From: Caldisericia bacterium | GTDB taxonomy: Bacteria > Caldisericota > Caldisericia > UBA6126 | Direction: 5' to 3' | DNA: 64,000 nucleotides | NCBI GenBank assembly: GCA_040767255.1 | Contig: JAXGOZ010000010.1 | Span: 155-64,154 of the forward strand | Shown here: positions 1 to 64,000 of the stretch, piece by piece | Layout: every line of letters begins with the position of its first letter | Position numbering within the stretch: the first letter of the stretch is position 1 | The notes under the pieces: generated by a model | Told to the model about the DNA's origin: nothing | Database searches by the model: none | The model's input: only the letters and a program-made list of their open reading frames with translations | Translations under genes and position numbers: made by a program

Positions 1-100
1 AAAAAGGGAAATCAAAATCAGGCATCAGCTGTCATTGCCTTTTTAAACGATGGGAGCTATAAGGTGTTGCGAGACGGACCTATTAAGTAGTCCGATCTGA

Positions 101-436
101 TTAGTCCTGAGATGAAGAAATATGAGACGTTTCCCATTTTCGAAGGTGGATATACATCCAAGGGAAATATATACCTACCGTCAGGATAGTGATCAAGATT
201 TCTTTTAGCCATACTGGGTAATATTCTTGCCATGTACCCACAAAAGATAGTCTTTTTCCATCTAGAACAAAACAACCAATATACCAGGTTAGAAAAAAGC
301 ATCTTGCATATGGATACGCCAATCCAAGAGTTAATAAGCACATGAGCAGGGAAGGTACAAAAATCCCCATCCATTCCACTGCATCACCATCGAAATATGT
401 TGGACCGCTTGATCCGCTCAAGTTGACATATGGCAT
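101..436 (-). CDS. DUF898/YjgN-like multi-pass membrane protein (3' end uncertain)
   Basis: 111-aa ORF with hydrophobic helices and TLGxYxPW-like repeats (LTLGLAYPYA, LTVGIYFPWM). It starts 9 nt after the stop of the upstream gene. The overlapping out-of-frame ORF 57..374 suggests a frame break near the 3' end. Confidence 0.4.
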   Translation of the reverse strand: MPYVNLSGSSGPTYFDGDAVEWMGIFVPSLLMCLLTLGLAYPYARCFFLTWYIGCFVLDGKRLSFVGTWQEYYPVWLKEILITILTVGIYFPWMYIHLRKWETSHISSSQD

Positions 437-444
437 TTTTTCCC

Positions 445-1664
445 CTAATTGGAAGAAGAATTTTTCACTTGAAACATTTTTGTGATTACCTCTTCCAGAA
501 TTTGATCTTTGAATGCTTTTCGAAACAAGTCATTCTTTAAAGGCATTGCATACCATTTTTGGAGTATTGTTTGAGGAGTTACTTGATAGTTGGCTTGGAT
601 TTTTTCAATCATCCCTGGTAATGTGTAAATCTGAAAACGGTTTAACTTTATCTTTTTAGCTGCTTCTTCGCAGATAAACTCCAGGATTTCTTCGTAAGTA
701 GCACTCCTTGGAGCATCAATAAGATCAGCTAAAATCGGAATGATTCCCTCCAGTATTTTTCGTGCATGGGAGTACTCTTTGTGTACTCCAATTTTCATTG
801 CCAGATCATTGACAACAGTTTCAGACATTTGCAACAGTTGTTCAATGATGTAGGGTTCGTTACGATATGGTTCAAAATAGTAACATCTTCCATACAAAGG
901 ACGAATTGCTTTCAGGGCATCGTAATAACCAAGTGCTAGGTTTTTTTTGCAGTTTTCTTGTGAGAAATCAAGTGTTCCTCCAAGGTCAGAATCAGAATCG
1001 ACAATAGTTAATTTTGCGTTTTTGACCGTAGTGGTTTTGTTCAGTCCCAGACCATGAGTTCTGATGACAATTATGTGATCAAACCCTTTGTCGCGGAGTA
1101 AATCAACGGGTGTATTATCATATACCCCTCCGTCAATAAGCTTTTGCCATCAATGACTTGCCTTTGAAAAATGGGGAAATTTGAACTTGCCATAAGATAA
1201 TCAATGAGCTGTCCGGAGGGAATATCCTTTTTAAAAACTTCATACGGTTTAAATTCAGAAATGGAAACGGTAACCAAGCCAAAATTAATAGGACTTTTTC
1301 GAAGTTTTTCTTCGTCAATGATGGAATCAAGAAGAGATCGTATTCGAGAGGTGTCTAAACCTTCTTCTTCAAGAGATCGGTGTAGTATCTTTCCAAAATA
1401 CCGAAAACTTTCTATGCTGAACTCATTTTTTTTGAGTCGATCTATTTGCTTTTGATCAATGTCCAGGATTTTTGATATAGACATATTCGACCATAGATCA
1501 ACCATGGTTTTCCAGTCTCCTTGTGCAATTAAAGCACCATTAAGAGCTCCAATTGAAGTTCCAACGACAGCATCAGGAATCAAATCATTCTCTACCAGAG
1601 CCTTATATGCTCCTGCATGATAAGAACCTTTTGCTCCGCCACCTTCCAACACAAGTCCGATCAT
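445..1664 (-). pseudogene. patatin-like phospholipase, one frameshift at an A-run near 1141-1147
   Basis: ORF 1071..1664 has the GGGAKG oxyanion loop and the GTSIG nucleophile elbow. The catalytic-Asp block LIDGGVYDNTPVDLLRDKGF is readable at 1081-1140 only in another frame, which continues into ORF 445..897. Confidence 0.75.
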
Positions 1665-2947
1665 TATTTTTTCCTTTTTGGCTTCTTTTTGTTTGTGTTC
1701 TTGTATTTTTTGTACATTTCTTTGGGTTTTTGATTGCCCATTTTGGATTGGTTTTCAAGAGATTTTTTGCGGTTTTTAAGTCCTTTAACAATGAACAATA
1801 TTGCTGCTAAGATGGCAGTAATAGCAATCCACCAAAGGGCGTATTTCTGCAGACGATCTGCATCTGTCGTGGGAATATCCTTCATATTGCATGTGAAACT
1901 ATATGGAAACTGAGTAATGGTCTGCATCTCTGATAAGGAGAACGGATTACCAAGTTGAGTATTGATGGATAAAAGATGAATGGATTCCCAGGATGCATCG
2001 GGTTTGATAGCTTTATTTCGAAAAAGATTACTGATATCACCAGGTTCTTGTAAATCGACAGACCAATATCGAATTGGTTTTTCACAAGAAAAGTCCAAAT
2101 TTGAAAATGAGATAATTTTTATGCGATCATGAGAAAATGTCCGAAAATAGATACTTCTTTCGTTTAAGTGGAACAGAATATTCCACTTAGTTTCTCCGGT
2201 TGCAGCATTTAGAAGCATATCAAAAGCACGAAGATACAACGACCCTTCTTCATTTTGATTCCAATCTGAAATCAATGCAGCCATTTTTACAAAACGATCG
2301 AGTGGAGTTGTAGCTTCTTTTGCAATTTCGGGTGGAGACGACAATGTATCAATTCCGTTTTGATATGGTATCTCAGTTAAAACCGGCCAAAAAGTATTGG
2401 GTTCCATGGAGTTGAAAACAACTGGTTCCCCATTTCGAAATTCTATCACGATAGCCTGGTTGGAGGGATCAGATACGAGATAATGCATGGGTCCGAAATA
2501 TGCAAAGGAGGGAATAGTCAAAGGTTGATCTAACAGTTCTTGCACTGATCCATATTGATCAAGGTGATATTGAATCCATTGCAAACCAAGGATAGAGTTT
2601 TGAGGTAAGGAATCATCAGGAGAGTCTTCTGATATGCGAATGATACAAAGCCCTTTTTCGTTCATCCCTGCATAAGGGAAATCTTGTCCCCATTGATTAA
2701 ATGTGACACTGCCATAACGTGAATTCCACTCAATGGACGGATTATCCTGAAACCATAAAGCTTTCTTTTGCAAGCCTTTCGGGTTGACATAAATCAGGCC
2801 GTTTTCAATAGTAGAATCAAACGTGAAGCCTGTTACTTGATCGGTAGCATTGTGAACATGAATTGCTGTATCTGCCAATGCAGTAATGGGAGTAAGGAAT
2901 AATGACGCACAAACGAGTGAAAGGAAAATTTTTCGTACTTTTTTCAT
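1664..2947 (-). CDS. secreted, C-terminally anchored Ntn-hydrolase-like protein (choloylglycine / linear amide C-N hydrolase family-like)
   Basis: 427-aa ORF with a signal peptide (LFLTPITALA), an SRYGSVTFNQWGQDFPYAGMNEKGL block resembling the CBAH family, a C-terminal TM helix (WWIAITAILAAILFIV) and a Lys-rich tail. TAATG stop/start overlaps on both sides. Confidence 0.5.
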   Translation of the reverse strand: MKKVRKIFLSLVCASLFLTPITALADTAIHVHNATDQVTGFTFDSTIENGLIYVNPKGLQKKALWFQDNPSIEWNSRYGSVTFNQWGQDFPYAGMNEKGLCIIRISEDSPDDSLPQNSILGLQWIQYHLDQYGSVQELLDQPLTIPSFAYFGPMHYLVSDPSNQAIVIEFRNGEPVVFNSMEPNTFWPVLTEIPYQNGIDTLSSPPEIAKEATTPLDRFVKMAALISDWNQNEEGSLYLRAFDMLLNAATGETKWNILFHLNERSIYFRTFSHDRIKIISFSNLDFSCEKPIRYWSVDLQEPGDISNLFRNKAIKPDASWESIHLLSINTQLGNPFSLSEMQTITQFPYSFTCNMKDIPTTDADRLQKYALWWIAITAILAAILFIVKGLKNRKKSLENQSKMGNQKPKEMYKKYKNTNKKKPKRKK

Positions 2948-4128
2948 TATTGACCCTTCTTTTTCTCAATGAGATCTTTTATGTATGGCAACATTTTCTT
3001 AATGTCACCCACCAAGGAAAGATGGGAATGTTGGAATATGGGAGCATTTTCATCTTTGTTAACGGCTATGATGTATTCGCTGGACTGCATACCTACTAAA
3101 TGTTGTACAGAGCCGGAAATTCCCAATGCAATATATACTTTAGGGGCAATTGCTTTTCCTGACATTCCTACCTGTACTTCATGTGGTAGCCAACCATTAT
3201 CAACTAAAGGTCTGGAACATCCGATGCCAGCATGAATACTTCTTGCAAAATCACAAACAAGAGCAAGATTCTCTTTTGTACCAACACCTCTACCAATGCC
3301 AATCACTATATTTTGTTTTTCTAAATCAGGGAATGAGCTTTGAATTGAGGATCTTTCTATGATTTTTTCTGGTGGAATCGAAATGTTGTCGATCTGTTCA
3401 ACTCGAATGGTACATTCTCTACCTGCATTATCCGGCAAGGGGAAAACGTGGGGTCGGATTGTTGCCATTTGTGGTCTGCGGATGGGGCAAATAATGCTTG
3501 CCATTAAATTGCCATCCCATGCAGGTCTGGTTTGAATTAAAAGACCATTATCAGTATCCATGGATAACTCGGTACAATCTGCAGTTAAACCCGTTTGTAA
3601 CTCAGTGGCAATTCGTGGAGCTAAATCTCTACCCATTTCTGTTGCAGGAAAGAGAAAAATGGATGGTTTTTCTTTTTTACAGATGGGTACAATGGCATTT
3701 GTATAAAGAAGAGGGTTGTAGTCTTGAAAAGCTGGATGATTAAGTATAAAAATCTCATCGGCTCCGGAAGCTAGAAGTTCAGAATCATCCTGATTCGATG
3801 AATTTGAGCGAAGGAAAACCCCGGTGATATGAGCAGAAGAATTCAACTCTCGGAGCTTCGCAATCATCTCATAGCTGGTGGAGTCAATTTCTCCCGTTGG
3901 TTTTTGTTCGATCATGACCCAATATTGGTTGGTTACAGGAGCAACAACTTCATCGTCAAGGGATTTGACAATTGCTTTTTGAGGGCAAATAGAAATGCAG
4001 ATTCCACAAAAATTACAAGCATCTTGAATGACTGCTTTTTTATCTTGGAGTTCGATGGCCTGAATCGGACATTTTTTGATGCATAAAGTGCAGCCGTTAC
4101 ACTGCGAGGAAATGACTTTAATTTTCAT
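2947..4128 (-). CDS. etfA: electron transfer flavoprotein alpha subunit with N-terminal 2x[4Fe-4S] ferredoxin domain
   Basis: Ferredoxin motifs CNGCTLCIKKCP and CNFCGICISICP, followed by the ETF-alpha core and the FAD block YIALGISGSVQHLVGMQSSEYIIAVNKDENAPIF. Confidence 0.9.
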   Translation of the reverse strand: MKIKVISSQCNGCTLCIKKCPIQAIELQDKKAVIQDACNFCGICISICPQKAIVKSLDDEVVAPVTNQYWVMIEQKPTGEIDSTSYEMIAKLRELNSSAHITGVFLRSNSSNQDDSELLASGADEIFILNHPAFQDYNPLLYTNAIVPICKKEKPSIFLFPATEMGRDLAPRIATELQTGLTADCTELSMDTDNGLLIQTRPAWDGNLMASIICPIRRPQMATIRPHVFPLPDNAGRECTIRVEQIDNISIPPEKIIERSSIQSSFPDLEKQNIVIGIGRGVGTKENLALVCDFARSIHAGIGCSRPLVDNGWLPHEVQVGMSGKAIAPKVYIALGISGSVQHLVGMQSSEYIIAVNKDENAPIFQHSHLSLVGDIKKMLPYIKDLIEKKKGQ

Positions 4129-4925
4129 TATTGTTGTACCTCGTGGATTGTTTTCATGATATGATTCATTGGAACATCCCCCTCGTCAAAATGAATGGTT
4201 TCGGTTGTCTTGGTAAGGGTGGGTTGAAAAGTTTTTACAACTCGTGTTGGAGATCCTTCAATACCAAGGTTTTGTATCGATATTTGAAGGTCGGTGTTTT
4301 GAAGAATGGATGGTTCCCATTTTACCTTTGCATATAAACCTCTTAAAGAGGGTAATCGAGGTAAATTGCAGTGAGCTTTGAAAGCAATTAATGCAGGAGT
4401 GGGGCATTCAATTTTTTCAATATGATTTCGAAATTCACGATGAATAAAACAGGTACTTTGGTTTTCAATCGATACGCTTGTTACCCCTAACACTTGCGGA
4501 ATGCTTAATCTAGAAGCAATACCAGGACCAACTTGTCCTGTGTCTCCATCAAGAGCTTGTTTTCCGCATAAAATGAGAGTAAAATCACCAATTTTCTGTA
4601 TAGCTTCTGTGAGTATTAAAGATGTAGCCAAAGTATCTGAACCTGCATATAGAAAATCGGATAATAAGGTTCCTTCATCAACTCCCATGGAAAAAGCTTC
4701 TTTCAGTACTTCTGTTGCTTGTTTTGGACCCATGCTAATAGCATGTACAACCGTAGAAGGGTGTTTATCTTTGATCTGTAATGCTGCTTCCACGGCATTT
4801 TTATCCGCGGGGTTCATTATTGAGGGAATCCCTCCACGTTTCATACTAAATGTTTTTTGATCAATAGAAACCTTTACCTTGTTCTCTAGATCAGGAATTT
4901 GTTTCACTAAAACAAGTATTTTCAT
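4128..4925 (-). CDS. etfB: electron transfer flavoprotein beta subunit
   Basis: MKILVLVKQIPD start and LILCGKQALDGDTGQVGPGIA block. 1-nt TAATG overlap with etfA. Confidence 0.9.
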   Translation of the reverse strand: MKILVLVKQIPDLENKVKVSIDQKTFSMKRGGIPSIMNPADKNAVEAALQIKDKHPSTVVHAISMGPKQATEVLKEAFSMGVDEGTLLSDFLYAGSDTLATSLILTEAIQKIGDFTLILCGKQALDGDTGQVGPGIASRLSIPQVLGVTSVSIENQSTCFIHREFRNHIEKIECPTPALIAFKAHCNLPRLPSLRGLYAKVKWEPSILQNTDLQISIQNLGIEGSPTRVVKTFQPTLTKTTETIHFDEGDVPMNHIMKTIHEVQQ

Positions 4926-4991
4926 GTTTTGTTACTCCTTACAATGTTTCAAATCTATTATAATGAAAGAAGAATTTGTCTAAAGGAGTAA

Positions 4992-5792
4992 ATGTTGATA
5001 GTCATTCCATATCAAACGAAAATTTTTACCGAGCCATTCCCATTGGAGCTGCTTTTGCAAGATATGTTGGGCAATGATATTGAACAGGGAGATGTCGTTG
5101 TTGTTGCATCAAAAGTAGTATCAATTTCTGAGGGTCGTGTAATATCGCTTTTTGACCTTACTGTTACCGAGGAAGCATGGGCTCTTTCTTCTGAATACCA
5201 CATGAATCCTCATTTTTGCCAGGCGATATTACAGGAAGCAGATATTATTCTGGGAGGAGTTCCAGGCGTTATCACTGCTATGAAAAACGGTATTGTCACA
5301 CCATTTTCTGGGGTAGATCAATCGAATGTTCCAAAAAATCATGCTGTACTCTGGCCAAAAAATCCAGCACTCACTGCCCAAAAAATCCATGATTTCATTA
5401 AGAACACTCACAACATTTCTGTGGGGGTTATTATTTCCGATTCTCAAATAGCTCCTTTACGAGTGGGAACTTATGGTGTTGCTTTGGCTGTTGCAGGATT
5501 TGAAGGAATCATTGATCGACGAGGAGAAAAGGATTTGTTTGGCAAAACCATGCATGTGACCCGTTTAAATATTGCAGATAATCTAGCTTCTGCAGCAAAT
5601 TTAGTAATGGGCGAAACGACTGAAAAAACTCCCGTTGCATTGATTAAGGGGTTGTCTTTACAGATTTCAGAAGCACCTGCTACTGAGCTAACTAGAAAAC
5701 TTTTAATGGATCCAGATGAATGTCTAATTTTTGGTTCTTTGTCTAGCTGGGGACCTGACAGTGACAATTCAAATCTACCCGGTTTCATGTAA
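4992..5792 (+). CDS. CofE-like (F420-0:gamma-glutamyl ligase family) protein
   Basis: Family-typical blocks GDVVVVASKVVSISEGRV, GVDQSNVP, VGVIISDS, ADNLASAANLVMGETTEKTPVALIKG. Confidence 0.7.
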   Translation: MLIVIPYQTKIFTEPFPLELLLQDMLGNDIEQGDVVVVASKVVSISEGRVISLFDLTVTEEAWALSSEYHMNPHFCQAILQEADIILGGVPGVITAMKNGIVTPFSGVDQSNVPKNHAVLWPKNPALTAQKIHDFIKNTHNISVGVIISDSQIAPLRVGTYGVALAVAGFEGIIDRRGEKDLFGKTMHVTRLNIADNLASAANLVMGETTEKTPVALIKGLSLQISEAPATELTRKLLMDPDECLIFGSLSSWGPDSDNSNLPGFM

Positions 5793-5795
5793 TCT

Positions 5796-6548
5796 ATGAG
5801 GCGTTTCTACGTACAAGCTCTTCCTTTGGATGGTTCCTCCATGAAAATCACTGGAGAAGAGTTTCATCACCTTGTTCATGTTGTGCGCTTTTCTAAAGGA
5901 GAAGAAATTGAACTAATTGCCTCAAATGGATTTGCGAAAGGGATTATTCATGAGATTCATCGCGAAGAGGCTGTTGTGATTCTTCATGAAATATCTTCTC
6001 GACCCGATATGGAATACTCTATCCACCTTTTACAAGGGATGCCTAAAGTAAAAAAAATGGATGAAATCGTGGAAAAAGGGACTGAAATTGGAATTCATTC
6101 TTTTCATCCTGTTTTTATGAAACGCTCTTTCTCTTCTTTATCTGTTTCGCAGTTACAAGAAAAACGAATGCGTTGGCAACGAATTGCAACTTCTGCTATG
6201 AAACAATCCAAAACACCTCATATTCCTATTATTTCGGAAGTCACTACCTTTGCTTCTTTCTTTGAACATTATTCTGCCTCTGCATATGACATAAAAATTG
6301 TTGCCTACGAAGCGGAACGTACAAAGAACCTGTTTTCTATTTTGTCAAAAGGATTTCATAAAAACTCCAAAGAGAAACACATCTGGCTATGTGTCGGACC
6401 CGAAGGGGGCATTGCTGATCAAGAAATTAGAATTCTCAAAGAGCATGGATTTTGCGAAGTAACTCTGGGCAATACAATACTTCGAACCGAAACAGCAGGA
6501 TATTTTTTGGCAGGTCTCGTGCAATATATTTTGGAGTTTTCTTCGTGA
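5796..6548 (+). CDS. rsmE: 16S rRNA (uracil1498-N3)-methyltransferase
   Basis: MRRFYV start, PUA-like N-terminus, C-terminal GPEGG...LGNTILRTETA SPOUT knot motif. Confidence 0.85.
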   Translation: MRRFYVQALPLDGSSMKITGEEFHHLVHVVRFSKGEEIELIASNGFAKGIIHEIHREEAVVILHEISSRPDMEYSIHLLQGMPKVKKMDEIVEKGTEIGIHSFHPVFMKRSFSSLSVSQLQEKRMRWQRIATSAMKQSKTPHIPIISEVTTFASFFEHYSASAYDIKIVAYEAERTKNLFSILSKGFHKNSKEKHIWLCVGPEGGIADQEIRILKEHGFCEVTLGNTILRTETAGYFLAGLVQYILEFSS

Positions 6549-7794
6549 AGGTTCTGTATGTAAAAACATTTGGATGTAAGGTCAATCAATACAATGCTGA
6601 AACCATGTTGCAATCCTTGTATCTCTACTACAAAATTGTGGATCGAATCGAAGATGCACACATTGTTATTATGAATGCCTGTGTAGTTACAGAAAAAGCC
6701 GAGAGAGAGTGTGTTTCTGTAAAGAAAGCGTATAAAAATCAGAATCAGAAAATCTATATTATGGGGTTGTATCGGACCTATTCTCCAGGAATTTGCGAAT
6801 CATTATCATATTCTTACTGGTCAGTTTGAGGAGATTATACGTCATCTACAAAAGGATCGCGACCAATCCTAACCTTCAAGAACCAGGCACTGTCCAGTTT
6901 CTACAACATTTTGGTGATAGAACTCGGGCTTTTGTCAAAATCCAATCTGGCTGCAACCAATACTGCGCATATTGCATTGTGCCATTTGTAAGAGGTTCTG
7001 TGGTATCAAGAACGAAAAAAGAAATCATGGTTGAAATACAGTCACTCATTCAATCTGGATACAAAGAAATTGTGATCACGGGTACACAGGTAGGCTTGTA
7101 TCAGGATCCTACCGAACCTCAAACTGGCTTTTATGAGTTGTTAGAAGAAATTGGTAAACAATTCTCAAAAAGTTTGTTCCGGGTTCGTATTTCTTCAATT
7201 GGAGTGCGATTTGTTACAAGTAGATTTTGTGAGATTGTCGCAAAGTATCCTGTCTTTTGTAATCATCTTCATATATCTTTACAATCTGCCTCAAATGCAG
7301 TTTTGAAATCCATGAACCGCTCTTATACCATTGAAGAGTATTCTGCTGTGATTGATATGTTGCGAAAGAATATCCCGGGTTTTCTTGTATCTACCGATAT
7401 GATTGTTGGATTTCCTGGAGAAACAGAGCTTGATTTTGAAAATTCACTGAATTGGGTACAGAAAATTCAGTTTTCAAAAATTCATGTATTTCCTTACTCC
7501 ATCCGGAAAGGGACAGCAGCTGCGAATTTAAAAAATCATATTTCCGATGCAGTAAAAAGAGAGAGAAGAAACCGTTTACTTGCAATCGAAAATACGATCC
7601 GGTATAATATTCACGAAAATTGTATCGGAGTTTCTGTTGAAATCCTTTTAGAGAGTAATTCGACAGGTCTCACACGCAATTACATTCGAGTTCGATTGCA
7701 GGATCTCGAGTGTGTTTTTCATGTAGGTCAATTGTATCAAGTACAAGTGACACATGCCGATGTAAACTGTTTATATGCAAAGTTGAAAGGGTGA
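6545..7794 (+). pseudogene. mtaB: MiaB-like methylthiotransferase (MtaB-type), two frame breaks at ~6765 and ~6860
   Basis: GTGA overlap with rsmE. VKTFGCKVNQ N-terminus (tail of ORF 6452..6829). A middle piece, GCIGPILQEFANHYHILTGQ, is readable only in a third frame. Radical-SAM CNQYCAYCIVP plus TRAM domain lie in ORF 6793..7794. Confidence 0.75.
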
Positions 7795-7805
7795 TGATTT
7801 TTTAG

Positions 7806-7988
7806 ATGGCTCAAGCACAGAGAAGAGACAATGAAAGTTTCGATTCTTTACTGAACCGATTTAAGCAAGATTGTGCTAGACAGGGGATAATATCTGATAT
7901 CAAAAAACATCAGTATTTTTACCCCCCCAGTGTCATGCGTCGTAAACAGATCGCTTCTGCCAAGAAGCGTCGACGTAAGGTAAAGTAA
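7806..7988 (+). CDS. rpsU: 30S ribosomal protein S21
   Basis: 60-aa basic protein; SLLNRFKQDCARQGIISDIKKHQYFYPPSVMRRK matches the S21 pattern. Confidence 0.95.
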   Translation: MAQAQRRDNESFDSLLNRFKQDCARQGIISDIKKHQYFYPPSVMRRKQIASAKKRRRKVK

Positions 7989-7998
7989 TTACTTCGCC

Positions 7999-10131
7999 GT
8001 GAACAGTATAATGGGCTCTGGTGACAGAGCCCTTCCCAATTTTCTAAAATTATTCGATCCATTTCGTATCAGTATCGTAGTTCTTTCCTTTTTATGCATA
8101 TCTGCTCTACTTTTTTCCTATGATTTTCAGCACCGAACAACTTTTTCAATTGGAGATGTAGCACCAAGAGATTTATATGCAAAACGATCTGTTATGCCCT
8201 ATTACAATCGTGTTAAAACGGATCAATTGCGCAATGATGCTGCAGCAGACGTAGAAATACGACTCACTCAAAATCATATGGTTGCTGAGGAAATGACCGA
8301 CCAGATTCAGTACATATACCGACAAATTCTGGATGAACGGAATAATCGATTAAAGAAAGATTCCGAAAAAATCGAAGAGATTGGAAACTTGCTTGGGTTA
8401 ACGCAGGATGATCTCTCTATTGCAAAATATTTACTAACTACTGAAATGAACACTCTTCAATATATTTTCGATGCTGCCACTGAAATCAACCTCGAACTTC
8501 TTGAAGCAGGAGTCCGCAAAGAGAACATTGCAAAGAAATACGAGACAATTGAACTCATTGCACTATCCTATAATAAAGACGGTAGAGAAGAAACCATACA
8601 GGCGATCACCTACATTGCGCAAAAAGAGCTACGACCCAATTTAAGCGTGGATGAACAAGCCACAAATCTTGAGAAGGAAAAAGCCAAAGCTCGAATATCT
8701 CCTGTACAGGAGAACATCCGTATTAACGAATTGTTAGTTGAAAAAGGAGAAGTGCTCAATCAAGAAGACATTGAACGCTTAAAAGCAGCTGGATATTTTA
8801 GTGATGATGCGCAGTGGATGATTTGGCTTCATGCCTTATTGTATCCATTCATTTTATTCCTTTTTCTGTTTTTTTATCTGTTTGTTTCACATAAGAACGA
8901 ATGGATCCAGAATTTAAAAAAATGTGTCCTTTTGTTTTCCTCCATTACACTATTGATTGCTATATCTCGTTTTACCATCCCATTCCAGATATACCTTGCA
9001 CCACTATTCCTGTTTTCTATCATTATGACTGTGTTTTTCAATAAACCTTTTGGATATTATAGTACTGCAATCCTAACAATACTCTTCTTTCCTTTTTTTG
9101 GAATGGATATCATTTGTACTTCTGTGTACTTGTTGTCTGCCTTGTTTACTATTCAGCTGTTCTCTGTTTTCCGAACCTATGCAGACTATATTTTGAAAAG
9201 TTTCTTAACAGGCTTGATGTTTGCAGTACTTACTTTTATCATATTTTCCATTTTTCCTGGTTATACCCCGGTCGGTGGTATCTGGACCCCTGTTTTGCTT
9301 GTATTTGTGAATGGCTTTATATCAGGCTTGTTTACTCTGGGAATCATTTTATTTTTGGAGAGAACTTTTTCATTTATCACTCCCCTTCGTTTGATCGAAT
9401 TGAGTGATTCTAATTCTCCTTTGTTACGCTATTTATTTGAGGTTGCACCCGGGAGTTACCAGCATTCGATCATGGTTGCCAACATTGCTTCTCATGCAGC
9501 AAAACAAATTGGTGCTGACCATATGCTTGTTCGGGTGGGTGCCTATTATCACGATATTGGAAAAACGGTAGTCCCGTTTTATTTTACAGAGAATAGTAGT
9601 GGAAAAAATATTCTAGACGATTTAGATCCTTATCAATCTGTTGATGTGATCAAGGGACACGTTTTGAACGGTAAGCAATTGGCAGATAAAAATAGAATAC
9701 CTCCTGGTATTCAACGTTTCATCCTTACTCATCATGGAACAACGCGCATTAGCTTCTTGTTTCAAGCCGCTCAAGCTTTGGCCCCTGAAATATCAGATGA
9801 TTCTCAGTTTCGTTATCCTGGACCAAAACCTATTTCTAAAGAAGAAACAATCCTCATGTTTGCAGATTCTGTAGAAGCTGCCGTGCGATCAATGCCAGAC
9901 AAAGATACGCAGAAGATTCGCGATGCTGTAGAGGAAATCATGAATATAAAAATTCAAGATGGTCAATTGATTGAGTCTCAATTGACCTATGCAGAGTATT
10001 ATGCAATTCAAGAATCCTTTATCTTCACCTTGGACTCATTGTATCATTCAAGAATCACATATCCTGTTGAAAAAATAGAGGAAAAAAAGGTGTTTAAGAA
10101 GAATTACCCCCACAAGAGAGGTTATGTATGA
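7999..10131 (+). CDS. pgpH: 7TM-receptor HD-domain phosphohydrolase (YqfF/PgpH-type cyclic-di-AMP phosphodiesterase family)
   Basis: 710 aa. Extracytoplasmic N-terminal region, a 7-TM block in the middle, and a C-terminal HD domain (HSIMVANIA, YYHDIGK, THHG). Sits upstream of ybeY, as in Firmicutes. Confidence 0.8.
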   Translation: MNSIMGSGDRALPNFLKLFDPFRISIVVLSFLCISALLFSYDFQHRTTFSIGDVAPRDLYAKRSVMPYYNRVKTDQLRNDAAADVEIRLTQNHMVAEEMTDQIQYIYRQILDERNNRLKKDSEKIEEIGNLLGLTQDDLSIAKYLLTTEMNTLQYIFDAATEINLELLEAGVRKENIAKKYETIELIALSYNKDGREETIQAITYIAQKELRPNLSVDEQATNLEKEKAKARISPVQENIRINELLVEKGEVLNQEDIERLKAAGYFSDDAQWMIWLHALLYPFILFLFLFFYLFVSHKNEWIQNLKKCVLLFSSITLLIAISRFTIPFQIYLAPLFLFSIIMTVFFNKPFGYYSTAILTILFFPFFGMDIICTSVYLLSALFTIQLFSVFRTYADYILKSFLTGLMFAVLTFIIFSIFPGYTPVGGIWTPVLLVFVNGFISGLFTLGIILFLERTFSFITPLRLIELSDSNSPLLRYLFEVAPGSYQHSIMVANIASHAAKQIGADHMLVRVGAYYHDIGKTVVPFYFTENSSGKNILDDLDPYQSVDVIKGHVLNGKQLADKNRIPPGIQRFILTHHGTTRISFLFQAAQALAPEISDDSQFRYPGPKPISKEETILMFADSVEAAVRSMPDKDTQKIRDAVEEIMNIKIQDGQLIESQLTYAEYYAIQESFIFTLDSLYHSRITYPVEKIEEKKVFKKNYPHKRGYV

Positions 10132-10592
10132 CAAGTATTGAATACAGCGTTGATGACGCTGTACCGGACTTGCCTATAACATGGATTAAAACGACAGTCG
10201 GTATACTCATCACGCATCCAATTTTTCAATCATTTCCGGATCATTCGACTATTAGCGTGGCTTTCGTACACAAGCCCTTGATGCAGGAGCTTAACCATAC
10301 GTATCGAGGTAAGAATCAACCTACAGATATTTTGTCATTTGTTTACAATGAGCAAATTCAGGATCAAATGTTGCTAGGAGAAATCATTGTTTGTACAGAG
10401 CAAGCAAAAGAAGACTCTGAGGAACTTTCTATTTCCCTTGAACAAGAATATCTTTGGTTGTTTTCCCATGGATTACTTCATTTGTTGGGGTATGATCATG
10501 AAACAGAACAAGAGCTGGTTACAATGAGAAACTTAGAAACTGAATGTATAGAATATGTAAAAAAGAAGCTTACTGAGAGAGGAGAATACTAG
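10128..10592 (+). CDS. ybeY: rRNA maturation endoribonuclease YbeY
   Basis: HGLLHLLGYDH zinc-binding motif; ATGA overlap with the upstream gene. Confidence 0.95.
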   Translation: MTSIEYSVDDAVPDLPITWIKTTVGILITHPIFQSFPDHSTISVAFVHKPLMQELNHTYRGKNQPTDILSFVYNEQIQDQMLLGEIIVCTEQAKEDSEELSISLEQEYLWLFSHGLLHLLGYDHETEQELVTMRNLETECIEYVKKKLTERGEY

Positions 10593-11843
10593 ATGGGATC
10601 TAGCGACTTAGTGTATATAGGTTCAATCATAGTGTTGATTTTCATTTCTGCTTTGTTTTCTGGTTCTGAAATAGCACTATTAACGGTGAACCGACTAAAA
10701 CTGAACAATCTTATTGAAGAAGGTTCTGAAAAAGCAAAGAAAATTCTTCATTTGGTGGAAAACTCCAACTGGTTGATTACCGGAATACTAATCGGCAACA
10801 ATGTAGTCAACATATTGGCTACTCGTTGGCAACAAGCTTTGCAACTAAATTACTTCCTAACAATATTGCTGTTATTGCATGGTTGTTTTAACTTTGGTTA
10901 TTGTTATTTTTGCCGAAATGTTTCCCAAGACGGTAAGCAATGCAAAATTCTCTAAAAGTCAGCTTTTGCTTGTTTATTATCCTATCATTATTTCCTTTTT
11001 TCTGTTTAATTGATCTAGTTGTTTAGTCATTTAAACACATTGCTATTGAAAATATTTTCGAGTAAAAGATTCAGAATACTATCCCCAATGAACCACCTGA
11101 GTTGAAAAACTGTCATAAATCTTTCTTCAAAAAGAAGGCTTAATTCATCAGAAAGAACAAGAATGTTGCAAGAGTGTTTTTTGAATCAGTTGATACATGT
11201 CAGTGAAATCATGGTTCCACGAGTGGATATGGTTTGTTTGGATATTGAAGATGGGATCGAAGAATTTCTACGACTTGTTCGCGAAACAGGGATTTCACGA
11301 ATTCCCGTATATGAAGAGAAACCTGACAATATTATGCTTTGTTTGTCAAAGATGTTGTTCGCTGGATTGCAAACCATAAAACTATACAAGATATCAACAT
11401 TAAAAGTATTCTCAGGCCTGTAGACTTTGAAATTGAATCCAAAATGATTGATCAATTGTTCAACGAGATGAGAGCAAAAAAATCCCATATTGTTATGTCA
11501 GGACGAGTATGGAGGCATATCAGACTCGCTACGCTTGAAGATATTCTGGAAGAAATTGCTGGAGAAATTCAAGACGAGTTTGACTCTGAAGAAGAGTTTA
11601 GTAAACAGTTAAAAGATGGCACTTGTATGAAATTTTAGGTGACTATCCAATTGATGATTTTAATGAAAATTTCCACACTACCTATTCAGAAGAAGATATC
11701 GATACCATTTCCGGCTTTATGCTATCCAAACTGGTCATATACCAGAAATTGGGGAAAAGCGGTCATTGAGGACCATTTAGAATTAGAAGTGAGATATGGA
11801 AGATCGTAGAATCACCAAAGTGAGTAAAGATAACAAATCCTGA
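10593..11843 (+). pseudogene. CNNM/CorC-type hemolysin-family protein (DUF21 + CBS pair + CorC_HlyC), multiple frame breaks
   Basis: DUF21 start in ORF 10593..10955 (GILIGNNVVNILA). FAEMFPKTV, CBS-pair pieces (ORFs 11163..11423, 11339..11638) and the CorC_HlyC end (LEDILEEIAGEIQDEFD ... DRRITKV) each sit in different frames with intervening stops. Confidence 0.75.
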
Positions 11844-11881
11844 TGCCCTTTGTGATGAAGAGAACAATGGAGATCAAAAGA

Positions 11882-12613
11882 ATGAAAATAAATACTGTAT
11901 TGGCAACTGAAGTAAAATATGAGTCCATCTGATATTGATGAAATATTGGTGATGAGATGAAACAAGTATTGCAGAAGAAATCCATTAGCGGATCTGTACA
12001 CTGCGTAATTGCTCCTTCTTATTTGTCCTTGCCTTATACAGGAGAATTGCCCTCTACTATTGAACGTGCAGCACAAAATTGTTCTCCTTTCCCTAGTGGA
12101 TCGTACACAGGTGAGATCAGCGCTTCATGGCTTTTAGAAGTTGGTTGCAAATACTGCATTGTAGGACATTCAGAACGAAGAAAGCATATGCATGAATCTG
12201 ATCAGGATGTGATGCAGAAATTTCTTCAATTAACAGAAAATACTATCACTCCTATCGTTTGTGTCGGTGAAACTGATCCATCTCAAAATGAAGAGGATCG
12301 TTTGTCGCACATTCTCTCCCAGCTTTCTCTTCTCCCAAAAGATCAAACATTTCTTATTGCATATGAGCCTGTTTGGGCCATTGGTACAGGAGTTATACCG
12401 TCTACTAGTTGGATATCAACGGTATCCAAAGAAATTTCGAATCAGTTTCCCCTATGCGAAGTTCTCTACGGTGGAAGCGTAAATGAATCCAATATGAAAG
12501 ACATTAATTCCATTCTTTCCATTCAAGGATTTCTGATTGGCGGTGCTTCGCTGAAAGTAGATGTGTTCTGTACAATCCTGAAAGAAATGGAAGCAGCCAT
12601 GAATGAGAAATAA
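11882..12613 (+). pseudogene. tpiA: triosephosphate isomerase with disrupted 5' end
   Basis: ORF 11957..12613 has GHSERR and YEPVWAIGTG. The N-terminal Asn-Trp-Lys region is missing from this frame. Upstream frames read MKINTVLA, GN-stop and MSPSDIDEIL in pieces. Confidence 0.7.
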
Positions 12614-13289
12614 CCAAACACCCGCTGGTGTTTTGTACATTGTTCCTACCCCTATTGGAAATCTCAAAGACATCACCCTCCGTAGTTTAGAAATACTCCA
12701 AACGGTTCAGTGGATTGCTTGCGAAGATACACGGAGAACCATCAAACTTTTGCATGCTTTTCAAATTCAAGCTCATTTTATTTCTTACCATGAACATACG
12801 ATCTATAAAAATAAAGAATTGGTTGAAAAGCTTCTTCAAGGTGATTCAATTGCTTTAGTTTCCGATGCGGGGATGCCTTTGATAGCAGATTCTGGACTAG
12901 AACTTATTGGTGATTGCAGGAAAGAAAACATTGAAGTTATAGTTTTACCTGGACCGAGTGCTGTGATTACTTCGCTAGTGTATTCCGGATTTCCAATCCA
13001 GAATTTTGTATACGTAAATTTCCTCCCACGCAAGAAATCAAGATGTTTTGAATTGCTTCAGAAATGCAAAGATATCGGATATACAGCATGTGCATTTGAA
13101 TCTCCACATAGATTGGTAAAATCTTTAACATGGATGGATGAGTTTGATCCTGTTATGCAAGTTTGTATTTGCAGAGAAATGACAAAGAAAAATGAAGAAA
13201 TTGTGACCGGAACTCCCTCTTATCTGGCAAGTCTATGGAAAGAACGGGATGTTCTTGGCGAGATTTCTATTGTATTTCACTTTCACTAG
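12603..13289 (+). CDS. rsmI: 16S rRNA (cytidine1402-2'-O)-methyltransferase
   Basis: GVLYIVPTPIGNLKDITLRSLEIL...IACEDTRRT tetrapyrrole-methylase-fold signature. Confidence 0.9.
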   Translation: MRNNQTPAGVLYIVPTPIGNLKDITLRSLEILQTVQWIACEDTRRTIKLLHAFQIQAHFISYHEHTIYKNKELVEKLLQGDSIALVSDAGMPLIADSGLELIGDCRKENIEVIVLPGPSAVITSLVYSGFPIQNFVYVNFLPRKKSRCFELLQKCKDIGYTACAFESPHRLVKSLTWMDEFDPVMQVCICREMTKKNEEIVTGTPSYLASLWKERDVLGEISIVFHFH

Positions 13290-13298
13290 GAGAAGTAT

Positions 13299-15209
13299 AT
13301 GGCAGATAAGAAATTTTTTGTAACTACACCGATTTATTATATTAGTGGGAATCCCCACATTGGTCACTTATATACCACTACTGCTGCTGATATAATGGCA
13401 CGATATCATTCTCTACAAGGAAATAAAGTCCTTTTTACAACTGGTAGTGATGAAAATTCACAAAAAGTTGTGCAAGCTGCTGAAAAGCAAGGAATTTCAG
13501 TTACCGACTATGTAAACAAAGAAGCTGAGAAATGGAAACAGTATTTTGCCCAGTTTCATATTCAGTATACTAGATTTATACGAACAACGGACCAAGATCA
13601 TCTTGATGTTGTGCAATCCTTTTTAATGCAGCTCAAAGAAAAAGGATTCATTTACAAAGGCAATTACGAAGGTTGGTATTGTGTAGACTGCGAATCGTTT
13701 TGGACGGATAAGGAAGTAGAAGATGGGATTTGTCCAGATTGTCACCGCAGTATTCGACGAGTTTCAGAAGAGAACTATTTCTTTCGTTTAAGTGCATTTC
13801 AGGACCAATTGATCCAATTTTATCACGATAATCCTACCGCAATTGAGCCACTTTCTCGGTATAACGAGGTAGTAAGCATGATTTCAGGAGGGTTACGAGA
13901 TATTTCTATTTCAAGACATTCACAAGAATGGGGAATTCGTTTTCCATTTGACCCAGAACATGTCTTGTGGGTTTGGTTTGATGCTTTGTTAAACTATATT
14001 ACCGTTTGTGGATATCAAGAAGATCCAAACTCTTTTTCTTATTGGTGGCCAGCAGATTGTCATTTAATGAGCAAAGATATCATTCGATTTCATTGCGTTA
14101 TTTGGCCAGCAATGCTAATGGCAATGGGTATTCAACCTGCAAAGAAAGTATATGTCCATGGCTGGTGGCTCACAGATGGTGAAAAAATGTCCAAGTCGAA
14201 AGGGAACATTGTAGATCCGACTGAAGTGATTGAAGAATTGTCCAATGTGGCAGGAATATCCAAATCTCTATCAGCAGATGTTCTACGCTGGTTTATGTTT
14301 CGAGAAACCACATTTGGAGAAGATGCTGTGTTTTCTATGCAGCGGCTGTTAGACCGATATAACTATGATTTAGCCAACGATTTAGGAAATCTAATTCACC
14401 GTGTAAGTTCCATGGCAAAACAATATACCCAAGGAAACGTTCCAGAGGGAATACTGATCGATAGCGAAAAAGAACAATTTCAAAGTTTTATTCTGCAATA
14501 CACTGTTTGCATGACAGAGAATCGATTTAAAGATGCAATTGAAACAACCTGGACTCTACTTCGAAAATGTAACAAAATGATCGAAGAGTATAAACCATGG
14601 GAGTTGGCCAAAAAAGAAGACATTCAACCCTTGTTTGATCTACTATATACGCTATTAGAAGGGATACGCTGCGCAGGCATTATGCTGATACCGTTTATGC
14701 CTGTTTTCTCTCAGCTTGTGCTGGATAGTTTTGTGGAGCAAAAGGAAATGCAATTGAATTTGGGTACATTGCAACCTCATCAAACCTTATCTTTTCCCCA
14801 CGTGTTTTTCCCTCGAGTAAAAAAAGCCACTAAATCGGAAAAGAATGAAGAAAAAACGTCAAAAGAATCTCCAAAAGAGGAAGTGTATTGTACCATTGAT
14901 GAGTTTAGCAAGTTTGACTTTCGTGTAGCTCAGATCATTGATGCACAGAAACATCCAAATGCAGATAAGTTACTTGTTTTAAAAGTACAAGTTGGCGAAC
15001 ACCAAAAACAAATTGTAGCAGGGATTGCAAAATACTACGAACCACAAGATCTCATTGGGAAAAAAGTGGTGATTGTTAACAATCTCCAACCCGTGACATT
15101 GCGTGGAGAAAAGTCTGAAGGAATGGTCCTGTGCGCCTCACACAAGGACCATCTTTCTATAGTTTCTCCGGAAAATGTTGATATGGTTTGTGGAGCTAAA
15201 GTGAAGTGA
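13299..15209 (+). CDS. metG: methionine--tRNA ligase with C-terminal tRNA-binding domain
   Basis: HIGH-type motif (GNPHIGH), KMSKS, zinc knuckles CVDC/CPDC, C-terminal Trbp111/EMAP-like domain (FDFRVAQIIDAQKHPNADKLLVLKV). Confidence 0.95.
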   Translation: MADKKFFVTTPIYYISGNPHIGHLYTTTAADIMARYHSLQGNKVLFTTGSDENSQKVVQAAEKQGISVTDYVNKEAEKWKQYFAQFHIQYTRFIRTTDQDHLDVVQSFLMQLKEKGFIYKGNYEGWYCVDCESFWTDKEVEDGICPDCHRSIRRVSEENYFFRLSAFQDQLIQFYHDNPTAIEPLSRYNEVVSMISGGLRDISISRHSQEWGIRFPFDPEHVLWVWFDALLNYITVCGYQEDPNSFSYWWPADCHLMSKDIIRFHCVIWPAMLMAMGIQPAKKVYVHGWWLTDGEKMSKSKGNIVDPTEVIEELSNVAGISKSLSADVLRWFMFRETTFGEDAVFSMQRLLDRYNYDLANDLGNLIHRVSSMAKQYTQGNVPEGILIDSEKEQFQSFILQYTVCMTENRFKDAIETTWTLLRKCNKMIEEYKPWELAKKEDIQPLFDLLYTLLEGIRCAGIMLIPFMPVFSQLVLDSFVEQKEMQLNLGTLQPHQTLSFPHVFFPRVKKATKSEKNEEKTSKESPKEEVYCTIDEFSKFDFRVAQIIDAQKHPNADKLLVLKVQVGEHQKQIVAGIAKYYEPQDLIGKKVVIVNNLQPVTLRGEKSEGMVLCASHKDHLSIVSPENVDMVCGAKVK

Positions 15210-15982
15210 TTGGATATATAGATTCACATGCTCATATACCAATATGTAAGGAATCCGAAGATCAGATTGTTCAAGAAGCAATTGAAAATCATTTTCTTCA
15301 TATCATGAATGTAGGGTATGACCCTGCGTCTTCTGCAGATTCATTAAAGCTGGCAAAAAAATATTCTTGGATTGACGCTGCATTTGGCATTCACCCCCAT
15401 TATATTGGGTTGCATGAAGGTACGTTGTCGGTGTTTTTACAGAATCAGTTGCAGAATTCGGAATTTAAAGCCGTTGGCGAAATTGGCATGGATACCGTGA
15501 AGAGTAAGACCGATTTGTCTTTGCAAAGAAAATGTTTCTCTGAGCAAATTGCTTTCGCCCTGGAGCATCACTATCCTATCATTGTTCATAACCGGGATGC
15601 CGACCAAGAGGTTTACGATGTTATCAAGCAATTCTCAGGTATTCAAGGAGTTATGCATTGCTATTCGTCTGATCGAAAAATGGCAGAAAAGTTTCTAAAA
15701 CTTGGGTTTTATCTTTCTTTTTCTGGCAATATTACGTATAAAAGAAGTATAGAATTACGAGAAGTAGTAAAAATGGTACCAAAAAACAAGCTTCTTTTAG
15801 AGACAGACTGCCCATATTTGACACCTATCCCCTATAGGGGGAAGGTATTAAACAAACCGTTTTTTGTGATGGAAGTCTACAAAGAAGCTGCTTTTTTGCG
15901 AGATGTCCAAATAGAAGAACTTAGTAAACAAATCATATGTAATTATCGAACACTTTTTCATGGAGGGATGTATGAGTGCTAA
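15206..15982 (+). CDS. TatD-family metal-dependent hydrolase
   Basis: IDSHAH start motif, GEIGMD, VMHCYS, LLETDCPYL. GTGA overlap with metG. Confidence 0.9.
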   Translation: MIGYIDSHAHIPICKESEDQIVQEAIENHFLHIMNVGYDPASSADSLKLAKKYSWIDAAFGIHPHYIGLHEGTLSVFLQNQLQNSEFKAVGEIGMDTVKSKTDLSLQRKCFSEQIAFALEHHYPIIVHNRDADQEVYDVIKQFSGIQGVMHCYSSDRKMAEKFLKLGFYLSFSGNITYKRSIELREVVKMVPKNKLLLETDCPYLTPIPYRGKVLNKPFFVMEVYKEAAFLRDVQIEELSKQIICNYRTLFHGGMYEC

Positions 15983-16739
15983 AATTGAGGATATTCTTTC
16001 TCATTTATCCTCAACATTAGAAGATTGTCCAGAAGATTCATCATGGAATGGCTTGCAAGTTGCAAATCAAGGGTTCATTCACCAGATTATTGGCGCTGTT
16101 GATGCTAGTGAACATTTATTTTATGCCACAAAACCTTCCGCTCCATCTTTGTATATTGTTCACCATGGAATGTTTTGGAAAGGTATCAATCCATCTCTCC
16201 ATCAAAGTCATTATCGGAAGATTCAATTCCTTTTCGAGAACGACTGCGCTCTATATGCATCGCACTTACCATTGGATATTCATCCCCAACTTGGTAACAA
16301 TCGTTATCTTTTGCAGAATCTAACCATACAGGAAAATTCGGTTGCACCGCTTAGTCATTATAAAGGATATCCCATTGGATATCGTGCAGCATTACAAGAA
16401 CAAGAAACTCCAAAAAACATCCAGCACATGTATGAACATTTATGTAATGAACCATCCATGCTTTTTCCTTTTGGAAAAACAATGGTAAAAAGTGTTGCTG
16501 TATGTTCCGGAGATGGAACGAGTTTTATTGCAGATGCTTATCATAGTGGGGTGGATTTGTTCATTACGGGTGAGTTTTCACATACCATGTATATATATGC
16601 ACAGGATCATCATATGAACGTTCTTTGTCTTACTCATTATGCTTCTGAAAAAGGAGGCGTACAAAATATATGTCAAAAACTATACGAGAAATTTGATGTG
16701 CCTTTCACAATAATTGACTTTTCACCTGTTTTTTCATGA
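15972..16739 (+). CDS. NIF3-family dinuclear metal centre protein (YbgI/YqfO-like)
   Basis: NGLQV, HHGMFW and TGEFSH/THYASE blocks. The ATG at 15972 follows a GGAGGG RBS. The ORF-track start at 15960 is less likely. Confidence 0.8.
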   Translation: MSAKIEDILSHLSSTLEDCPEDSSWNGLQVANQGFIHQIIGAVDASEHLFYATKPSAPSLYIVHHGMFWKGINPSLHQSHYRKIQFLFENDCALYASHLPLDIHPQLGNNRYLLQNLTIQENSVAPLSHYKGYPIGYRAALQEQETPKNIQHMYEHLCNEPSMLFPFGKTMVKSVAVCSGDGTSFIADAYHSGVDLFITGEFSHTMYIYAQDHHMNVLCLTHYASEKGGVQNICQKLYEKFDVPFTIIDFSPVFS

Positions 16740-16760
16740 TCATTTCAAGGGAGGACTGTT

Positions 16761-18242
16761 ATGCTACGTAAATTTTATGTCGGTATTCTAGCAATCTTTC
16801 TCATCGTAGCTTTTGGAGTATCTTTTCATTCTTATTGTTTCGCAGACGTTCCCAGATATAGATCAGATTCAACTTTTTCTGGACAATCACCAGAAACTTT
16901 AAAACCACCCCTGCGAACAGAATGGGTTGAATTGATTGGTGCTACAAATTCCTGTCCAATCATCATGGGAGACAAGTTGTTTATTGCTACTACATGGGGA
17001 TTAGTATGCTATAACGCCAAATGGGGTACGATTATTTGGCAGTATTGCACAAAGGATTTTCACAATTCAAGTCCATTTTATCACAATGAAACTATTTATG
17101 CTGGACATACTAACGCATTGTATGCAGTGGAGGCACAAACAGGGTATCAAAAATGGAAATTTGAAACAGAAGAAGGACAGATTAACTCCTCGCCAATAGT
17201 ACACCAAAACCATGTATATTTTGCCAGTGGAAAAAAACTGTTTTGTCTGAAAGCAGAAACTGGAGAAAAGGTATGGGATATTCTATTTGGACAACAAATC
17301 CGACTTCCCGTTGCTTTTGATGCAGAAAGATTCTATGTTGCAGCAGAAGACCGCATTTACGCATTCGCCATTCAAAATCACCGAAAGCTTTGGGAGTATG
17401 AACTTATTAATGATATTCTTTATGGGTTCTGTATCAATGGAGAACGATTGATATGTCCTGTAGATGATACGTTATTCTGTTTGGATACGAAAACAGGTAA
17501 GCAAATATGGAAAACTTTTTACCCAAACTACAATGCAATGAATCCACCGTCCTACTATGAAGACAACATTTATGTTGCATTTGATCAGTTTTTGTTCTCC
17601 GTCGACGTCAAAACAGGGAATCTAAACTGGCAGTTTGAAGCAGGATTCTTCATTGAATCTGCACCCATCATATCAAAGGATTATATATGGATTGGAGCAG
17701 ACGATTTTATCATATATTGTCTTGATCGAAAAACAGGGCATCGACTGTATTTTACCTCAGCAGGAACTACTTCCAAGTACCTGGTATTGTCTGACAATCG
17801 CATTTTTTCTGTCTCTTCATATGGAGAGCTGTTTTCTTTTGTACGCGACACGACAGAACGAAGGGGATTTGTGGTTTTTGAAATGTGGATTGGTAAAAAG
17901 TATGTTCGTGATAACGATCAGACTTATTCTATCGATGCACCTCCCTTTGTTGAAGAAGGGCGTACAATGGTGCCAATCCGCCCTATTGGAGATGCTCTTG
18001 GAGCTGAAATTACCTGGTATCCTGATGATAAAAGAATATCATACAGCTTAAAAACACAGTACATTCAAATGAAGGTGGGAGAAATAAGGGCATACATTAA
18101 TGGCAAGGTCACAACAATGGATGTCCCACCGATCATTCGAGACAGCAGAGCGTATGTCCCCCTTCGATTTGTCGGAGAAAAGCTAGGTGCAAAAGTAGAA
18201 TGGGAGCCTAAAGAAAAGAAAATAACTCTTCGGTATCCTTAA
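16761..18242 (+). CDS. secreted PQQ-like beta-propeller protein with C-terminal copper-amine-oxidase-N-like (stalk) domain
   Basis: Signal peptide, repeated G..W.F / G..IW propeller blades, C-terminal VPLRFVGEKLGAKVEWEPKEKKITL repeat. Confidence 0.7.
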   Translation: MLRKFYVGILAIFLIVAFGVSFHSYCFADVPRYRSDSTFSGQSPETLKPPLRTEWVELIGATNSCPIIMGDKLFIATTWGLVCYNAKWGTIIWQYCTKDFHNSSPFYHNETIYAGHTNALYAVEAQTGYQKWKFETEEGQINSSPIVHQNHVYFASGKKLFCLKAETGEKVWDILFGQQIRLPVAFDAERFYVAAEDRIYAFAIQNHRKLWEYELINDILYGFCINGERLICPVDDTLFCLDTKTGKQIWKTFYPNYNAMNPPSYYEDNIYVAFDQFLFSVDVKTGNLNWQFEAGFFIESAPIISKDYIWIGADDFIIYCLDRKTGHRLYFTSAGTTSKYLVLSDNRIFSVSSYGELFSFVRDTTERRGFVVFEMWIGKKYVRDNDQTYSIDAPPFVEEGRTMVPIRPIGDALGAEITWYPDDKRISYSLKTQYIQMKVGEIRAYINGKVTTMDVPPIIRDSRAYVPLRFVGEKLGAKVEWEPKEKKITLRYP

Positions 18243-18258
18243 AAAGAGTACCGAGTTA

Positions 18259-18978
18259 TTATTTTTCGAAGCCTGCTTCAAAGACACCGATTTCATCTTG
18301 TACATGGAGTCTTCGAATAATATCACTCATTTTTCCAGAAGAGTTCTTGAGACCACCTAAAATTTCGATTGGCGTTTGAATAACTTTTTGAGCGATTTTT
18401 AGAACTTCTTCGTGAAGAGATTCTGGTGCAAATATATCGTTTACAAAACCAATTTTCTTGCCTTCTTCGGCTGTAACAATACGGCCGGTATAAAGAAGAT
18501 CTCGGGTGTACCGAATGCCGGTCATATGAAGAAGCTGTGTTACGCCACCAAAAGCTGGTACAATAGAATTTTGGATACCTGGAAACCCAAAGCGAGCATT
18601 AGAGGATGCATATAGTAAATCTGCCATTAGTGAAAGCTCAAAACCAGCATCAAAAGCGTTTCCTTGAACTTCTGCAATTACGGGTTTTCGAATCTCTGAA
18701 AATTTGTTAAAAACTTTCCATCCAAATTCACAAAAATCGGTTACAGTTTCATTGTTTGAAGAAAACTCATCTTTTTGGATACCCGTTGAAAAGGTTTCAC
18801 TTTCACCTTTAACAACGATTACTTTGACGTCTTTACTATGATGAAAAACTTTGAGTCCATTTTTCAGTTCTCGTAAAAACTTTGTTGATATAGCATTGCT
18901 TTCGGATTTGTTGTTTAAATTGATAATACCAACATTGTTTTCGATCGAGAACGATAGATTGTACCATTCTTCTCTCAC
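18259..18978 (-). CDS. enoyl-CoA hydratase/isomerase (crotonase) family protein
   Basis: 239 aa; crotonase-fold blocks VIAEVQGNAFDAGFELSLMADL and FGFPGIQNSIVPAFGG. Confidence 0.8.
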   Translation of the reverse strand: MREEWYNLSFSIENNVGIINLNNKSESNAISTKFLRELKNGLKVFHHSKDVKVIVVKGESETFSTGIQKDEFSSNNETVTDFCEFGWKVFNKFSEIRKPVIAEVQGNAFDAGFELSLMADLLYASSNARFGFPGIQNSIVPAFGGVTQLLHMTGIRYTRDLLYTGRIVTAEEGKKIGFVNDIFAPESLHEEVLKIAQKVIQTPIEILGGLKNSSGKMSDIIRRLHVQDEIGVFEAGFEK

Positions 18979-19130
18979 ATTGTCCCCCTTGAAAATGCTT
19001 TAAGCAGGCTTGTAATTGTTAAGTAATATGATAACATTTTTTTTTAGCTTGTAATAGAATTTTATGGAAAACACAATATTTGTAAAACAAGATTTTTATC
19101 TTGGTTGATATGTCTTAGAGAGGTAGTATT

Positions 19131-19511
19131 ATGCAATTGTTGAATGATTTAACCAAAGAATATTTAAAAACTGATGTGGTTCCTTTTAACGTCGGAGATA
19201 CGGTTAAAGTTTACCAACGAATCGTTGAAGGTGCCAAAGAGCGACTTCAAGTATTCCAAGGTATTGTAATAGGAAAAAAGGGCGGTGGTATTGGCGAGAG
19301 CTTTACTGTTCGCAAAATTTCCTATGGCGAAGGTGTCGAAAAAGTATTTCCTTTTCATTCTCCCTCCATTGCAAAAGTTGAAGTTGTTACGTATGGGAAA
19401 GTGCGAAGAGCAAAACTGTACTATCTTCGTGAATCCAATAGCCGTATGAATAAAGTGAAACGTAAAAAAATGACAAAAAAGAATAAAGGTCCCATCAAAG
19501 AAGCCGTCTAA
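19131..19511 (+). CDS. rplS: 50S ribosomal protein L19
   Basis: [35 protein letters not shown]...FTVRK is the L19 signature. Confidence 0.95.
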
Positions 19512-20047
19512 TGAGTCTTTCTTCAACAGCAAAAAAAGAGATTATTGAGTGGATATGGACAATCGCTCTCGCTCTCTTAATTGCTTTTCTTGTTCGTCAA
19601 TTCTTGTTTCAACCCTACCGAGTAGAAATGGGCTCCATGATTCCAACACTCCACGAAGGTGATTTGGTGATAGTAAACAAACTATACTCCAATCCGGATA
19701 AACTTCATCGGGGTGATATCATTGTTTTTCATCCCCCTAGTGACCATAAAGTATCCTACATAAAACGAGTGGTTGGACTACCAGGGGAATCGGTTGAAGT
19801 TCGAAACGGTATTGTAAAAGTGAACGGCGAAGAACTTGGCGAAGCCTATATCTCTACAGCAACACCCAGTATTTTTGGACCTACTGTTTTAAAGGAAGAT
19901 GAATTTTTCGTCATGGGTGATCATCGAAACAATAGTTTGGATAGTAGAGATTTTGGACCTATCCAAGAAAATGCAATTGAAGGAAGAGCAGTGTTGGTCT
20001 TATGGCCACCTAGGGACTTTCGAGCTCTGGCTCATGTTGAGTATTGA
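19511..20047 (+). CDS. lepB: signal peptidase I
   Basis: N-terminal TM, GSMIPTL (Ser box), YIKRVVGLPGE (Lys box), GDHRNNSLDSR. TAATG overlap with rplS. Confidence 0.9.
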   Translation: MSLSSTAKKEIIEWIWTIALALLIAFLVRQFLFQPYRVEMGSMIPTLHEGDLVIVNKLYSNPDKLHRGDIIVFHPPSDHKVSYIKRVVGLPGESVEVRNGIVKVNGEELGEAYISTATPSIFGPTVLKEDEFFVMGDHRNNSLDSRDFGPIQENAIEGRAVLVLWPPRDFRALAHVEY

Positions 20048-20690
20048 TCAATCTGATTCAGACTTGTGGCATAACGAGTATATTCTTGCACAACAATTCC
20101 CTGATTATGCTATCGTAGGAATTGACGAAGCAGGCAGGGGTTCTTTGGCCGGTCCAGTTACAGCATCTGCTGTCTGCTATTTTGGATGCTGTTCAAAACC
20201 AACAGTCAAAGATTCAAAAAAACTTACGCCAAAACAGCGTGAGTTTGCATATCATCAAATACGTTCATCGGGTGCTTTGATTGCGACTAGCTTTGTTTCA
20301 CCCCGTATGATTGATAGAATGAATATCTTAAATGCCACAAAACTGGCTATGAAAAAATGTATCGATCAATTGTTAGTTCGAGAGGAATTACGTAATCAAT
20401 CGATTTTGTTTTTAATTGATGGAAATCAACCATTAACAAATGAATACCGGGGAATTCAACAGACTTGTATCAAAGGTGATTCCGTGTATTCTTCTATTGC
20501 ATCAGCATCTATCATTGCAAAAGTTGAAAGAGACCGCTATATGGTTCTCATGGATACGGTATTTCCACGTTATGGGTTCTCTATCCACAAAGGGTATGGA
20601 ACGAAGAATCATTATCAGGCTTTGCAAATACAAGGATGTTCAACATTTCACCGGAAAACTTTTTTAAAGGGTAAAAATGAAGGTAATTGA
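20034..20690 (+). CDS. rnhB: ribonuclease HII
   Basis: GIDEAGRGSLAGPV active-site block and DSKKLTPKQRE. I chose the ATG at 20034 because the ORF-track start (19899) lies inside lepB. Confidence 0.9.
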   Translation: MLSIDQSDSDLWHNEYILAQQFPDYAIVGIDEAGRGSLAGPVTASAVCYFGCCSKPTVKDSKKLTPKQREFAYHQIRSSGALIATSFVSPRMIDRMNILNATKLAMKKCIDQLLVREELRNQSILFLIDGNQPLTNEYRGIQQTCIKGDSVYSSIASASIIAKVERDRYMVLMDTVFPRYGFSIHKGYGTKNHYQALQIQGCSTFHRKTFLKGKNEGN

Positions 20691-21399
20691 AAAACATAAT
20701 TTCGTAAAAACGATGCTCTCCTCGCTGCAAACGCAGTTTTTCTTCTTGGTTTTCTGTTTTCTGTTTAGTTTTTTCATGATCGCATTTGGCTTGCTGCCTC
20801 AAACACAAAATGTCTATCTGATTATTGCAGGTTGTCTTATGATGGTAATTACAGGATATTGGATTGATCAAAAGAACACCGAGATCAATATTTGGAGAGC
20901 TGGTTTGCTTGGACAGGAGAATGTAGAAAATGTTCTACAGCTTCTTTCTGACGAGTGGGTGATGCTAAACAATTATGCGATTCCGCATAAGAATTGTGAC
21001 ATTGATCATTTAATTGTTGGCCCAAAAGGTATCTTTGTCATAGAAACCAAGAATTATAACGGAAAAGTTGAATGTTCAGGAGATACATGGACCTATACGA
21101 AAACAGGCAAAAACGGTGGTATTTACCGAGGTCATATCAACAATCCCAGTAGACAACTCAAGAGAAATGTCTGGGAGTTACGCAAATATCTTGAAAAGAA
21201 ACTTGGTGGGAAAGATCACTTTCCATATTGGATTCAAGGGATTCTTGTTTTTACAAATATCCATGCAGAATTGGACATGAAAGATGAAACAGTGGTTGTA
21301 CTGAAAACCAAGCAACTGATTCCATTTTTGCAGCAATTTCAAAATGAACCATTAAACCAGGCTGAAATTGATAAGATTGTAAAAGTCTTAAATCGATAG
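20677..21399 (+). CDS. membrane-tethered NERD (nuclease-related) domain protein
   Basis: Two N-terminal TM helices, then IDHLIVGPKGIFVIETKNYNGKV, typical of NERD domains. Overlaps the rnhB 3' end by 14 nt. Confidence 0.7.
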   Translation: MKVIEKHNFVKTMLSSLQTQFFFLVFCFLFSFFMIAFGLLPQTQNVYLIIAGCLMMVITGYWIDQKNTEINIWRAGLLGQENVENVLQLLSDEWVMLNNYAIPHKNCDIDHLIVGPKGIFVIETKNYNGKVECSGDTWTYTKTGKNGGIYRGHINNPSRQLKRNVWELRKYLEKKLGGKDHFPYWIQGILVFTNIHAELDMKDETVVVLKTKQLIPFLQQFQNEPLNQAEIDKIVKVLNR

Positions 21400-21429
21400 C
21401 AGGTCCTCTGAAATCTTTCCACAAGAACC

Positions 21430-21735
21430 ATTGGCAGCGTAGGAGAAAAAGCTGGCAATGGTTTGGTTACAAAAACATGGATTTACGATCATAGACCAGA
21501 ACTATCATGGTCCATATGGAGAAATTGATATTGTCACCAGAAAAATGGAATCCTTCATTTCTAGAAGTGAAAAACCAGATTCTGGATACCTATAACTCTT
21601 TGAGTCGATAACGTCAAATTCAGAGGATCTGCAAAACTGTCACTGATATTTGAAAAACCTATAATGTGATTCAAACTGATTTATTGGGATGGACACTGAT
21701 AACGATTTTAAGTTCTATCTTTCAATACCTGACGT
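21430..21735 (+). pseudogene. yraN: YraN-family (UPF0102) endonuclease remnant, several frame breaks
   Basis: GSVGEK / LAMVWLQKHGFTIIDQNYHGPYGEIDIV / KNGILHF / LEVKNQ pieces are readable only by switching frames. Boundaries are approximate. Confidence 0.5.
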
Positions 21736-22544
21736 TGTTGATCTTTGCAATATACGAGCTTCGAACGGCAGACCTGACGATACGAGAAATCAGAGACAGA
21801 ACCCATGAGTAGTTTTCAATTGTTGGGAAACATATCGGCGAGGGATGTTTTAAGCATGTGTCGTCCTATGGTAAGAATATCACATCCTGCTGCAACCAAA
21901 TCTTTCATTAGAATCTCAATTTCTTCCTGAGTTTCTCCCAAACCTACCATGAAACCTGATTTAGTAATGATTGAAGAGTGCTTTTTGGTGTAGGATAGAA
22001 CCCTTAATGAACGTTCATAATCTGCTTCTGGTCGGATATCAGAGTACAATCGCTGGATGGTTTCAATGTTGTGATTCATAACATCTGGTTTGGCATGAAT
22101 GACAGCATCCAACGATATTGTATTGCCTAGAAAATCGGGAATTAATACCTCGATTGTTGCGTTGGATCGTTTGCGAATATGATGAATCGTTTGTACGAAA
22201 TGATTTGCTCCTCCGTCTTCTACATCATCTCTGGTAACGGAAGTAACAACAGCATGTTTCAGTCCTAGTTTTTGCACAGCATTTGCTACATTCTCGGGTT
22301 CTTTCGGGTCGAGTGGTGGCGGATTCTTTTTTTTCATGACTGCACAGAATTTGCAAGTTCGTGTACAATATTGCCCCAATATCATAAATGTAGCTGTCCC
22401 TTTGCTAAAACATTCATTCTGATTTGGACACTGTGCTTCTTTACAAACCGTATGCAAATGCTGGTTCACTAAAAGTTTTTCTACAGAACTGTACTGTTCT
22501 CCTCTGCGTTTCATTTTCAGCCAGGAAGGTTTATGTTTGATCAT
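21722..22544 (-). pseudogene. lipA: lipoyl synthase with a 3'-terminal frameshift near 21860
   Basis: CPNQNEC and CTRTCKFCAV cluster motifs. ATGA overlap with lipB at 22541-22544. The conserved C-terminal VRSSY block appears only in another frame, downstream of the ORF-track stop at 21816. Confidence 0.8.
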
Positions 22545-23251
22545 GAGTAATCCTCCGGGTAGGATATGCCAAATGTTTCCAACACCTTTTGCAAAGGTTT
22601 CCATTCAATATGGATTGAATAACACTTTGCCATTTCTTCTCCAATTTGTTGAATACATGTTTCTATGGAATTTTGTTTTCCGGTTTCGATATCTAAAGTG
22701 GTTACTCCTTTGTCTGAAATCCCACAGGGAGTTATCAAACGAAAATATTTCAAATCCGTACTGATATTAAATGCAAATCCATGCATCGTAATATATTTAT
22801 GGACTGATAAACCCATTGCAGTGATTTTGTTATTACCAATCCAAACTCCTGTATAGCCTGGTATTCTTTGAGCAGAAAGCTGATACGAGTTTTGCAACAG
22901 AGAGATGAAAACCTGTTCGAGATGAGTTACGAAATTTCGAATGCTTTTATCAAAGTGTTGCAGGTCAAAAAGGGGATATCCTACAATTTGACCGGGACCA
23001 TGAAATGTAACATCCCCTCCCCTGCTAATAGGATAAATGGAAATACCCTGTTCTTTGCATTGCGTAGAACCAATCAATATATTGGAGGGATTCCCATTTT
23101 TACCAATTGTGATGACGGGAGGGTGTTCAAGAAATAACATCACATCCTGCAGATCCTGCTTCATTTTGGCATCAACTATCGTTTTTTGCCAATCCAAAGC
23201 AATATCGTAAGGAATTGTACCACATGATGTAAACCAGCAGACTTTTTTCAT
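22541..23251 (-). CDS. lipB: octanoyltransferase
   Basis: RGGDVTFHGPGQIVGYP, KITAMGL, MHGFAFN and PCGI blocks. Confidence 0.9.
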   Translation of the reverse strand: MKKVCWFTSCGTIPYDIALDWQKTIVDAKMKQDLQDVMLFLEHPPVITIGKNGNPSNILIGSTQCKEQGISIYPISRGGDVTFHGPGQIVGYPLFDLQHFDKSIRNFVTHLEQVFISLLQNSYQLSAQRIPGYTGVWIGNNKITAMGLSVHKYITMHGFAFNISTDLKYFRLITPCGISDKGVTTLDIETGKQNSIETCIQQIGEEMAKCYSIHIEWKPLQKVLETFGISYPEDYS

Positions 23252-23292
23252 GATTACCAGAATATCAAATTAATATTTTTTGGGAAGAACGA

Positions 23293-23320
23293 TTGACAAA
23301 AAAAAATCTTCAACTAAAAT
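23293..23320 (+). promoter_or_regulatory. sigma-70-like promoter, TTGACA-16 nt-TAAAAT
   Basis: Perfect -35 at 23293-23298 and TAAAAT at 23315-23320, 33 nt upstream of a short SD-preceded ORF. Confidence 0.45.
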
Positions 23321-23352
23321 ATTTCTAGATTTTTTAGAAAGGCGGTAGTAGC

Positions 23353-23457
23353 ATGATGAACATAACATTAAACACGATGACAACTGCAATGAATCTCTTC
23401 ATTGAGAACATTGTCTCTTTTCATCCCCAACCCTTCTACCGCAAGGTTTCTATTTGA
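23353..23457 (+). CDS. short ORF, 34 aa (MMNITLNTMTTAMNLFIENIVSFHPQPFYRKVSI), possible leader peptide or small protein
   Basis: GAAAGG about 10 nt upstream of the ATG. Lies between a consensus promoter and an intrinsic terminator. Too short for the ORF track. Confidence 0.3.
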   Translation: MMNITLNTMTTAMNLFIENIVSFHPQPFYRKVSI

Positions 23458-23480
23458 TCTAATTTAACAAGACAAATATT

Positions 23481-23511
23481 AAAGCCGCGGTAGCACCGCG
23501 GCTTTTTTTTT
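23481..23511 (+). terminator. rho-independent terminator
   Basis: GCCGCGGT-AGC-ACCGCGGC hairpin followed by nine T. Confidence 0.8.
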
Positions 23512-23537
23512 ATGCTCTTGTGAAAGGAGGGTTGCCG

Positions 23538-23567
23538 ATGAAAAACAGTCGGATACCCATTATGTAG
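23538..23567 (+). CDS. mini-ORF, 9 aa (MKNSRIPIM), possible leader peptide
   Basis: Strong SD AAAGGAGGG 7-8 nt upstream of the ATG. Confidence 0.25.
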   Translation: MKNSRIPIM

Positions 23568-23615
23568 TCTCTTTATCAATGTTTCAGAGAAATTGCTCAG
23601 AAAGGAGGATCAAAG

Positions 23616-23708
23616 ATGTTTAAAATGAGACGACTCAAAGTATTTAGCTGGAAATCGTGGATGAACCTGAATCTAGACATAAGTTTCATTTACTCCATCT
23701 ACATGTAG
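23616..23708 (+). CDS. short ORF, 30 aa (MFKMRRLKVFSWKSWMNLNLDISFIYSIYM), possible leader or small membrane peptide
   Basis: Strong SD AAAGGAGG upstream. Ends 26 nt before the ABC ATPase start. Confidence 0.3.
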   Translation: MFKMRRLKVFSWKSWMNLNLDISFIYSIYM

Positions 23709-23734
23709 TAGTGATGAATATAGGAGAAAACACT

Positions 23735-24526
23735 ATGACATATGCATTAGAAGCAAATTTGATCTGTAAGGACTTTCTGCGCAAAAACAAACCGCCTGTG
23801 AAGGCATTAAAAGATGTTAATTTGCGTATCCCCAAAAACACGGTATATGGACTCTTGGGTCCTAACGGTTCAGGTAAATCGACTTTTATTCGAATTGCCT
23901 CCACCCTATTGATACAAGATTCTGGTGAACTGCGTATTTTGGGCAAAGATGTAAAAACTCACTCCAATGAAGTGAAATGGTTAATCAATCGAGTATCGGT
24001 TGAAGCTAGTTTTTTTAGAAATCTATCAGCTTTTGAAAATTTATTGTTTTCAGCAGGACTCTATGGTGTACCAAGAAAGAAAGCAATTGAGAGAATTATC
24101 GAAATCTCGGACCGAGTTGGACTCGATCGAAAGAGGCTGAACGAGAGAATAAGAGACTATTCAAGAGGTATGCAGCAAAAAGTGGCCATCGCAAGAGCTC
24201 TTATTACACAACCTCCAGTACTCTTATTAGATGAGCCAACTACCGGTTTGGACCCGAGAGCCAAGTTAGAAGTACAAGAATTGATCCGCGTTATGCGTGA
24301 AAATATGGACGTAACCATTGTGTTAACAACGCATGACATGGCTGAAGCTGAAAAATTATGTGATAAAGTAGCCATTATACATAACGGTAAAGTAGTTGTA
24401 GATGGATATCCTGAGTATTTAATGCAGCAGTTACCAGAATCAAAAAAGAAATCTACTTTTGAAGATGTATTCCTGCATTTTACTGGAGTAGACTTTAGCG
24501 AAGCAGAAATGGAGGTTTCAGCATGA
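23735..24526 (+). CDS. ABC transporter ATP-binding protein (ABC-2/DrrA-like exporter type)
   Basis: Walker A GPNGSGKST, signature SRGMQQK, Walker B LLLLDEPTTGLD. The ATG at 23735 follows a GGAG RBS. The ORF-track GTG start at 23657 is unlikely. Confidence 0.9.
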   Translation: MTYALEANLICKDFLRKNKPPVKALKDVNLRIPKNTVYGLLGPNGSGKSTFIRIASTLLIQDSGELRILGKDVKTHSNEVKWLINRVSVEASFFRNLSAFENLLFSAGLYGVPRKKAIERIIEISDRVGLDRKRLNERIRDYSRGMQQKVAIARALITQPPVLLLDEPTTGLDPRAKLEVQELIRVMRENMDVTIVLTTHDMAEAEKLCDKVAIIHNGKVVVDGYPEYLMQQLPESKKKSTFEDVFLHFTGVDFSEAEMEVSA

Positions 24527-25350
24527 AGACACAATTTATGCATGAGATTCGTGCTGGAATCTCTTTTGTGAACAGAAACTTTAATCTCACAAAACGCTAT
24601 TGGAAGTGGGAAGTAGTTTTTTTGATCTGGACCATTGCAAATGCCGTCAGTATTGGGTTTATTGGACAATGGGCAGGCAGTTTTTCTGGTGCTGATATCA
24701 ATACTGATTACATCACAATGTACATGCTTCTGGGGTCTATCTTGTGGGGATATCTATCGGTCGTCTTCGAAGTTGTTTCTGAGACTGTATCATGGGAACG
24801 ATGGGAAGACACTATTGAATACACATTTATGGCACCCGTGAAGAGAATTACTCATCTTCTAAGTGTTTGCGGATATGCAGCATTGTACGCATTGCTGCGT
24901 ACCGTTTTTATTCTGCTGGTGCTAACTTTGTTTTTTAATATCCAGCTAACCGGAGCCAATTATGGAGCAGCCCTTCTATTCTTGGTAATTGCGAGTTTCT
25001 CTTTTATGGGACTAGGAATTTGTGCGGCTGTCTTGCCTTTGATTTCACCCGAAAAGGGAGCGCAGATGGTTGGAATTTTCAGCTCCATACTGCTGATGTT
25101 TTCCGGCGTGTATTACGATATCAGCATATTGCCTTCGTGGATGCAGTTTGTTGCAAAAGGTTCTCCTGCAACGTATGCATTGATAGGAATTCGTAATACA
25201 ATACTAGATGGAGCAACCTTTCTGTCCCAAATGCACAATGTTTGGCCATTGATTCTGATGAGCTTCATTTTCATTCCTGTGGGAGTGATGTTGTTTACAA
25301 AAGCAGAACAATGGGCAAAAAAGACCGGAAAATTGAAACGAAGTGGCTAA
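24523..25350 (+). CDS. ABC-2 type transporter permease
   Basis: 275 aa with about six hydrophobic helices. ATGA overlap with the ATPase gene. Confidence 0.85.
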   Translation: MKTQFMHEIRAGISFVNRNFNLTKRYWKWEVVFLIWTIANAVSIGFIGQWAGSFSGADINTDYITMYMLLGSILWGYLSVVFEVVSETVSWERWEDTIEYTFMAPVKRITHLLSVCGYAALYALLRTVFILLVLTLFFNIQLTGANYGAALLFLVIASFSFMGLGICAAVLPLISPEKGAQMVGIFSSILLMFSGVYYDISILPSWMQFVAKGSPATYALIGIRNTILDGATFLSQMHNVWPLILMSFIFIPVGVMLFTKAEQWAKKTGKLKRSG

Positions 25351-25362
25351 GTAGATTTTTGT

Positions 25363-25399
25363 ATTTGTCGTGCACATTGTAAAAATGTGCACGACAAAT
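25363..25399. terminator. 16-bp perfect hairpin between convergent genes (likely terminator)
   Basis: ATTTGTCGTGCACATT-GTAAA-AATGTGCACGACAAAT. The flanking U-tract is weak. Confidence 0.55.
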
Positions 25400-25402
25400 G
25401 AT

Positions 25403-26235
25403 TTATTCTAACCGAAGATGAAAAGACAAGGAAGAAACATCATACGTTAAACTCGAACCAATGGATATAAAGTCTGGTTTCAGTTTTGCATAGGACTCAA
25501 TGTTGTCTTCTTGAATATTTCCTGAAATCTCAATAAGTGCTTTTCCTCGCAGGAAGTACATTGCTTCTTCAGCTTCTTGGACAGAGTAGTTGTCAAGCAT
25601 AATGATATCTGGGTTAAAACGTAAGGAAGCAAGTGCTTCTTTCAAATCTTTTGTCTCAACTTCAACCTTTAACATTGGATTGCGATTTGTTTTTGTAACA
25701 TGTTCAAGCGCAGTTTCAATTCCACCAAGAGCCTTGATATGATTGTTTTTTAGCATAATCATGTCGGATAAGCAATTGCGATGATTAAAACCACCCCCAC
25801 ATTGAACAGCATATTTTACCATTGAGCGATATCCAGGAAGAATCTTCCGAGTATCTAACAAAGAAACATGATAGGGTTCAGTGAACTGAGTAAATTGTTT
25901 TGTTTTTGTAGTAATACCGGAAAGATATGCCATAAGATTTAAAACGATACGTTCCATTTGAAGGATAGCTTGTGTATATGTCCTTGAATATGGGCGACAT
26001 TGTCTCCATTTTGAATAGGGTCACTATCCGAAAATGACAGTGTATTTCTATGGATGGATCAAGAAAGTGAAAGATAGGTTGAGTAAGAATTCTCCACAGA
26101 AGAATCCATTTTGTTGTCCTCGAATAAAACCTTTGGATATGTGGTCGGGCGAAATAAATGCAGTGGAAGGATTCCATATGGTTGATCTTCTTCCACGAAA
26201 GAAGCGATGATTTGGTTGCGAAGAATTGGTTTCAT
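25403..26235 (-). pseudogene. nadC: nicotinate-nucleotide pyrophosphorylase, 5' third frame-broken
   Basis: ORF 25403..25957 covers the intact C-terminal 184 aa (LDTRKILPGYR, AVQCGGGFNHR, IMLDN, EISGNI). The N-terminal pieces (MKPILRNQIIASFVEEDQPYG / FIRGQQNGFFCGEF / DPSIEI) are in three frames. Confidence 0.8.
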
Positions 26236-27817
26236 AATGTCTCCTCTTTGTAATTAATATTTTGAACAGATGGAGAATACGATCGGGGAGATTTTTGAAG
26301 TAAAAAAGAATGTGCATATGTAGGATTTTCGTCTGGATAGTCTGTTCGAAAATGTGCTCCTCGTGATTCTTTATTGAGTAGCGCTTTGCGCACCTGGATG
26401 ACAACTGACATGCTTCAAGAGCGCTGTTCTGTATGTCAGAATGCCAGTATAATTCAGCAAAGAAAGGTTCTAAAAGGAGAAGGTATTTCGAAAGATCTTC
26501 TTGGTTTCTAATAATACCCAATACGTCCCAATTCATCTGTCGAATCTCATTTTGAGAAAAGGAATTGGAGGAATATCCTGCGAGGGCTTGTATATTTTTA
26601 AAAGAACAGATATGAGTCTGGTTGTTGACTGATTCTGGTTGTTCTTTTGCCAAATACGAGGGAATCAATCAATGAATTGATGCTAGTCGGTTGGCTCCAT
26701 GGGTACCGTTGCAACTACATTCACCGATTGCATAGATTCCAGGAATGTTGTTTTTCCGTGCAAGTCGACATAGATGCCACCCATTGAATAATGAGCACCT
26801 GGAAAAACTGGTACAGGTTCTTGGGCGATGTCAATTCCACGTAAAAGACAATTTTCGTATACTTCTGGAAAACAAACGAAGAATTTTTCTTTTCCTAAAG
26901 GTTTTAGATTCAGCAAAAAATCCTGTCGAGAGTATACTGAAGAGATTCTTTCCAAATGGATTGACTGACAATATCACGAGGCTAGTTCTGCATTCGGATG
27001 ATATCGCTCCATAAATCTTTCATGATGGGGATTGAGAAGAATTGCTCCTTCACCCCGTATAGCTTCTGACATTAACAATGCTTCAAAACCTTCTTTAATA
27101 AAAACAGTGGGATGAAAACTGTACAAATTCCCCAGATCTGTAAGACCAATACCTGCTCGATATGCTTTGGTAAGGACATTACCAAAAAAACTATTGCCGC
27201 CGGTATTCCGTTTATAAATCCCCGAATACCCACCAGATGCTAAGTAACAAGGAATGACATTGGAGAATTTGTTTTGTTGAAGATTCCGATCAGAATTGCC
27301 AATGCTTTGCAAATCATTATCTTCTTCTACCAGGATATTCACCAACTCAGTGTGTTCAAAAGTGAATATTCCGCATGATCGTACTTTTCATAACAGAAAA
27401 TTGGAAGATTCATATGCCCATTCTATCTCTTGAGAGAATGGAGAACTCTACGGTGGCTGTGACATCCTTCCAGACCCATATTATAAGAACCAGAAGGTGA
27501 ATCTTTATCAAAAATAAAACCATTTTTTTCAAGTTCATAGATTCGTTCAATTACTTTTTAGTAAGTACTTCAACAGCTTTTTCGTCGCTTTTAAGTATCC
27601 TCCTGCTTTCATCGTATCTTTCAGATGAGAAGAAGGTGAATCTGGAGTATATAAGGCAGTTGCCATTCCTCCCTAGCTTTCCGTGTATTACAATTTGTTA
27701 CCAACTTTTGAAATGAGGAGAACTTTTTTGTTGGATCTAGTATGGAAAGCTACAAAGACCTGAAATCCCAGTTCCAATAATAATAACATCGAAAAATGGG
27801 AAGGTTGGGGTATTCAT
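26232..27817 (-). pseudogene. nadB: L-aspartate oxidase, many frame breaks and in-frame stops
   Basis: DVIIIGTGISGL FAD motif at the start. TAG sits where the Q of the AQGG motif is expected (S-stop-GGMATAL). HYSMGGI, RGEGAILLN and ESRGAHFRTDYP pieces are in different frames. ATGA overlaps with nadA and nadC. Confidence 0.8.
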
Positions 27818-28763
27818 TTTTTGTTACATCCAACATATTCTGAATGGCTTTTCGTGCTGCAGAAGCAATATATGGATTCCAGCTCAATTTGCAATGTATG
27901 ATGCTGCAAAGAAGTAAGGATTTGTGTGTGGGTAAATTTCTTCTTCATGTCCTTACATCGGATGGACTTAGCAGCTAGAACAAATTGGCGATCGGGATAG
28001 AGTTTCGATAAGCGGTGAATCATACTATCATCAGTGGCAAGGTATGTCCTATGCTGTGTTTCACTAACATATTGAATTCATTCCCCCGTACCGCCAACGT
28101 ACGTGCTCATATCACGCACTGCTTGTTGGCTTGTGGTGAGTGATGAGGGCTGCATCTGGGTATTGTTTCCATGTTTGTAAAATTTCTTCGGGGTTTAATA
28201 AGAAATGGGCAACTCGGGATGAAGGATGATTCTTTTTCTTGGATTTTTCCTGCACCCATGATCCCAATCCCTGATCTGGAATGAAAATGATAGTGTCCTG
28301 TGCAATAGAATCCACCACTTGCAAAGCATTCGCCGAAGTGCAACAGTAATCACTGTTTGCTTTGGTTTCAACCGAAGAATTGACATAGCAGCGTTACGGC
28401 TGCATGGGGTGCTGTGTTTTTAGAATCTCGAGATCTTTTTTGCTTCAATCGATCTTCACAATCGCACAAAGCGGATGGTTCAGGCAGCAGAATTGTTTTG
28501 TCAGGAGAAAGGATTTTGGCAGCTTCTGCCATGAAAGAAACACCACAAAAAACAATGACAGAATGGGGCAATGTTGTAACGAGATTGCTCAATTCCAGCG
28601 AATCACCTACAAAATCTGCAACATCCTGAATTTCTCCAGGTTGATAATTATGTGCAAGAATACATGCATTTTGCGATTCTTTTATTGCCAATATATCATT
28701 TACAATGTTTTCCAAAAGATACTCCTTACTGGATTTATGTAAAATGTAGTATATATCATTCAA
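27814..28763 (-). pseudogene. nadA: quinolinate synthase, 3' two-thirds frame-broken
   Basis: ORF 28368..28763 gives an intact N-terminal 131 aa (ILAHNYQPGEIQDVADFVGDSLELS, GVSFMAEAAKIL). The remainder (CCTSANALQVVDS, IIFIPDQGLG ...) is split over several frames with stops. Confidence 0.8.
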
Positions 28764-31535
28764 ATGTCAAAAAATGTTTTCCAGAAGAAATGGATATTGT
28801 TATCTTGTTGTCTTTTCTCTGGAAATCAATTTCTTCTCCATCAAGGATTGCTTTCTCTATAGACATGGAATCGGGCACATAGAAATGAATTGTGCAGTTT
28901 TCTTGCTCAGTATGTAATGAATAGTGCAACGTAGTACTGTTTTCATCGCTTTGCAATGAATAATGGAGAATAGAGTCAATTTTCGATGGCGAGTAAAAAA
29001 GAGGTTGATTGTATATATTTAGGTAGCTAGCATTGGATACGAAATAGCATACAGGAAAAGGAGTCTCCTTTTGCATGCGAGAAAAACTAAATGTTCCATT
29101 AGAGGAGATGTTTTCACCCTTTGCCATGAAAGGTGGATTATTCAAAAGAAAAAGGTCTTCTACCCAGGTTGAATCCTCTGAATCAACTGGTAAAACTGAA
29201 TACTCAATACCTCGATGAGATGGATTTCGTTGCAATATAATGGAAGAATTTACTTGTTCTGTTACGGATATTAAAGCTTCAATACAAGTAGACCGATCCT
29301 TTTTCATGAATGCGTAATATGGCATTTGGATTTCAGATTCCCAATAGGAAGAAAACCATCCATTTTCCTTGTGAATAGAAGGTTTACCATTCGTGGTAAT
29401 GTGAAGATATTGGTCTGATTCGGTAGGGAGTTTTACATGGATGCCGTAGTCATCTTGATGTTGTAAAAGGCCATTTGGGTGATATAGAGATCGATAAATA
29501 TGCTGAACATCGGAGTGAAATGAATCCAACACAAACGTATATCCGGGAGCAATGTGTGCAGATTTCTCTGTTGAAGTTTGAAGCGGAGGGATAAAGAAGA
29601 CCGTACGATTGGCCATTGTATTCGGGTGGCGGATATTCATGGGTAGATTCAGTTGTGCAAACGAAAACCACGAACTCCAGTAAAAATTCTCGATTGTAGA
29701 CTTGTCAATGGGTCCCACTCCACCGTTGTACCAGGATTCTGGTCCTAAACCATCTACTGTAAAAACATTGTGGGCCTCATGGGATACATAGTACGACCGA
29801 TTCTTAGAAGACCATCCCTCTGGTCCATAACCACTTTCCAAGAGAAGTGGTATGTCTCCTTTGCTCAAAAAAATATGCCCTGCATCATTTTGTTCGTGCA
29901 GCGAGAATCGTTGTTTCCCAGTACACAACAGGTACATTTCTTCTGGAAGGTGTTTATAACGGAATACGATTTGTGAGTCATCTAAAAAAACGGTGCTTTC
30001 TGTCTGAGGAAATGTTGGTAGAATGTGGCTAGAAGGCAGTGCCGATAAAAGAGAAAAGGGTATATACAGGCTTTTTCGGATATTCCACGGTTCATTGTCG
30101 AAAGGTTTTTGATTTTTGTAACAAATTGAAGCACCTAAAAATTCTGTTTGCTGCTCTGGGAAGAAAGGAATGAGGAAACGAAAAGGAAAGATCACTCGGG
30201 TTTGCCATGAATCGTCAATAGAAGGCAAGTAACCATCTGGTTTTTGAATATGTAAGGCCCAGTCAACCATGGATTGGAGTCTGGAGGAGAAAGGAAAATC
30301 TTGAAACAAATTGAGTCCCAATGTGTTTTTTATTCCATAGGCGAAATAGCTGAATATCTCCAAAAGATAAGTATAGTAGTGTGTACCCTCATTCAGTACC
30401 CCATCCTCCGAAATCTGAAAATGAAAATAATAGTCAAGAACTTGCAGAGAAAACTGCAAAAATTGATTTTGATCCACGGGATGGTTCAGGTATAGAGAGC
30501 TTAAACCCAACATACTAGCAGCTCTGGTTACATGGTTGTTTCCTTTTCCATAGGGATAATGCTGGATCCAATATAGGCATGTTTCTTGCTCTATCTCACA
30601 AATTCTGAGTATGTTTGATTGTATCAATGGACCCATGGATGCAGGAAGAGCATCCATAGCTTGCAATAACTCGATAGCAATAAGATAGTGGATAGCATGT
30701 TCTTGAAGGAAGATATCATTCTGTGATTGTATGGTATCCCAATACTTTGGTTGAATTTCTTGAAACTGCGTTAAAATTTGAGAAAGATCTCCGTTATGAA
30801 AAAAGAATTGATCCAGTACAAGATTTCGTAGATATTCGGTAGTACCAGCGTTTGAAAGATTTGGACTTGCATAGGATAGAATAGTGGTGAATCGGGGATC
30901 TTGCTGCACTTTGTTTCGAAGAAGTGGGAGATCCTTTTTTTGAAATAGAATTCCGTTTTCAGAATGAATTGGTTCTGTAAGTTGGAAAAGGAATGGATCA
31001 ATCAAGGGAGTTTTTTCTGCATGCAAAGATATACTATGCCATTGGATTTCTAAGGAATTGATATTTTGATCAGCTGATGGATGTGTGCATATAGCAAGGG
31101 ATTCAACCTGATTCCAATGGAACACAGAATCACCCCCGAATGCAGAAAATAGATCATGTAGGGGAAACGATTTTATCGATGCTTCTTTTTTATCTACCTC
31201 AAAGTAGGTGAATCTCATATGATTCGATTGATCCCGGACAAGGAGTGTGATCCAATTTTCTGTTGCTTGGTTTGCTGAAAGTTTGATCCTCAATGATTGA
31301 AAAGAAGACCAATCCCGAGGAACTGATTTTGTAATCATGGATGCATTTTTTTGACCAGGTTTCCACAATAAACTCGATTGATGCCATATCAATCTACTTT
31401 TTTCCCAAATCCTTGCCAATCGTGAGGGGAAAGAGGATATAGAACCTCTTGTTGTTGAGAATAAGATGTAGTAAATGATGGAAAGTGACTCACGAACGAT
31501 GCAATCAGAAGACAGATCAGAACAATGCGCTTCAT
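28756..31535 (-). CDS. secreted heparinase II/III-family protein (signal peptide out of frame with the body, break near 31400)
   Basis: HEQNDAGHIFL...LLLESGYGPEGW...HEAHNVFTVDG block is typical of heparinase II/III-like proteins. The ATG at 31535 overlaps the upstream stop (ATGA) and encodes MKRIVLICLLIASFVSHF in a different frame from the 1048-aa ORF. Confidence 0.65.
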
Positions 31536-32386
31536 GTAATGGTACGGATCCTTGCCCCACAAGAATGAATCTCTTTAACAAGGCTATCGTGAATAAGTGA
31601 ATTGGAACAAATGACAGAAGATGGTTGAAATTGTACTGGGTGATTGTGGATATCTGTGATTCGCCCACCAGCTTCTTCAAGAATGATACGAGCTGCAGCG
31701 AAATCCCATAATTGTAGCATCTGTTCCCAGTATCCATCAAGCATGCCACATCCTGTATAGCAGATATCCAGTGAAGCCGACCCAAACCGTCGAACTGCCT
31801 GGGAGTTTTTGCAAAAATGTGCATACAAATCAAGATTTGTAAAGACTGTATGACGGATATCATAAGGAAAACCAGTAGACAAGAGTGATTGTAATAGATC
31901 ATTCTGAGTGCTTACATGGACGGGTGTTCCATTGAGCCATGATCCTGCACCAGCGAGACCAAAAAAGAATTGATCCATTTCCGGTGCATAAACCCATCCT
32001 GCAATTGGTTTTTGATCTTTATACAAAGCCACTGAAATGGTCCAAAAAGGTAAGTGATGCGCAAAATTTGTGGTACCATCAATTGGATCGATGATCCAGG
32101 TATACGAGCTGGTAGTTCGGTTGTCTTCGCATTCTTCAGAAATAGTTGAGTGATCAGGGAATTTTTCTTGAATCTCATGAAGAAGAAATTTTTCTGTTTC
32201 GATATCAATATTTGTGACAAGATCGATTTCACCCTTTTTTTGAATGGATAACTGTGAGTGTTCATTTTTGGCTTCATTGCCTGCACTAGTCACGATCGAA
32301 AAACCAAAGCGGATGATGGAGTTATAAGGATGGGAAGCTAAATTTGAAAGGACCTTTTGATAGAAAGCTGGAATAGGAAAATCCAT
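31532..32386 (-). CDS. inositol monophosphatase family protein
   Basis: WIIDPIDGTTNFAH and WDFAAA motifs. The start at 32386 (MDFPIPAFY) shares one nt with the upstream stop (TAATG). Confidence 0.85.
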   Translation of the reverse strand: MDFPIPAFYQKVLSNLASHPYNSIIRFGFSIVTSAGNEAKNEHSQLSIQKKGEIDLVTNIDIETEKFLLHEIQEKFPDHSTISEECEDNRTTSSYTWIIDPIDGTTNFAHHLPFWTISVALYKDQKPIAGWVYAPEMDQFFFGLAGAGSWLNGTPVHVSTQNDLLQSLLSTGFPYDIRHTVFTNLDLYAHFCKNSQAVRRFGSASLDICYTGCGMLDGYWEQMLQLWDFAAARIILEEAGGRITDIHNHPVQFQPSSVICSNSLIHDSLVKEIHSCGARIRTIT

Positions 32387-34068
32387 TAGCGAATCACCTG
32401 CAAAGAGTAAGTTTTTGCGTCCCACTTAATTTGAAATGAAAACACTGATGGCATTGAGCCCCCCGGAATAAAGGGTTCATTATGAGAAATCTCGATGGGC
32501 TGGGGAAGAGTTTTTTCTACTCCATTTTGGATATATGTACTAGAACCTGTATAGAATGTGTAGTAATTAGAGTTGTAGGTGATTTGCAAAATTCCACGTG
32601 TCAGATTCGGAAAATACTGCATCCCATAATATTTTGTAATGATTGACAGGGGAATCATGATTCGATTACTCTGAATGTAGGGACTGGTGAAAACAGAAAC
32701 TGGTTGTTTATTAATAAAAATGACTGATCGGTCTTTTTCAAAAACAGCATTTACCTTACGGGAAGAGGAAGTTTGCTGCAAAGTATCCAATCGAACCAAA
32801 GTGTGGCCAGAAACAGCATAAAAGAGGATTGATCCTGTGAAATTTGTGCAGGAAACCATTGGTAAAGAGGAAGAGTCAAGAGAATGGTAGATGAAATTTC
32901 GCAAAGGTTCACCAGAGGATGTTTTATCGACAATAAAATACTTCTCATTGGTCAAAAAGGAAATAGAAACCAAAGAACCTTGATTTTGTTGATCAAGATA
33001 GAAAATTTTATTGCCATCTCCACTGATACAAAAAGGAGATTCTTTTTCCAGAGGAACAATATGGGTCAACCCACTCCCATCTGTTGCAATGAAAGTAAGA
33101 GTAGAAACACCGTTGACCATCATTTTGAAAAAAATCTTAGTTCCATACATGTTTAGAATAAAAGGTCCCTGTTCTTCGGGTTTAGGATCAAATCTTCGGG
33201 ACGATGTTAGTTGGTTTAAAAAACCCGTTTGTAAATCAAAAGAGTACAATTCTCCCTTCAGTTCGTAGGGAGACTGATTCTCAAAAAGCTGTGCAAAAAA
33301 AACAATGCGATTATGGGAAGAGAATCTTGGCATATGGGGACTGTGTATATGGGAGTCAAAAATGAACGACTTTTTGTTTCTGGAAAACTCTTTGGGCCCT
33401 ACTATGACTTTTTGATTTGAACCATTTCGGTTCATCATAAATGGCAGTTTGAATCAAGACTCTGATGAATAAAGTAACCAATTTCTACTTGTCTTGTAAT
33501 CAATTCAAGAAGCATCGATATCGATATTGGGCACATCATGTAAAGCGAGAAAAACTGCCTGGTTTGTTCCAGGTACTAGAATTCGAAGAGAAAAGATATC
33601 CAGCTTTTGCGTTAAAGAGTCAAAGACAAAGATATAATCTGTTTTTTTGGTAGCTGTTGTTTCATGGGAATGAACACCCATACAAACATACCGCCCATCT
33701 CCAGATATCGATGGATATTGGTCTTTTGCGGTTAGAGAAATCCATTGGTCGCCTATTTTGTAGGTACCAGGAGAAAAAACTTCGGTAAGGTTTGTGCCAT
33801 CAGCATTTGCTACATGTATGTAGGTATTTCCAGATTGGAGTCCTGTGCTGCGAATAACAATTTTTTGACCGTTTTTAGAGGTTTCATAGTAAGATATTTC
33901 GTTAGTGAAAGAGTATAAGGGGTTTAACCGTGTTTCTATTTTCATCTCTTTCCAGTTCGTGGTGGAATCTGCTGCTAAAGAAGATCTTGATGGTAGAGGA
34001 AAGTATATACAACATATGAGGAGCAAGGATGATACAACGAAACGAGTCAGCAATTTTTCTATTCTCAC
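32386..34068 (-). pseudogene. TolB-like beta-propeller exoprotein with C-terminal stalk-like domain, interrupted at 33439-33507
   Basis: ORF 33505..34068 (signal peptide plus propeller blades) and ORF 32386..33438 are in the same frame. They are separated by 22 codons containing two TGA (33505-07, 33454-56). An alternative frame across the gap reads LLELITRQVEIGYFIHQSLDSNCHL. Confidence 0.6.
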
Positions 34069-35327
34069 ATTTCCTCCTTAACGATTATGGTGGTTTCACC
34101 AACTGAAAAGACATCTTCTTTGTGAAGTTGTATTCGTTGTATGTTTTCCCCGTTCACTTTTGTACCAAGGCAACTTTGAAGGTCAACAAGGAAAAATCCC
34201 TGTTTTGTTTTTTGAATATAGCAGTGTTCATACGATACTGAAAGATCGTTTAAACAGATCTGACAATCCTTGCTAGAACCTATCCAAACGGATGTATTTA
34301 TGGTTTCTTGACGTTTAGAAAATGATGGTTCTTGGATCAACAAAACCAAACCTTTGTTTTTGTAGTTCTCTTCTTGGATTTTTTTTCTTTTTCGTTGTTT
34401 TATTCTTCTTGATTTGCGAAGGTACAAAGCGAATTTTAATAAAACACCAAATAGGATTAAAAGAAGGAATATGGCGAGTAACAAAAGAATCCAATACAAA
34501 ATATTGTGAAGAGAAATGATGGGTTGTATCTTAATAGAGAGTTGGGAAGAAGGGTTTTGAATGTACAAAGAAGAAGTAGAAAACATGTGTATCCAGGGAA
34601 TTGTGATCTGAAATGAATGAATAGGCTGTTTTGTTTCTAGCAGAATTTTTTCAATGGAGGGGATACTTTTGGTTGCAGTAGTATTAAAGAAATTCCCGCC
34701 TGAGGACTTTAAAACAAATGCAGTGCTCGAAGTGCAAGGAGAGTCATTGGTTTGAAAATAAAAAAGAGGAGCAAATGCACTAGAATAGGTAGGAAACTCG
34801 CTACCATCACCAATGATTAGAATGGCAACATCTCTTGAAGAATGCATTTCTCTAGAATAAAGAACATTGAGGAGAGAATTTAACTGACCCATTTCGTGTG
34901 ATGGATCCAAAGGATGCGTACTCAGTTTGTCATCGGGAAATGGAATTTCGTGAATTTCTGATCCAAATGTAAATACTACAATATCGTTAAAAAATGGGGT
35001 AGTATTTCGAGCTTTTTCGATTTCCATTAAAAGTATTTCTCGATGAGCTCTTTGACGAATATCTTCATACGAGGGAGTATTTTGAATGAGTAGATATAGT
35101 TTTGGTTGGGATTGGAAGGGGAGTTTTATGACTCGTTCTTTTTCATGAATATTCTGGTTTTCTAGATATACGCTGCCTGGTTCTAACGAAGCATTGTGAT
35201 AGTATCCTCGGATTGTGGGGTATAAACTTCTATCAATATCAATAGTTGATTCCCCACCCGATACAGGTATAGATAAGCTCAACCAAAAGATGAAAAATAA
35301 TAATATGCGGAGCAATATTTTCTTCAT
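34065..35327 (-). CDS. single-pass membrane protein with extracytoplasmic domain and cytoplasmic FHA domain
   Basis: Signal peptide, TM helix (ILYWILLLLAIFLLLILFGVLL), basic linker, C-terminal FHA-like block (WIGSSKDCQICLNDLSVSYEHCYI...GTKVNGENI). Confidence 0.75.
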   Translation of the reverse strand: MKKILLRILLFFIFWLSLSIPVSGGESTIDIDRSLYPTIRGYYHNASLEPGSVYLENQNIHEKERVIKLPFQSQPKLYLLIQNTPSYEDIRQRAHREILLMEIEKARNTTPFFNDIVVFTFGSEIHEIPFPDDKLSTHPLDPSHEMGQLNSLLNVLYSREMHSSRDVAILIIGDGSEFPTYSSAFAPLFYFQTNDSPCTSSTAFVLKSSGGNFFNTTATKSIPSIEKILLETKQPIHSFQITIPWIHMFSTSSLYIQNPSSQLSIKIQPIISLHNILYWILLLLAIFLLLILFGVLLKFALYLRKSRRIKQRKRKKIQEENYKNKGLVLLIQEPSFSKRQETINTSVWIGSSKDCQICLNDLSVSYEHCYIQKTKQGFFLVDLQSCLGTKVNGENIQRIQLHKEDVFSVGETTIIVKEEM

Positions 35328-35367
35328 TACCTATGATTCTATGATCTAAGCTCATCAGGTCAATATA

Positions 35368-35395
35368 TTCACAAATATACCACAAATGATATAAT
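35368..35395 (+). promoter_or_regulatory. promoter-like element, TTCACA-16 nt-TATAAT with extended TG
   Basis: ATGATATAAT at 35386-35395, 36 nt upstream of the ATG at 35432, which has a GAGGAA RBS. Confidence 0.5.
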
Positions 35396-35431
35396 GATTT
35401 GCAAAGTTTAATCACAAGATGAGGAAACAAT

Positions 35432-35728
35432 ATGCGTATAGAAAAGCATCCTATTTTGGAGTTTGGAGAAAAGAAAAAAGTCACATTTTTTCTTGATGGA
35501 AAACGTGTAACCGGATATGAAGGTGAACCCATTGCGGTGGCTTTGTTTGAACAAGGATTCAAGAATATTAGTGAAAGTTTGGTATACCATAGACCAAGAG
35601 GTATTTTTTGTTGTATTGGGAACTGCTCCTCTTGTCTAATGAAAGTGAACGGTATTCCCAATGTAAGAACTTGCACTAAACAGCTCCAAGAGGGTATGAT
35701 TGTCGAAACACAAAAGAGGGAATCATGA
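35432..35728 (+). CDS. small (2Fe-2S)-binding subunit (HcnA / SoxA-N-terminal-like)
   Basis: 98 aa; GEPIAVAL...RPRGIFCCIGNCSSCLMKVNGIPNVRTC motif. Confidence 0.8.
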   Translation: MRIEKHPILEFGEKKKVTFFLDGKRVTGYEGEPIAVALFEQGFKNISESLVYHRPRGIFCCIGNCSSCLMKVNGIPNVRTCTKQLQEGMIVETQKRES

Positions 35729-36819
35729 AACAAGTCTGTGATGTATTAATTGTTGGAGCAGGCCCAGCGGGTCTTTGTGCTGCAAATATATTTGCTAATA
35801 CGGATGTACAGGTTATTGTACTGGAAAGAGACCCCTTTCTTGGAGGTCAATTATTAAAACAAACACATATGTTTTTCGGTTCAAAAGAACAATATGCCGG
35901 AACAAGAGGATTTGAAATTGGCACACTGTTAAAGGAACCTATTCTTCAAGCAAAAAATATCCGAATCTTTACCGATACGGTTGCTGCAGGATTCTACCCA
36001 GAAGATGGCTTTTTACTTGCCATCGAGAACGATCAAGAATTACACCGAATTTATTTTAAAAAAATCTTACTAGCTACAGGTGCATCTGAGAAAGCCTTAA
36101 GCTTTGAAAACAACGATTTACCAGGAATATTTGGAGCAGGAGCTGTGCAAACACTCATGAATATGTATGGTGTTGCACCGGGTAAAGAAGTCATTATGGT
36201 GGGATCAGGGAATATTGGATTGATTGTCTCTTATCAGTTGATGCAAGCTGGAATTTCTGTGAAATGTATTGTAGAGGCAGCCCCAGTAATTGGTGGATAT
36301 TTTGTTCATGCTGCTAAAGTACGACGTCTACAAATACCAATTTATACCCAAACAACTGTTCGTAAAGCTTTTGGAACTGAATCACTAGAAGGTGTTGAGC
36401 TTATTGCTTTGGATGGAAATTGGCAAGAAATCGCAGGATCGGAACGATATGAAACGTGTGATACTTTATGCTTGGCAGTGGGCCTTTCTCCTTTGTCTGA
36501 GCTTTTGTCTCACTTCCAATGTGAAACACAATATGTACCCGAATTGGGAGGAACCGTTGCACTGCGAAATCAAAGAATGCAATGCACCCACAAAGATGTA
36601 TTTATTGCAGGCGATGTAGCTGGAATTGAAGAGGCTAGCTCTGCGATGTTGGAAGGTATGATTGCAGGCGTATCTATAGCGGAAGATCTTGGGGTAGCAA
36701 CTTCATCTCACAAATCCATAAAAGAAGAATCCGCCCAATTTTTACAAGCAATGCGTTCGGGTCCTATTGGCGACAAAATACGAAGTGGACTTCGAAAGGT
36801 GGAGGATTCTCATGTATAA
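35725..36819 (+). CDS. FAD/NAD(P)-binding pyridine nucleotide-disulfide oxidoreductase-like subunit (HcnB / PDH1-alpha-like)
   Basis: Two Rossmann motifs (VLIVGAGPAGL, VIMVGSGNIGL) and FIAGDVAG. ATGA overlap with the upstream gene. Confidence 0.8.
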   Translation: MKQVCDVLIVGAGPAGLCAANIFANTDVQVIVLERDPFLGGQLLKQTHMFFGSKEQYAGTRGFEIGTLLKEPILQAKNIRIFTDTVAAGFYPEDGFLLAIENDQELHRIYFKKILLATGASEKALSFENNDLPGIFGAGAVQTLMNMYGVAPGKEVIMVGSGNIGLIVSYQLMQAGISVKCIVEAAPVIGGYFVHAAKVRRLQIPIYTQTTVRKAFGTESLEGVELIALDGNWQEIAGSERYETCDTLCLAVGLSPLSELLSHFQCETQYVPELGGTVALRNQRMQCTHKDVFIAGDVAGIEEASSAMLEGMIAGVSIAEDLGVATSSHKSIKEESAQFLQAMRSGPIGDKIRSGLRKVEDSHV

Positions 36820-37303
36820 GAATACTGGATACTTATCTTCTCAAGAATACTCTTCTTGCATGCCAGATAACGAAAGAATGAACTCTGGGGCTGTTGCCAT
36901 TATTGAATGTCCCGAGCATATTCCATGTAATCCATGTCAGGAAGCTTGTTCAAGGGGAGCTATACAACCATTTGAGAAGATTACAGATTTACCTGTGATT
37001 GATTTTGAGCGTTGCAATGGATGTGGGAATTGCATAGCTGTTTGTCCTGGATTGGCTATCTATGTTTTACAAAAAGAATATGAACCAGGTTTTTCCTTAA
37101 TCAAAATTCCCTACGAAATGCTCCCGATTCCTCAGAAAGGGGACCGTTGTGATGTCTTATCTAGAGACGGATCTGTCATTGGACAGGGTTTTGTTGAACG
37201 TGTTCAAAAGTATTCGTTTAATCCAAAGGGAAGGGTTTTGTGGATTAAGATCCCTAAAGAATTACATAGAGAAGCAAGAAATATACGGGTGGTGAATGAA
37301 TGA
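36812..37303 (+). CDS. ferredoxin-like 4Fe-4S subunit
   Basis: CPEHIPCNPCQEAC and CNGCGNCIAVCP motifs. The ATG at 36812 follows a GGAGG RBS. Confidence 0.75.
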   Translation: MYKNTGYLSSQEYSSCMPDNERMNSGAVAIIECPEHIPCNPCQEACSRGAIQPFEKITDLPVIDFERCNGCGNCIAVCPGLAIYVLQKEYEPGFSLIKIPYEMLPIPQKGDRCDVLSRDGSVIGQGFVERVQKYSFNPKGRVLWIKIPKELHREARNIRVVNE

Positions 37304-37587
37304 ATCTGAAAGATGATAACACCATTATTTGCCGATGCGCTGATGTTACTCTGGGAGAAATCAAAGAAGTAATCCGCAAAGGTTATACGACATTGGACGA
37401 AATCAAAAGACTGACAAGAGCTGGCATGGGTCAATGCCAAGGCAAGACTTGCAGAAACTTATTGTTACAAGTTATTGCCAATGAGTTGCATGTACCAGTG
37501 ACCGAAATTGAACTTTCCAGATTGCGCCCTCCTTCTGTAACAATTCCTCTTGAACTTCTTGCAAAGGAGGACGGAAATGAAGAATAA
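37300..37587 (+). CDS. BFD-like (2Fe-2S)-binding small subunit
   Basis: IICRCADVTLGEIKEVI...GMGQCQGKTC motif; ATGA overlap. Confidence 0.8.
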   Translation: MNLKDDNTIICRCADVTLGEIKEVIRKGYTTLDEIKRLTRAGMGQCQGKTCRNLLLQVIANELHVPVTEIELSRLRPPSVTIPLELLAKEDGNEE

Positions 37588-38731
37588 AGCATCCGTTGTA
37601 ATTATTGGAGGAGGAGTAATAGGCGTTGCTACTGCATATGAATTAGCTCTTCGCGGTGTAAAAGATATTGTACTAGTAGAAAAAAATACCTTGTTTTCAG
37701 GAGCAACTGCCAGATGCGGCGCTGGAGTACGTCAGCAATGGGGTACAGAAATGAATCTCCGTCTATCCATTGGTTCTGTGAAGCGATACGAGACCCTTGC
37801 CGAAGAATTGGAATATCCACACGGTATTGAATTTTCTCAAACAGGATATTTTATGCCCGTTTATTCAGAAAAGCAGCAACAACAGTTCGAAAAGAATATT
37901 ATCCTGCAGCGGAAATTCGGATTAGATGTACAATACCTGCAGCCAAATGAATGCAGAAGTGTGGTACCTATAGTGTCTCTAGATGGATTAATGGGGGCGA
38001 CATACTACGATAAAGATGGCTATCTCAGTCCTTTCCATACTACTGCAGCATATGCTGAAGCAGCCATTCGAAAAGGAGTCACAATAGAGAAAAGAACAGA
38101 AGTTCTTGGATTTGTGATGGAAAATGAACGAATTGTCTGTGTGAAAACAAGCAAGGGGGATATCTTTTGTGATACTGTGGTAAATGCCGCTGGTGGATGG
38201 TCACAAGAGATTGCCAAGATGGCAGGCGTACATTTGCCTTTGATATCAGAACGTCACCAGATACTTGTAACAGAACCCATTGAACGATTATTCAGACCAA
38301 TGGTTATGAGCTTTACACATGGTTTTTACACCCAGCAAGAACCCAACGGCCCCATTTTAATGGGAGTAGGAGATCCCAATGAGCCGAAGGGAACAAACAT
38401 GGATCATTCTTACCATTTCCTCCATACGGTAGCTTCTCTTGTTACATCTGTATTACCAGCTGTTGGGAAAGCTAGAGTTGTAAGGCAATGGTCGGGATTG
38501 TATAACATTTCACCCGATAAAGCTCCCATTTTAGGTCTTCCAAATGAAGTCAACAATATGTTTCTTGCTGTCGGGTTTTCGGGGCATGGTTTTATGGTAG
38601 CACCTATGGTTTCAGAAATCACTGCACAGATGATTACTGGAGAGGAATTGTCTATTCCAGAAGCACGATATAAATTAGATATTGGTCGATATGATCGGGG
38701 TGAACTCATAGTGGAACCAAGCGTAGTTTAG
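37577..38731 (+). CDS. FAD-dependent oxidoreductase, DAO family (SoxB / HcnC / PDH-beta-like)
   Basis: VVIIGGGVIGVATAYELA dinucleotide motif and a GFSGHGFM C-terminal block. The ATG at 37577 follows an AAGGAGG RBS. Confidence 0.85.
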   Translation: MKNKASVVIIGGGVIGVATAYELALRGVKDIVLVEKNTLFSGATARCGAGVRQQWGTEMNLRLSIGSVKRYETLAEELEYPHGIEFSQTGYFMPVYSEKQQQQFEKNIILQRKFGLDVQYLQPNECRSVVPIVSLDGLMGATYYDKDGYLSPFHTTAAYAEAAIRKGVTIEKRTEVLGFVMENERIVCVKTSKGDIFCDTVVNAAGGWSQEIAKMAGVHLPLISERHQILVTEPIERLFRPMVMSFTHGFYTQQEPNGPILMGVGDPNEPKGTNMDHSYHFLHTVASLVTSVLPAVGKARVVRQWSGLYNISPDKAPILGLPNEVNNMFLAVGFSGHGFMVAPMVSEITAQMITGEELSIPEARYKLDIGRYDRGELIVEPSVV

Positions 38732-38735
38732 TCGA

Positions 38736-39530
38736 ATGATTGGTGTATTTGACTCAGGTGTAGGTGGACTCATTATCTACCAAAGAATTAAAGAGATGCT
38801 GCCACATGTAACGTTTCAGTATTTTTCAGATCATCTTCATTTTCCTTATGGCGGGAGGACTGATCAGGAAGTAATACGGTATTCTATGGAAATCTCTTCT
38901 TTTTTAGTGCAGCAAGGATGTAACATGATTGTCGTTGCTTGTAATACTGCTACAGTCACTGCAATACAACGCTTGCGAGAAGTGTTTTCTATTCCTTTTG
39001 TGGGTATTGTACCTGCTGTGAAACCTGCATCGTCTCATTCAACGAACAAAAAAATCGCTGTACTGGTTACTCCTTTATCTGCCAAAAGTAAACAATATGA
39101 GATACTGCTGGATGAATGGAAACATGGAAATAGGATGGAAACATTTGAAATGCCAAATCTTGCAAGTATCGTTGAATACAATCAGCTCCACCAAAAATCA
39201 ACACAACAGTACCTACATTCTTTTTTTCAAAACTTACAAAAGGAGTCTTATTCCATTGTAGTATTGGGATGTACGCACTTTTTATATCTTAAAGCTTTTT
39301 TAGAAGAACACTTCCCAAATGTGTTTGAGATTTTAGATCCTATTGAAGGTGTTGCCAAACAAGCACGGAGGGTTTATCTTTCAATTCAGCCTGAACAGGA
39401 GAAGCTTCCCGCTGCTCAAGATGTATACTACACAAGTGATGAGCCTTCCATTCTGATGCATTATTTAATGAACCATCTACACTTCTCTACCCCTTATACT
39501 CAGGTTATTTCTTTTGAAAAGTCATCGTAG
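38736..39530 (+). CDS. murI: glutamate racemase
   Basis: IGVFDSGVGGL, VVACNTAT and LGCTHF catalytic-Cys motifs. Confidence 0.9.
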   Translation: MIGVFDSGVGGLIIYQRIKEMLPHVTFQYFSDHLHFPYGGRTDQEVIRYSMEISSFLVQQGCNMIVVACNTATVTAIQRLREVFSIPFVGIVPAVKPASSHSTNKKIAVLVTPLSAKSKQYEILLDEWKHGNRMETFEMPNLASIVEYNQLHQKSTQQYLHSFFQNLQKESYSIVVLGCTHFLYLKAFLEEHFPNVFEILDPIEGVAKQARRVYLSIQPEQEKLPAAQDVYYTSDEPSILMHYLMNHLHFSTPYTQVISFEKSS

Positions 39531-41844
39531 CTTCGCTCTTTGGAAACGCATTCACGTTGCACTGGGGAAAGAAGTTGAGCTAGGATACTCAAATCATTCC
39601 ATAAAGAACGGTTTTACTGCCTATCTACGAAAAGCTTCTTCTGAAGATTGGTTTATTCAGGAGTATCCAGACTCTTTACGGGAAAAGTTCAATCATGCCA
39701 CCATGAACTATGAAAAGCATCCATGTGAAGGTGCTTTTCAGGCCTTGTTATCCACCATTGGCGAGTTACAGGATTATTGGGATCATCAAATACCAACTGC
39801 TGTGATGCAAGATATACTACTGAAGCCATTGCAATACTGTAAAGGTTTTGGACCGAAAAGGGCACAATTGCTTTCTCGTTTGGATATACAGAAAATTGTG
39901 GATTTCTTGTATGCTTTTCCAAAATCCTGGATTGATCGAAGAAAAACAAACACAATACTGGAAGCATATTCAATGCAGGGCGAAACTGTTCAGATTCAAG
40001 CCAAAATAGCACAAGTAAGTGAACAAAAAAGAGGTGGTTACCTGATTACTAGTTTAGTAGCAAAAGATCATACGGGCTATCTTATCGCTTCTTTTGTCAA
40101 CCAGAAGTATGTAAAAAAATTGCTTCAAGAGCACCTGAATGGCCCAGTATTTCTGTCTGGGAAAATACAATATCAGTATGGAAAGCTTCAAATGAGCAAT
40201 CCTTTGTTTGAAATCCCCAAAGATCCTAAGCACCCCACATCATTTCAAGAGATTCAACCTGTATACAAGCTGACTGATGGATTGTCCCAAAATGTTTATC
40301 GGCAATTGATTCGACAAACTCTTTTAGAGCACATTGTGCATATACCAGAGTTTTTTCCCTCTTCTGTGCGTATTCAAGAAAATATTATGCATCGAGGAGA
40401 AGCGCTTAGTCACATGCATTTTCCCTTGTCTTTCCAAGTTACAGAAGAAGCTAGAAAACGACTTGTATTGGATGAGTTTGTATTTAATCAATACACGGCA
40501 TTGCAATACAAAATGCTGCACAGAACAAAAGAAGGAATTCAGCTTCATATTTCAGAAGAAATGATTCTTGATTACCAATCTCTTCTACCGTTTGAACTTA
40601 CTTCTGATCAGAAAAAAGCGATACGAGAGTTTTGTCAGGATTTACAATCAGGGTATCCCATGAATCGACTATTGCACGGTGATGTCGGGTCAGGGAAAAC
40701 AATTGTAGCAGGGGCATTGATGTATTTTACTATGAAGAATCAATACCAGGCAATATTTATGGCACCCACCGAAATTCTTGCTAAACAGGTGTTTCGCGTA
40801 TTTACTTCTCTGTTCTCAACAGACCAAAGCATGAAGGGAGTTCTTCTACTTGGAGAACTTACAAAAAAAGAAAAAGAAAAAGCAGAGTGCGCCTTGCAGT
40901 CTGGAGAAGCTACTTTTGCTGTAGGAACTCATGCTTTCATTGAAGATAAAATCCTTTTTCATCAACCAGCAACTTTCATTGTAGACGAGCAGCATAGATT
41001 TGGTGTTGAACAAAGGAAAAAACTGTTTGTAAAAGCTACGCAACCTCATGTTTTGGTGATGAGTGCCACACCGATTCCTAGAACAATGGCTTTAACACAA
41101 TTTGGAGATTTGGATGTATCTGTGATTCAAGAATTACCACAAGGACAAAAAAGCATTGAAACGCGAATCATTTCACCATCTCAAAGGGATTCTATGAATC
41201 AGATTCTGTGGTCTGTATTGGACAAAGACGAAAAAATATATGTTGTATGTCCTCTTATTGAAGAATCAGAATCCCTAAATGTAGCGAACTCTGTTCAGAA
41301 AACAGAAGAAATCAAAGCCAGATTCCCCTCAATAGATGTATATCTGTTGCATGGCAAAATGAAAACAGATGAAAAGAATACTGTGATGGAGGAGTTCCGG
41401 AAAGCATCTAAAGCTATTCTTGTCTCTACAACTGTTATTGAAGTTGGTGTAGATGTTGCTGAAGCTACTGCAATGGTGATTGAAAATGCTGAACGCTTTG
41501 GTTTGGCTCAATTGCATCAACTTCGCGGTCGAGTCGGGAGAAAATCACAGAAATCGTATTGTTTTTTAGTTACGGATGCTATCTCTTCTTCTCGATTACA
41601 AATTCTGGAACAATCCAACAACGGTTTTGTCATTGCTGAGAAAGACCTAGCACTAAGAGGTCCAGGAGAGCTTTTTGGCAAACTACAAAGCGGGCATATC
41701 TTTTCCCAATTGGTTCGGTTGGAAGAGGATTATCCATTGCTGGAAAAAGCAAAAATGATCGCTACCCGATTTTTACAGAATCCTTCCTCTGCCAGAGAAT
41801 TGGAAAAAGCGATCGAGTTTCGAAATCGAAAGATGGTATTGTAG
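39514..41844 (+). CDS. recG: ATP-dependent DNA helicase RecG
   Basis: Wedge/OB N-terminal region, Walker A GDVGSGKT, DEQHRFG, SATPIPRT, QLHQLRGRVGR. The exact start is uncertain (TTG at 39514). Confidence 0.9.
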   Translation: MKSHRSFALWKRIHVALGKEVELGYSNHSIKNGFTAYLRKASSEDWFIQEYPDSLREKFNHATMNYEKHPCEGAFQALLSTIGELQDYWDHQIPTAVMQDILLKPLQYCKGFGPKRAQLLSRLDIQKIVDFLYAFPKSWIDRRKTNTILEAYSMQGETVQIQAKIAQVSEQKRGGYLITSLVAKDHTGYLIASFVNQKYVKKLLQEHLNGPVFLSGKIQYQYGKLQMSNPLFEIPKDPKHPTSFQEIQPVYKLTDGLSQNVYRQLIRQTLLEHIVHIPEFFPSSVRIQENIMHRGEALSHMHFPLSFQVTEEARKRLVLDEFVFNQYTALQYKMLHRTKEGIQLHISEEMILDYQSLLPFELTSDQKKAIREFCQDLQSGYPMNRLLHGDVGSGKTIVAGALMYFTMKNQYQAIFMAPTEILAKQVFRVFTSLFSTDQSMKGVLLLGELTKKEKEKAECALQSGEATFAVGTHAFIEDKILFHQPATFIVDEQHRFGVEQRKKLFVKATQPHVLVMSATPIPRTMALTQFGDLDVSVIQELPQGQKSIETRIISPSQRDSMNQILWSVLDKDEKIYVVCPLIEESESLNVANSVQKTEEIKARFPSIDVYLLHGKMKTDEKNTVMEEFRKASKAILVSTTVIEVGVDVAEATAMVIENAERFGLAQLHQLRGRVGRKSQKSYCFLVTDAISSSRLQILEQSNNGFVIAEKDLALRGPGELFGKLQSGHIFSQLVRLEEDYPLLEKAKMIATRFLQNPSSARELEKAIEFRNRKMVL

Positions 41845-42396
41845 CTATTTGCGAAGTATGACCGTTTTTGTTTCGGGAATCCATTCTACCTCAAATTTTA
41901 AGTGAGAAGCAACAAACTTTAATGGGATAAATGAATACTCTTGATGGATGATAGGAGGGGTGGATAGGGCATAGGAAACACCGTTAACATAGGCAGTGGG
42001 ACTATTGATTTGTAGCTGGATTTCTCCGTCTCTTTGCAATACAGAAATCTCTTTTGTATTCGGATACCACTCTACTTTGGCTCCCAAAACATCAGAAATG
42101 AATTTTAATGGGATCATAGTAATTTCCGTATCTGATATAAATGCTGGAGGTGTGTCAAGAGCAGTTTTTTCCCCATTTAAAAATACATAAGAAGAGTGAA
42201 TAGGAATTTCTAGAACAGTTGTGTATAGTTTCTCAGGCGGATTGTCTTGCGATGTATCTGTAGGAATATTCTCTTCAATCAAAGGTTTTTTGGAAAAGCG
42301 GGATTGAATATCTTGTAAAAAACTTGAAGGCGAACAGCTAACAAGGAAAAAGATCCCAACCAAAATTACAGCAAAAATAGCATACATTCTTTTCAT
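41845..42396 (-). CDS. lipoprotein with two copper-amine-oxidase-N-like (stalk) repeats
   Basis: Lipobox FLVSC. IPLKFISDVLGAKVEWYPNTKEISVL and IPLKFVASHLKFEVEWIPETKTVIL repeats. Its stop abuts the recG stop with no spacer. Confidence 0.7.
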   Translation of the reverse strand: MKRMYAIFAVILVGIFFLVSCSPSSFLQDIQSRFSKKPLIEENIPTDTSQDNPPEKLYTTVLEIPIHSSYVFLNGEKTALDTPPAFISDTEITMIPLKFISDVLGAKVEWYPNTKEISVLQRDGEIQLQINSPTAYVNGVSYALSTPPIIHQEYSFIPLKFVASHLKFEVEWIPETKTVILRK

Positions 42397-42476
42397 ATTA
42401 CCCTCACGAAGAAGTTTTTATTTATTGTAATCCCTTTTTGTGACTTTTCAAATGGGCTTTACTTGACAGTTGTTTG

Positions 42477-42485
42477 TGGTACAAT
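42477..42485 (+). promoter_or_regulatory. extended -10 element TGGTACAAT upstream of rpsA
   Basis: TGnTAnAAT form. The nearby TTGACA (42463-42468) is only 11 nt upstream, so it is not a canonical -35. Confidence 0.35.
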
Positions 42486-42520
42486 AAACACTGGAATTTT
42501 GTTGTTTATGAGGTGTTATA

Positions 42521-43750
42521 ATGATTTCAGATGATTTAAAAAATGTTGATCAAGATGAACAAAGAGATCTTGATGAGTTTGAGAATGCTATTCTTTCCAA
42601 TACAGATCGATTGGTTCAAAGCTACAAACGAGGCGATATTGTTGACGTCCGAATCGTAAAAGTTGACAAAGATTGTCTCCTTGTGGATATTGGAAGAAAA
42701 AGCGAAGTGTTTGTGCCTATTGAAGAAATTGTCCATGATCCTAATCTGGACCTTGGTGCACAATTTAAAGTAGATGATTTGATCCCGGTGAAGGTAGTAC
42801 GCGATGAATACTCCAAAGGCGGAATCTTCTTGTCTAACAAAAAAGCACTCTACCAACTGAATATTGACAATATTGAGCAAGCTTACAAAGATAAGCAAAA
42901 AGTTAAAGCTATCGTTCATGAAAAAGTAAAGGGTGGTTTGATTGTTGATATTGATGGTGTACAAGCATTTCTTCCAGGGTCACTTGTTTCTGTAAAACGT
43001 CAAAACGATCTCTCTAAATATATTGGTCAAACCCTTGATGTTCAAGTGATTGAATTCGAAAAAGATCGAAGAAAAGTTGTGGTTTCCCACAAGATAATTG
43101 AACAAGAGCATAACAAGATATCCAGAAATGAATTTGTGGGTGGTCTTGAAGTGAACACTATACTCGATGGCGTTGTGTCCAATATCGTCGATTATGGAGT
43201 TTTTGTTGACATTGGTTTCAATGTGGAAGGTCTTGTACATATATCTGAACTAGCGTGGGGTGCAACGAAAAAACCCTCTGACGTTGTAAAGAAAAATGAG
43301 AAGATTAAAGTTCGAGTGATAGGGATTTCTGATGATCGAAACAGAATATCCTTGAGTCTAAAACGAACTCTACCAGATCCATGGGAAATCAAAGGTAGCA
43401 ATTATCATTTGGGTCAAGTTGTCGAAGGTAAGGTTGTCAAAGACCTGAATTTCGGGGCTTTAATTGAAATTGAAGAAGGCATTAATTCATTTATGCATAT
43501 TTCCCAAATGAGCCATCGCAGAATTAATACAATCGGAGAAATGTTTCAGCTTGGAGATACGGTTCGCGGAGAAATTGTTGAACTGGATATTTCTCAGAAA
43601 AGAATGAAAATTAGCCGCAAGAATATCATTCCACCAGAAGATGAGATTACTCCTGAAGATGAAAATTCCCAAGATCAAATGGAGTCACAAACAAAATCTG
43701 ATGATTTAAGCAGCTATGTGGATGTATTTGTACCAAAAGGCTCGAATTAA
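42521..43750 (+). CDS. rpsA: 30S ribosomal protein S1 (four S1 domains)
   Basis: Repeated S1 OB-fold modules (G.IV.V.I..V....L.VDIG, GVV..I..YGVFVDIG, G.VVEGKV). Confidence 0.9.
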   Translation: MISDDLKNVDQDEQRDLDEFENAILSNTDRLVQSYKRGDIVDVRIVKVDKDCLLVDIGRKSEVFVPIEEIVHDPNLDLGAQFKVDDLIPVKVVRDEYSKGGIFLSNKKALYQLNIDNIEQAYKDKQKVKAIVHEKVKGGLIVDIDGVQAFLPGSLVSVKRQNDLSKYIGQTLDVQVIEFEKDRRKVVVSHKIIEQEHNKISRNEFVGGLEVNTILDGVVSNIVDYGVFVDIGFNVEGLVHISELAWGATKKPSDVVKKNEKIKVRVIGISDDRNRISLSLKRTLPDPWEIKGSNYHLGQVVEGKVVKDLNFGALIEIEEGINSFMHISQMSHRRINTIGEMFQLGDTVRGEIVELDISQKRMKISRKNIIPPEDEITPEDENSQDQMESQTKSDDLSSYVDVFVPKGSN

Positions 43751-43768
43751 CAATCATATGATACAATC

Positions 43769-43802
43769 AAAAGGGAGTCCCGCGGGACTCCCTTTTCTTT
43801 TT
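43769..43802 (+). terminator. rho-independent terminator after rpsA
   Basis: GGGAGTCC-CGCG-GGACTCCC hairpin, then TTTTCTTTTT. Confidence 0.8.
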
Positions 43803-43828
43803 CACAGCACACAGGAAAGAGAGCTTTT

Positions 43829-46097
43829 ATGTCAAAAAAAGTTAAAACCACTCTAAAAGAATCTTTGAACCCCCAACAGTTGGACGCTGTAACCACAGTA
43901 CAGGGGCCGATTGCTGTTTTTGCGGGAGCTGGTTCTGGAAAGACGCGCGTTATCACATATCGGATTGTGAACCTTCTTGATGAAGGTGTACCAATCACAA
44001 ATATTCTTGCCGTAACTTTCACCAATAAAGCTGCCAACGAAATGAAGCAGCGTATACAAAACGTTTTAAAAATAGATCATAAGAAGCTTTGGATTGGAAC
44101 ATTCCACTCTATCTGCTTACGTATTTTACGACAATCTGGAAAAGCCATATCCTTACGCCCTGATTTCACTGTTTTTGATGAAGAAGATTCATTATCTCTT
44201 ATCAAGGATTGCATGAAAGAGAGCAATATTGATATTAAGCGAGTGAACCCTCGCACAGTATCCAAAACGATCTCTGATTCAAAAGTAGCCCTAGTGAGTT
44301 CAGAAGACTATCCCAATGTTGCTGGGACAGGATACTTTGTTGATATCGTATCGAGCGTCTATACTCTGTATGAAAAAAGACTGCGAGAAAATAATGCTTT
44401 GGATTTTGATGATCTCATTTACAAGACTGTAGTATTGTTCCAGAAAGATCCCTCTGTATTAGATCAATACCAAGAGATATTCAAACATATCCTTGTCGAT
44501 GAGTATCAAGATGTAAATGCTGTTCAATATGAATTGTTACGACTACTAGCCAGTAAATATCGGAATATTTTTGTCGTAGGCGATGATGATCAATCCATCT
44601 ATGCTTTTCGAGGAGCGATCCAACCTATATGTTGCGTTTTTGACAAGAATACCCGGATGCTAAGATTATCAAGCTAGAGGAGAACTATCGTTGCTCTCAG
44701 ATGATTTTAAACGCTGCTCATTGTGTTGTGCAAAACAATGTAGAAACGGAAGAAAAAAACTATGGACGAACAATGATAAAGGAACTCCCGTTAAACTGGT
44801 TGTTTGCTCAAACGAAAAAGATGAAGCACAAAAAATTGTCCAGTTGATTCAAGAACGCGAAAAAACGCAAAATAGAAAATATGATGAATTTGTCGTTCTA
44901 TATCGTATCAATGCTGCAAGTAGAAATTTCGAAGAAGCTTTGATGGCTGAGAATATACCCTATCAGTTAGTTGGAGGGTATCGTTTTTACCAGCGAAAAG
45001 AAGTGAAAGATCTTATTGCTTATTTGAGAATCATTAACAATCCCGATGACCGTGTGAGTATTAATCGAGTCATAAATTATCCAAAACGAAACATTGGTGC
45101 TGTTTTTATTCGCAAAATCGAAAAAGTAGCCCATGAAGAGCAGTGCTCCTTTTATCAAGCCTGCCATGTCTTACTCAAAAAGAAAGAGGCTGTTGCTCGC
45201 GGCCGAAAAGGTTTGCAAGAATTTATCGATGTCATTGAAGCGGGAATGGAATTGATCGAAAAAGGAACGCTTCTCGACGTAGCAAAGCTTGTGTACGAAA
45301 AAACTAACATCCCGCAGATGATTGAAATGGAATATCCCGAAGACATTGCACGAGATAAAGTTGAGAATTTACGCGAGCTATTGACCGCAATACAGAATTT
45401 TGAAAAACAATACGATGGCTCAGAACCCCTCCTTCAGGCTTTTTTAGCACAAGTATCACTATTTACAGATCTGGACCATATGGACAAAGAAAAAGCAAAG
45501 GTTACCCTTATGACTATCCATTCTGTCAAAGGACTGGAGTATCCAATTGTGTTTATGGCAGGCATGGAAGAAGGACTGTTTCCTCATTACCTTTCCAATT
45601 GTAAACAAAATGCTTTAGAAGAGGAAAGAAGACTGTGTTACGTGGGTTTTACCCGTGCTCAGGCTGAACTCTACCTTTCCTATGCCATGAACCGAGAGTT
45701 GTATGGAAAAACAACAAAAACTTCTCCTTCTCGCTTTTTAGAAGAAATATCTGAAGATTTAATTGAGCGTTTAAAGATTTCTACTTCCGACAATGGAGAA
45801 GCAGGACTGAAAAGAAGAGTATCTTCTGTTAATCGAAGTAAAAAAGATTACAACAAAGGACTCCCCGTTTCCCTGGACGATTTAACTGCTGGCAAGATAG
45901 TTTGTCATAAAGTATGGGGGCACGGTATTGTCTTGAGCTTAAACGAGATTGATAATGAGCATATTATTCACATTGATTTTGATACTGTTGGCGAAAGAAT
46001 GCTGAATTTTAAATATGCTCCCCTGCGGATGGTTGAAGAGGTAGAATCTGTAACCGCTTCTTCCTCCAAACCAAAAAAGAAAACTGCTAGATTATAA
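43829..46097 (+). pseudogene. pcrA: UvrD/PcrA-type ATP-dependent DNA helicase, frame breaks confined to ~44615-44765
   Basis: GAGSGKT, VDEYQD and VVGDDDQSIYAFRGA in ORF 43829..44677. DPTYMLRF-stop-QEYPDAKIIKLEENYRCSQMILNAAH is readable only in a third frame. LWTNNDKG... to the end is in ORF 44691..46097. Confidence 0.85.
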
Positions 46098-46126
46098 CAA
46101 AAGTTTTCACAAACAATAAAAAAAAG

Positions 46127-46155
46127 CCGGTAGACATTTCTACCGGCTTTTTTTG
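46127..46155. terminator. bidirectional rho-independent terminator between pcrA and secF
   Basis: GCCGGTAGA-CATT-TCTACCGGC hairpin flanked by an A-run and a T-run. Confidence 0.8.
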
Positions 46156-46175
46156 TTACCCTTGAAAGGTTTGTC

Positions 46176-47264
46176 CTATCGTCTGCGTTTACTCTTATTT
46201 TTTGGTTTTGAAGTTTTTTTCTTATCAGTGGATTCAGAGGAATCCTTTTGGTCTATTTGTGCCATCGTTTTAGTGGAAGCTTTTGAGCCATTTTTCCTAG
46301 TTTTTACAAGATCATAAGAGTCAGATTTAAGAGCATCCAAATAAATTGGACGTAATTCTTTGTCATCGTCATCTTTTTGCCATCCGACAAGAATAGGAAC
46401 GACGATGTATAAAGAGGAGAATGTTCCAGCAAGCAATCCTACCAGCAGGATGGTTGAAAAGTCTCGAAGTGCACTTCCCATAAACACTGCTAGTACGATA
46501 ACACCGATCAAGGTGGTTACGGATGTATTGAAAGAACGAATCCAAGTGGTGGTAACAGACATGTTAGCAATTTCAGCAAATGTCATTCTATCTCGGTAAT
46601 ATTTTAAATTTTCTCGGACTCGGTCCAAAATGACAATACTGTCTTGTAACGAGTATGCCGTGATCGATAAAAGAGCTGCTATGGATGCTGTGTTAAACTG
46701 AATCCAGAGAAGTGACATTACGCCTAAGGTGATTCCAATATCGTGAGCAAGGGCAATAATAGCGGCAACGCCATCTTTAAAGCGGAATCGAATGGCAACA
46801 TATAGGAGAATAAACAGGAGTGCTAAGCCCAGGGTAAGAAAGGCATTTCTACGTAATTCACTACCAATGGTGGGTCCAATGAAGTCAATTTGCTTTGTAT
46901 CATCATTGACTTGCCCGATACTTTCTTCTAGGGATTGGTAAATTGCATCCCGTTCTTCGTTTGTGATAACCTTCATACGAATCATGAAATGCTGGGGGTT
47001 CAGCTTATCCTGCTGAATAATCGCTCTTTCTTGATTGTGTGTTGCCATAACATCGCGAATCATTTTTACGGTGGGAGGTTCTTCTGTAATGAAGTCAATG
47101 TTCATGACAACTCCACCAGTAAAATCTACTCCTAAATTAAAAGGAGAACCGTTGGTGCTGTATCGAATTCCCATGATGACGACGCTGACAATGAAAATAA
47201 TAAGTGCACTGTAAAGAGCAGGTTTTCTTTTTCCGATGATGTTCCATTGTTTAATTGAGACCAT
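46176..47264 (-). CDS. secF: protein translocase subunit SecF (with Lys/Arg-rich C-terminal tail)
   Basis: GVDFTGG, six-TM SecD/F core, GAAAGGAGG RBS. Confidence 0.9.
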   Translation of the reverse strand: MVSIKQWNIIGKRKPALYSALIIFIVSVVIMGIRYSTNGSPFNLGVDFTGGVVMNIDFITEEPPTVKMIRDVMATHNQERAIIQQDKLNPQHFMIRMKVITNEERDAIYQSLEESIGQVNDDTKQIDFIGPTIGSELRRNAFLTLGLALLFILLYVAIRFRFKDGVAAIIALAHDIGITLGVMSLLWIQFNTASIAALLSITAYSLQDSIVILDRVRENLKYYRDRMTFAEIANMSVTTTWIRSFNTSVTTLIGVIVLAVFMGSALRDFSTILLVGLLAGTFSSLYIVVPILVGWQKDDDDKELRPIYLDALKSDSYDLVKTRKNGSKASTKTMAQIDQKDSSESTDKKKTSKPKNKSKRRR

Positions 47265-47279
47265 GACTTCTCCTCCTTT

Positions 47280-48713
47280 CTATATTTCTTTCTCTGGGGA
47301 TTGTAATCCAAAGAGTTTTCCATTAATTTTCGGATTGTAAACGGCAATTAGGCTTAAAATGAATTGAGTAAAGAAATAAGAGGTGATCAATGCGGCTATA
47401 ATACCAGCTACCAAAGTAATGGCGAAACCTCGAATTTGGGTAGTACCAAAAGAATACAAGATGATCATGGCAATGAGCATGGAGAAGTTGGAGTCAAAAA
47501 TAGCCGTCCATCCATGTGCATAGCCAGCACCAATTGCAGAAAGGAATGTTCTGCCCTTTGCGTATTCTTCTTTGATACGCTCAAAAACAATAACGTTGGA
47601 GTCTACAGCCATACCAACTGACAAGACCATAGCACCAATTGCAGGGAGAGAAAGAGTAGCTTTGATCCCAAATAAGAAACCAAGATAGATGATGGTGTAC
47701 ATGAGCAGAGCTAGTGCACCGATACCACCTAAAAGCTTGTACATTAAAAGCAAGAAAAGAATGATTCCAAGAATGGCAATAATAGCACCGATCTCAGAGC
47801 TTTTAATTGTGTCTTGTCCCAGAGATGGGCCCACAACTCGTTCTTCTAAGAAAGTCATTTTTACAGGAAGAGCACCGCCCTGCAAGAGAACTGCTACTTC
47901 CTGAGCTTCTTGAATGCTTTCTTCTGTTTTTTCACCAAACGTAATAACAGCATCCCCTGTTGTGATTTCTTCATTTACCTTGGGAGCTATCAAGAGGGAA
48001 TCATCCAAATAGATTGAAATCGTTTTCTCAACATTTTCACGGGTTGCTTTGGCAAACAATTCTTTACCAACCTCGTCCCATTCTAGTTGTACTATGGGCA
48101 CTCGTGGTCCCATTTGATCCATTTGCTGATAAGCAAATGTAGCTTTTTTCAAGTTTTTACCAGTGACGAGAATATTCTCGTTTTCATCTTTGAATGTCAA
48201 AACAGCGACGCGGCCAATAATATCTTTGGCTTGTTCAATGTCAGAATATCCTGGTATATCTACTACAATACGGTCTTTTCCTTGTATAGAAACGGTTGCT
48301 TCCGATACCCCTAAGAAATTAATACGGTTTTCAATTACCTTTTTTGCTTGTTTTAATTCTTCGGCTGTAATAGCATTTAAAGCATCTTCTGATTGAAGGT
48401 CGTCATTGGTTACGACAAGCTTTTCTGCTTGCGTTGTTTCTTCAGTAACTTCGGTTGTGTCCTCAGATACTGGTTCGGTGGTTTCTGCAGAAGCATCTTC
48501 TGTAACTTCTTCTGAACCAGTTTCAACCAATTCTTCAGATGGTGCTTCATCTACACCTTTAATTGGGTGGGCTTCCATTACAAGGTGGACACCACCTCGC
48601 AAATCAAGTCCAAATTTAATCAAATTTTCTGAATAGTGATAGCCAATACTCCATATTGAGAGTCCAATCACAAGTATAATTACTATGAGTTGTCCCCATC
48701 TAATTCTCTTCAT
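47280..48713 (-). CDS. secD: protein translocase subunit SecD
   Basis: GLDLRGG, large periplasmic domain, C-terminal six-TM core. The ATG at 48713 (MKRIRWGQ) has the better RBS. The ORF-track start is 48740. Confidence 0.9.
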   Translation of the reverse strand: MKRIRWGQLIVIILVIGLSIWSIGYHYSENLIKFGLDLRGGVHLVMEAHPIKGVDEAPSEELVETGSEEVTEDASAETTEPVSEDTTEVTEETTQAEKLVVTNDDLQSEDALNAITAEELKQAKKVIENRINFLGVSEATVSIQGKDRIVVDIPGYSDIEQAKDIIGRVAVLTFKDENENILVTGKNLKKATFAYQQMDQMGPRVPIVQLEWDEVGKELFAKATRENVEKTISIYLDDSLLIAPKVNEEITTGDAVITFGEKTEESIQEAQEVAVLLQGGALPVKMTFLEERVVGPSLGQDTIKSSEIGAIIAILGIILFLLLMYKLLGGIGALALLMYTIIYLGFLFGIKATLSLPAIGAMVLSVGMAVDSNVIVFERIKEEYAKGRTFLSAIGAGYAHGWTAIFDSNFSMLIAMIILYSFGTTQIRGFAITLVAGIIAALITSYFFTQFILSLIAVYNPKINGKLFGLQSPEKEI

Positions 48714-48819
48714 AGGATCACCCTTTCTCGTGAGATTCAAACAAATAACTATTATATTTTATTACAGCAAATCGTCAATAAGTCGAAATTATGTGGTATA
48801 ATACTAAATTGGTGCCTCC

Positions 48820-49476
48820 ATGATAGAAGAAACACTTGAACAGTACCTACAAAAGCATGATTGGGATTTATATGAGGAAAAAAAACAAAAATTTGTACAA
48901 TTTCTTCGTTTAGTCCAAAAAGTGAATCCTCTTATCAATCTTGTATCCAAAGATACAGATGAAGAATTGGTGTATCGACATCTTCAAGACTGCCTTCAGA
49001 TTTTGCATTTTCAAATTTCATTGTTATCTCATCAACAATGGATTGATATTGGCTCCGGGGGAGGTTTTCCAGGAATCATTGCAGCCATTCTTTTCCCTTC
49101 CAATCCATTTTTTTTGGTGGAGTCCATTCGGAAAAAAGCAAGTTTTCTAATGTGGGCATCTATTGAAATCAAATTACCCAATGTTCAAGTATTACACCAA
49201 CGAGCTGAAAATGTAGTACATCTGCCCAATATTGTACATTCATGTTTCATTTTTTCTGCCTGAGGTGTTGGTACAATATCCTACTTGTATCCGTATTTCC
49301 AATCATCTTTGAATCAGCATGGAAAAAATCGATTCTTTGAAGAATCCTGAAGAGATTTCTTCATTCCTATTGTAGCACCTTCATGGGAGATTGAAAAACA
49401 CATTCAATATCCTTGTGATCGACACCGAAAAACATGTTGTCATGCCGCAAAGGAAACTAAATCAATTCCGTGCTGA
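48820..49476 (+). pseudogene. rsmG: 16S rRNA (guanine527-N7)-methyltransferase, in-frame TGA plus 3' frame breaks
   Basis: DIGSGGGFPGI SAM motif. TGA at 49261-49263 falls where the family has a conserved Arg (FIFSA-stop-GVGTISYL). The remaining C-terminus is split between frames. Confidence 0.75.
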
Positions 49477-49483
49477 AGAGGGA

Positions 49484-51011
49484 ATGTTAGTAAAAATAAA
49501 GTTTCGCCCTTCGGCGACTGGATCCAGTTCCCATTGATGTAGAAGTTGATGTTACCCAACGAGGGTTGCCTTTTTCTATTGCAGGACTGCCCGATACGGC
49601 TGTTCAGGAAAGTCGAGAGCGGGTACGATCAGCTTTAAAAAACAATGGTTTTCAGTTTCCCATGCACCGCATCACAGTGAATTTAGCGCCTGCTGATATT
49701 CGAAAAGAGGGTGCATGTTTTGATCTCCCTATAGCTATTGGTTTGTTAATTGCTTCCAACCAGATTCCAGAAATCCCACCTGATTCTTGTTTTATTGGGG
49801 AATTGTCTTTAGATGGCTCTTTGCGTGAAGTCAATGGAATTTTATCCATGAATTGCTATTTACACGATTTAAATCAAAATTCTTCGCAACCTTCTACTCC
49901 TCTTTTTTGTTTTCCTACGCCCAATATTGGTGAAATTGTGTACTCTGATATATCGCTTCTTCCTTGCCCTTCTTTACAGTTTGTAATTGAAGCCATTCAG
50001 TCTCAAACTAGCTCTGTGCCAATACCCGCTGTGCACTTTGCTCCTTCATCTGATCATTCGGACGATATGAAGGAGATTATCGGGCAGAGTTTTGCAAAAC
50101 GAGCCATGGAAGTTGCAGCTAGTGGAATGCATAATTTGTTGTTTGTTGGTCCTCCTGGTACTGGGAAAACAATGTTGGCTAGAAGAATACCAACCATACT
50201 ACCACTACTAACCTTCGATGAATCTGTTGAAGTGTCCAAAATATATAGTTCTACTGGTTTGTTGTCGAAAAAGGGAGGATTGATTCAAAAACGTCCTTTT
50301 CGATCACCTCATCATTCATCGTCTCTATCCTCAATGACCGGTGGAGGTTCGAAGCCTAAACCAGGAGAAATATCTTATGCACACCGAGGAGTCCTGTTCC
50401 TAGACGAGTTTCCAGAATTCCAAAGGAATGTAATCCATGCACTTAGACAACCCCTAGAAGATGGGTTTATTACCATTTCACGGGTTCACAGTAGTGTACA
50501 GTGGCCCTCTCGGTGCATGTTGGTAGCCGCCATGAATCCTTGCCCGTGTGGATACTATGGCGATTCGCAAAAAAACTGTATTTGCACTCCTTCCCAAATT
50601 CATAAGTACCAGGCCAAAATTAGAGGACCAATCTTAGACCGCATTGATATTGTAAGTGAGGTTTTGCGTGTAGATTCAAAAAAGCTACTCAAAATGGAAT
50701 TTGCAGAATCTTCTTCCGATATTCGAGAGCGTGTTGAAAAAGTTCATGAAATCCAGAAGGAACGCTATAAAGATGAACCATTTCATTATAATTCAGAAAT
50801 GTCTTCTCGTTCCCTTCGCAAACACTGCATACTAGACTCTGAAACTGAGACTTTTTTTGCTGAAGTAAGTGGAAAGCTTTCATTGTCTGGAAGAGGGCAC
50901 ATGAAAATGTTGAAAGTTGCACGCACAATAGCAGATATGAGAGAATCCCCTTCGATTCAAATGGAAGACTTATGCGAAGCTTTGCAGTATCGATTGCGAA
51001 GTGATATATAA
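49484..51011 (+). pseudogene. comM: YifB/ComM-family Mg-chelatase-like AAA+ protein, one 5' frameshift near 49498
   Basis: ATG at 49484 (MLVKIK) is in one frame. SFALRRLDPVPIDVEVDVTQRGLPFSIAGLPD and the rest (GPPGTGKTM, VLFLDEFPEF) are in the ORF 49566..51011 frame. Confidence 0.8.
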
Positions 51012-51045
51012 AAAAAACCAGGTTTGCGATGCAAACCTGGTTTTT
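51011..51045. terminator. bidirectional rho-independent terminator
   Basis: A7-CCAGGTTTGC-GAT-GCAAACCTGG-T5, between convergent comM and the serA-like gene. Confidence 0.8.
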
Positions 51046-51066
51046 AACAAATGAGATGATTTCTAC

Positions 51067-51975
51067 TTATTGAAAGAAATCATGAATAACGGATGCTACT
51101 TCTGTAGCAACACGGATTTGACCTTCTTTTGTTTGAGCACCAATATGAGGGGTTAGAATAACATTTTCAATTGCAAACAATGGGCTTTCTTTGGCAGGTT
51201 CTTTTTCGTAGACATCAATTCCAGCAAATGAAATCTTGCCAGACTGTAATGCTTCAACAAGATCTTTTTCAACGATGATACCCCCTCGAGCACAGTTAAT
51301 GATTGCTGCTCCATTTTTCATTTGACCAATGAAAGAGGCATCAATAAGGTTGCAGGTAGAATCAGTTTTGGGACAGTTTACACTAATAATATCGGATTCA
51401 GTTTTTATCACATCCATGGTGGTCATGGTAACGCCATCGATAGAACAAGTGGAAACTAACGGATCATAGGCAAGAACTTTCATGCCAAGAGCTACCGCTC
51501 TTTTTGCTGTTTCTTTACCAATGTTGCCCAGACCAATAATACCCAAGGTTTTTCCATATAATTCTAAGCCTTTGAATCGTTTCTTTTCCCACAAACCTTT
51601 TTTTGTGGAAACAGTAGCATCAGCTAAACCTCTCATCCCTGCAAGTGCCATTCCGATCACTAATTCAGCAACAGAAATGGAGGAAGCAAGAGGTGTGTTT
51701 TTCACAGTGATGTTTTTTTCTTTTGCAGTAACTTTATCAATGTTGTCAGTACCAACCCCACCTCGGACAATCAATTCTAGATTGCCTGGTTGATCCAAAG
51801 TATCTTTGGTAATCTTTGTTCTGGATCTGACAACAACAGCGTTGTATTCACCAATCTCATTTTTGAGATCTTCTGGTGTAATATCTGTCTTTTCAATTAC
51901 TTCAAAAGTTCCAAACGATTTTAAAGCTTCAACGCCTTCTTTGGCAACAGGATCAGCAATGAGAATTCGCTTCAT
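51067..51975 (-). CDS. D-isomer-specific 2-hydroxyacid dehydrogenase (short SerA-type 3-phosphoglycerate dehydrogenase, no ACT domain)
   Basis: GIIGLGNIGKETAKRA NAD motif and catalytic-region blocks NCARGGII and TPHIGAQT. The ATG at 51975 follows an AAAGGAG RBS. Confidence 0.8.
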   Translation of the reverse strand: MKRILIADPVAKEGVEALKSFGTFEVIEKTDITPEDLKNEIGEYNAVVVRSRTKITKDTLDQPGNLELIVRGGVGTDNIDKVTAKEKNITVKNTPLASSISVAELVIGMALAGMRGLADATVSTKKGLWEKKRFKGLELYGKTLGIIGLGNIGKETAKRAVALGMKVLAYDPLVSTCSIDGVTMTTMDVIKTESDIISVNCPKTDSTCNLIDASFIGQMKNGAAIINCARGGIIVEKDLVEALQSGKISFAGIDVYEKEPAKESPLFAIENVILTPHIGAQTKEGQIRVATEVASVIHDFFQ

Positions 51976-51986
51976 GGTTTTCTCCT

Positions 51987-53129
51987 TTATTTGGACAATG
52001 AACAAATAGCAGCAGAAATGCCTTTGCCTTTTTCGAAGGAGTAACCAAGTTCTGCCAATGTTCTTTCAATGGTTGCAAGGCCTAAAATGACGTCGTTAGG
52101 ACCAACATTACCCATGGCAGAAATCCGGAAAATTTTTCCTTTTAAATCTCCTTGACCGCCAGCAAAGGTGACTTGATACTTATCGCGTGCCAACTTAACA
52201 ATTTTCCCACCATCTACTCCATCGGGTACATTGACAGCAATACAGCAATCTCCGGTGTCTTCGTTGTAAAGAGTTAAGCCCAATGCTTTCACTCCTTCTC
52301 GGATAGCTTCTGAAAGTTTGTGATGTCGAGCGAAGATATTCTCAATACCTTCTTCTTTCATCATTCTGAGTGCAATGTTTAATTGTACAATAATGCTGAT
52401 GGCAGGTGTCCATGGCGTAGTATTTTTGGCATGGTTCTTATAGGCTTTTTCAGGTCAAAGTAGTATTTGGGAAGAAGTGGAGCTTTCCATTGCCTTTGAG
52501 CTCTTTCGTTCATGGTAATAAAGCCCCTAGAGCGGGGGTAACACCGATGCTTTTTGAGAACCAGATACTACTGCGTCAACTCCCCATTTGTCTGTGTATA
52601 ACGGTGTAACACCCAAACCAGAAACAGCATCTACAACTAAAGTGCTGGAGAAGTGCGTGTGATTTTGGCAATACTTTTCAATATCGGTAACTCCACCGCT
52701 TGACGTTTCAGATAAAGTCGTGAAAACAGCTTTGGCATCAGGGTTTTCTTTGAGTGCTTTTTCAATTTCTTCTGGCTTTACTTGTTCGATGCCTGGAATA
52801 CTAACAAGGCATTTCAACTAAATCTAAATGGAACGCTTTACACAGTTCAATCCAGCGTTCACCAAATTTTCCACCATTAACGGCAATAACTTTGTCCTGG
52901 GAGAACAAAGGTTGATGACAGAAGCCTCTAAAGCACCTGTTCCCGATGATGTCAACATAATCACCGGATTTTCAGTTTGAAAGATGTACTTCAGATTTTC
53001 AACGGCTTCTTCGAAGATTGCTTCAAATTGAGGTGTACGATTGAGGTACATGATCGGTAATGATGCAGATGCTAACACTTCTTCAGGAACCTGCGTTGGT
53101 CCTGGAGTTAAAAGAACTGGTTTACGCAT
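51987..53129 (-). pseudogene. class-V aminotransferase (serine-pyruvate / phosphoserine aminotransferase-like), split into at least 3 frames
   Basis: LLTPGPTQVP...SSGTGALEA (ORF 52824..53129), DAVSGLG...VVSGSQK (52527..52817), C-terminal domain (51987..52364). Confidence 0.75.
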
Positions 53130-53173
53130 TTAAATCCTCCTGACGTTTTTAATTGAAGCATACTGAAAAAACG

Positions 53174-53207
53174 AAAAAAAGCTGCCATTTCTAGCAGCTT
53201 TTTTTTA
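53174..53207. terminator. hairpin terminator downstream of the gdhA remnant
   Basis: AGCTGC-N8-GCAGCT, flanked by A7 and T8 runs. Confidence 0.6.
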
Positions 53208-53231
53208 TATAGAACGAGAATAAAGCTAGAA

Positions 53232-54566
<1,335 letters not shown>

Positions 54567-54719
54567 AAATCCTCCATACAGATTAATTTGAAAAACGCAC
54601 ATCTACGGCTCTCTATATATCCCTTTTAAAAACATATAAAGAGTATTTTTCAGTGTAAAAAGGGCTTGCAGAAATGTCAATAAATTTTGATGAATTTATT
54701 CGATGAAATTCAAAAAAAC

Positions 54720-57023
54720 TTACGGTTCAAAAAAACCAATAGCAACTGATTTTTCTTCATCCATCAGTATTGTTAAGGTAGAATCAGGGATTTCATGTGA
54801 AACCTGAATCACACGAATCACATTTTCATATTTCTCAGCATCAGGCAAAATTTTCTTTAACAGATTTGGTTTCTCGAAGAATTCTTCATGAAAAACCGTT
54901 TCTTCTTGCCCTATATAGATGGGCAAGTATTGAATCTGAGCTTCAACCAAGTCTTGGAAGAAATGTGTGCCAAAAGAAAGTTCTGGTACATAATTTTGTC
55001 GGACTTTTGCAATCTCAACAAGCAAGGAGGTGTTGTTGATATCACTGTATCCCACCGAGACACCAAGTTTGATATCTCCCCTACTACCCCACCTACCCGG
55101 ACCAATCAACACGAATTTTCTTCTTGGGAGTGCTTGATTTAATTTTCCTACAATGTGTCCAATTTCAACCAAATCCTGATAGGTAGGTAGTTTACTGTAT
55201 TCTTCGGGCTGAATATACACAATGTATTCAATACCGTAAATTTCACCTGAAGAAATTGTTTGGTGGTTTGAAAACAGAATTCGATCATCCGGAATATTTT
55301 TCGGGATAGAAATCTCCTGGGAGTATTTTATATAGCTTTGTGGGCGGCATTGCAACAGATACAACTTATGGATATCTCCATCACAAGCGAATTCGATATC
55401 AACAGGGATTTGAAGTTGTTCTTGCAGAATCGATAGAATATCCCGGATTTGATGAATAAAAGGTCCATCCTTGAATAGTCGATCAAAGGTGAGAATAGGT
55501 GTGTCTTCGTGGATATTGAACATATTTCCCGTAGGGGTAAACAAACTGCCATCCCGATAGAGCGATATGATTTGATTGATGGAAGGGTAATTATAACCAA
55601 TTTCACGAACTAGTTTTTCAAAAGAAATGGTTTCAAACTGACCGGTTAACAAATTTATAACATCAATGTTTCTTTGTGAATACCGGAGTTTGTCGTTCAT
55701 ATCTACATTCACTCGTAGATTCGGTTGTCCAGGGCTTATCAGAGCAGGGTAGTCGTTATCGACTCGATCTACAGCCCGAGTTCCTAAACCAGCTACCACC
55801 CGAGCAATTCCATCTTCTCTTTTGATACGAGGAGACCACCGAAACTCATTTTGACTGAAAGCAACTCCCGCAAAAGCAGGAAAAAAATATTTACCATTTT
55901 TTCTACCCACTACCTCTTGGATCAATACAGCCATTTCTTCGTTGAAATCCAAAAGCCCCTTTTCTCTTCGATATTCAATAGGATCCGGACCAAAGACGCT
56001 AGCATACACTTCCAATATTGCATCAATTAGAGATTCAAGACGTTCTTTTTTTGACCCTTGGTTGGCTACAAAAAGGCTTTTGTATTTTCCTGCAAACGAA
56101 GCATTTGAACTATCCTCAAGAAGACTTGAAGAGCGCACAATGAGTGGGTTATCTCCAAAATCGTCCAATGCAAAATTTAGGCTTGCCACGATTTCAGGGG
56201 GGATTGCTGAATTTTTAAAAATTTGTTCCAAATATGGATACTCTTGTTTTATTTCTATTGGTCTTCTGTATTTTATGTTAGGAGCTTCTTCAAGGGCATT
56301 AAAATGAAGGAATTCAATAATTCCATCCGAGGTTAAATACCAGGTTTTTGGAATGGATAAATTACGGATGGAAACGTAATCTTTCTTTGCCTCGCGAAGA
56401 ATGTTACGAGCGCGTAAAAAACCAGCAGCTTTTCCACCTAATTTACCATTCCCCCGCCTTGGACCAATTGTATGGGAGAGGATATCAATGAAATCGGATA
56501 CATAAAAAAAATCTTTTGATGTATTGATGAAATGTAGATCTTCACTTAAAAAACGACGGATAAAGGCAACCCGAATACCAATATTTTCTTCTTTTGATAG
56601 AAATGATACCGAGTCTTTGATGCTGGCAAATTTAAACAGGGCATTAGTAATATCTGCCAAGGGAACATCTCTTTTTTCTGCAGTCATGGTTAAAAATCTG
56701 GCTTTTTCATGTTTTAACCAAAGTTTTATCATTTGCGTGATGCGCTCGGAAGAAAGCTCTTCTTCTGCGATTTGAAATACTTTTTCAATCATTTGCTGCA
56801 ATAGGTCTGGCTCAATTCGATGAATGGGGACATTGTCGTTTTTCACCTTGTTTTCAGCAAATGAATTTGAGTTGGCTTCTAATTGTTTCATTAGCTCTTC
56901 AATGCGCTTAATATGACATTTGTACAAATAGTGCATCATTTTTCGACCCAATCTATTGATTAAGACTGGATCAGTGTATTTCAATAGCTCAATAATAATT
57001 TTCCATTCTTGTTTTTCATCCAT
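54720..57023 (-). CDS. large PEP/pyruvate-binding (PPDK_N ATP-grasp) domain protein with uncharacterised N- and C-terminal modules
   Basis: GGKAAGFL, LIVRSSSLLEDSSNASFAGKYKS, MAVLIQEVVG, VDIEFA...LLQCRPQ; C-terminal GPGRWGS...FGTHFFQD. The ATG at 57023 follows AAGGAG and overlaps the upstream stop by 8 nt. Confidence 0.8.
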   Translation of the reverse strand: MDEKQEWKIIIELLKYTDPVLINRLGRKMMHYLYKCHIKRIEELMKQLEANSNSFAENKVKNDNVPIHRIEPDLLQQMIEKVFQIAEEELSSERITQMIKLWLKHEKARFLTMTAEKRDVPLADITNALFKFASIKDSVSFLSKEENIGIRVAFIRRFLSEDLHFINTSKDFFYVSDFIDILSHTIGPRRGNGKLGGKAAGFLRARNILREAKKDYVSIRNLSIPKTWYLTSDGIIEFLHFNALEEAPNIKYRRPIEIKQEYPYLEQIFKNSAIPPEIVASLNFALDDFGDNPLIVRSSSLLEDSSNASFAGKYKSLFVANQGSKKERLESLIDAILEVYASVFGPDPIEYRREKGLLDFNEEMAVLIQEVVGRKNGKYFFPAFAGVAFSQNEFRWSPRIKREDGIARVVAGLGTRAVDRVDNDYPALISPGQPNLRVNVDMNDKLRYSQRNIDVINLLTGQFETISFEKLVREIGYNYPSINQIISLYRDGSLFTPTGNMFNIHEDTPILTFDRLFKDGPFIHQIRDILSILQEQLQIPVDIEFACDGDIHKLYLLQCRPQSYIKYSQEISIPKNIPDDRILFSNHQTISSGEIYGIEYIVYIQPEEYSKLPTYQDLVEIGHIVGKLNQALPRRKFVLIGPGRWGSRGDIKLGVSVGYSDINNTSLLVEIAKVRQNYVPELSFGTHFFQDLVEAQIQYLPIYIGQEETVFHEEFFEKPNLLKKILPDAEKYENVIRVIQVSHEIPDSTLTILMDEEKSVAIGFFEP

Positions 57024-59952
57024 GATTTTCTCCTTCTTGCATTGGTTTTGTAAGAACACCAAGGCTTTGCTTGCCGTCCACTTTAACATCAAATGTAGAA
57101 ACGGTTTGATACACCGTTACAAACTTTGTTTTCATGATAGGGAGTTGTGAATTGATCCATTCCCAATCTATAAACTGGTTAGGTTTGTTTTGCCGGATAG
57201 TAAAATACCCAATATGCAATGAAGTAATGTTTTGGAAGAAATGAGAACCTTGAGAGGGATCAATGTGCATACCGGGAAGATCATACTCTACAAATGTTTT
57301 GATTTTAGAAATATGATGCCACTGTACAGGGATGCCTAGCCATGGGTCGGACGAACCCCATCTTCCTGGTCCCATCAAAACATATTGTTGGTGATTGTCT
57401 GTAAAATATTTGTTCACTTCATCGATTTCTTGCACAATAGTTCTTGTTTGCGATAGGTCAAATGTAAGAGGATTTACCACCACTATGTGTGACAAGGATC
57501 CAATATGACCATTTCCAAGAGCGTTGTTTGTATAACAGAAAGCCTTGTCTGGATTGATTTCTGAGGATTTAATCGTACATGAATTTTCATATTTCATCAT
57601 TGGGCGTACCTGTAAGAAACCAAACCGTATTGAATCCCACGAGGGTGGTATCTGTAGAGCACATTCGATTTCAACTGGGGTAGCCATTGCATCCTCACAA
57701 ATTTGTAGAAGATTTTGTATACAAGCTTGAAAAGGTTTCTCCATGCTTTTTAGTAAACGATGAAATGTGATAATTTTCGGTCCTGCCCTATGAATTGTAT
57801 CATATATTCGATCTTCACCTGCAGCATACGACGATGCAATACCATCCAAAGAGCCATCTTGCAATCCTACGTGAATTGGATGTAGATCCATAAACTCGTC
57901 TTCTTCAATGGTAAAAGAACGCGTATAGGGATTCATATTGATCGCCCAGAATTTTTTCTGAGTAGTTTGTAGTGCGGATTCGGTGTTGGATAACTGAGGG
58001 ATTTTTTTCGGATAAGCAGGTGAGAATTGAAGGGATGTTTCTCCATCCACAATGGATTTTCCTAAACCCATTGCAAGCTGCATGAAACCGTCTTCTGGTC
58101 TAGCTTGATCGAAAGGGTAATAATTGTAGGATCGAATTACTCCAGATGCTTCGGGGTAAAAACCAGATTTTTTTCTTGATCCAACAACTTTTTGAATAAT
58201 GACTGCCATTTTTTCGTCTTCTGGTATATGACTGGTGGATTCCATATAGGTACGGGCTTGTTTTGAAAATACTGAAGCATAGACGAGTTTGATGGCATTG
58301 CATAATTGGTTGAAACGTAAATCAAAGGAAGATTCATTATTCGGAATCATTTTTGTTGAGTAAATGCCTGCAAAAGGATGATACAACGAATCTTCAAGTA
58401 GGCTAGAAGATCGAATCACCAAAGGGACAGTAAACTGTTTTGCAATGTTTCTAAGATCTCCAATAATAGTAGCTGGAATATCTGACTGAAGAAATATTCT
58501 AGCAATTTGGCGATCCGAAAGATCAGACTTGAACATGTGTTCTAAATGATTCAGTCGAATAAAGTCATCAAAAACATCTGTTCCGATAATGATGGATTGG
58601 GGTATAAACAACTGGAAATGGGGACTATTTTGTATAGATTTTTCTTCGGTGAGAAGTCGATTAAAAAAGGACAAACCTCTTGCTTTTCCCCCTATCGAGC
58701 CTTCTCCAATTTTTCCAATCGTCCATTCTTCCAACGGAAATCTTCTTGAATACGGTACAATAGAACCTCTTGTTTCTTGATAAATCTCTTTTTGAATCGC
58801 GGTTTTCAATATTGAAATGACTTGTTCAAATGGAGAAGATTTCTTTTCAAGGTTTTTTGTAATTTCTGCAAGTGTGTATTCGCAATGAACAAGGAACCAT
58901 CTGGAAAGGTTGCCATTGCGTACTAGTCTCATAAAAGATTCTTCGTTCAACGAATCAATCACTTCTAAAAAAGTTTGTACCGAGGGTATTTTTGTTTTCA
59001 CTTTTCCGTTTGAGTCAATGAGTTGTAAATCTCCAAATCCAAAATAGGAAGTAAGAGTGTTTTTGATATCAGATAGGAGAGTTTTTGAGTTTTTATTAAT
59101 GCATATGACGGGATGCTCCTGAATTATGGGTGCTAAACAGACAGTGCTGGACTGTAGAACGATCGGAAGTGAAGGATCATATTCCCAGATTCTTTTTGCC
59201 AAGCTTAAACCACTAGTGTCAGATTGACCGTTTTCCATGGGATATTGCATATCTGTTATTACACCAATAATCTGTTGATGATATTGATTCAGAATCTGAA
59301 TTGCTTGTTCGTATGTCTTTGCATGGAGAACCTTGGTGCGGGTTTTTTGTTGAAATATTTTCCGACTATAGGAAGTGTTCTCCTGCACGAGTTTCTTTAC
59401 TTCGAGCCATAGAGTTTTGTACAGAATGTTTAAATACGAGGAGTAGTATTGAATGTTGTCCTCAACAAAAAGGATAATGGGGATAGGAATCAACTGAGAA
59501 TCGTGGAAGACATTTTGTTTGTCTTCTACAAGCTCCAAAATACTTGCAATAATTCTGCTTTCACCATTCCAAAGAAAAATATCTACAACAATATCTGGAT
59601 ATTTTTCTTCAAAATCGTCCAGTCCCATATGGTTGTACATTAGAAGTACGATAGGAAGAGATGGGTATTTATTTTGTACTTTTTGGATAAAAGCATGAAC
59701 GGATGTATCCATTTTGCGAACACATTGAATCAGTATATCGACTTTACATTGTTCCAACTTATCCAATGTCATATTTTCGTCATATGCTTTGATAAATTGT
59801 GGAGTATAACCCAATTCACGTTCTTTATACAGAGAAGCAATATGATCTTCCATAGATCCATCTTCTTCTAAAAGGTAAGCATCATAACGACTTGCCACTA
59901 ATAAAACATGTCGAACTTGATATGGATTAAGATCCTCGGTGTTAACTAGCAT
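57016..59952 (-). CDS. receiver-domain-fused PEP/pyruvate-binding (PPDK_N ATP-grasp) domain protein, paralogue of the downstream gene
   Basis: 978 aa. A degenerate REC-like domain, then a REC-like domain (ILFVEDN ... VITDMQYP ... IVLQSS), then GGKARGLSF, LVIRSSSLLEDSLYHPFAGIYST, MAVIIQKVVG, FLQVRPM. C-terminal GPGRWGS...QGSHFFQN. Confidence 0.8.
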   Translation of the reverse strand: MLVNTEDLNPYQVRHVLLVASRYDAYLLEEDGSMEDHIASLYKERELGYTPQFIKAYDENMTLDKLEQCKVDILIQCVRKMDTSVHAFIQKVQNKYPSLPIVLLMYNHMGLDDFEEKYPDIVVDIFLWNGESRIIASILELVEDKQNVFHDSQLIPIPIILFVEDNIQYYSSYLNILYKTLWLEVKKLVQENTSYSRKIFQQKTRTKVLHAKTYEQAIQILNQYHQQIIGVITDMQYPMENGQSDTSGLSLAKRIWEYDPSLPIVLQSSTVCLAPIIQEHPVICINKNSKTLLSDIKNTLTSYFGFGDLQLIDSNGKVKTKIPSVQTFLEVIDSLNEESFMRLVRNGNLSRWFLVHCEYTLAEITKNLEKKSSPFEQVISILKTAIQKEIYQETRGSIVPYSRRFPLEEWTIGKIGEGSIGGKARGLSFFNRLLTEEKSIQNSPHFQLFIPQSIIIGTDVFDDFIRLNHLEHMFKSDLSDRQIARIFLQSDIPATIIGDLRNIAKQFTVPLVIRSSSLLEDSLYHPFAGIYSTKMIPNNESSFDLRFNQLCNAIKLVYASVFSKQARTYMESTSHIPEDEKMAVIIQKVVGSRKKSGFYPEASGVIRSYNYYPFDQARPEDGFMQLAMGLGKSIVDGETSLQFSPAYPKKIPQLSNTESALQTTQKKFWAINMNPYTRSFTIEEDEFMDLHPIHVGLQDGSLDGIASSYAAGEDRIYDTIHRAGPKIITFHRLLKSMEKPFQACIQNLLQICEDAMATPVEIECALQIPPSWDSIRFGFLQVRPMMKYENSCTIKSSEINPDKAFCYTNNALGNGHIGSLSHIVVVNPLTFDLSQTRTIVQEIDEVNKYFTDNHQQYVLMGPGRWGSSDPWLGIPVQWHHISKIKTFVEYDLPGMHIDPSQGSHFFQNITSLHIGYFTIRQNKPNQFIDWEWINSQLPIMKTKFVTVYQTVSTFDVKVDGKQSLGVLTKPMQEGENHG

Positions 59953-60114
59953 TGTAGAGTAGAAAACCTTTGGTTTTTCGTTGAATACACATTGGCAACA
60001 TCCTTTTCAAAGTTACGATATATGAGAATACTGCCATTGTATCGAAAACAAAAAGATAAGAAAAGATTTTTTTAGAAAAAAGAAAAATCAGACGCGGTTT
60101 GTAACTAATTTGTC

Positions 60115-60143
60115 ATAAAAAAAAGGGAGGGGTATCCCCTCCC
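60115..60143 (-). terminator. rho-independent terminator of gdh
   Basis: GGGAGGGG-TAT-CCCCTCCC hairpin. On the minus strand it is followed by eight T. Confidence 0.8.
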
Positions 60144-60168
60144 TTTTAAAGCGTGAAATGAATAGGTT

Positions 60169-61455
60169 CTATACCCATCCACGAATTTTGCATGCATCAG
60201 CAACACGCTGAATAGCAATCATGTACGCTGCATCACGCATGTATACATTGCGCGATCTTGCTAAGGCAGATACTTTCAAGTATGCATCCGTCATTTTTGC
60301 ATCCAATTTAGAAAGAGCTTCTTCTTTGGACCAGAAATAGTTCATATTGCATTGTACTTGTTCAAAATAACTGCAAGTGACTCCACCAGCATTGGCAAGA
60401 AAATCTGGAATCATAAAGATGCCTTTTTCTTGAATAATAGCGTCGGCTTCTGGAGTTGTAGGTCCATTGGCTCCTTCTGCAATTACTTTTACTTTGTCGG
60501 AAATTTTAGTGACAGAATCTTTGGTGATTTGATTTTCTAAAGCTGCAGGGACGAGAATGTCTACATCCTGTTCAATCCAGGCATCTCCATCCATAACTTC
60601 GTAACCCAGTTGTCTGGCTTTGTCTTTGTCGATGCCGCCGAAACGATCAGTGATGGATATCAATTCGTCACAATTAATGCCAGATTTACGAACAAAGGTA
60701 TAAGATTTTTGATCATTTTGATCCCAGCAAGAAACACAAACTGCTTTTCCGCCATATTCTTGATACAAACGAACGGCATATTGAGCAACATTGCCGTAGC
60801 CTTGGAATGCTGCTGTGGTTTTTTGAATGTCAATACCAAGTTCACGAAGGGCTTCGCGAAGAGTATAGATTACTCCATAACCAGTTGCTTCAGTTCGGCC
60901 TAATGAGCCACCCATTCCCACGGGTTTTCCTGTGATCATTCCTGGGTATTTTCCATGATGGATAGTTTCATATTCATCCATCATCCATAACATGTGTTGA
61001 GAACTTGTCATTACGTCAGGTGCAGGTACATCTTGGACGGGACCAATATTGTATGCCAGTTGTCGAATCCAACCACGACAAATACCTTCTTGTTCACGTT
61101 CAGATAGTTGGTGAGGGTCACAAATGACACCTCCCTTACCACCACCAAGTGGAATATCAACTACAGCACATTTCCACGTCATCCAGGTGGCTAAAGCTCT
61201 AACAGTATCAATGGTTTCTTGTGGATGGAATCGGATCCCACCTTTTGCAGGTCCTCTAGCATCGTTGTGTTGCACACGGAAACCTCGGAAAACTTTAAAA
61301 GAACCATCATCCATACGGACAGGAATAGAAAAATGAAACTCGCGGAGAGGATTGCGAAGCAATTCTCTTGTGGCTTGATCCAAGTCTAGCTTTTCAGCAA
61401 CTCCATCAAACTGTTCCTGTGCCATTTGAAACGCATTAAATGATTTATCGGACAT
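60169..61455 (-). CDS. gdh: glutamate dehydrogenase (intact, ~428 aa Gdh/RocG-like type)
   Basis: PAKGGIRFHP, PLGGGKGG, GRTEATGYG, FQGYGNVA, EGANGPTTPEA blocks. Confidence 0.95.
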   Translation of the reverse strand: MSDKSFNAFQMAQEQFDGVAEKLDLDQATRELLRNPLREFHFSIPVRMDDGSFKVFRGFRVQHNDARGPAKGGIRFHPQETIDTVRALATWMTWKCAVVDIPLGGGKGGVICDPHQLSEREQEGICRGWIRQLAYNIGPVQDVPAPDVMTSSQHMLWMMDEYETIHHGKYPGMITGKPVGMGGSLGRTEATGYGVIYTLREALRELGIDIQKTTAAFQGYGNVAQYAVRLYQEYGGKAVCVSCWDQNDQKSYTFVRKSGINCDELISITDRFGGIDKDKARQLGYEVMDGDAWIEQDVDILVPAALENQITKDSVTKISDKVKVIAEGANGPTTPEADAIIQEKGIFMIPDFLANAGGVTCSYFEQVQCNMNYFWSKEEALSKLDAKMTDAYLKVSALARSRNVYMRDAAYMIAIQRVADACKIRGWV

Positions 61456-61501
61456 GTAACTGATCCTCCTAAAAACTTAATAGTAAACCGAAATCACGAT
61501 C

Positions 61502-61529
61502 ATTCTATTGAAATAAGAGTGCTTGTCAA
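61502..61529 (-). promoter_or_regulatory. promoter-like element for gdh, TTGACA-16 nt-TAGAAT
   Basis: On the minus strand, TTGACA is at 61529-61524 and TAGAAT at 61507-61502, about 45 nt upstream of the gdh ATG. Confidence 0.5.
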
Positions 61530-61574
61530 AATAAAAAAAATGAGGTGAAATTGAATAAAAATGGAAAGAATTTG

Positions 61575-61602
61575 TTTACACAATCATTCATTACTCTATA
61601 CT
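61575..61602 (+). promoter_or_regulatory. promoter-like element, TTTACA-16 nt-TATACT
   Basis: Lies upstream of a mini-ORF and the NuoE/NuoF-like genes. Confidence 0.45.
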
Positions 61603-61640
61603 TTCTACTATAGAAATGTGCAATAATTTGTAGGAGGAAT

Positions 61641-61691
61641 ATGATGAATATGCTATTATTCTTTGAAAAATGGCGTCAATGTTTTTTCTGA
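61641..61691 (+). CDS. mini-ORF, 16 aa (MMNMLLFFEKWRQCFF), possible leader peptide
   Basis: Perfect AGGAGG 5-6 nt upstream of the ATG. Sits between the promoter-like element and the NuoE-like gene. Confidence 0.25.
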   Translation: MMNMLLFFEKWRQCFF

Positions 61692-61754
61692 CATACGTGA
61701 ACTTCTCTCTTTTCTAGTTTTTTCTTTTCATGAAAAAATCAATCAAACAAAGGA

Positions 61755-62309
61755 ATGAACATGAGTGAATTGAATCAGTTTAACAGCATGTGTAAAAAAA
61801 GTAGTGATGAGCTAGCACACGATACTTCTCAGTTGGACGAAGTATTACAGGCTTACAAACATAAACCAGGCAGCATGATCACTATTTTACAAAAGGCTCA
61901 AGACATCTACGGTTACTTACCCAAAGATATCATTCGTTATATCTCACAAGAAACTACCATTAAAACACCTATCATATACGGTGTAGCGACTTTTTATACA
62001 CAATTTCGCTTACAACCTGTAGGAGAGTTTCTCATATTGCTCTGTAAGGGTACTGCCTGTCACGTTAATGGAGCCAATGAGATTGAGCAAACCATCTGTG
62101 ATGAACTTAACATACAAAATGGTGAAACTACAGAAGATGGTTTGTTTACCCTAAACAACGTTGCTTGTCTGGGTTGTTGCAGTCTATCTCCCGTAATGAT
62201 GATCAACGGAGAAACCTATGCAAAAATGACTCCAAAAAAGGCTCGATCCATTCTTCGAGATCTACGTAAGAAAAGCTCCATAAATAAAGGCAAGGAGGAT
62301 CAAGTATGA
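61755..62309 (+). CDS. NuoE/HydC-like thioredoxin-fold [2Fe-2S] subunit
   Basis: Cys pattern CKGTAC...CLGCC and PVMMINGETY, typical of the NuoE 24-kDa family. Confidence 0.85.
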   Translation: MNMSELNQFNSMCKKSSDELAHDTSQLDEVLQAYKHKPGSMITILQKAQDIYGYLPKDIIRYISQETTIKTPIIYGVATFYTQFRLQPVGEFLILLCKGTACHVNGANEIEQTICDELNIQNGETTEDGLFTLNNVACLGCCSLSPVMMINGETYAKMTPKKARSILRDLRKKSSINKGKEDQV

Positions 62310-64000
62310 AGATAATCATCGGTCAGGGAAGTTGTGGAATTGCTGCGGGAGCCGACAAAGTTACGGTAGCAATTCAGAAGGAACTTGAATCTAGAAATCA
62401 CCCGCTAGAGATCGAATTGGCTGGTTGTTGCGGTACCTGCTATCTTGAACCTATTGTAGATGTTGTTTCAGAAAATGGACAAAAAACAACATTTGTGTCT
62501 GTAAAGCCAGAGCACATACCAGAAATTCTTGATTTTGCTATTCATCAGAAGCAACCAAAAGATGCAATGATGATGGGTGAGAACGATCAAGCTTCCTTGG
62601 ACAAACAGGTTCGTATTGCTCTGCGCAATGCAGGAATTTTGAACCCGGAGAAAATTGAAGATTATCTCGCAAATGATGGCTACAAGGCTATTCAAAAATG
62701 TTTGTTAGAAATGACACCAGAAGACGTTATCGAAGATGTGAAAATATCTGGCTTAAGAGGACGAGGAGGGGCTGGGTTTCCTACTTGGTTTAAATGGCAG
62801 GCTGCGAATCAACAAAAAGCTACACCAAAATATATTGTATGCAATGGAGATGAGGGTGACCCCGGAGCATTTATGGACAGGAGCATATTAGAAGGAGACC
62901 CCCATAGCGTTATTGAGGGCATGATGATAGGTGGTTATGCTATTGGTGCAAACGAAGGTATCATTTATGTCCGGGCTGAGTATCCTTTAGCGATTAAACG
63001 ATTAGAAATTGCCTTAAAACAAGCCAGAGAGAAGGGAATACTTTGGTAAGAATATTTTCGGTACCGGTTTTGATTTTGATATATGGATTAAAGCTGGCGC
63101 AGGTGCTTTTGTGGAGAAGAAATGCACTTATAGCATCATTAGCAACGAGGTATGCCCCGATTGAAACCACCATTTCCGGCTCAAAAAGGCTACTGGGGAA
63201 AGCCAACAAATATCAATAATGTAGAAACATTTGCTAATATTCCTTGGATATTACTCTCCGGAGGAAGTGCCTTTGCAGCCTTGGGTACTGAAAAAAGCAA
63301 AGGAACCAAAGTGTTTGCCCTTGCTGGAAAAATACAGCGAGGTGGATTAATTGAAATTCCTATGGGCCTCACATTGCGGGAAGTTATATATGATATTGGT
63401 GGCGGCATTCAAGACGATAAAGCATTCAAAGCAGTTCAAATGGGAGGTCCCTCAGGTGGATGTATTCCCGCTACACTTCTAGACACTCCTATTGATTATG
63501 AATCGATCACTGCCACAGGAGCTATTATGGGTTCTGGTGGAATGATTGTCATGGATGAAACTACTTGTATGGTGGATATGGCTAGATTCTTTTTGGACTT
63601 TACCTGTAAAGAATCTTGTGGAAAATGCGTTCAGTGTCGAGTAGGCACCAAACGAATGCTTGAAATTTTAGAAAGAATCACCAATGGAGAAGGTAAAGAT
63701 GGTGATATTGAATTACTAGAAGATCTTTGTCAAAAAGTAAAAGATGGTTCTCTATGTGCTTTAGGTGGAACAGCTCCTAATCCAGTATTGACAACCCTAC
63801 AATATTTCCGTGACGAATACGAAGCTCATATTTATGAACACCGTTGTCCAGCACACAATTGTAAGAAGTTGTTAACGTATACCATCAAAGAAGATTTATG
63901 TGTTGGATGTGGAGCGTGTGCAAAGAAATGTCCATCCAACGCAATCAGTGGTGAACCCAAAAAAGTACACTCTATTCATCAAGAACTTTGCATTAAATGC
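62306..64000 (+). pseudogene. NuoF/HydB-like NADH-binding FMN/Fe-S flavoprotein subunit, four frame breaks at 63045-63145, 3' partial at window edge
   Basis: GLRGRGGAGFPT and VCNGDEGDPGAF lie in ORF 62306..63049. GKNIFGTGFDFDI, CGEE and ALIASL are in shifting frames. From 63146 one frame is open to 64000 ([12 protein letters not shown]...[10 protein letters not shown]...[12 protein letters not shown]). Confidence 0.8.

Follow-up and report, generated by a model that had tools for sequence, protein, structure and literature searches.

A widespread pair of PEP synthase-like ATP-grasp proteins with a histidine-bearing C-terminal module in place of the swivel domain is linked to glutamate dehydrogenase genes

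INTRODUCTION

GlnE, GlnD, and AceK are large, multidomain enzymes that receive sensory inputs and reversibly modify an enzyme of central metabolism. Both in anaerobes that ferment protein and in gut Bacteroidales, glutamate dehydrogenase (GDH) is the gateway between amino acid carbon and ammonia, and we know of no covalent control of bacterial GDH comparable to that exerted by GlnE on glutamine synthetase or by AceK on isocitrate dehydrogenase. Baggio and Morrison are said to have reported in 1996 that "trans-acting gene(s)" affect GDH activity in Bacteroides. Phosphotransfer enzymes of the phosphoenolpyruvate synthase (PEPS) and pyruvate phosphate dikinase (PPDK) type can be divided over several polypeptides; in HpeHI and phenylphosphate synthase, the ATP-grasp domain is found on one subunit and the histidine domain on another. 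Members of this group have also been turned to other uses. VadK (Rv1127c) is a truncated PPDK that serves as a regulatory histidine autokinase, binding metabolic enzymes and tuning flux (bioRxiv 10.1101/2025.10.30.685616). By the account that PMC10971088 gives of Taylor et al. 2017, the Cj1418 L-glutamine kinase, which is annotated as PEPS/PPDK, is ATP dependent and acts on a glutamate-family amino acid, which shows, as described there, that the PEPS/PPDK superfamily can phosphorylate nitrogen metabolites.

Here, we describe two adjacent genes, A and B, in a 64,000-nucleotide stretch of a Caldisericia bacterium contig (referred to as the window). Source annotations name members of their family "PEP/pyruvate-binding domain-containing protein" or, wrongly, PEP synthase, and a literature search found no paper on the family.

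RESULTS

Gene A (57016..59952, minus strand) encodes 978 amino acids (aa) from its ATG, arranged as a pseudo-receiver, a putative receiver, a linker domain, a PPDK_N ATP-grasp domain, and a C-terminal histidine module. Gene B (54720..57023, minus strand) encodes 767 aa, comprising a helical N-terminal domain followed by the same two C-terminal elements, PPDK_N ATP-grasp and histidine module. The open reading frame of B extends over 54720-57092, and its first ATG lies at 57023, which gives the 767-aa protein and an 8-nt overlap between the stop of A and the start of B. The two proteins are tandem paralogs, 30% identical over 539 aa (E value of 3e-47) and colinear through the ATP-grasp domain and the C-terminal module. 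These coordinates and this alignment agree with an earlier sequence-only reading of the window, which had described the overlap, proteins of 978 aa and about 767 aa, and their paralogy. A and B are translationally coupled in this window and are fused into a single protein elsewhere; the A-B fusion proteins P0241 and P0242 (1639 and 1654 aa) contain two PPDK_N stretches each. Long forms of B have two additions, an N-terminal domain of some 150 aa and a nucleotidyltransferase domain (NTP_transf_2 in Pfam).

Both proteins have a PEPS/PPDK-type ATP-grasp core with intact nucleotide-binding motifs. PPDK_N (PF01326) was matched at residues 419-790 of A (57583..58698, minus strand; Pfam E value of 4.5e-34) and at residues 194-571 of B (55311..56444, minus strand; 1.1e-53). 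Alignment of homologs revealed invariant residues in the ATP-grasp domains of A (K423, R514, E761, E763, and Q781) and B (K198, R297, E544, Q558, and R560). The motifs that the sequence-only reading had quoted as an ATP-grasp signature are present, and their residues are invariant across homologs. The best Foldseek matches of the B core were rifampin phosphotransferase (RPH), PEP synthase, HpeI, and PPDK (E values of 1e-10 to 1e-7), with PEPS and PPDK at 3e-10 to 1e-7. Matches to the classical carboxylate-amine ATP-grasp enzymes biotin carboxylase, CPS, and D-Ala-D-Ala ligase were only marginal in Foldseek (E values of at least 0.047 and TM scores of at most 0.15), and Pfam matched none of these families in A or B.

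The N-terminal regions of the two proteins have different contents. Residues ~14-135 of A (59548..59913, minus strand) are a degenerate receiver-like domain with weak matches to NtrC receiver regions (E value of 1.7e-4); VLLVAS replaces the usual acidic pair, and the acidic pocket is missing. Residues ~156-290 (59083..59487, minus strand) form a second, putative receiver domain, to which Response_reg was matched at residues 194-269 with an E value of 0.014, below the Pfam cutoff (16 bits versus 30.2). The receiver hallmark residues E164, D165, D234 (the putative phospho-acceptor), S268, and K287 are kept in 27 homologs. Most A homologs have a precomputed PF00072 match, and the receiver of the Parabacteroides distasonis homolog scores 28.2 bits against the same cutoff. 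A plausibly has a functional receiver, judging from these acidic-pocket, serine, and lysine residues. The earlier descriptions of a degenerate first domain and of a second domain with a plausible acidic pocket are in line with the weak matches of the former and with the conserved residues and subthreshold Pfam score of the latter. As had also been noted, no histidine kinase is present in the flanks of the pair, either among the open reading frames of the window or in a Pfam-annotated syntenic locus (L003). In B, an AlphaFold2 (AF2) model analyzed with DSSP defined an N-terminal domain at residues 1-190 (56454..57023, minus strand), with helices throughout residues 6-183. Its invariant residues include W7, R24, W102, D119, R156, and R157, and neither Pfam nor NCBIfam matched residues 1-190, in line with the earlier description of a helical region of no recognizable family.

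Both proteins end in a shared module, at residues 791-978 of A (57019..57582, minus strand; GPGRWGS ... GSHFFQ, with R864 and H904 invariant) and residues 572-767 of B (54723..55310, minus strand; GPGRWGS ... GTHFFQ, with R644 and H687 invariant). The sequence-only reading had identified the module by its GPGRWGS ... (T/S)HFFQ motifs; across both families, the invariant pattern is N..L.G.GRWGS..D..G..V...I...E...P..S.G.HFFQ...Y, in a module of about 190 aa. H904 and H687 are the sole invariant histidines of their respective families. An AF2 model of the B module was confident (pLDDT of 89.3 and pTM of 0.89). In this model, the histidine lies at the N terminus of a helix, after G-(T/S) and beside the glycine-rich GPGRWGS loop, between two strands. 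A Foldseek search of the PDB with the model, a check that had been proposed along with the original description, returned no match at an E value of ≤1e-3, and no PEPS, PPDK, or RPH chain was among its best 50 matches. Its weak, nonsignificant neighbors were alpha/beta folds that bind nucleotides, among them CD38 and P-loop NTPases. The module had no Pfam match, and a profile search of PDB sequences did not recover any dikinase. The C-terminal module is an undescribed histidine-bearing domain that takes the place of the PEP synthase swivel domain; it sits at the swivel position and could play an equivalent role. A profile search with the module returned at least 2408 clusters at 50% identity. 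The A/B family is widespread, spanning more than 10 phyla and including cultured Parabacteroides and Phocaeicola.

The presence of PPDK_N, together with the names "pyruvate, water dikinase" and "phosphoenolpyruvate synthase" on some JGI and NCBI records, would fit an ordinary PEP synthase or PPDK. This assignment is effectively refuted by the domain content. Neither PEP_mobile (PF00391) nor PEP-utilizers_C (PF02896) was matched by Pfam in A or B, both of which end about 190 aa past the ATP-grasp domain, without a TIM barrel, and scores against the NCBIfam models for PEP synthase and PPDK are 11 to 64 bits, with cutoffs of 456 to 1063. Furthermore, a regular-expression search for a GGxTSHAAI-type motif found no open reading frame with one in six frames of the window or in 84 related loci (flanks of up to 10 kb). 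Therefore, no swivel or barrel is encoded nearby as an additional subunit, and that candidate was rejected.

Alternatively, the module might be a phosphohistidine swivel domain that has diverged strongly and acquired insertions, in which case A and B would be ordinary RPH/PigC-type dikinases and the missing swivel an artifact of divergence. The module begins directly after (L)Q.RP, as the swivel domain of Escherichia coli PpsA does, and four of its motifs can be aligned colinearly by eye with those of swivel domains: ALGNGxI..VYV with GxGxxxGxVxVI, YVLxGPGRW with ILVxxxTDPxW, SxG(T/S)HFFQ with GGxT(S/C)HAAI, and VxIDGxxxxGV with VxVDGxxGxV. Swivel domains likewise hold their histidine at the N terminus of a helix between two strands, as the model of the module does. 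The motif correspondence is a lead only, and the searches point the other way. PEP_mobile was unmatched in 23 C-terminal modules even at an E value of ≤10. Using profiles of 23 and 161 module sequences, we compared the module by hhalign with 15 genuine swivel domains (PEP_mobile domains encoded by E. coli ppsA and by genes on plasmids); probabilities were below 0.5%, E values were 0.13 to 0.66, and the alignments were inconsistent between runs. The PDB profile search and the Foldseek search described above also count against a hidden swivel, an explanation that we regard as quite unlikely. By Pfam, hhalign, and Foldseek, a canonical swivel domain is missing from A and B. The three methods bear out the sequence-only reading, in which neither a phosphohistidine swivel nor a PEP-utilizer barrel had been found.

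Membership in described families was also evaluated. For the RPH and PigC/RedH class, NF041857 scored 21 to 37 bits (cutoff of 999) and PigC scored 46 to 49 bits (cutoff of 1300), and the class was rejected. NF004508/PRK05849, which we take to be the Cj1418 L-glutamine kinase family, was rejected as well; B scored 31.3 bits, over residues 288-343 only, versus a cutoff of 501, and A was unlisted. The PADLOC models gave no match for either protein, and an anti-phage defense system was set aside. In a VadK-type test, the ATP-grasp domain was present in A and B, and the canonical PPDK central histidine domain was undetected by Pfam, Foldseek, and hhalign. Either a bona fide swivel domain or a characterized family had been named beforehand as a result that would overturn the original description of the pair; neither was found.

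An intact GDH gene (GDH1; 428 aa; 60169..61455, minus strand) lies directly upstream of A and has Pfam matches to ELFV_dehydrog_N (E value of 4e-55) and ELFV_dehydrog (8e-70). Downstream of B, tblastn with the intact GDH2 of the syntenic locus L003 revealed frameshifted GDH2 remnants in three frames (~53235..54500, minus strand). A promoter-like site upstream of GDH1 (61502..61529, minus strand) fits the consensus at 11 of 12 positions, a match at the level of the consensus only, and the region as a whole shows no enrichment over shuffles. Between GDH1 and A is a terminator-like hairpin (60121..60147, minus strand) with a 12-bp stem, including 7 G-C pairs, and a following T run. With this arrangement, GDH may be strongly expressed and read-through into A-B attenuated; the hairpin parts GDH1 from A in this window, which counts against the joint action with GDH proposed below.

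Neighborhood analysis of homologous loci, another check proposed at the outset, identified GDH as the conserved neighbor. A GDH gene is directly upstream on the same strand in 46 of the 64 related loci, with orthologs 66 to 96% identical, and is present somewhere within 56 of the 64. The sequence-only reading had described the pair as flanked only by GDH genes. GDH is indeed found on both sides, but the incidental status that this wording gave it does not survive the count across loci. The related loci come from more than 10 phyla, Thermoplasmata archaea among them, and loci L001 to L003, which were looked up independently, have the same linkage. Two family I gdhA-type genes, which share only 34% identity with the GDH of the window, flank an A-type gene in both Parabacteroides distasonis, whose A-type protein is WP_041525632.1, and Phocaeicola massiliensis, indicating that the link survives a change of GDH subfamily. 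GDH is absent within 7 to 10 kb in the environmental Bacteroidota A-only loci L004, L100, and L101 and in Prevotella (L104), and none was seen in the 8-kb flanks of L102. Because adjacency is conserved across phyla and across GDH subfamilies, the GDH neighbors are the strongest clue to function.

At 27 of 67 loci, a metallophosphoesterase gene runs convergently to B. Apart from GDH and this phosphoesterase, the surroundings of the cassette contain no conserved pathway genes. NuoE/NuoF-type genes for NAD(P)H handling recur beside it. In P. distasonis, genes of the APH+RapZ_C, NTP_transferase, and EEP types separate the A-type gene from gdh2. They were rejected as partners because they resemble recycling genes of the sugar-kinase/uridylyltransferase kind and are not found in Phocaeicola. 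Queried with the P. distasonis protein, a homolog search yielded near-identical P. distasonis sequences only. BT1971 of Bacteroides thetaiotaomicron is a catalase.

DISCUSSION

A and B most likely represent an uncharacterized system that acts on or with GDH. Tentatively, and with somewhat less than even confidence, we propose that they form, with one subunit each, a heteromeric phosphotransfer enzyme that is driven by ATP, was derived from the nucleotide-binding half of PEPS/PPDK, and works with the neighboring GDH; its target and chemistry are what we infer from the data above. The modifying role that the sequence-only reading had suggested for the pair is likewise a hypothesis. The ATP-grasp domain would take a phosphoryl group from ATP and place it on the C-terminal histidine, from where it would be handed on, a scheme drawn by analogy from PEPS, PPDK, rifampin phosphotransferase, and VadK. 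The carrier role of this histidine is put forward as an analogy, since the module has no detectable homology to phosphohistidine domains. Alternatively, the ATP-grasp domain might phosphorylate a bound substrate directly. The acceptor could be GDH itself, in which case glutamate oxidation or ammonia assimilation would come under reversible covalent control, or else a small-molecule participant in the GDH reaction. An unlinked kinase may phosphorylate the receiver of A at D234 and so gate activity.

Of these readings, we favor the one in which GDH is the regulatory target over the metabolic one because of the sensory add-ons (the putative receiver of A and the ~150-aa N-terminal domain and nucleotidyltransferase of long B), the frequent convergent metallophosphoesterase, and protein sizes that resemble those of GlnE, GlnD, and AceK. 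In its most specific form, the system would modify GDH reversibly, by phosphorylation through the new histidine-carrier domain and by nucleotidylation in the long forms, with the metallophosphoesterase as eraser, and would be identical with the 1996 "trans-acting gene(s)"; this full combination is unlikely. The GDH link could also mean co-regulation or a common pathway instead of modification.

The main metabolic alternative is a small-molecule dikinase or ligase of glutamate or nitrogen metabolism that activates a metabolite of the GDH reaction with ATP (glutamate, glutamine, 2-oxoglutarate, ammonia, or a nicotinamide cofactor). The substrate pocket would then be the helical N-terminal domain of B or the C-terminal domain, and the nucleotidyltransferase of long B would nucleotidylate the phosphorylated product. 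Characterized PPDK_N enzymes other than PEPS and PPDK act mostly on small molecules, and pathway partners typically share an operon with a metabolic enzyme. The top structural matches of B are rifampin phosphotransferase and HpeI, its best partial NCBIfam matches include PigC/RedH, and it has the weak partial match to NF004508/PRK05849. The nonsignificant Foldseek neighbors of the C-terminal domain, which are nucleotide-binding folds, and the recurrent NuoE/NuoF-type genes are further points in favor. On the other hand, the NCBIfam scores are far under their cutoffs (31 versus 501 for NF004508 and 49 versus 1300 for PigC), receiver, sensor-like, and Pol-beta-type nucleotidyltransferase add-ons are rare in pathway enzymes, and only GDH and the phosphoesterase are conserved around the cassette. 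Moreover, to our knowledge, no central reaction of glutamate metabolism requires such activation. We regard the small-molecule enzyme as somewhat improbable.

If the proteins form a GDH-linked phosphotransfer system, thousands of annotations would be corrected and the dikinase toolkit would gain a new C-terminal catalytic or carrier domain. Such a system would also offer a testable route to the tuning of nitrogen flux in anaerobes, and genetic tools for gut Bacteroidales exist. If GDH is in fact modified, the pair would constitute a posttranslational switch on glutamate oxidation and ammonia assimilation in anaerobic bacteria and archaea, and the 1996 "trans-acting gene(s)" for Bacteroides GDH activity would be identified.

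Compared with known systems, A and B share with PEPS and PPDK a homologous ATP-grasp domain with GGK, RSS..ED..FAG, D/E-I-E, and LQ.RP motifs; they differ in having no swivel domain, no PEP-utilizer barrel, and other N- and C-terminal domains. RPH and PigC/RedH likewise have an N-terminal PPDK_N ATP-grasp domain, and RPH (5hv1) is the best Foldseek match of B (E value of 1.1e-10). Like A and B, these enzymes combine the ATP-grasp domain with extra domains and a C-terminal domain bearing a conserved histidine, without a PEP/pyruvate TIM barrel. However, theirs is a canonical PEP_mobile swivel, which A and B do not have, and A and B differ further in being a paralogous, GDH-linked pair with receiver or nucleotidyltransferase add-ons. 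HpeHI and phenylphosphate synthase resemble A and B in spreading dikinase function over more than one polypeptide, and HpeI (9goj) matches B with an E value of 8e-9; in A and B, by contrast, each subunit has both an ATP-grasp domain and a C-terminal module. Cj1418 belongs to a capsule biosynthesis setting rather than to a GDH locus, and B is only a 31-bit partial match to its family. GlnE and GlnD contain Pol-beta-type nucleotidyltransferase domains, as do the long B forms, and sequence kinship of GlnE, GlnD, and AceK with A and B does not reach past this nucleotidyltransferase fold. VadK, like A and B, is PPDK derived and without the PEP/pyruvate domain (bioRxiv 10.1101/2025.10.30.685616). 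Unlike A and B, it is a single protein with a canonical central histidine domain (His422) and no receiver, it is restricted to actinomycetes, and its partners are methylcitrate cycle enzymes rather than GDH. VadK is nevertheless the closest functional model for the pair, as a dikinase that has been turned into a regulator of a central metabolic enzyme.

Genes A and B and their ATP-grasp domains

Gene A lies on the minus strand at 57016-59952 and encodes a 978-aa protein from an ATG start. The open reading frame of gene B, on the same strand, reaches back to a TTG at 57092; counted from the first ATG (57023, MDEKQ...), the protein has 767 aa, which agrees with the length of its closest homologues. 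With this ATG, the stop of A overlaps the start of B by 8 nt, and the two genes are translationally coupled. The two proteins align colinearly over 539 residues with 30% identity (E 3e-47); the aligned stretch opens with the ATP-grasp domain and reaches into the C-terminal module. Judged by this alignment, A and B are true paralogs, which bears out the description of two long, overlapping, paralogous genes in an earlier sequence-only reading of this DNA.

That reading had also predicted a PEP synthase-type ATP-grasp core in both proteins and had proposed a Pfam scan. The scan found PPDK_N (PF01326) in A (419-790) and in B (194-571), and no match in either to PEP_mobile, the phosphohistidine swivel domain, or to PEP-utilizers_C. 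NCBIfam matches were partial and confined to the ATP-grasp region (PEP synthase, PigC/RedH, rifampin phosphotransferase, and PRK05849), scoring 11 to 64 bits against cut-offs of 456 to 1350. In a PDB sequence search, all matches were weak and confined to the PEP synthase and rifampin phosphotransferase N-domains. The AlphaFold2 model of B (pLDDT 77, pTM 0.75) matched rifampin phosphotransferase, PEP synthase, HpeI, and PPDK at E values of 1e-10 to 1e-7, with classical ATP-grasp ligases matching only marginally. The PPDK_N motif residues (GGK, RSS, D/E-I-E, and LQ.RP) are invariant in 29 B-type sequences (K198, R297, E544, Q558, and R560 of B) and in 27 A-type sequences (K423, R514, E761, E763, and Q781 of A). 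Because of this invariance, both paralogs look catalytically competent.

The C-terminal module

The predicted sharing of a C-terminal module with GPGRWGS and HFFQ motifs was confirmed: A 790-978 and B 571-767 are homologous, each module matching members of the other family by blastp at an E value of about 1e-8. Both families share the invariant pattern N..L.G.GRWGS..D..G..V...I...E...P..S.G.HFFQ...Y, which holds their sole invariant histidines, H687 in B and H904 in A.

We tested whether the module is a diverged swivel domain, and every test was negative. Pfam detected no PEP_mobile match in the modules of 23 members at E≤10, and a profile search with the module recovered no dikinase among PDB sequences. 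When aligned by hhalign to 15 genuine swivel domains (from E. coli ppsA and from plasmid-borne ppsA, ptsI, ptsP, and other PEP-utilizing genes), the module gave probabilities below 0.5%, E values of 0.13 to 0.66, and inconsistent alignments. Structure prediction and Foldseek had both been suggested earlier. The module alone gave a confident model (pLDDT 89.3, pTM 0.89), the two motif loops being the less confident stretches; no Foldseek hit in the PDB reached E≤1e-3, and the best 50 included no dikinase. The earlier statement that the pair lacks a swivel domain therefore holds. The module directly follows the ATP-grasp domain, the place of the swivel domain in PpsA; its histidine is modeled as capping a helix after G-(T/S), and four of its motifs resemble swivel motifs by eye. 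Together these are a lead toward swivel kinship, not a result.

Receiver-like regions of A

The first receiver-like region of A (about residues 14-135) has no acidic pocket, and its only matches, to the NtrC receiver region, are weak, in agreement with its description as degenerate. The second scores below the Pfam cut-off (16 versus 30.2 bits), but residues at the five hallmark positions (E164, D165, D234, S268, and K287), the proposed acidic pocket among them, are present and conserved across the A-type family, and most A homologues have a precomputed PF00072 match. Neither the open reading frames flanking the pair nor the Pfam-annotated syntenic Caldisericia locus L003 includes a histidine kinase gene, as noted before.

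Distribution and architecture

B-type proteins gave more than 7,900 matches and A-type proteins about 800 among the candidates scored; the C-terminal profile spans 2408 clusters at 50% identity. Source names are merely "PEP/pyruvate-binding domain-containing protein," "pyruvate, water dikinase," "CheY-like," and similar. The closest public contig (DAIMET010000004.1), 99% identical over B residues 1-678, is labeled a Calditrichota MAG; the next relatives, 72 to 77% identical, are labeled Caldisericota or Caldisericia, so that the taxonomic label of the source is doubtful. Short A proteins (about 590 aa) have no receivers. Long B proteins (about 1060 aa; e.g., L035:9542-12715) carry a C-terminal NTP_transf_2 nucleotidyltransferase and, at the N terminus, a further conserved stretch of about 150 aa (ELNCLY... 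motif) without a Pfam match. The window's versions of A and B are a minority architecture. Three natural A-B fusions of 1523 to 1654 aa (P0241, P0242, and P0243) have two copies of the C-terminal module; two PPDK_N stretches are also present in P0241 and in P0242.

Linkage to glutamate dehydrogenase

The sequence-only reading described the pair as flanked only by glutamate dehydrogenase (GDH) genes and proposed a neighborhood analysis of homologous loci. We sampled 80 loci from one-genome-per-species contigs and four from exact-protein look-ups, and identified A-like, B-like, and GDH genes by blastp. For 64 B-seeded loci, at least 1.8 kb of upstream sequence was available: 46 of them have a same-strand GDH gene immediately upstream, no more than 700 nt away, and 56 have one anywhere in the locus; the rough chance expectation at a random location is about 1%, taking 1 to 3 GDH genes per ~3-Mb genome. 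The GDH flanks are real, and they are a conserved neighbor, not incidental. This adjacency is the key result of the context analysis. The loci come from Caldisericota, Acidobacteriota, Ignavibacteria, Calditrichia, Aminicenantes, Planctomycetota, Cloacimonadota, Fermentibacteria, Riflebacteria, Marinimicrobia, Zixibacteria, and other bacteria, and from archaea of the Thermoplasmata, and the linked GDHs are 66 to 96% identical to GDH1, the intact GDH upstream of A. The commonest arrangement is GDH, short A, long B (19 loci), followed by GDH, long B (15 loci) and GDH, long A, B (8 loci, 5 with long and 3 with standard B). Of the 67 loci whose downstream sequence is long enough, 27 have a metallophosphoesterase gene (about 285 aa; motifs DxH, GD, GNDD, and GHxH) convergent to the end of B (within L016-L084; e.g., L081:10230-11078 and L018:12658-13503, both minus strand). 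These loci belong to several bacterial phyla and to Thermoplasmata; the 64-kb window has no such gene.

The window's order is GDH1 (60169-61455), a strong terminator-like hairpin (60121-60147, minus strand, a 12-bp stem followed by a T run), A, B, and GDH2 (53235-54500), which is split over three frames and is intact in L003. No good promoter-like site follows the hairpin, and read-through may drive A-B expression, at a lower level than that of GDH. Small indels disrupt several genes by the pair (43829-54500), including an aminotransferase (51990-53129) with local frameshifts and in-frame stops, a split UvrD/PcrA (43829-44677 and 44691-46097), and the starts of RsmG and ComM; A, B, and GDH1 show no such damage. 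Indel errors in the assembly could explain the disruptions, as could real gene decay. Divergent from GDH1, NuoE-like and NuoF-like genes occupy 61755-63049 on the plus strand and continue towards 64000. This set also lies beside the cassette in loci L002, L003, L100, and L102, accompanied in the last three by a large Fer4_20/Pyr_redox_2/molybdopterin fusion protein, which suggests a wider neighborhood of glutamate oxidation and NAD(P)H disposal.

A tblastn search of a plasmid collection with the C-terminal module found three Bacteroidales records. In Parabacteroides distasonis (NZ_OY725790.1, 4915-14207), the A-type gene (WP_041525632.1; 984 aa, receiver plus PPDK_N) is divergent from gdhA, and 3.5 kb further on there is a second NADP-GDH gene. 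Phocaeicola massiliensis (OY726056.1, 5829-15797) has the same GDH/A-type gene/GDH layout. These two records are filed as plasmids, but contigs of chromosome size (about 5 Mb) are reported to carry the same protein. The P. distasonis interval also holds APH+RapZ_C, NTP_transferase, and EEP-phosphatase genes not shared by Phocaeicola. No GDH was found within 7 to 10 kb of the A-type gene in Prevotella oral taxon 299 (L104) or in the environmental Bacteroidota loci L004, L100, and L101, nor in the 8-kb flanks of L102. Since the P. distasonis and P. massiliensis GDHs are of the family-I gdhA type and share only 34% identity with GDH1, the association survives a change of GDH subfamily, which points to function and not to synteny by inheritance.

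Proposed function

The earlier interpretation is partly supported; the GDH link that it dismissed now sharpens it. A and B would carry out ATP-dependent phosphoryl transfer, probably via the invariant histidine, to GDH or to a metabolite of the GDH reaction, with receiver phosphorylation gating their activity. The main rival is that A and B are a small-molecule dikinase, for which the L-glutamine kinase Cj1418 offers a precedent (PMC10971088). We favor regulation of GDH because of the added sensory and nucleotidyltransferase domains, the partner phosphoesterase, and the precedent set by the truncated PPDK VadK, which autophosphorylates on histidine and interacts with methylcitrate-cycle enzymes (bioRxiv 10.1101/2025.10.30.685616). 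Our literature search found no paper on the family, its motifs, or its GDH linkage. The ATP-grasp half is of an already known kind; as far as we know, the C-terminal domain, the paired and fused architecture, the receiver and nucleotidyltransferase variants, and the pan-phylum GDH linkage are new.
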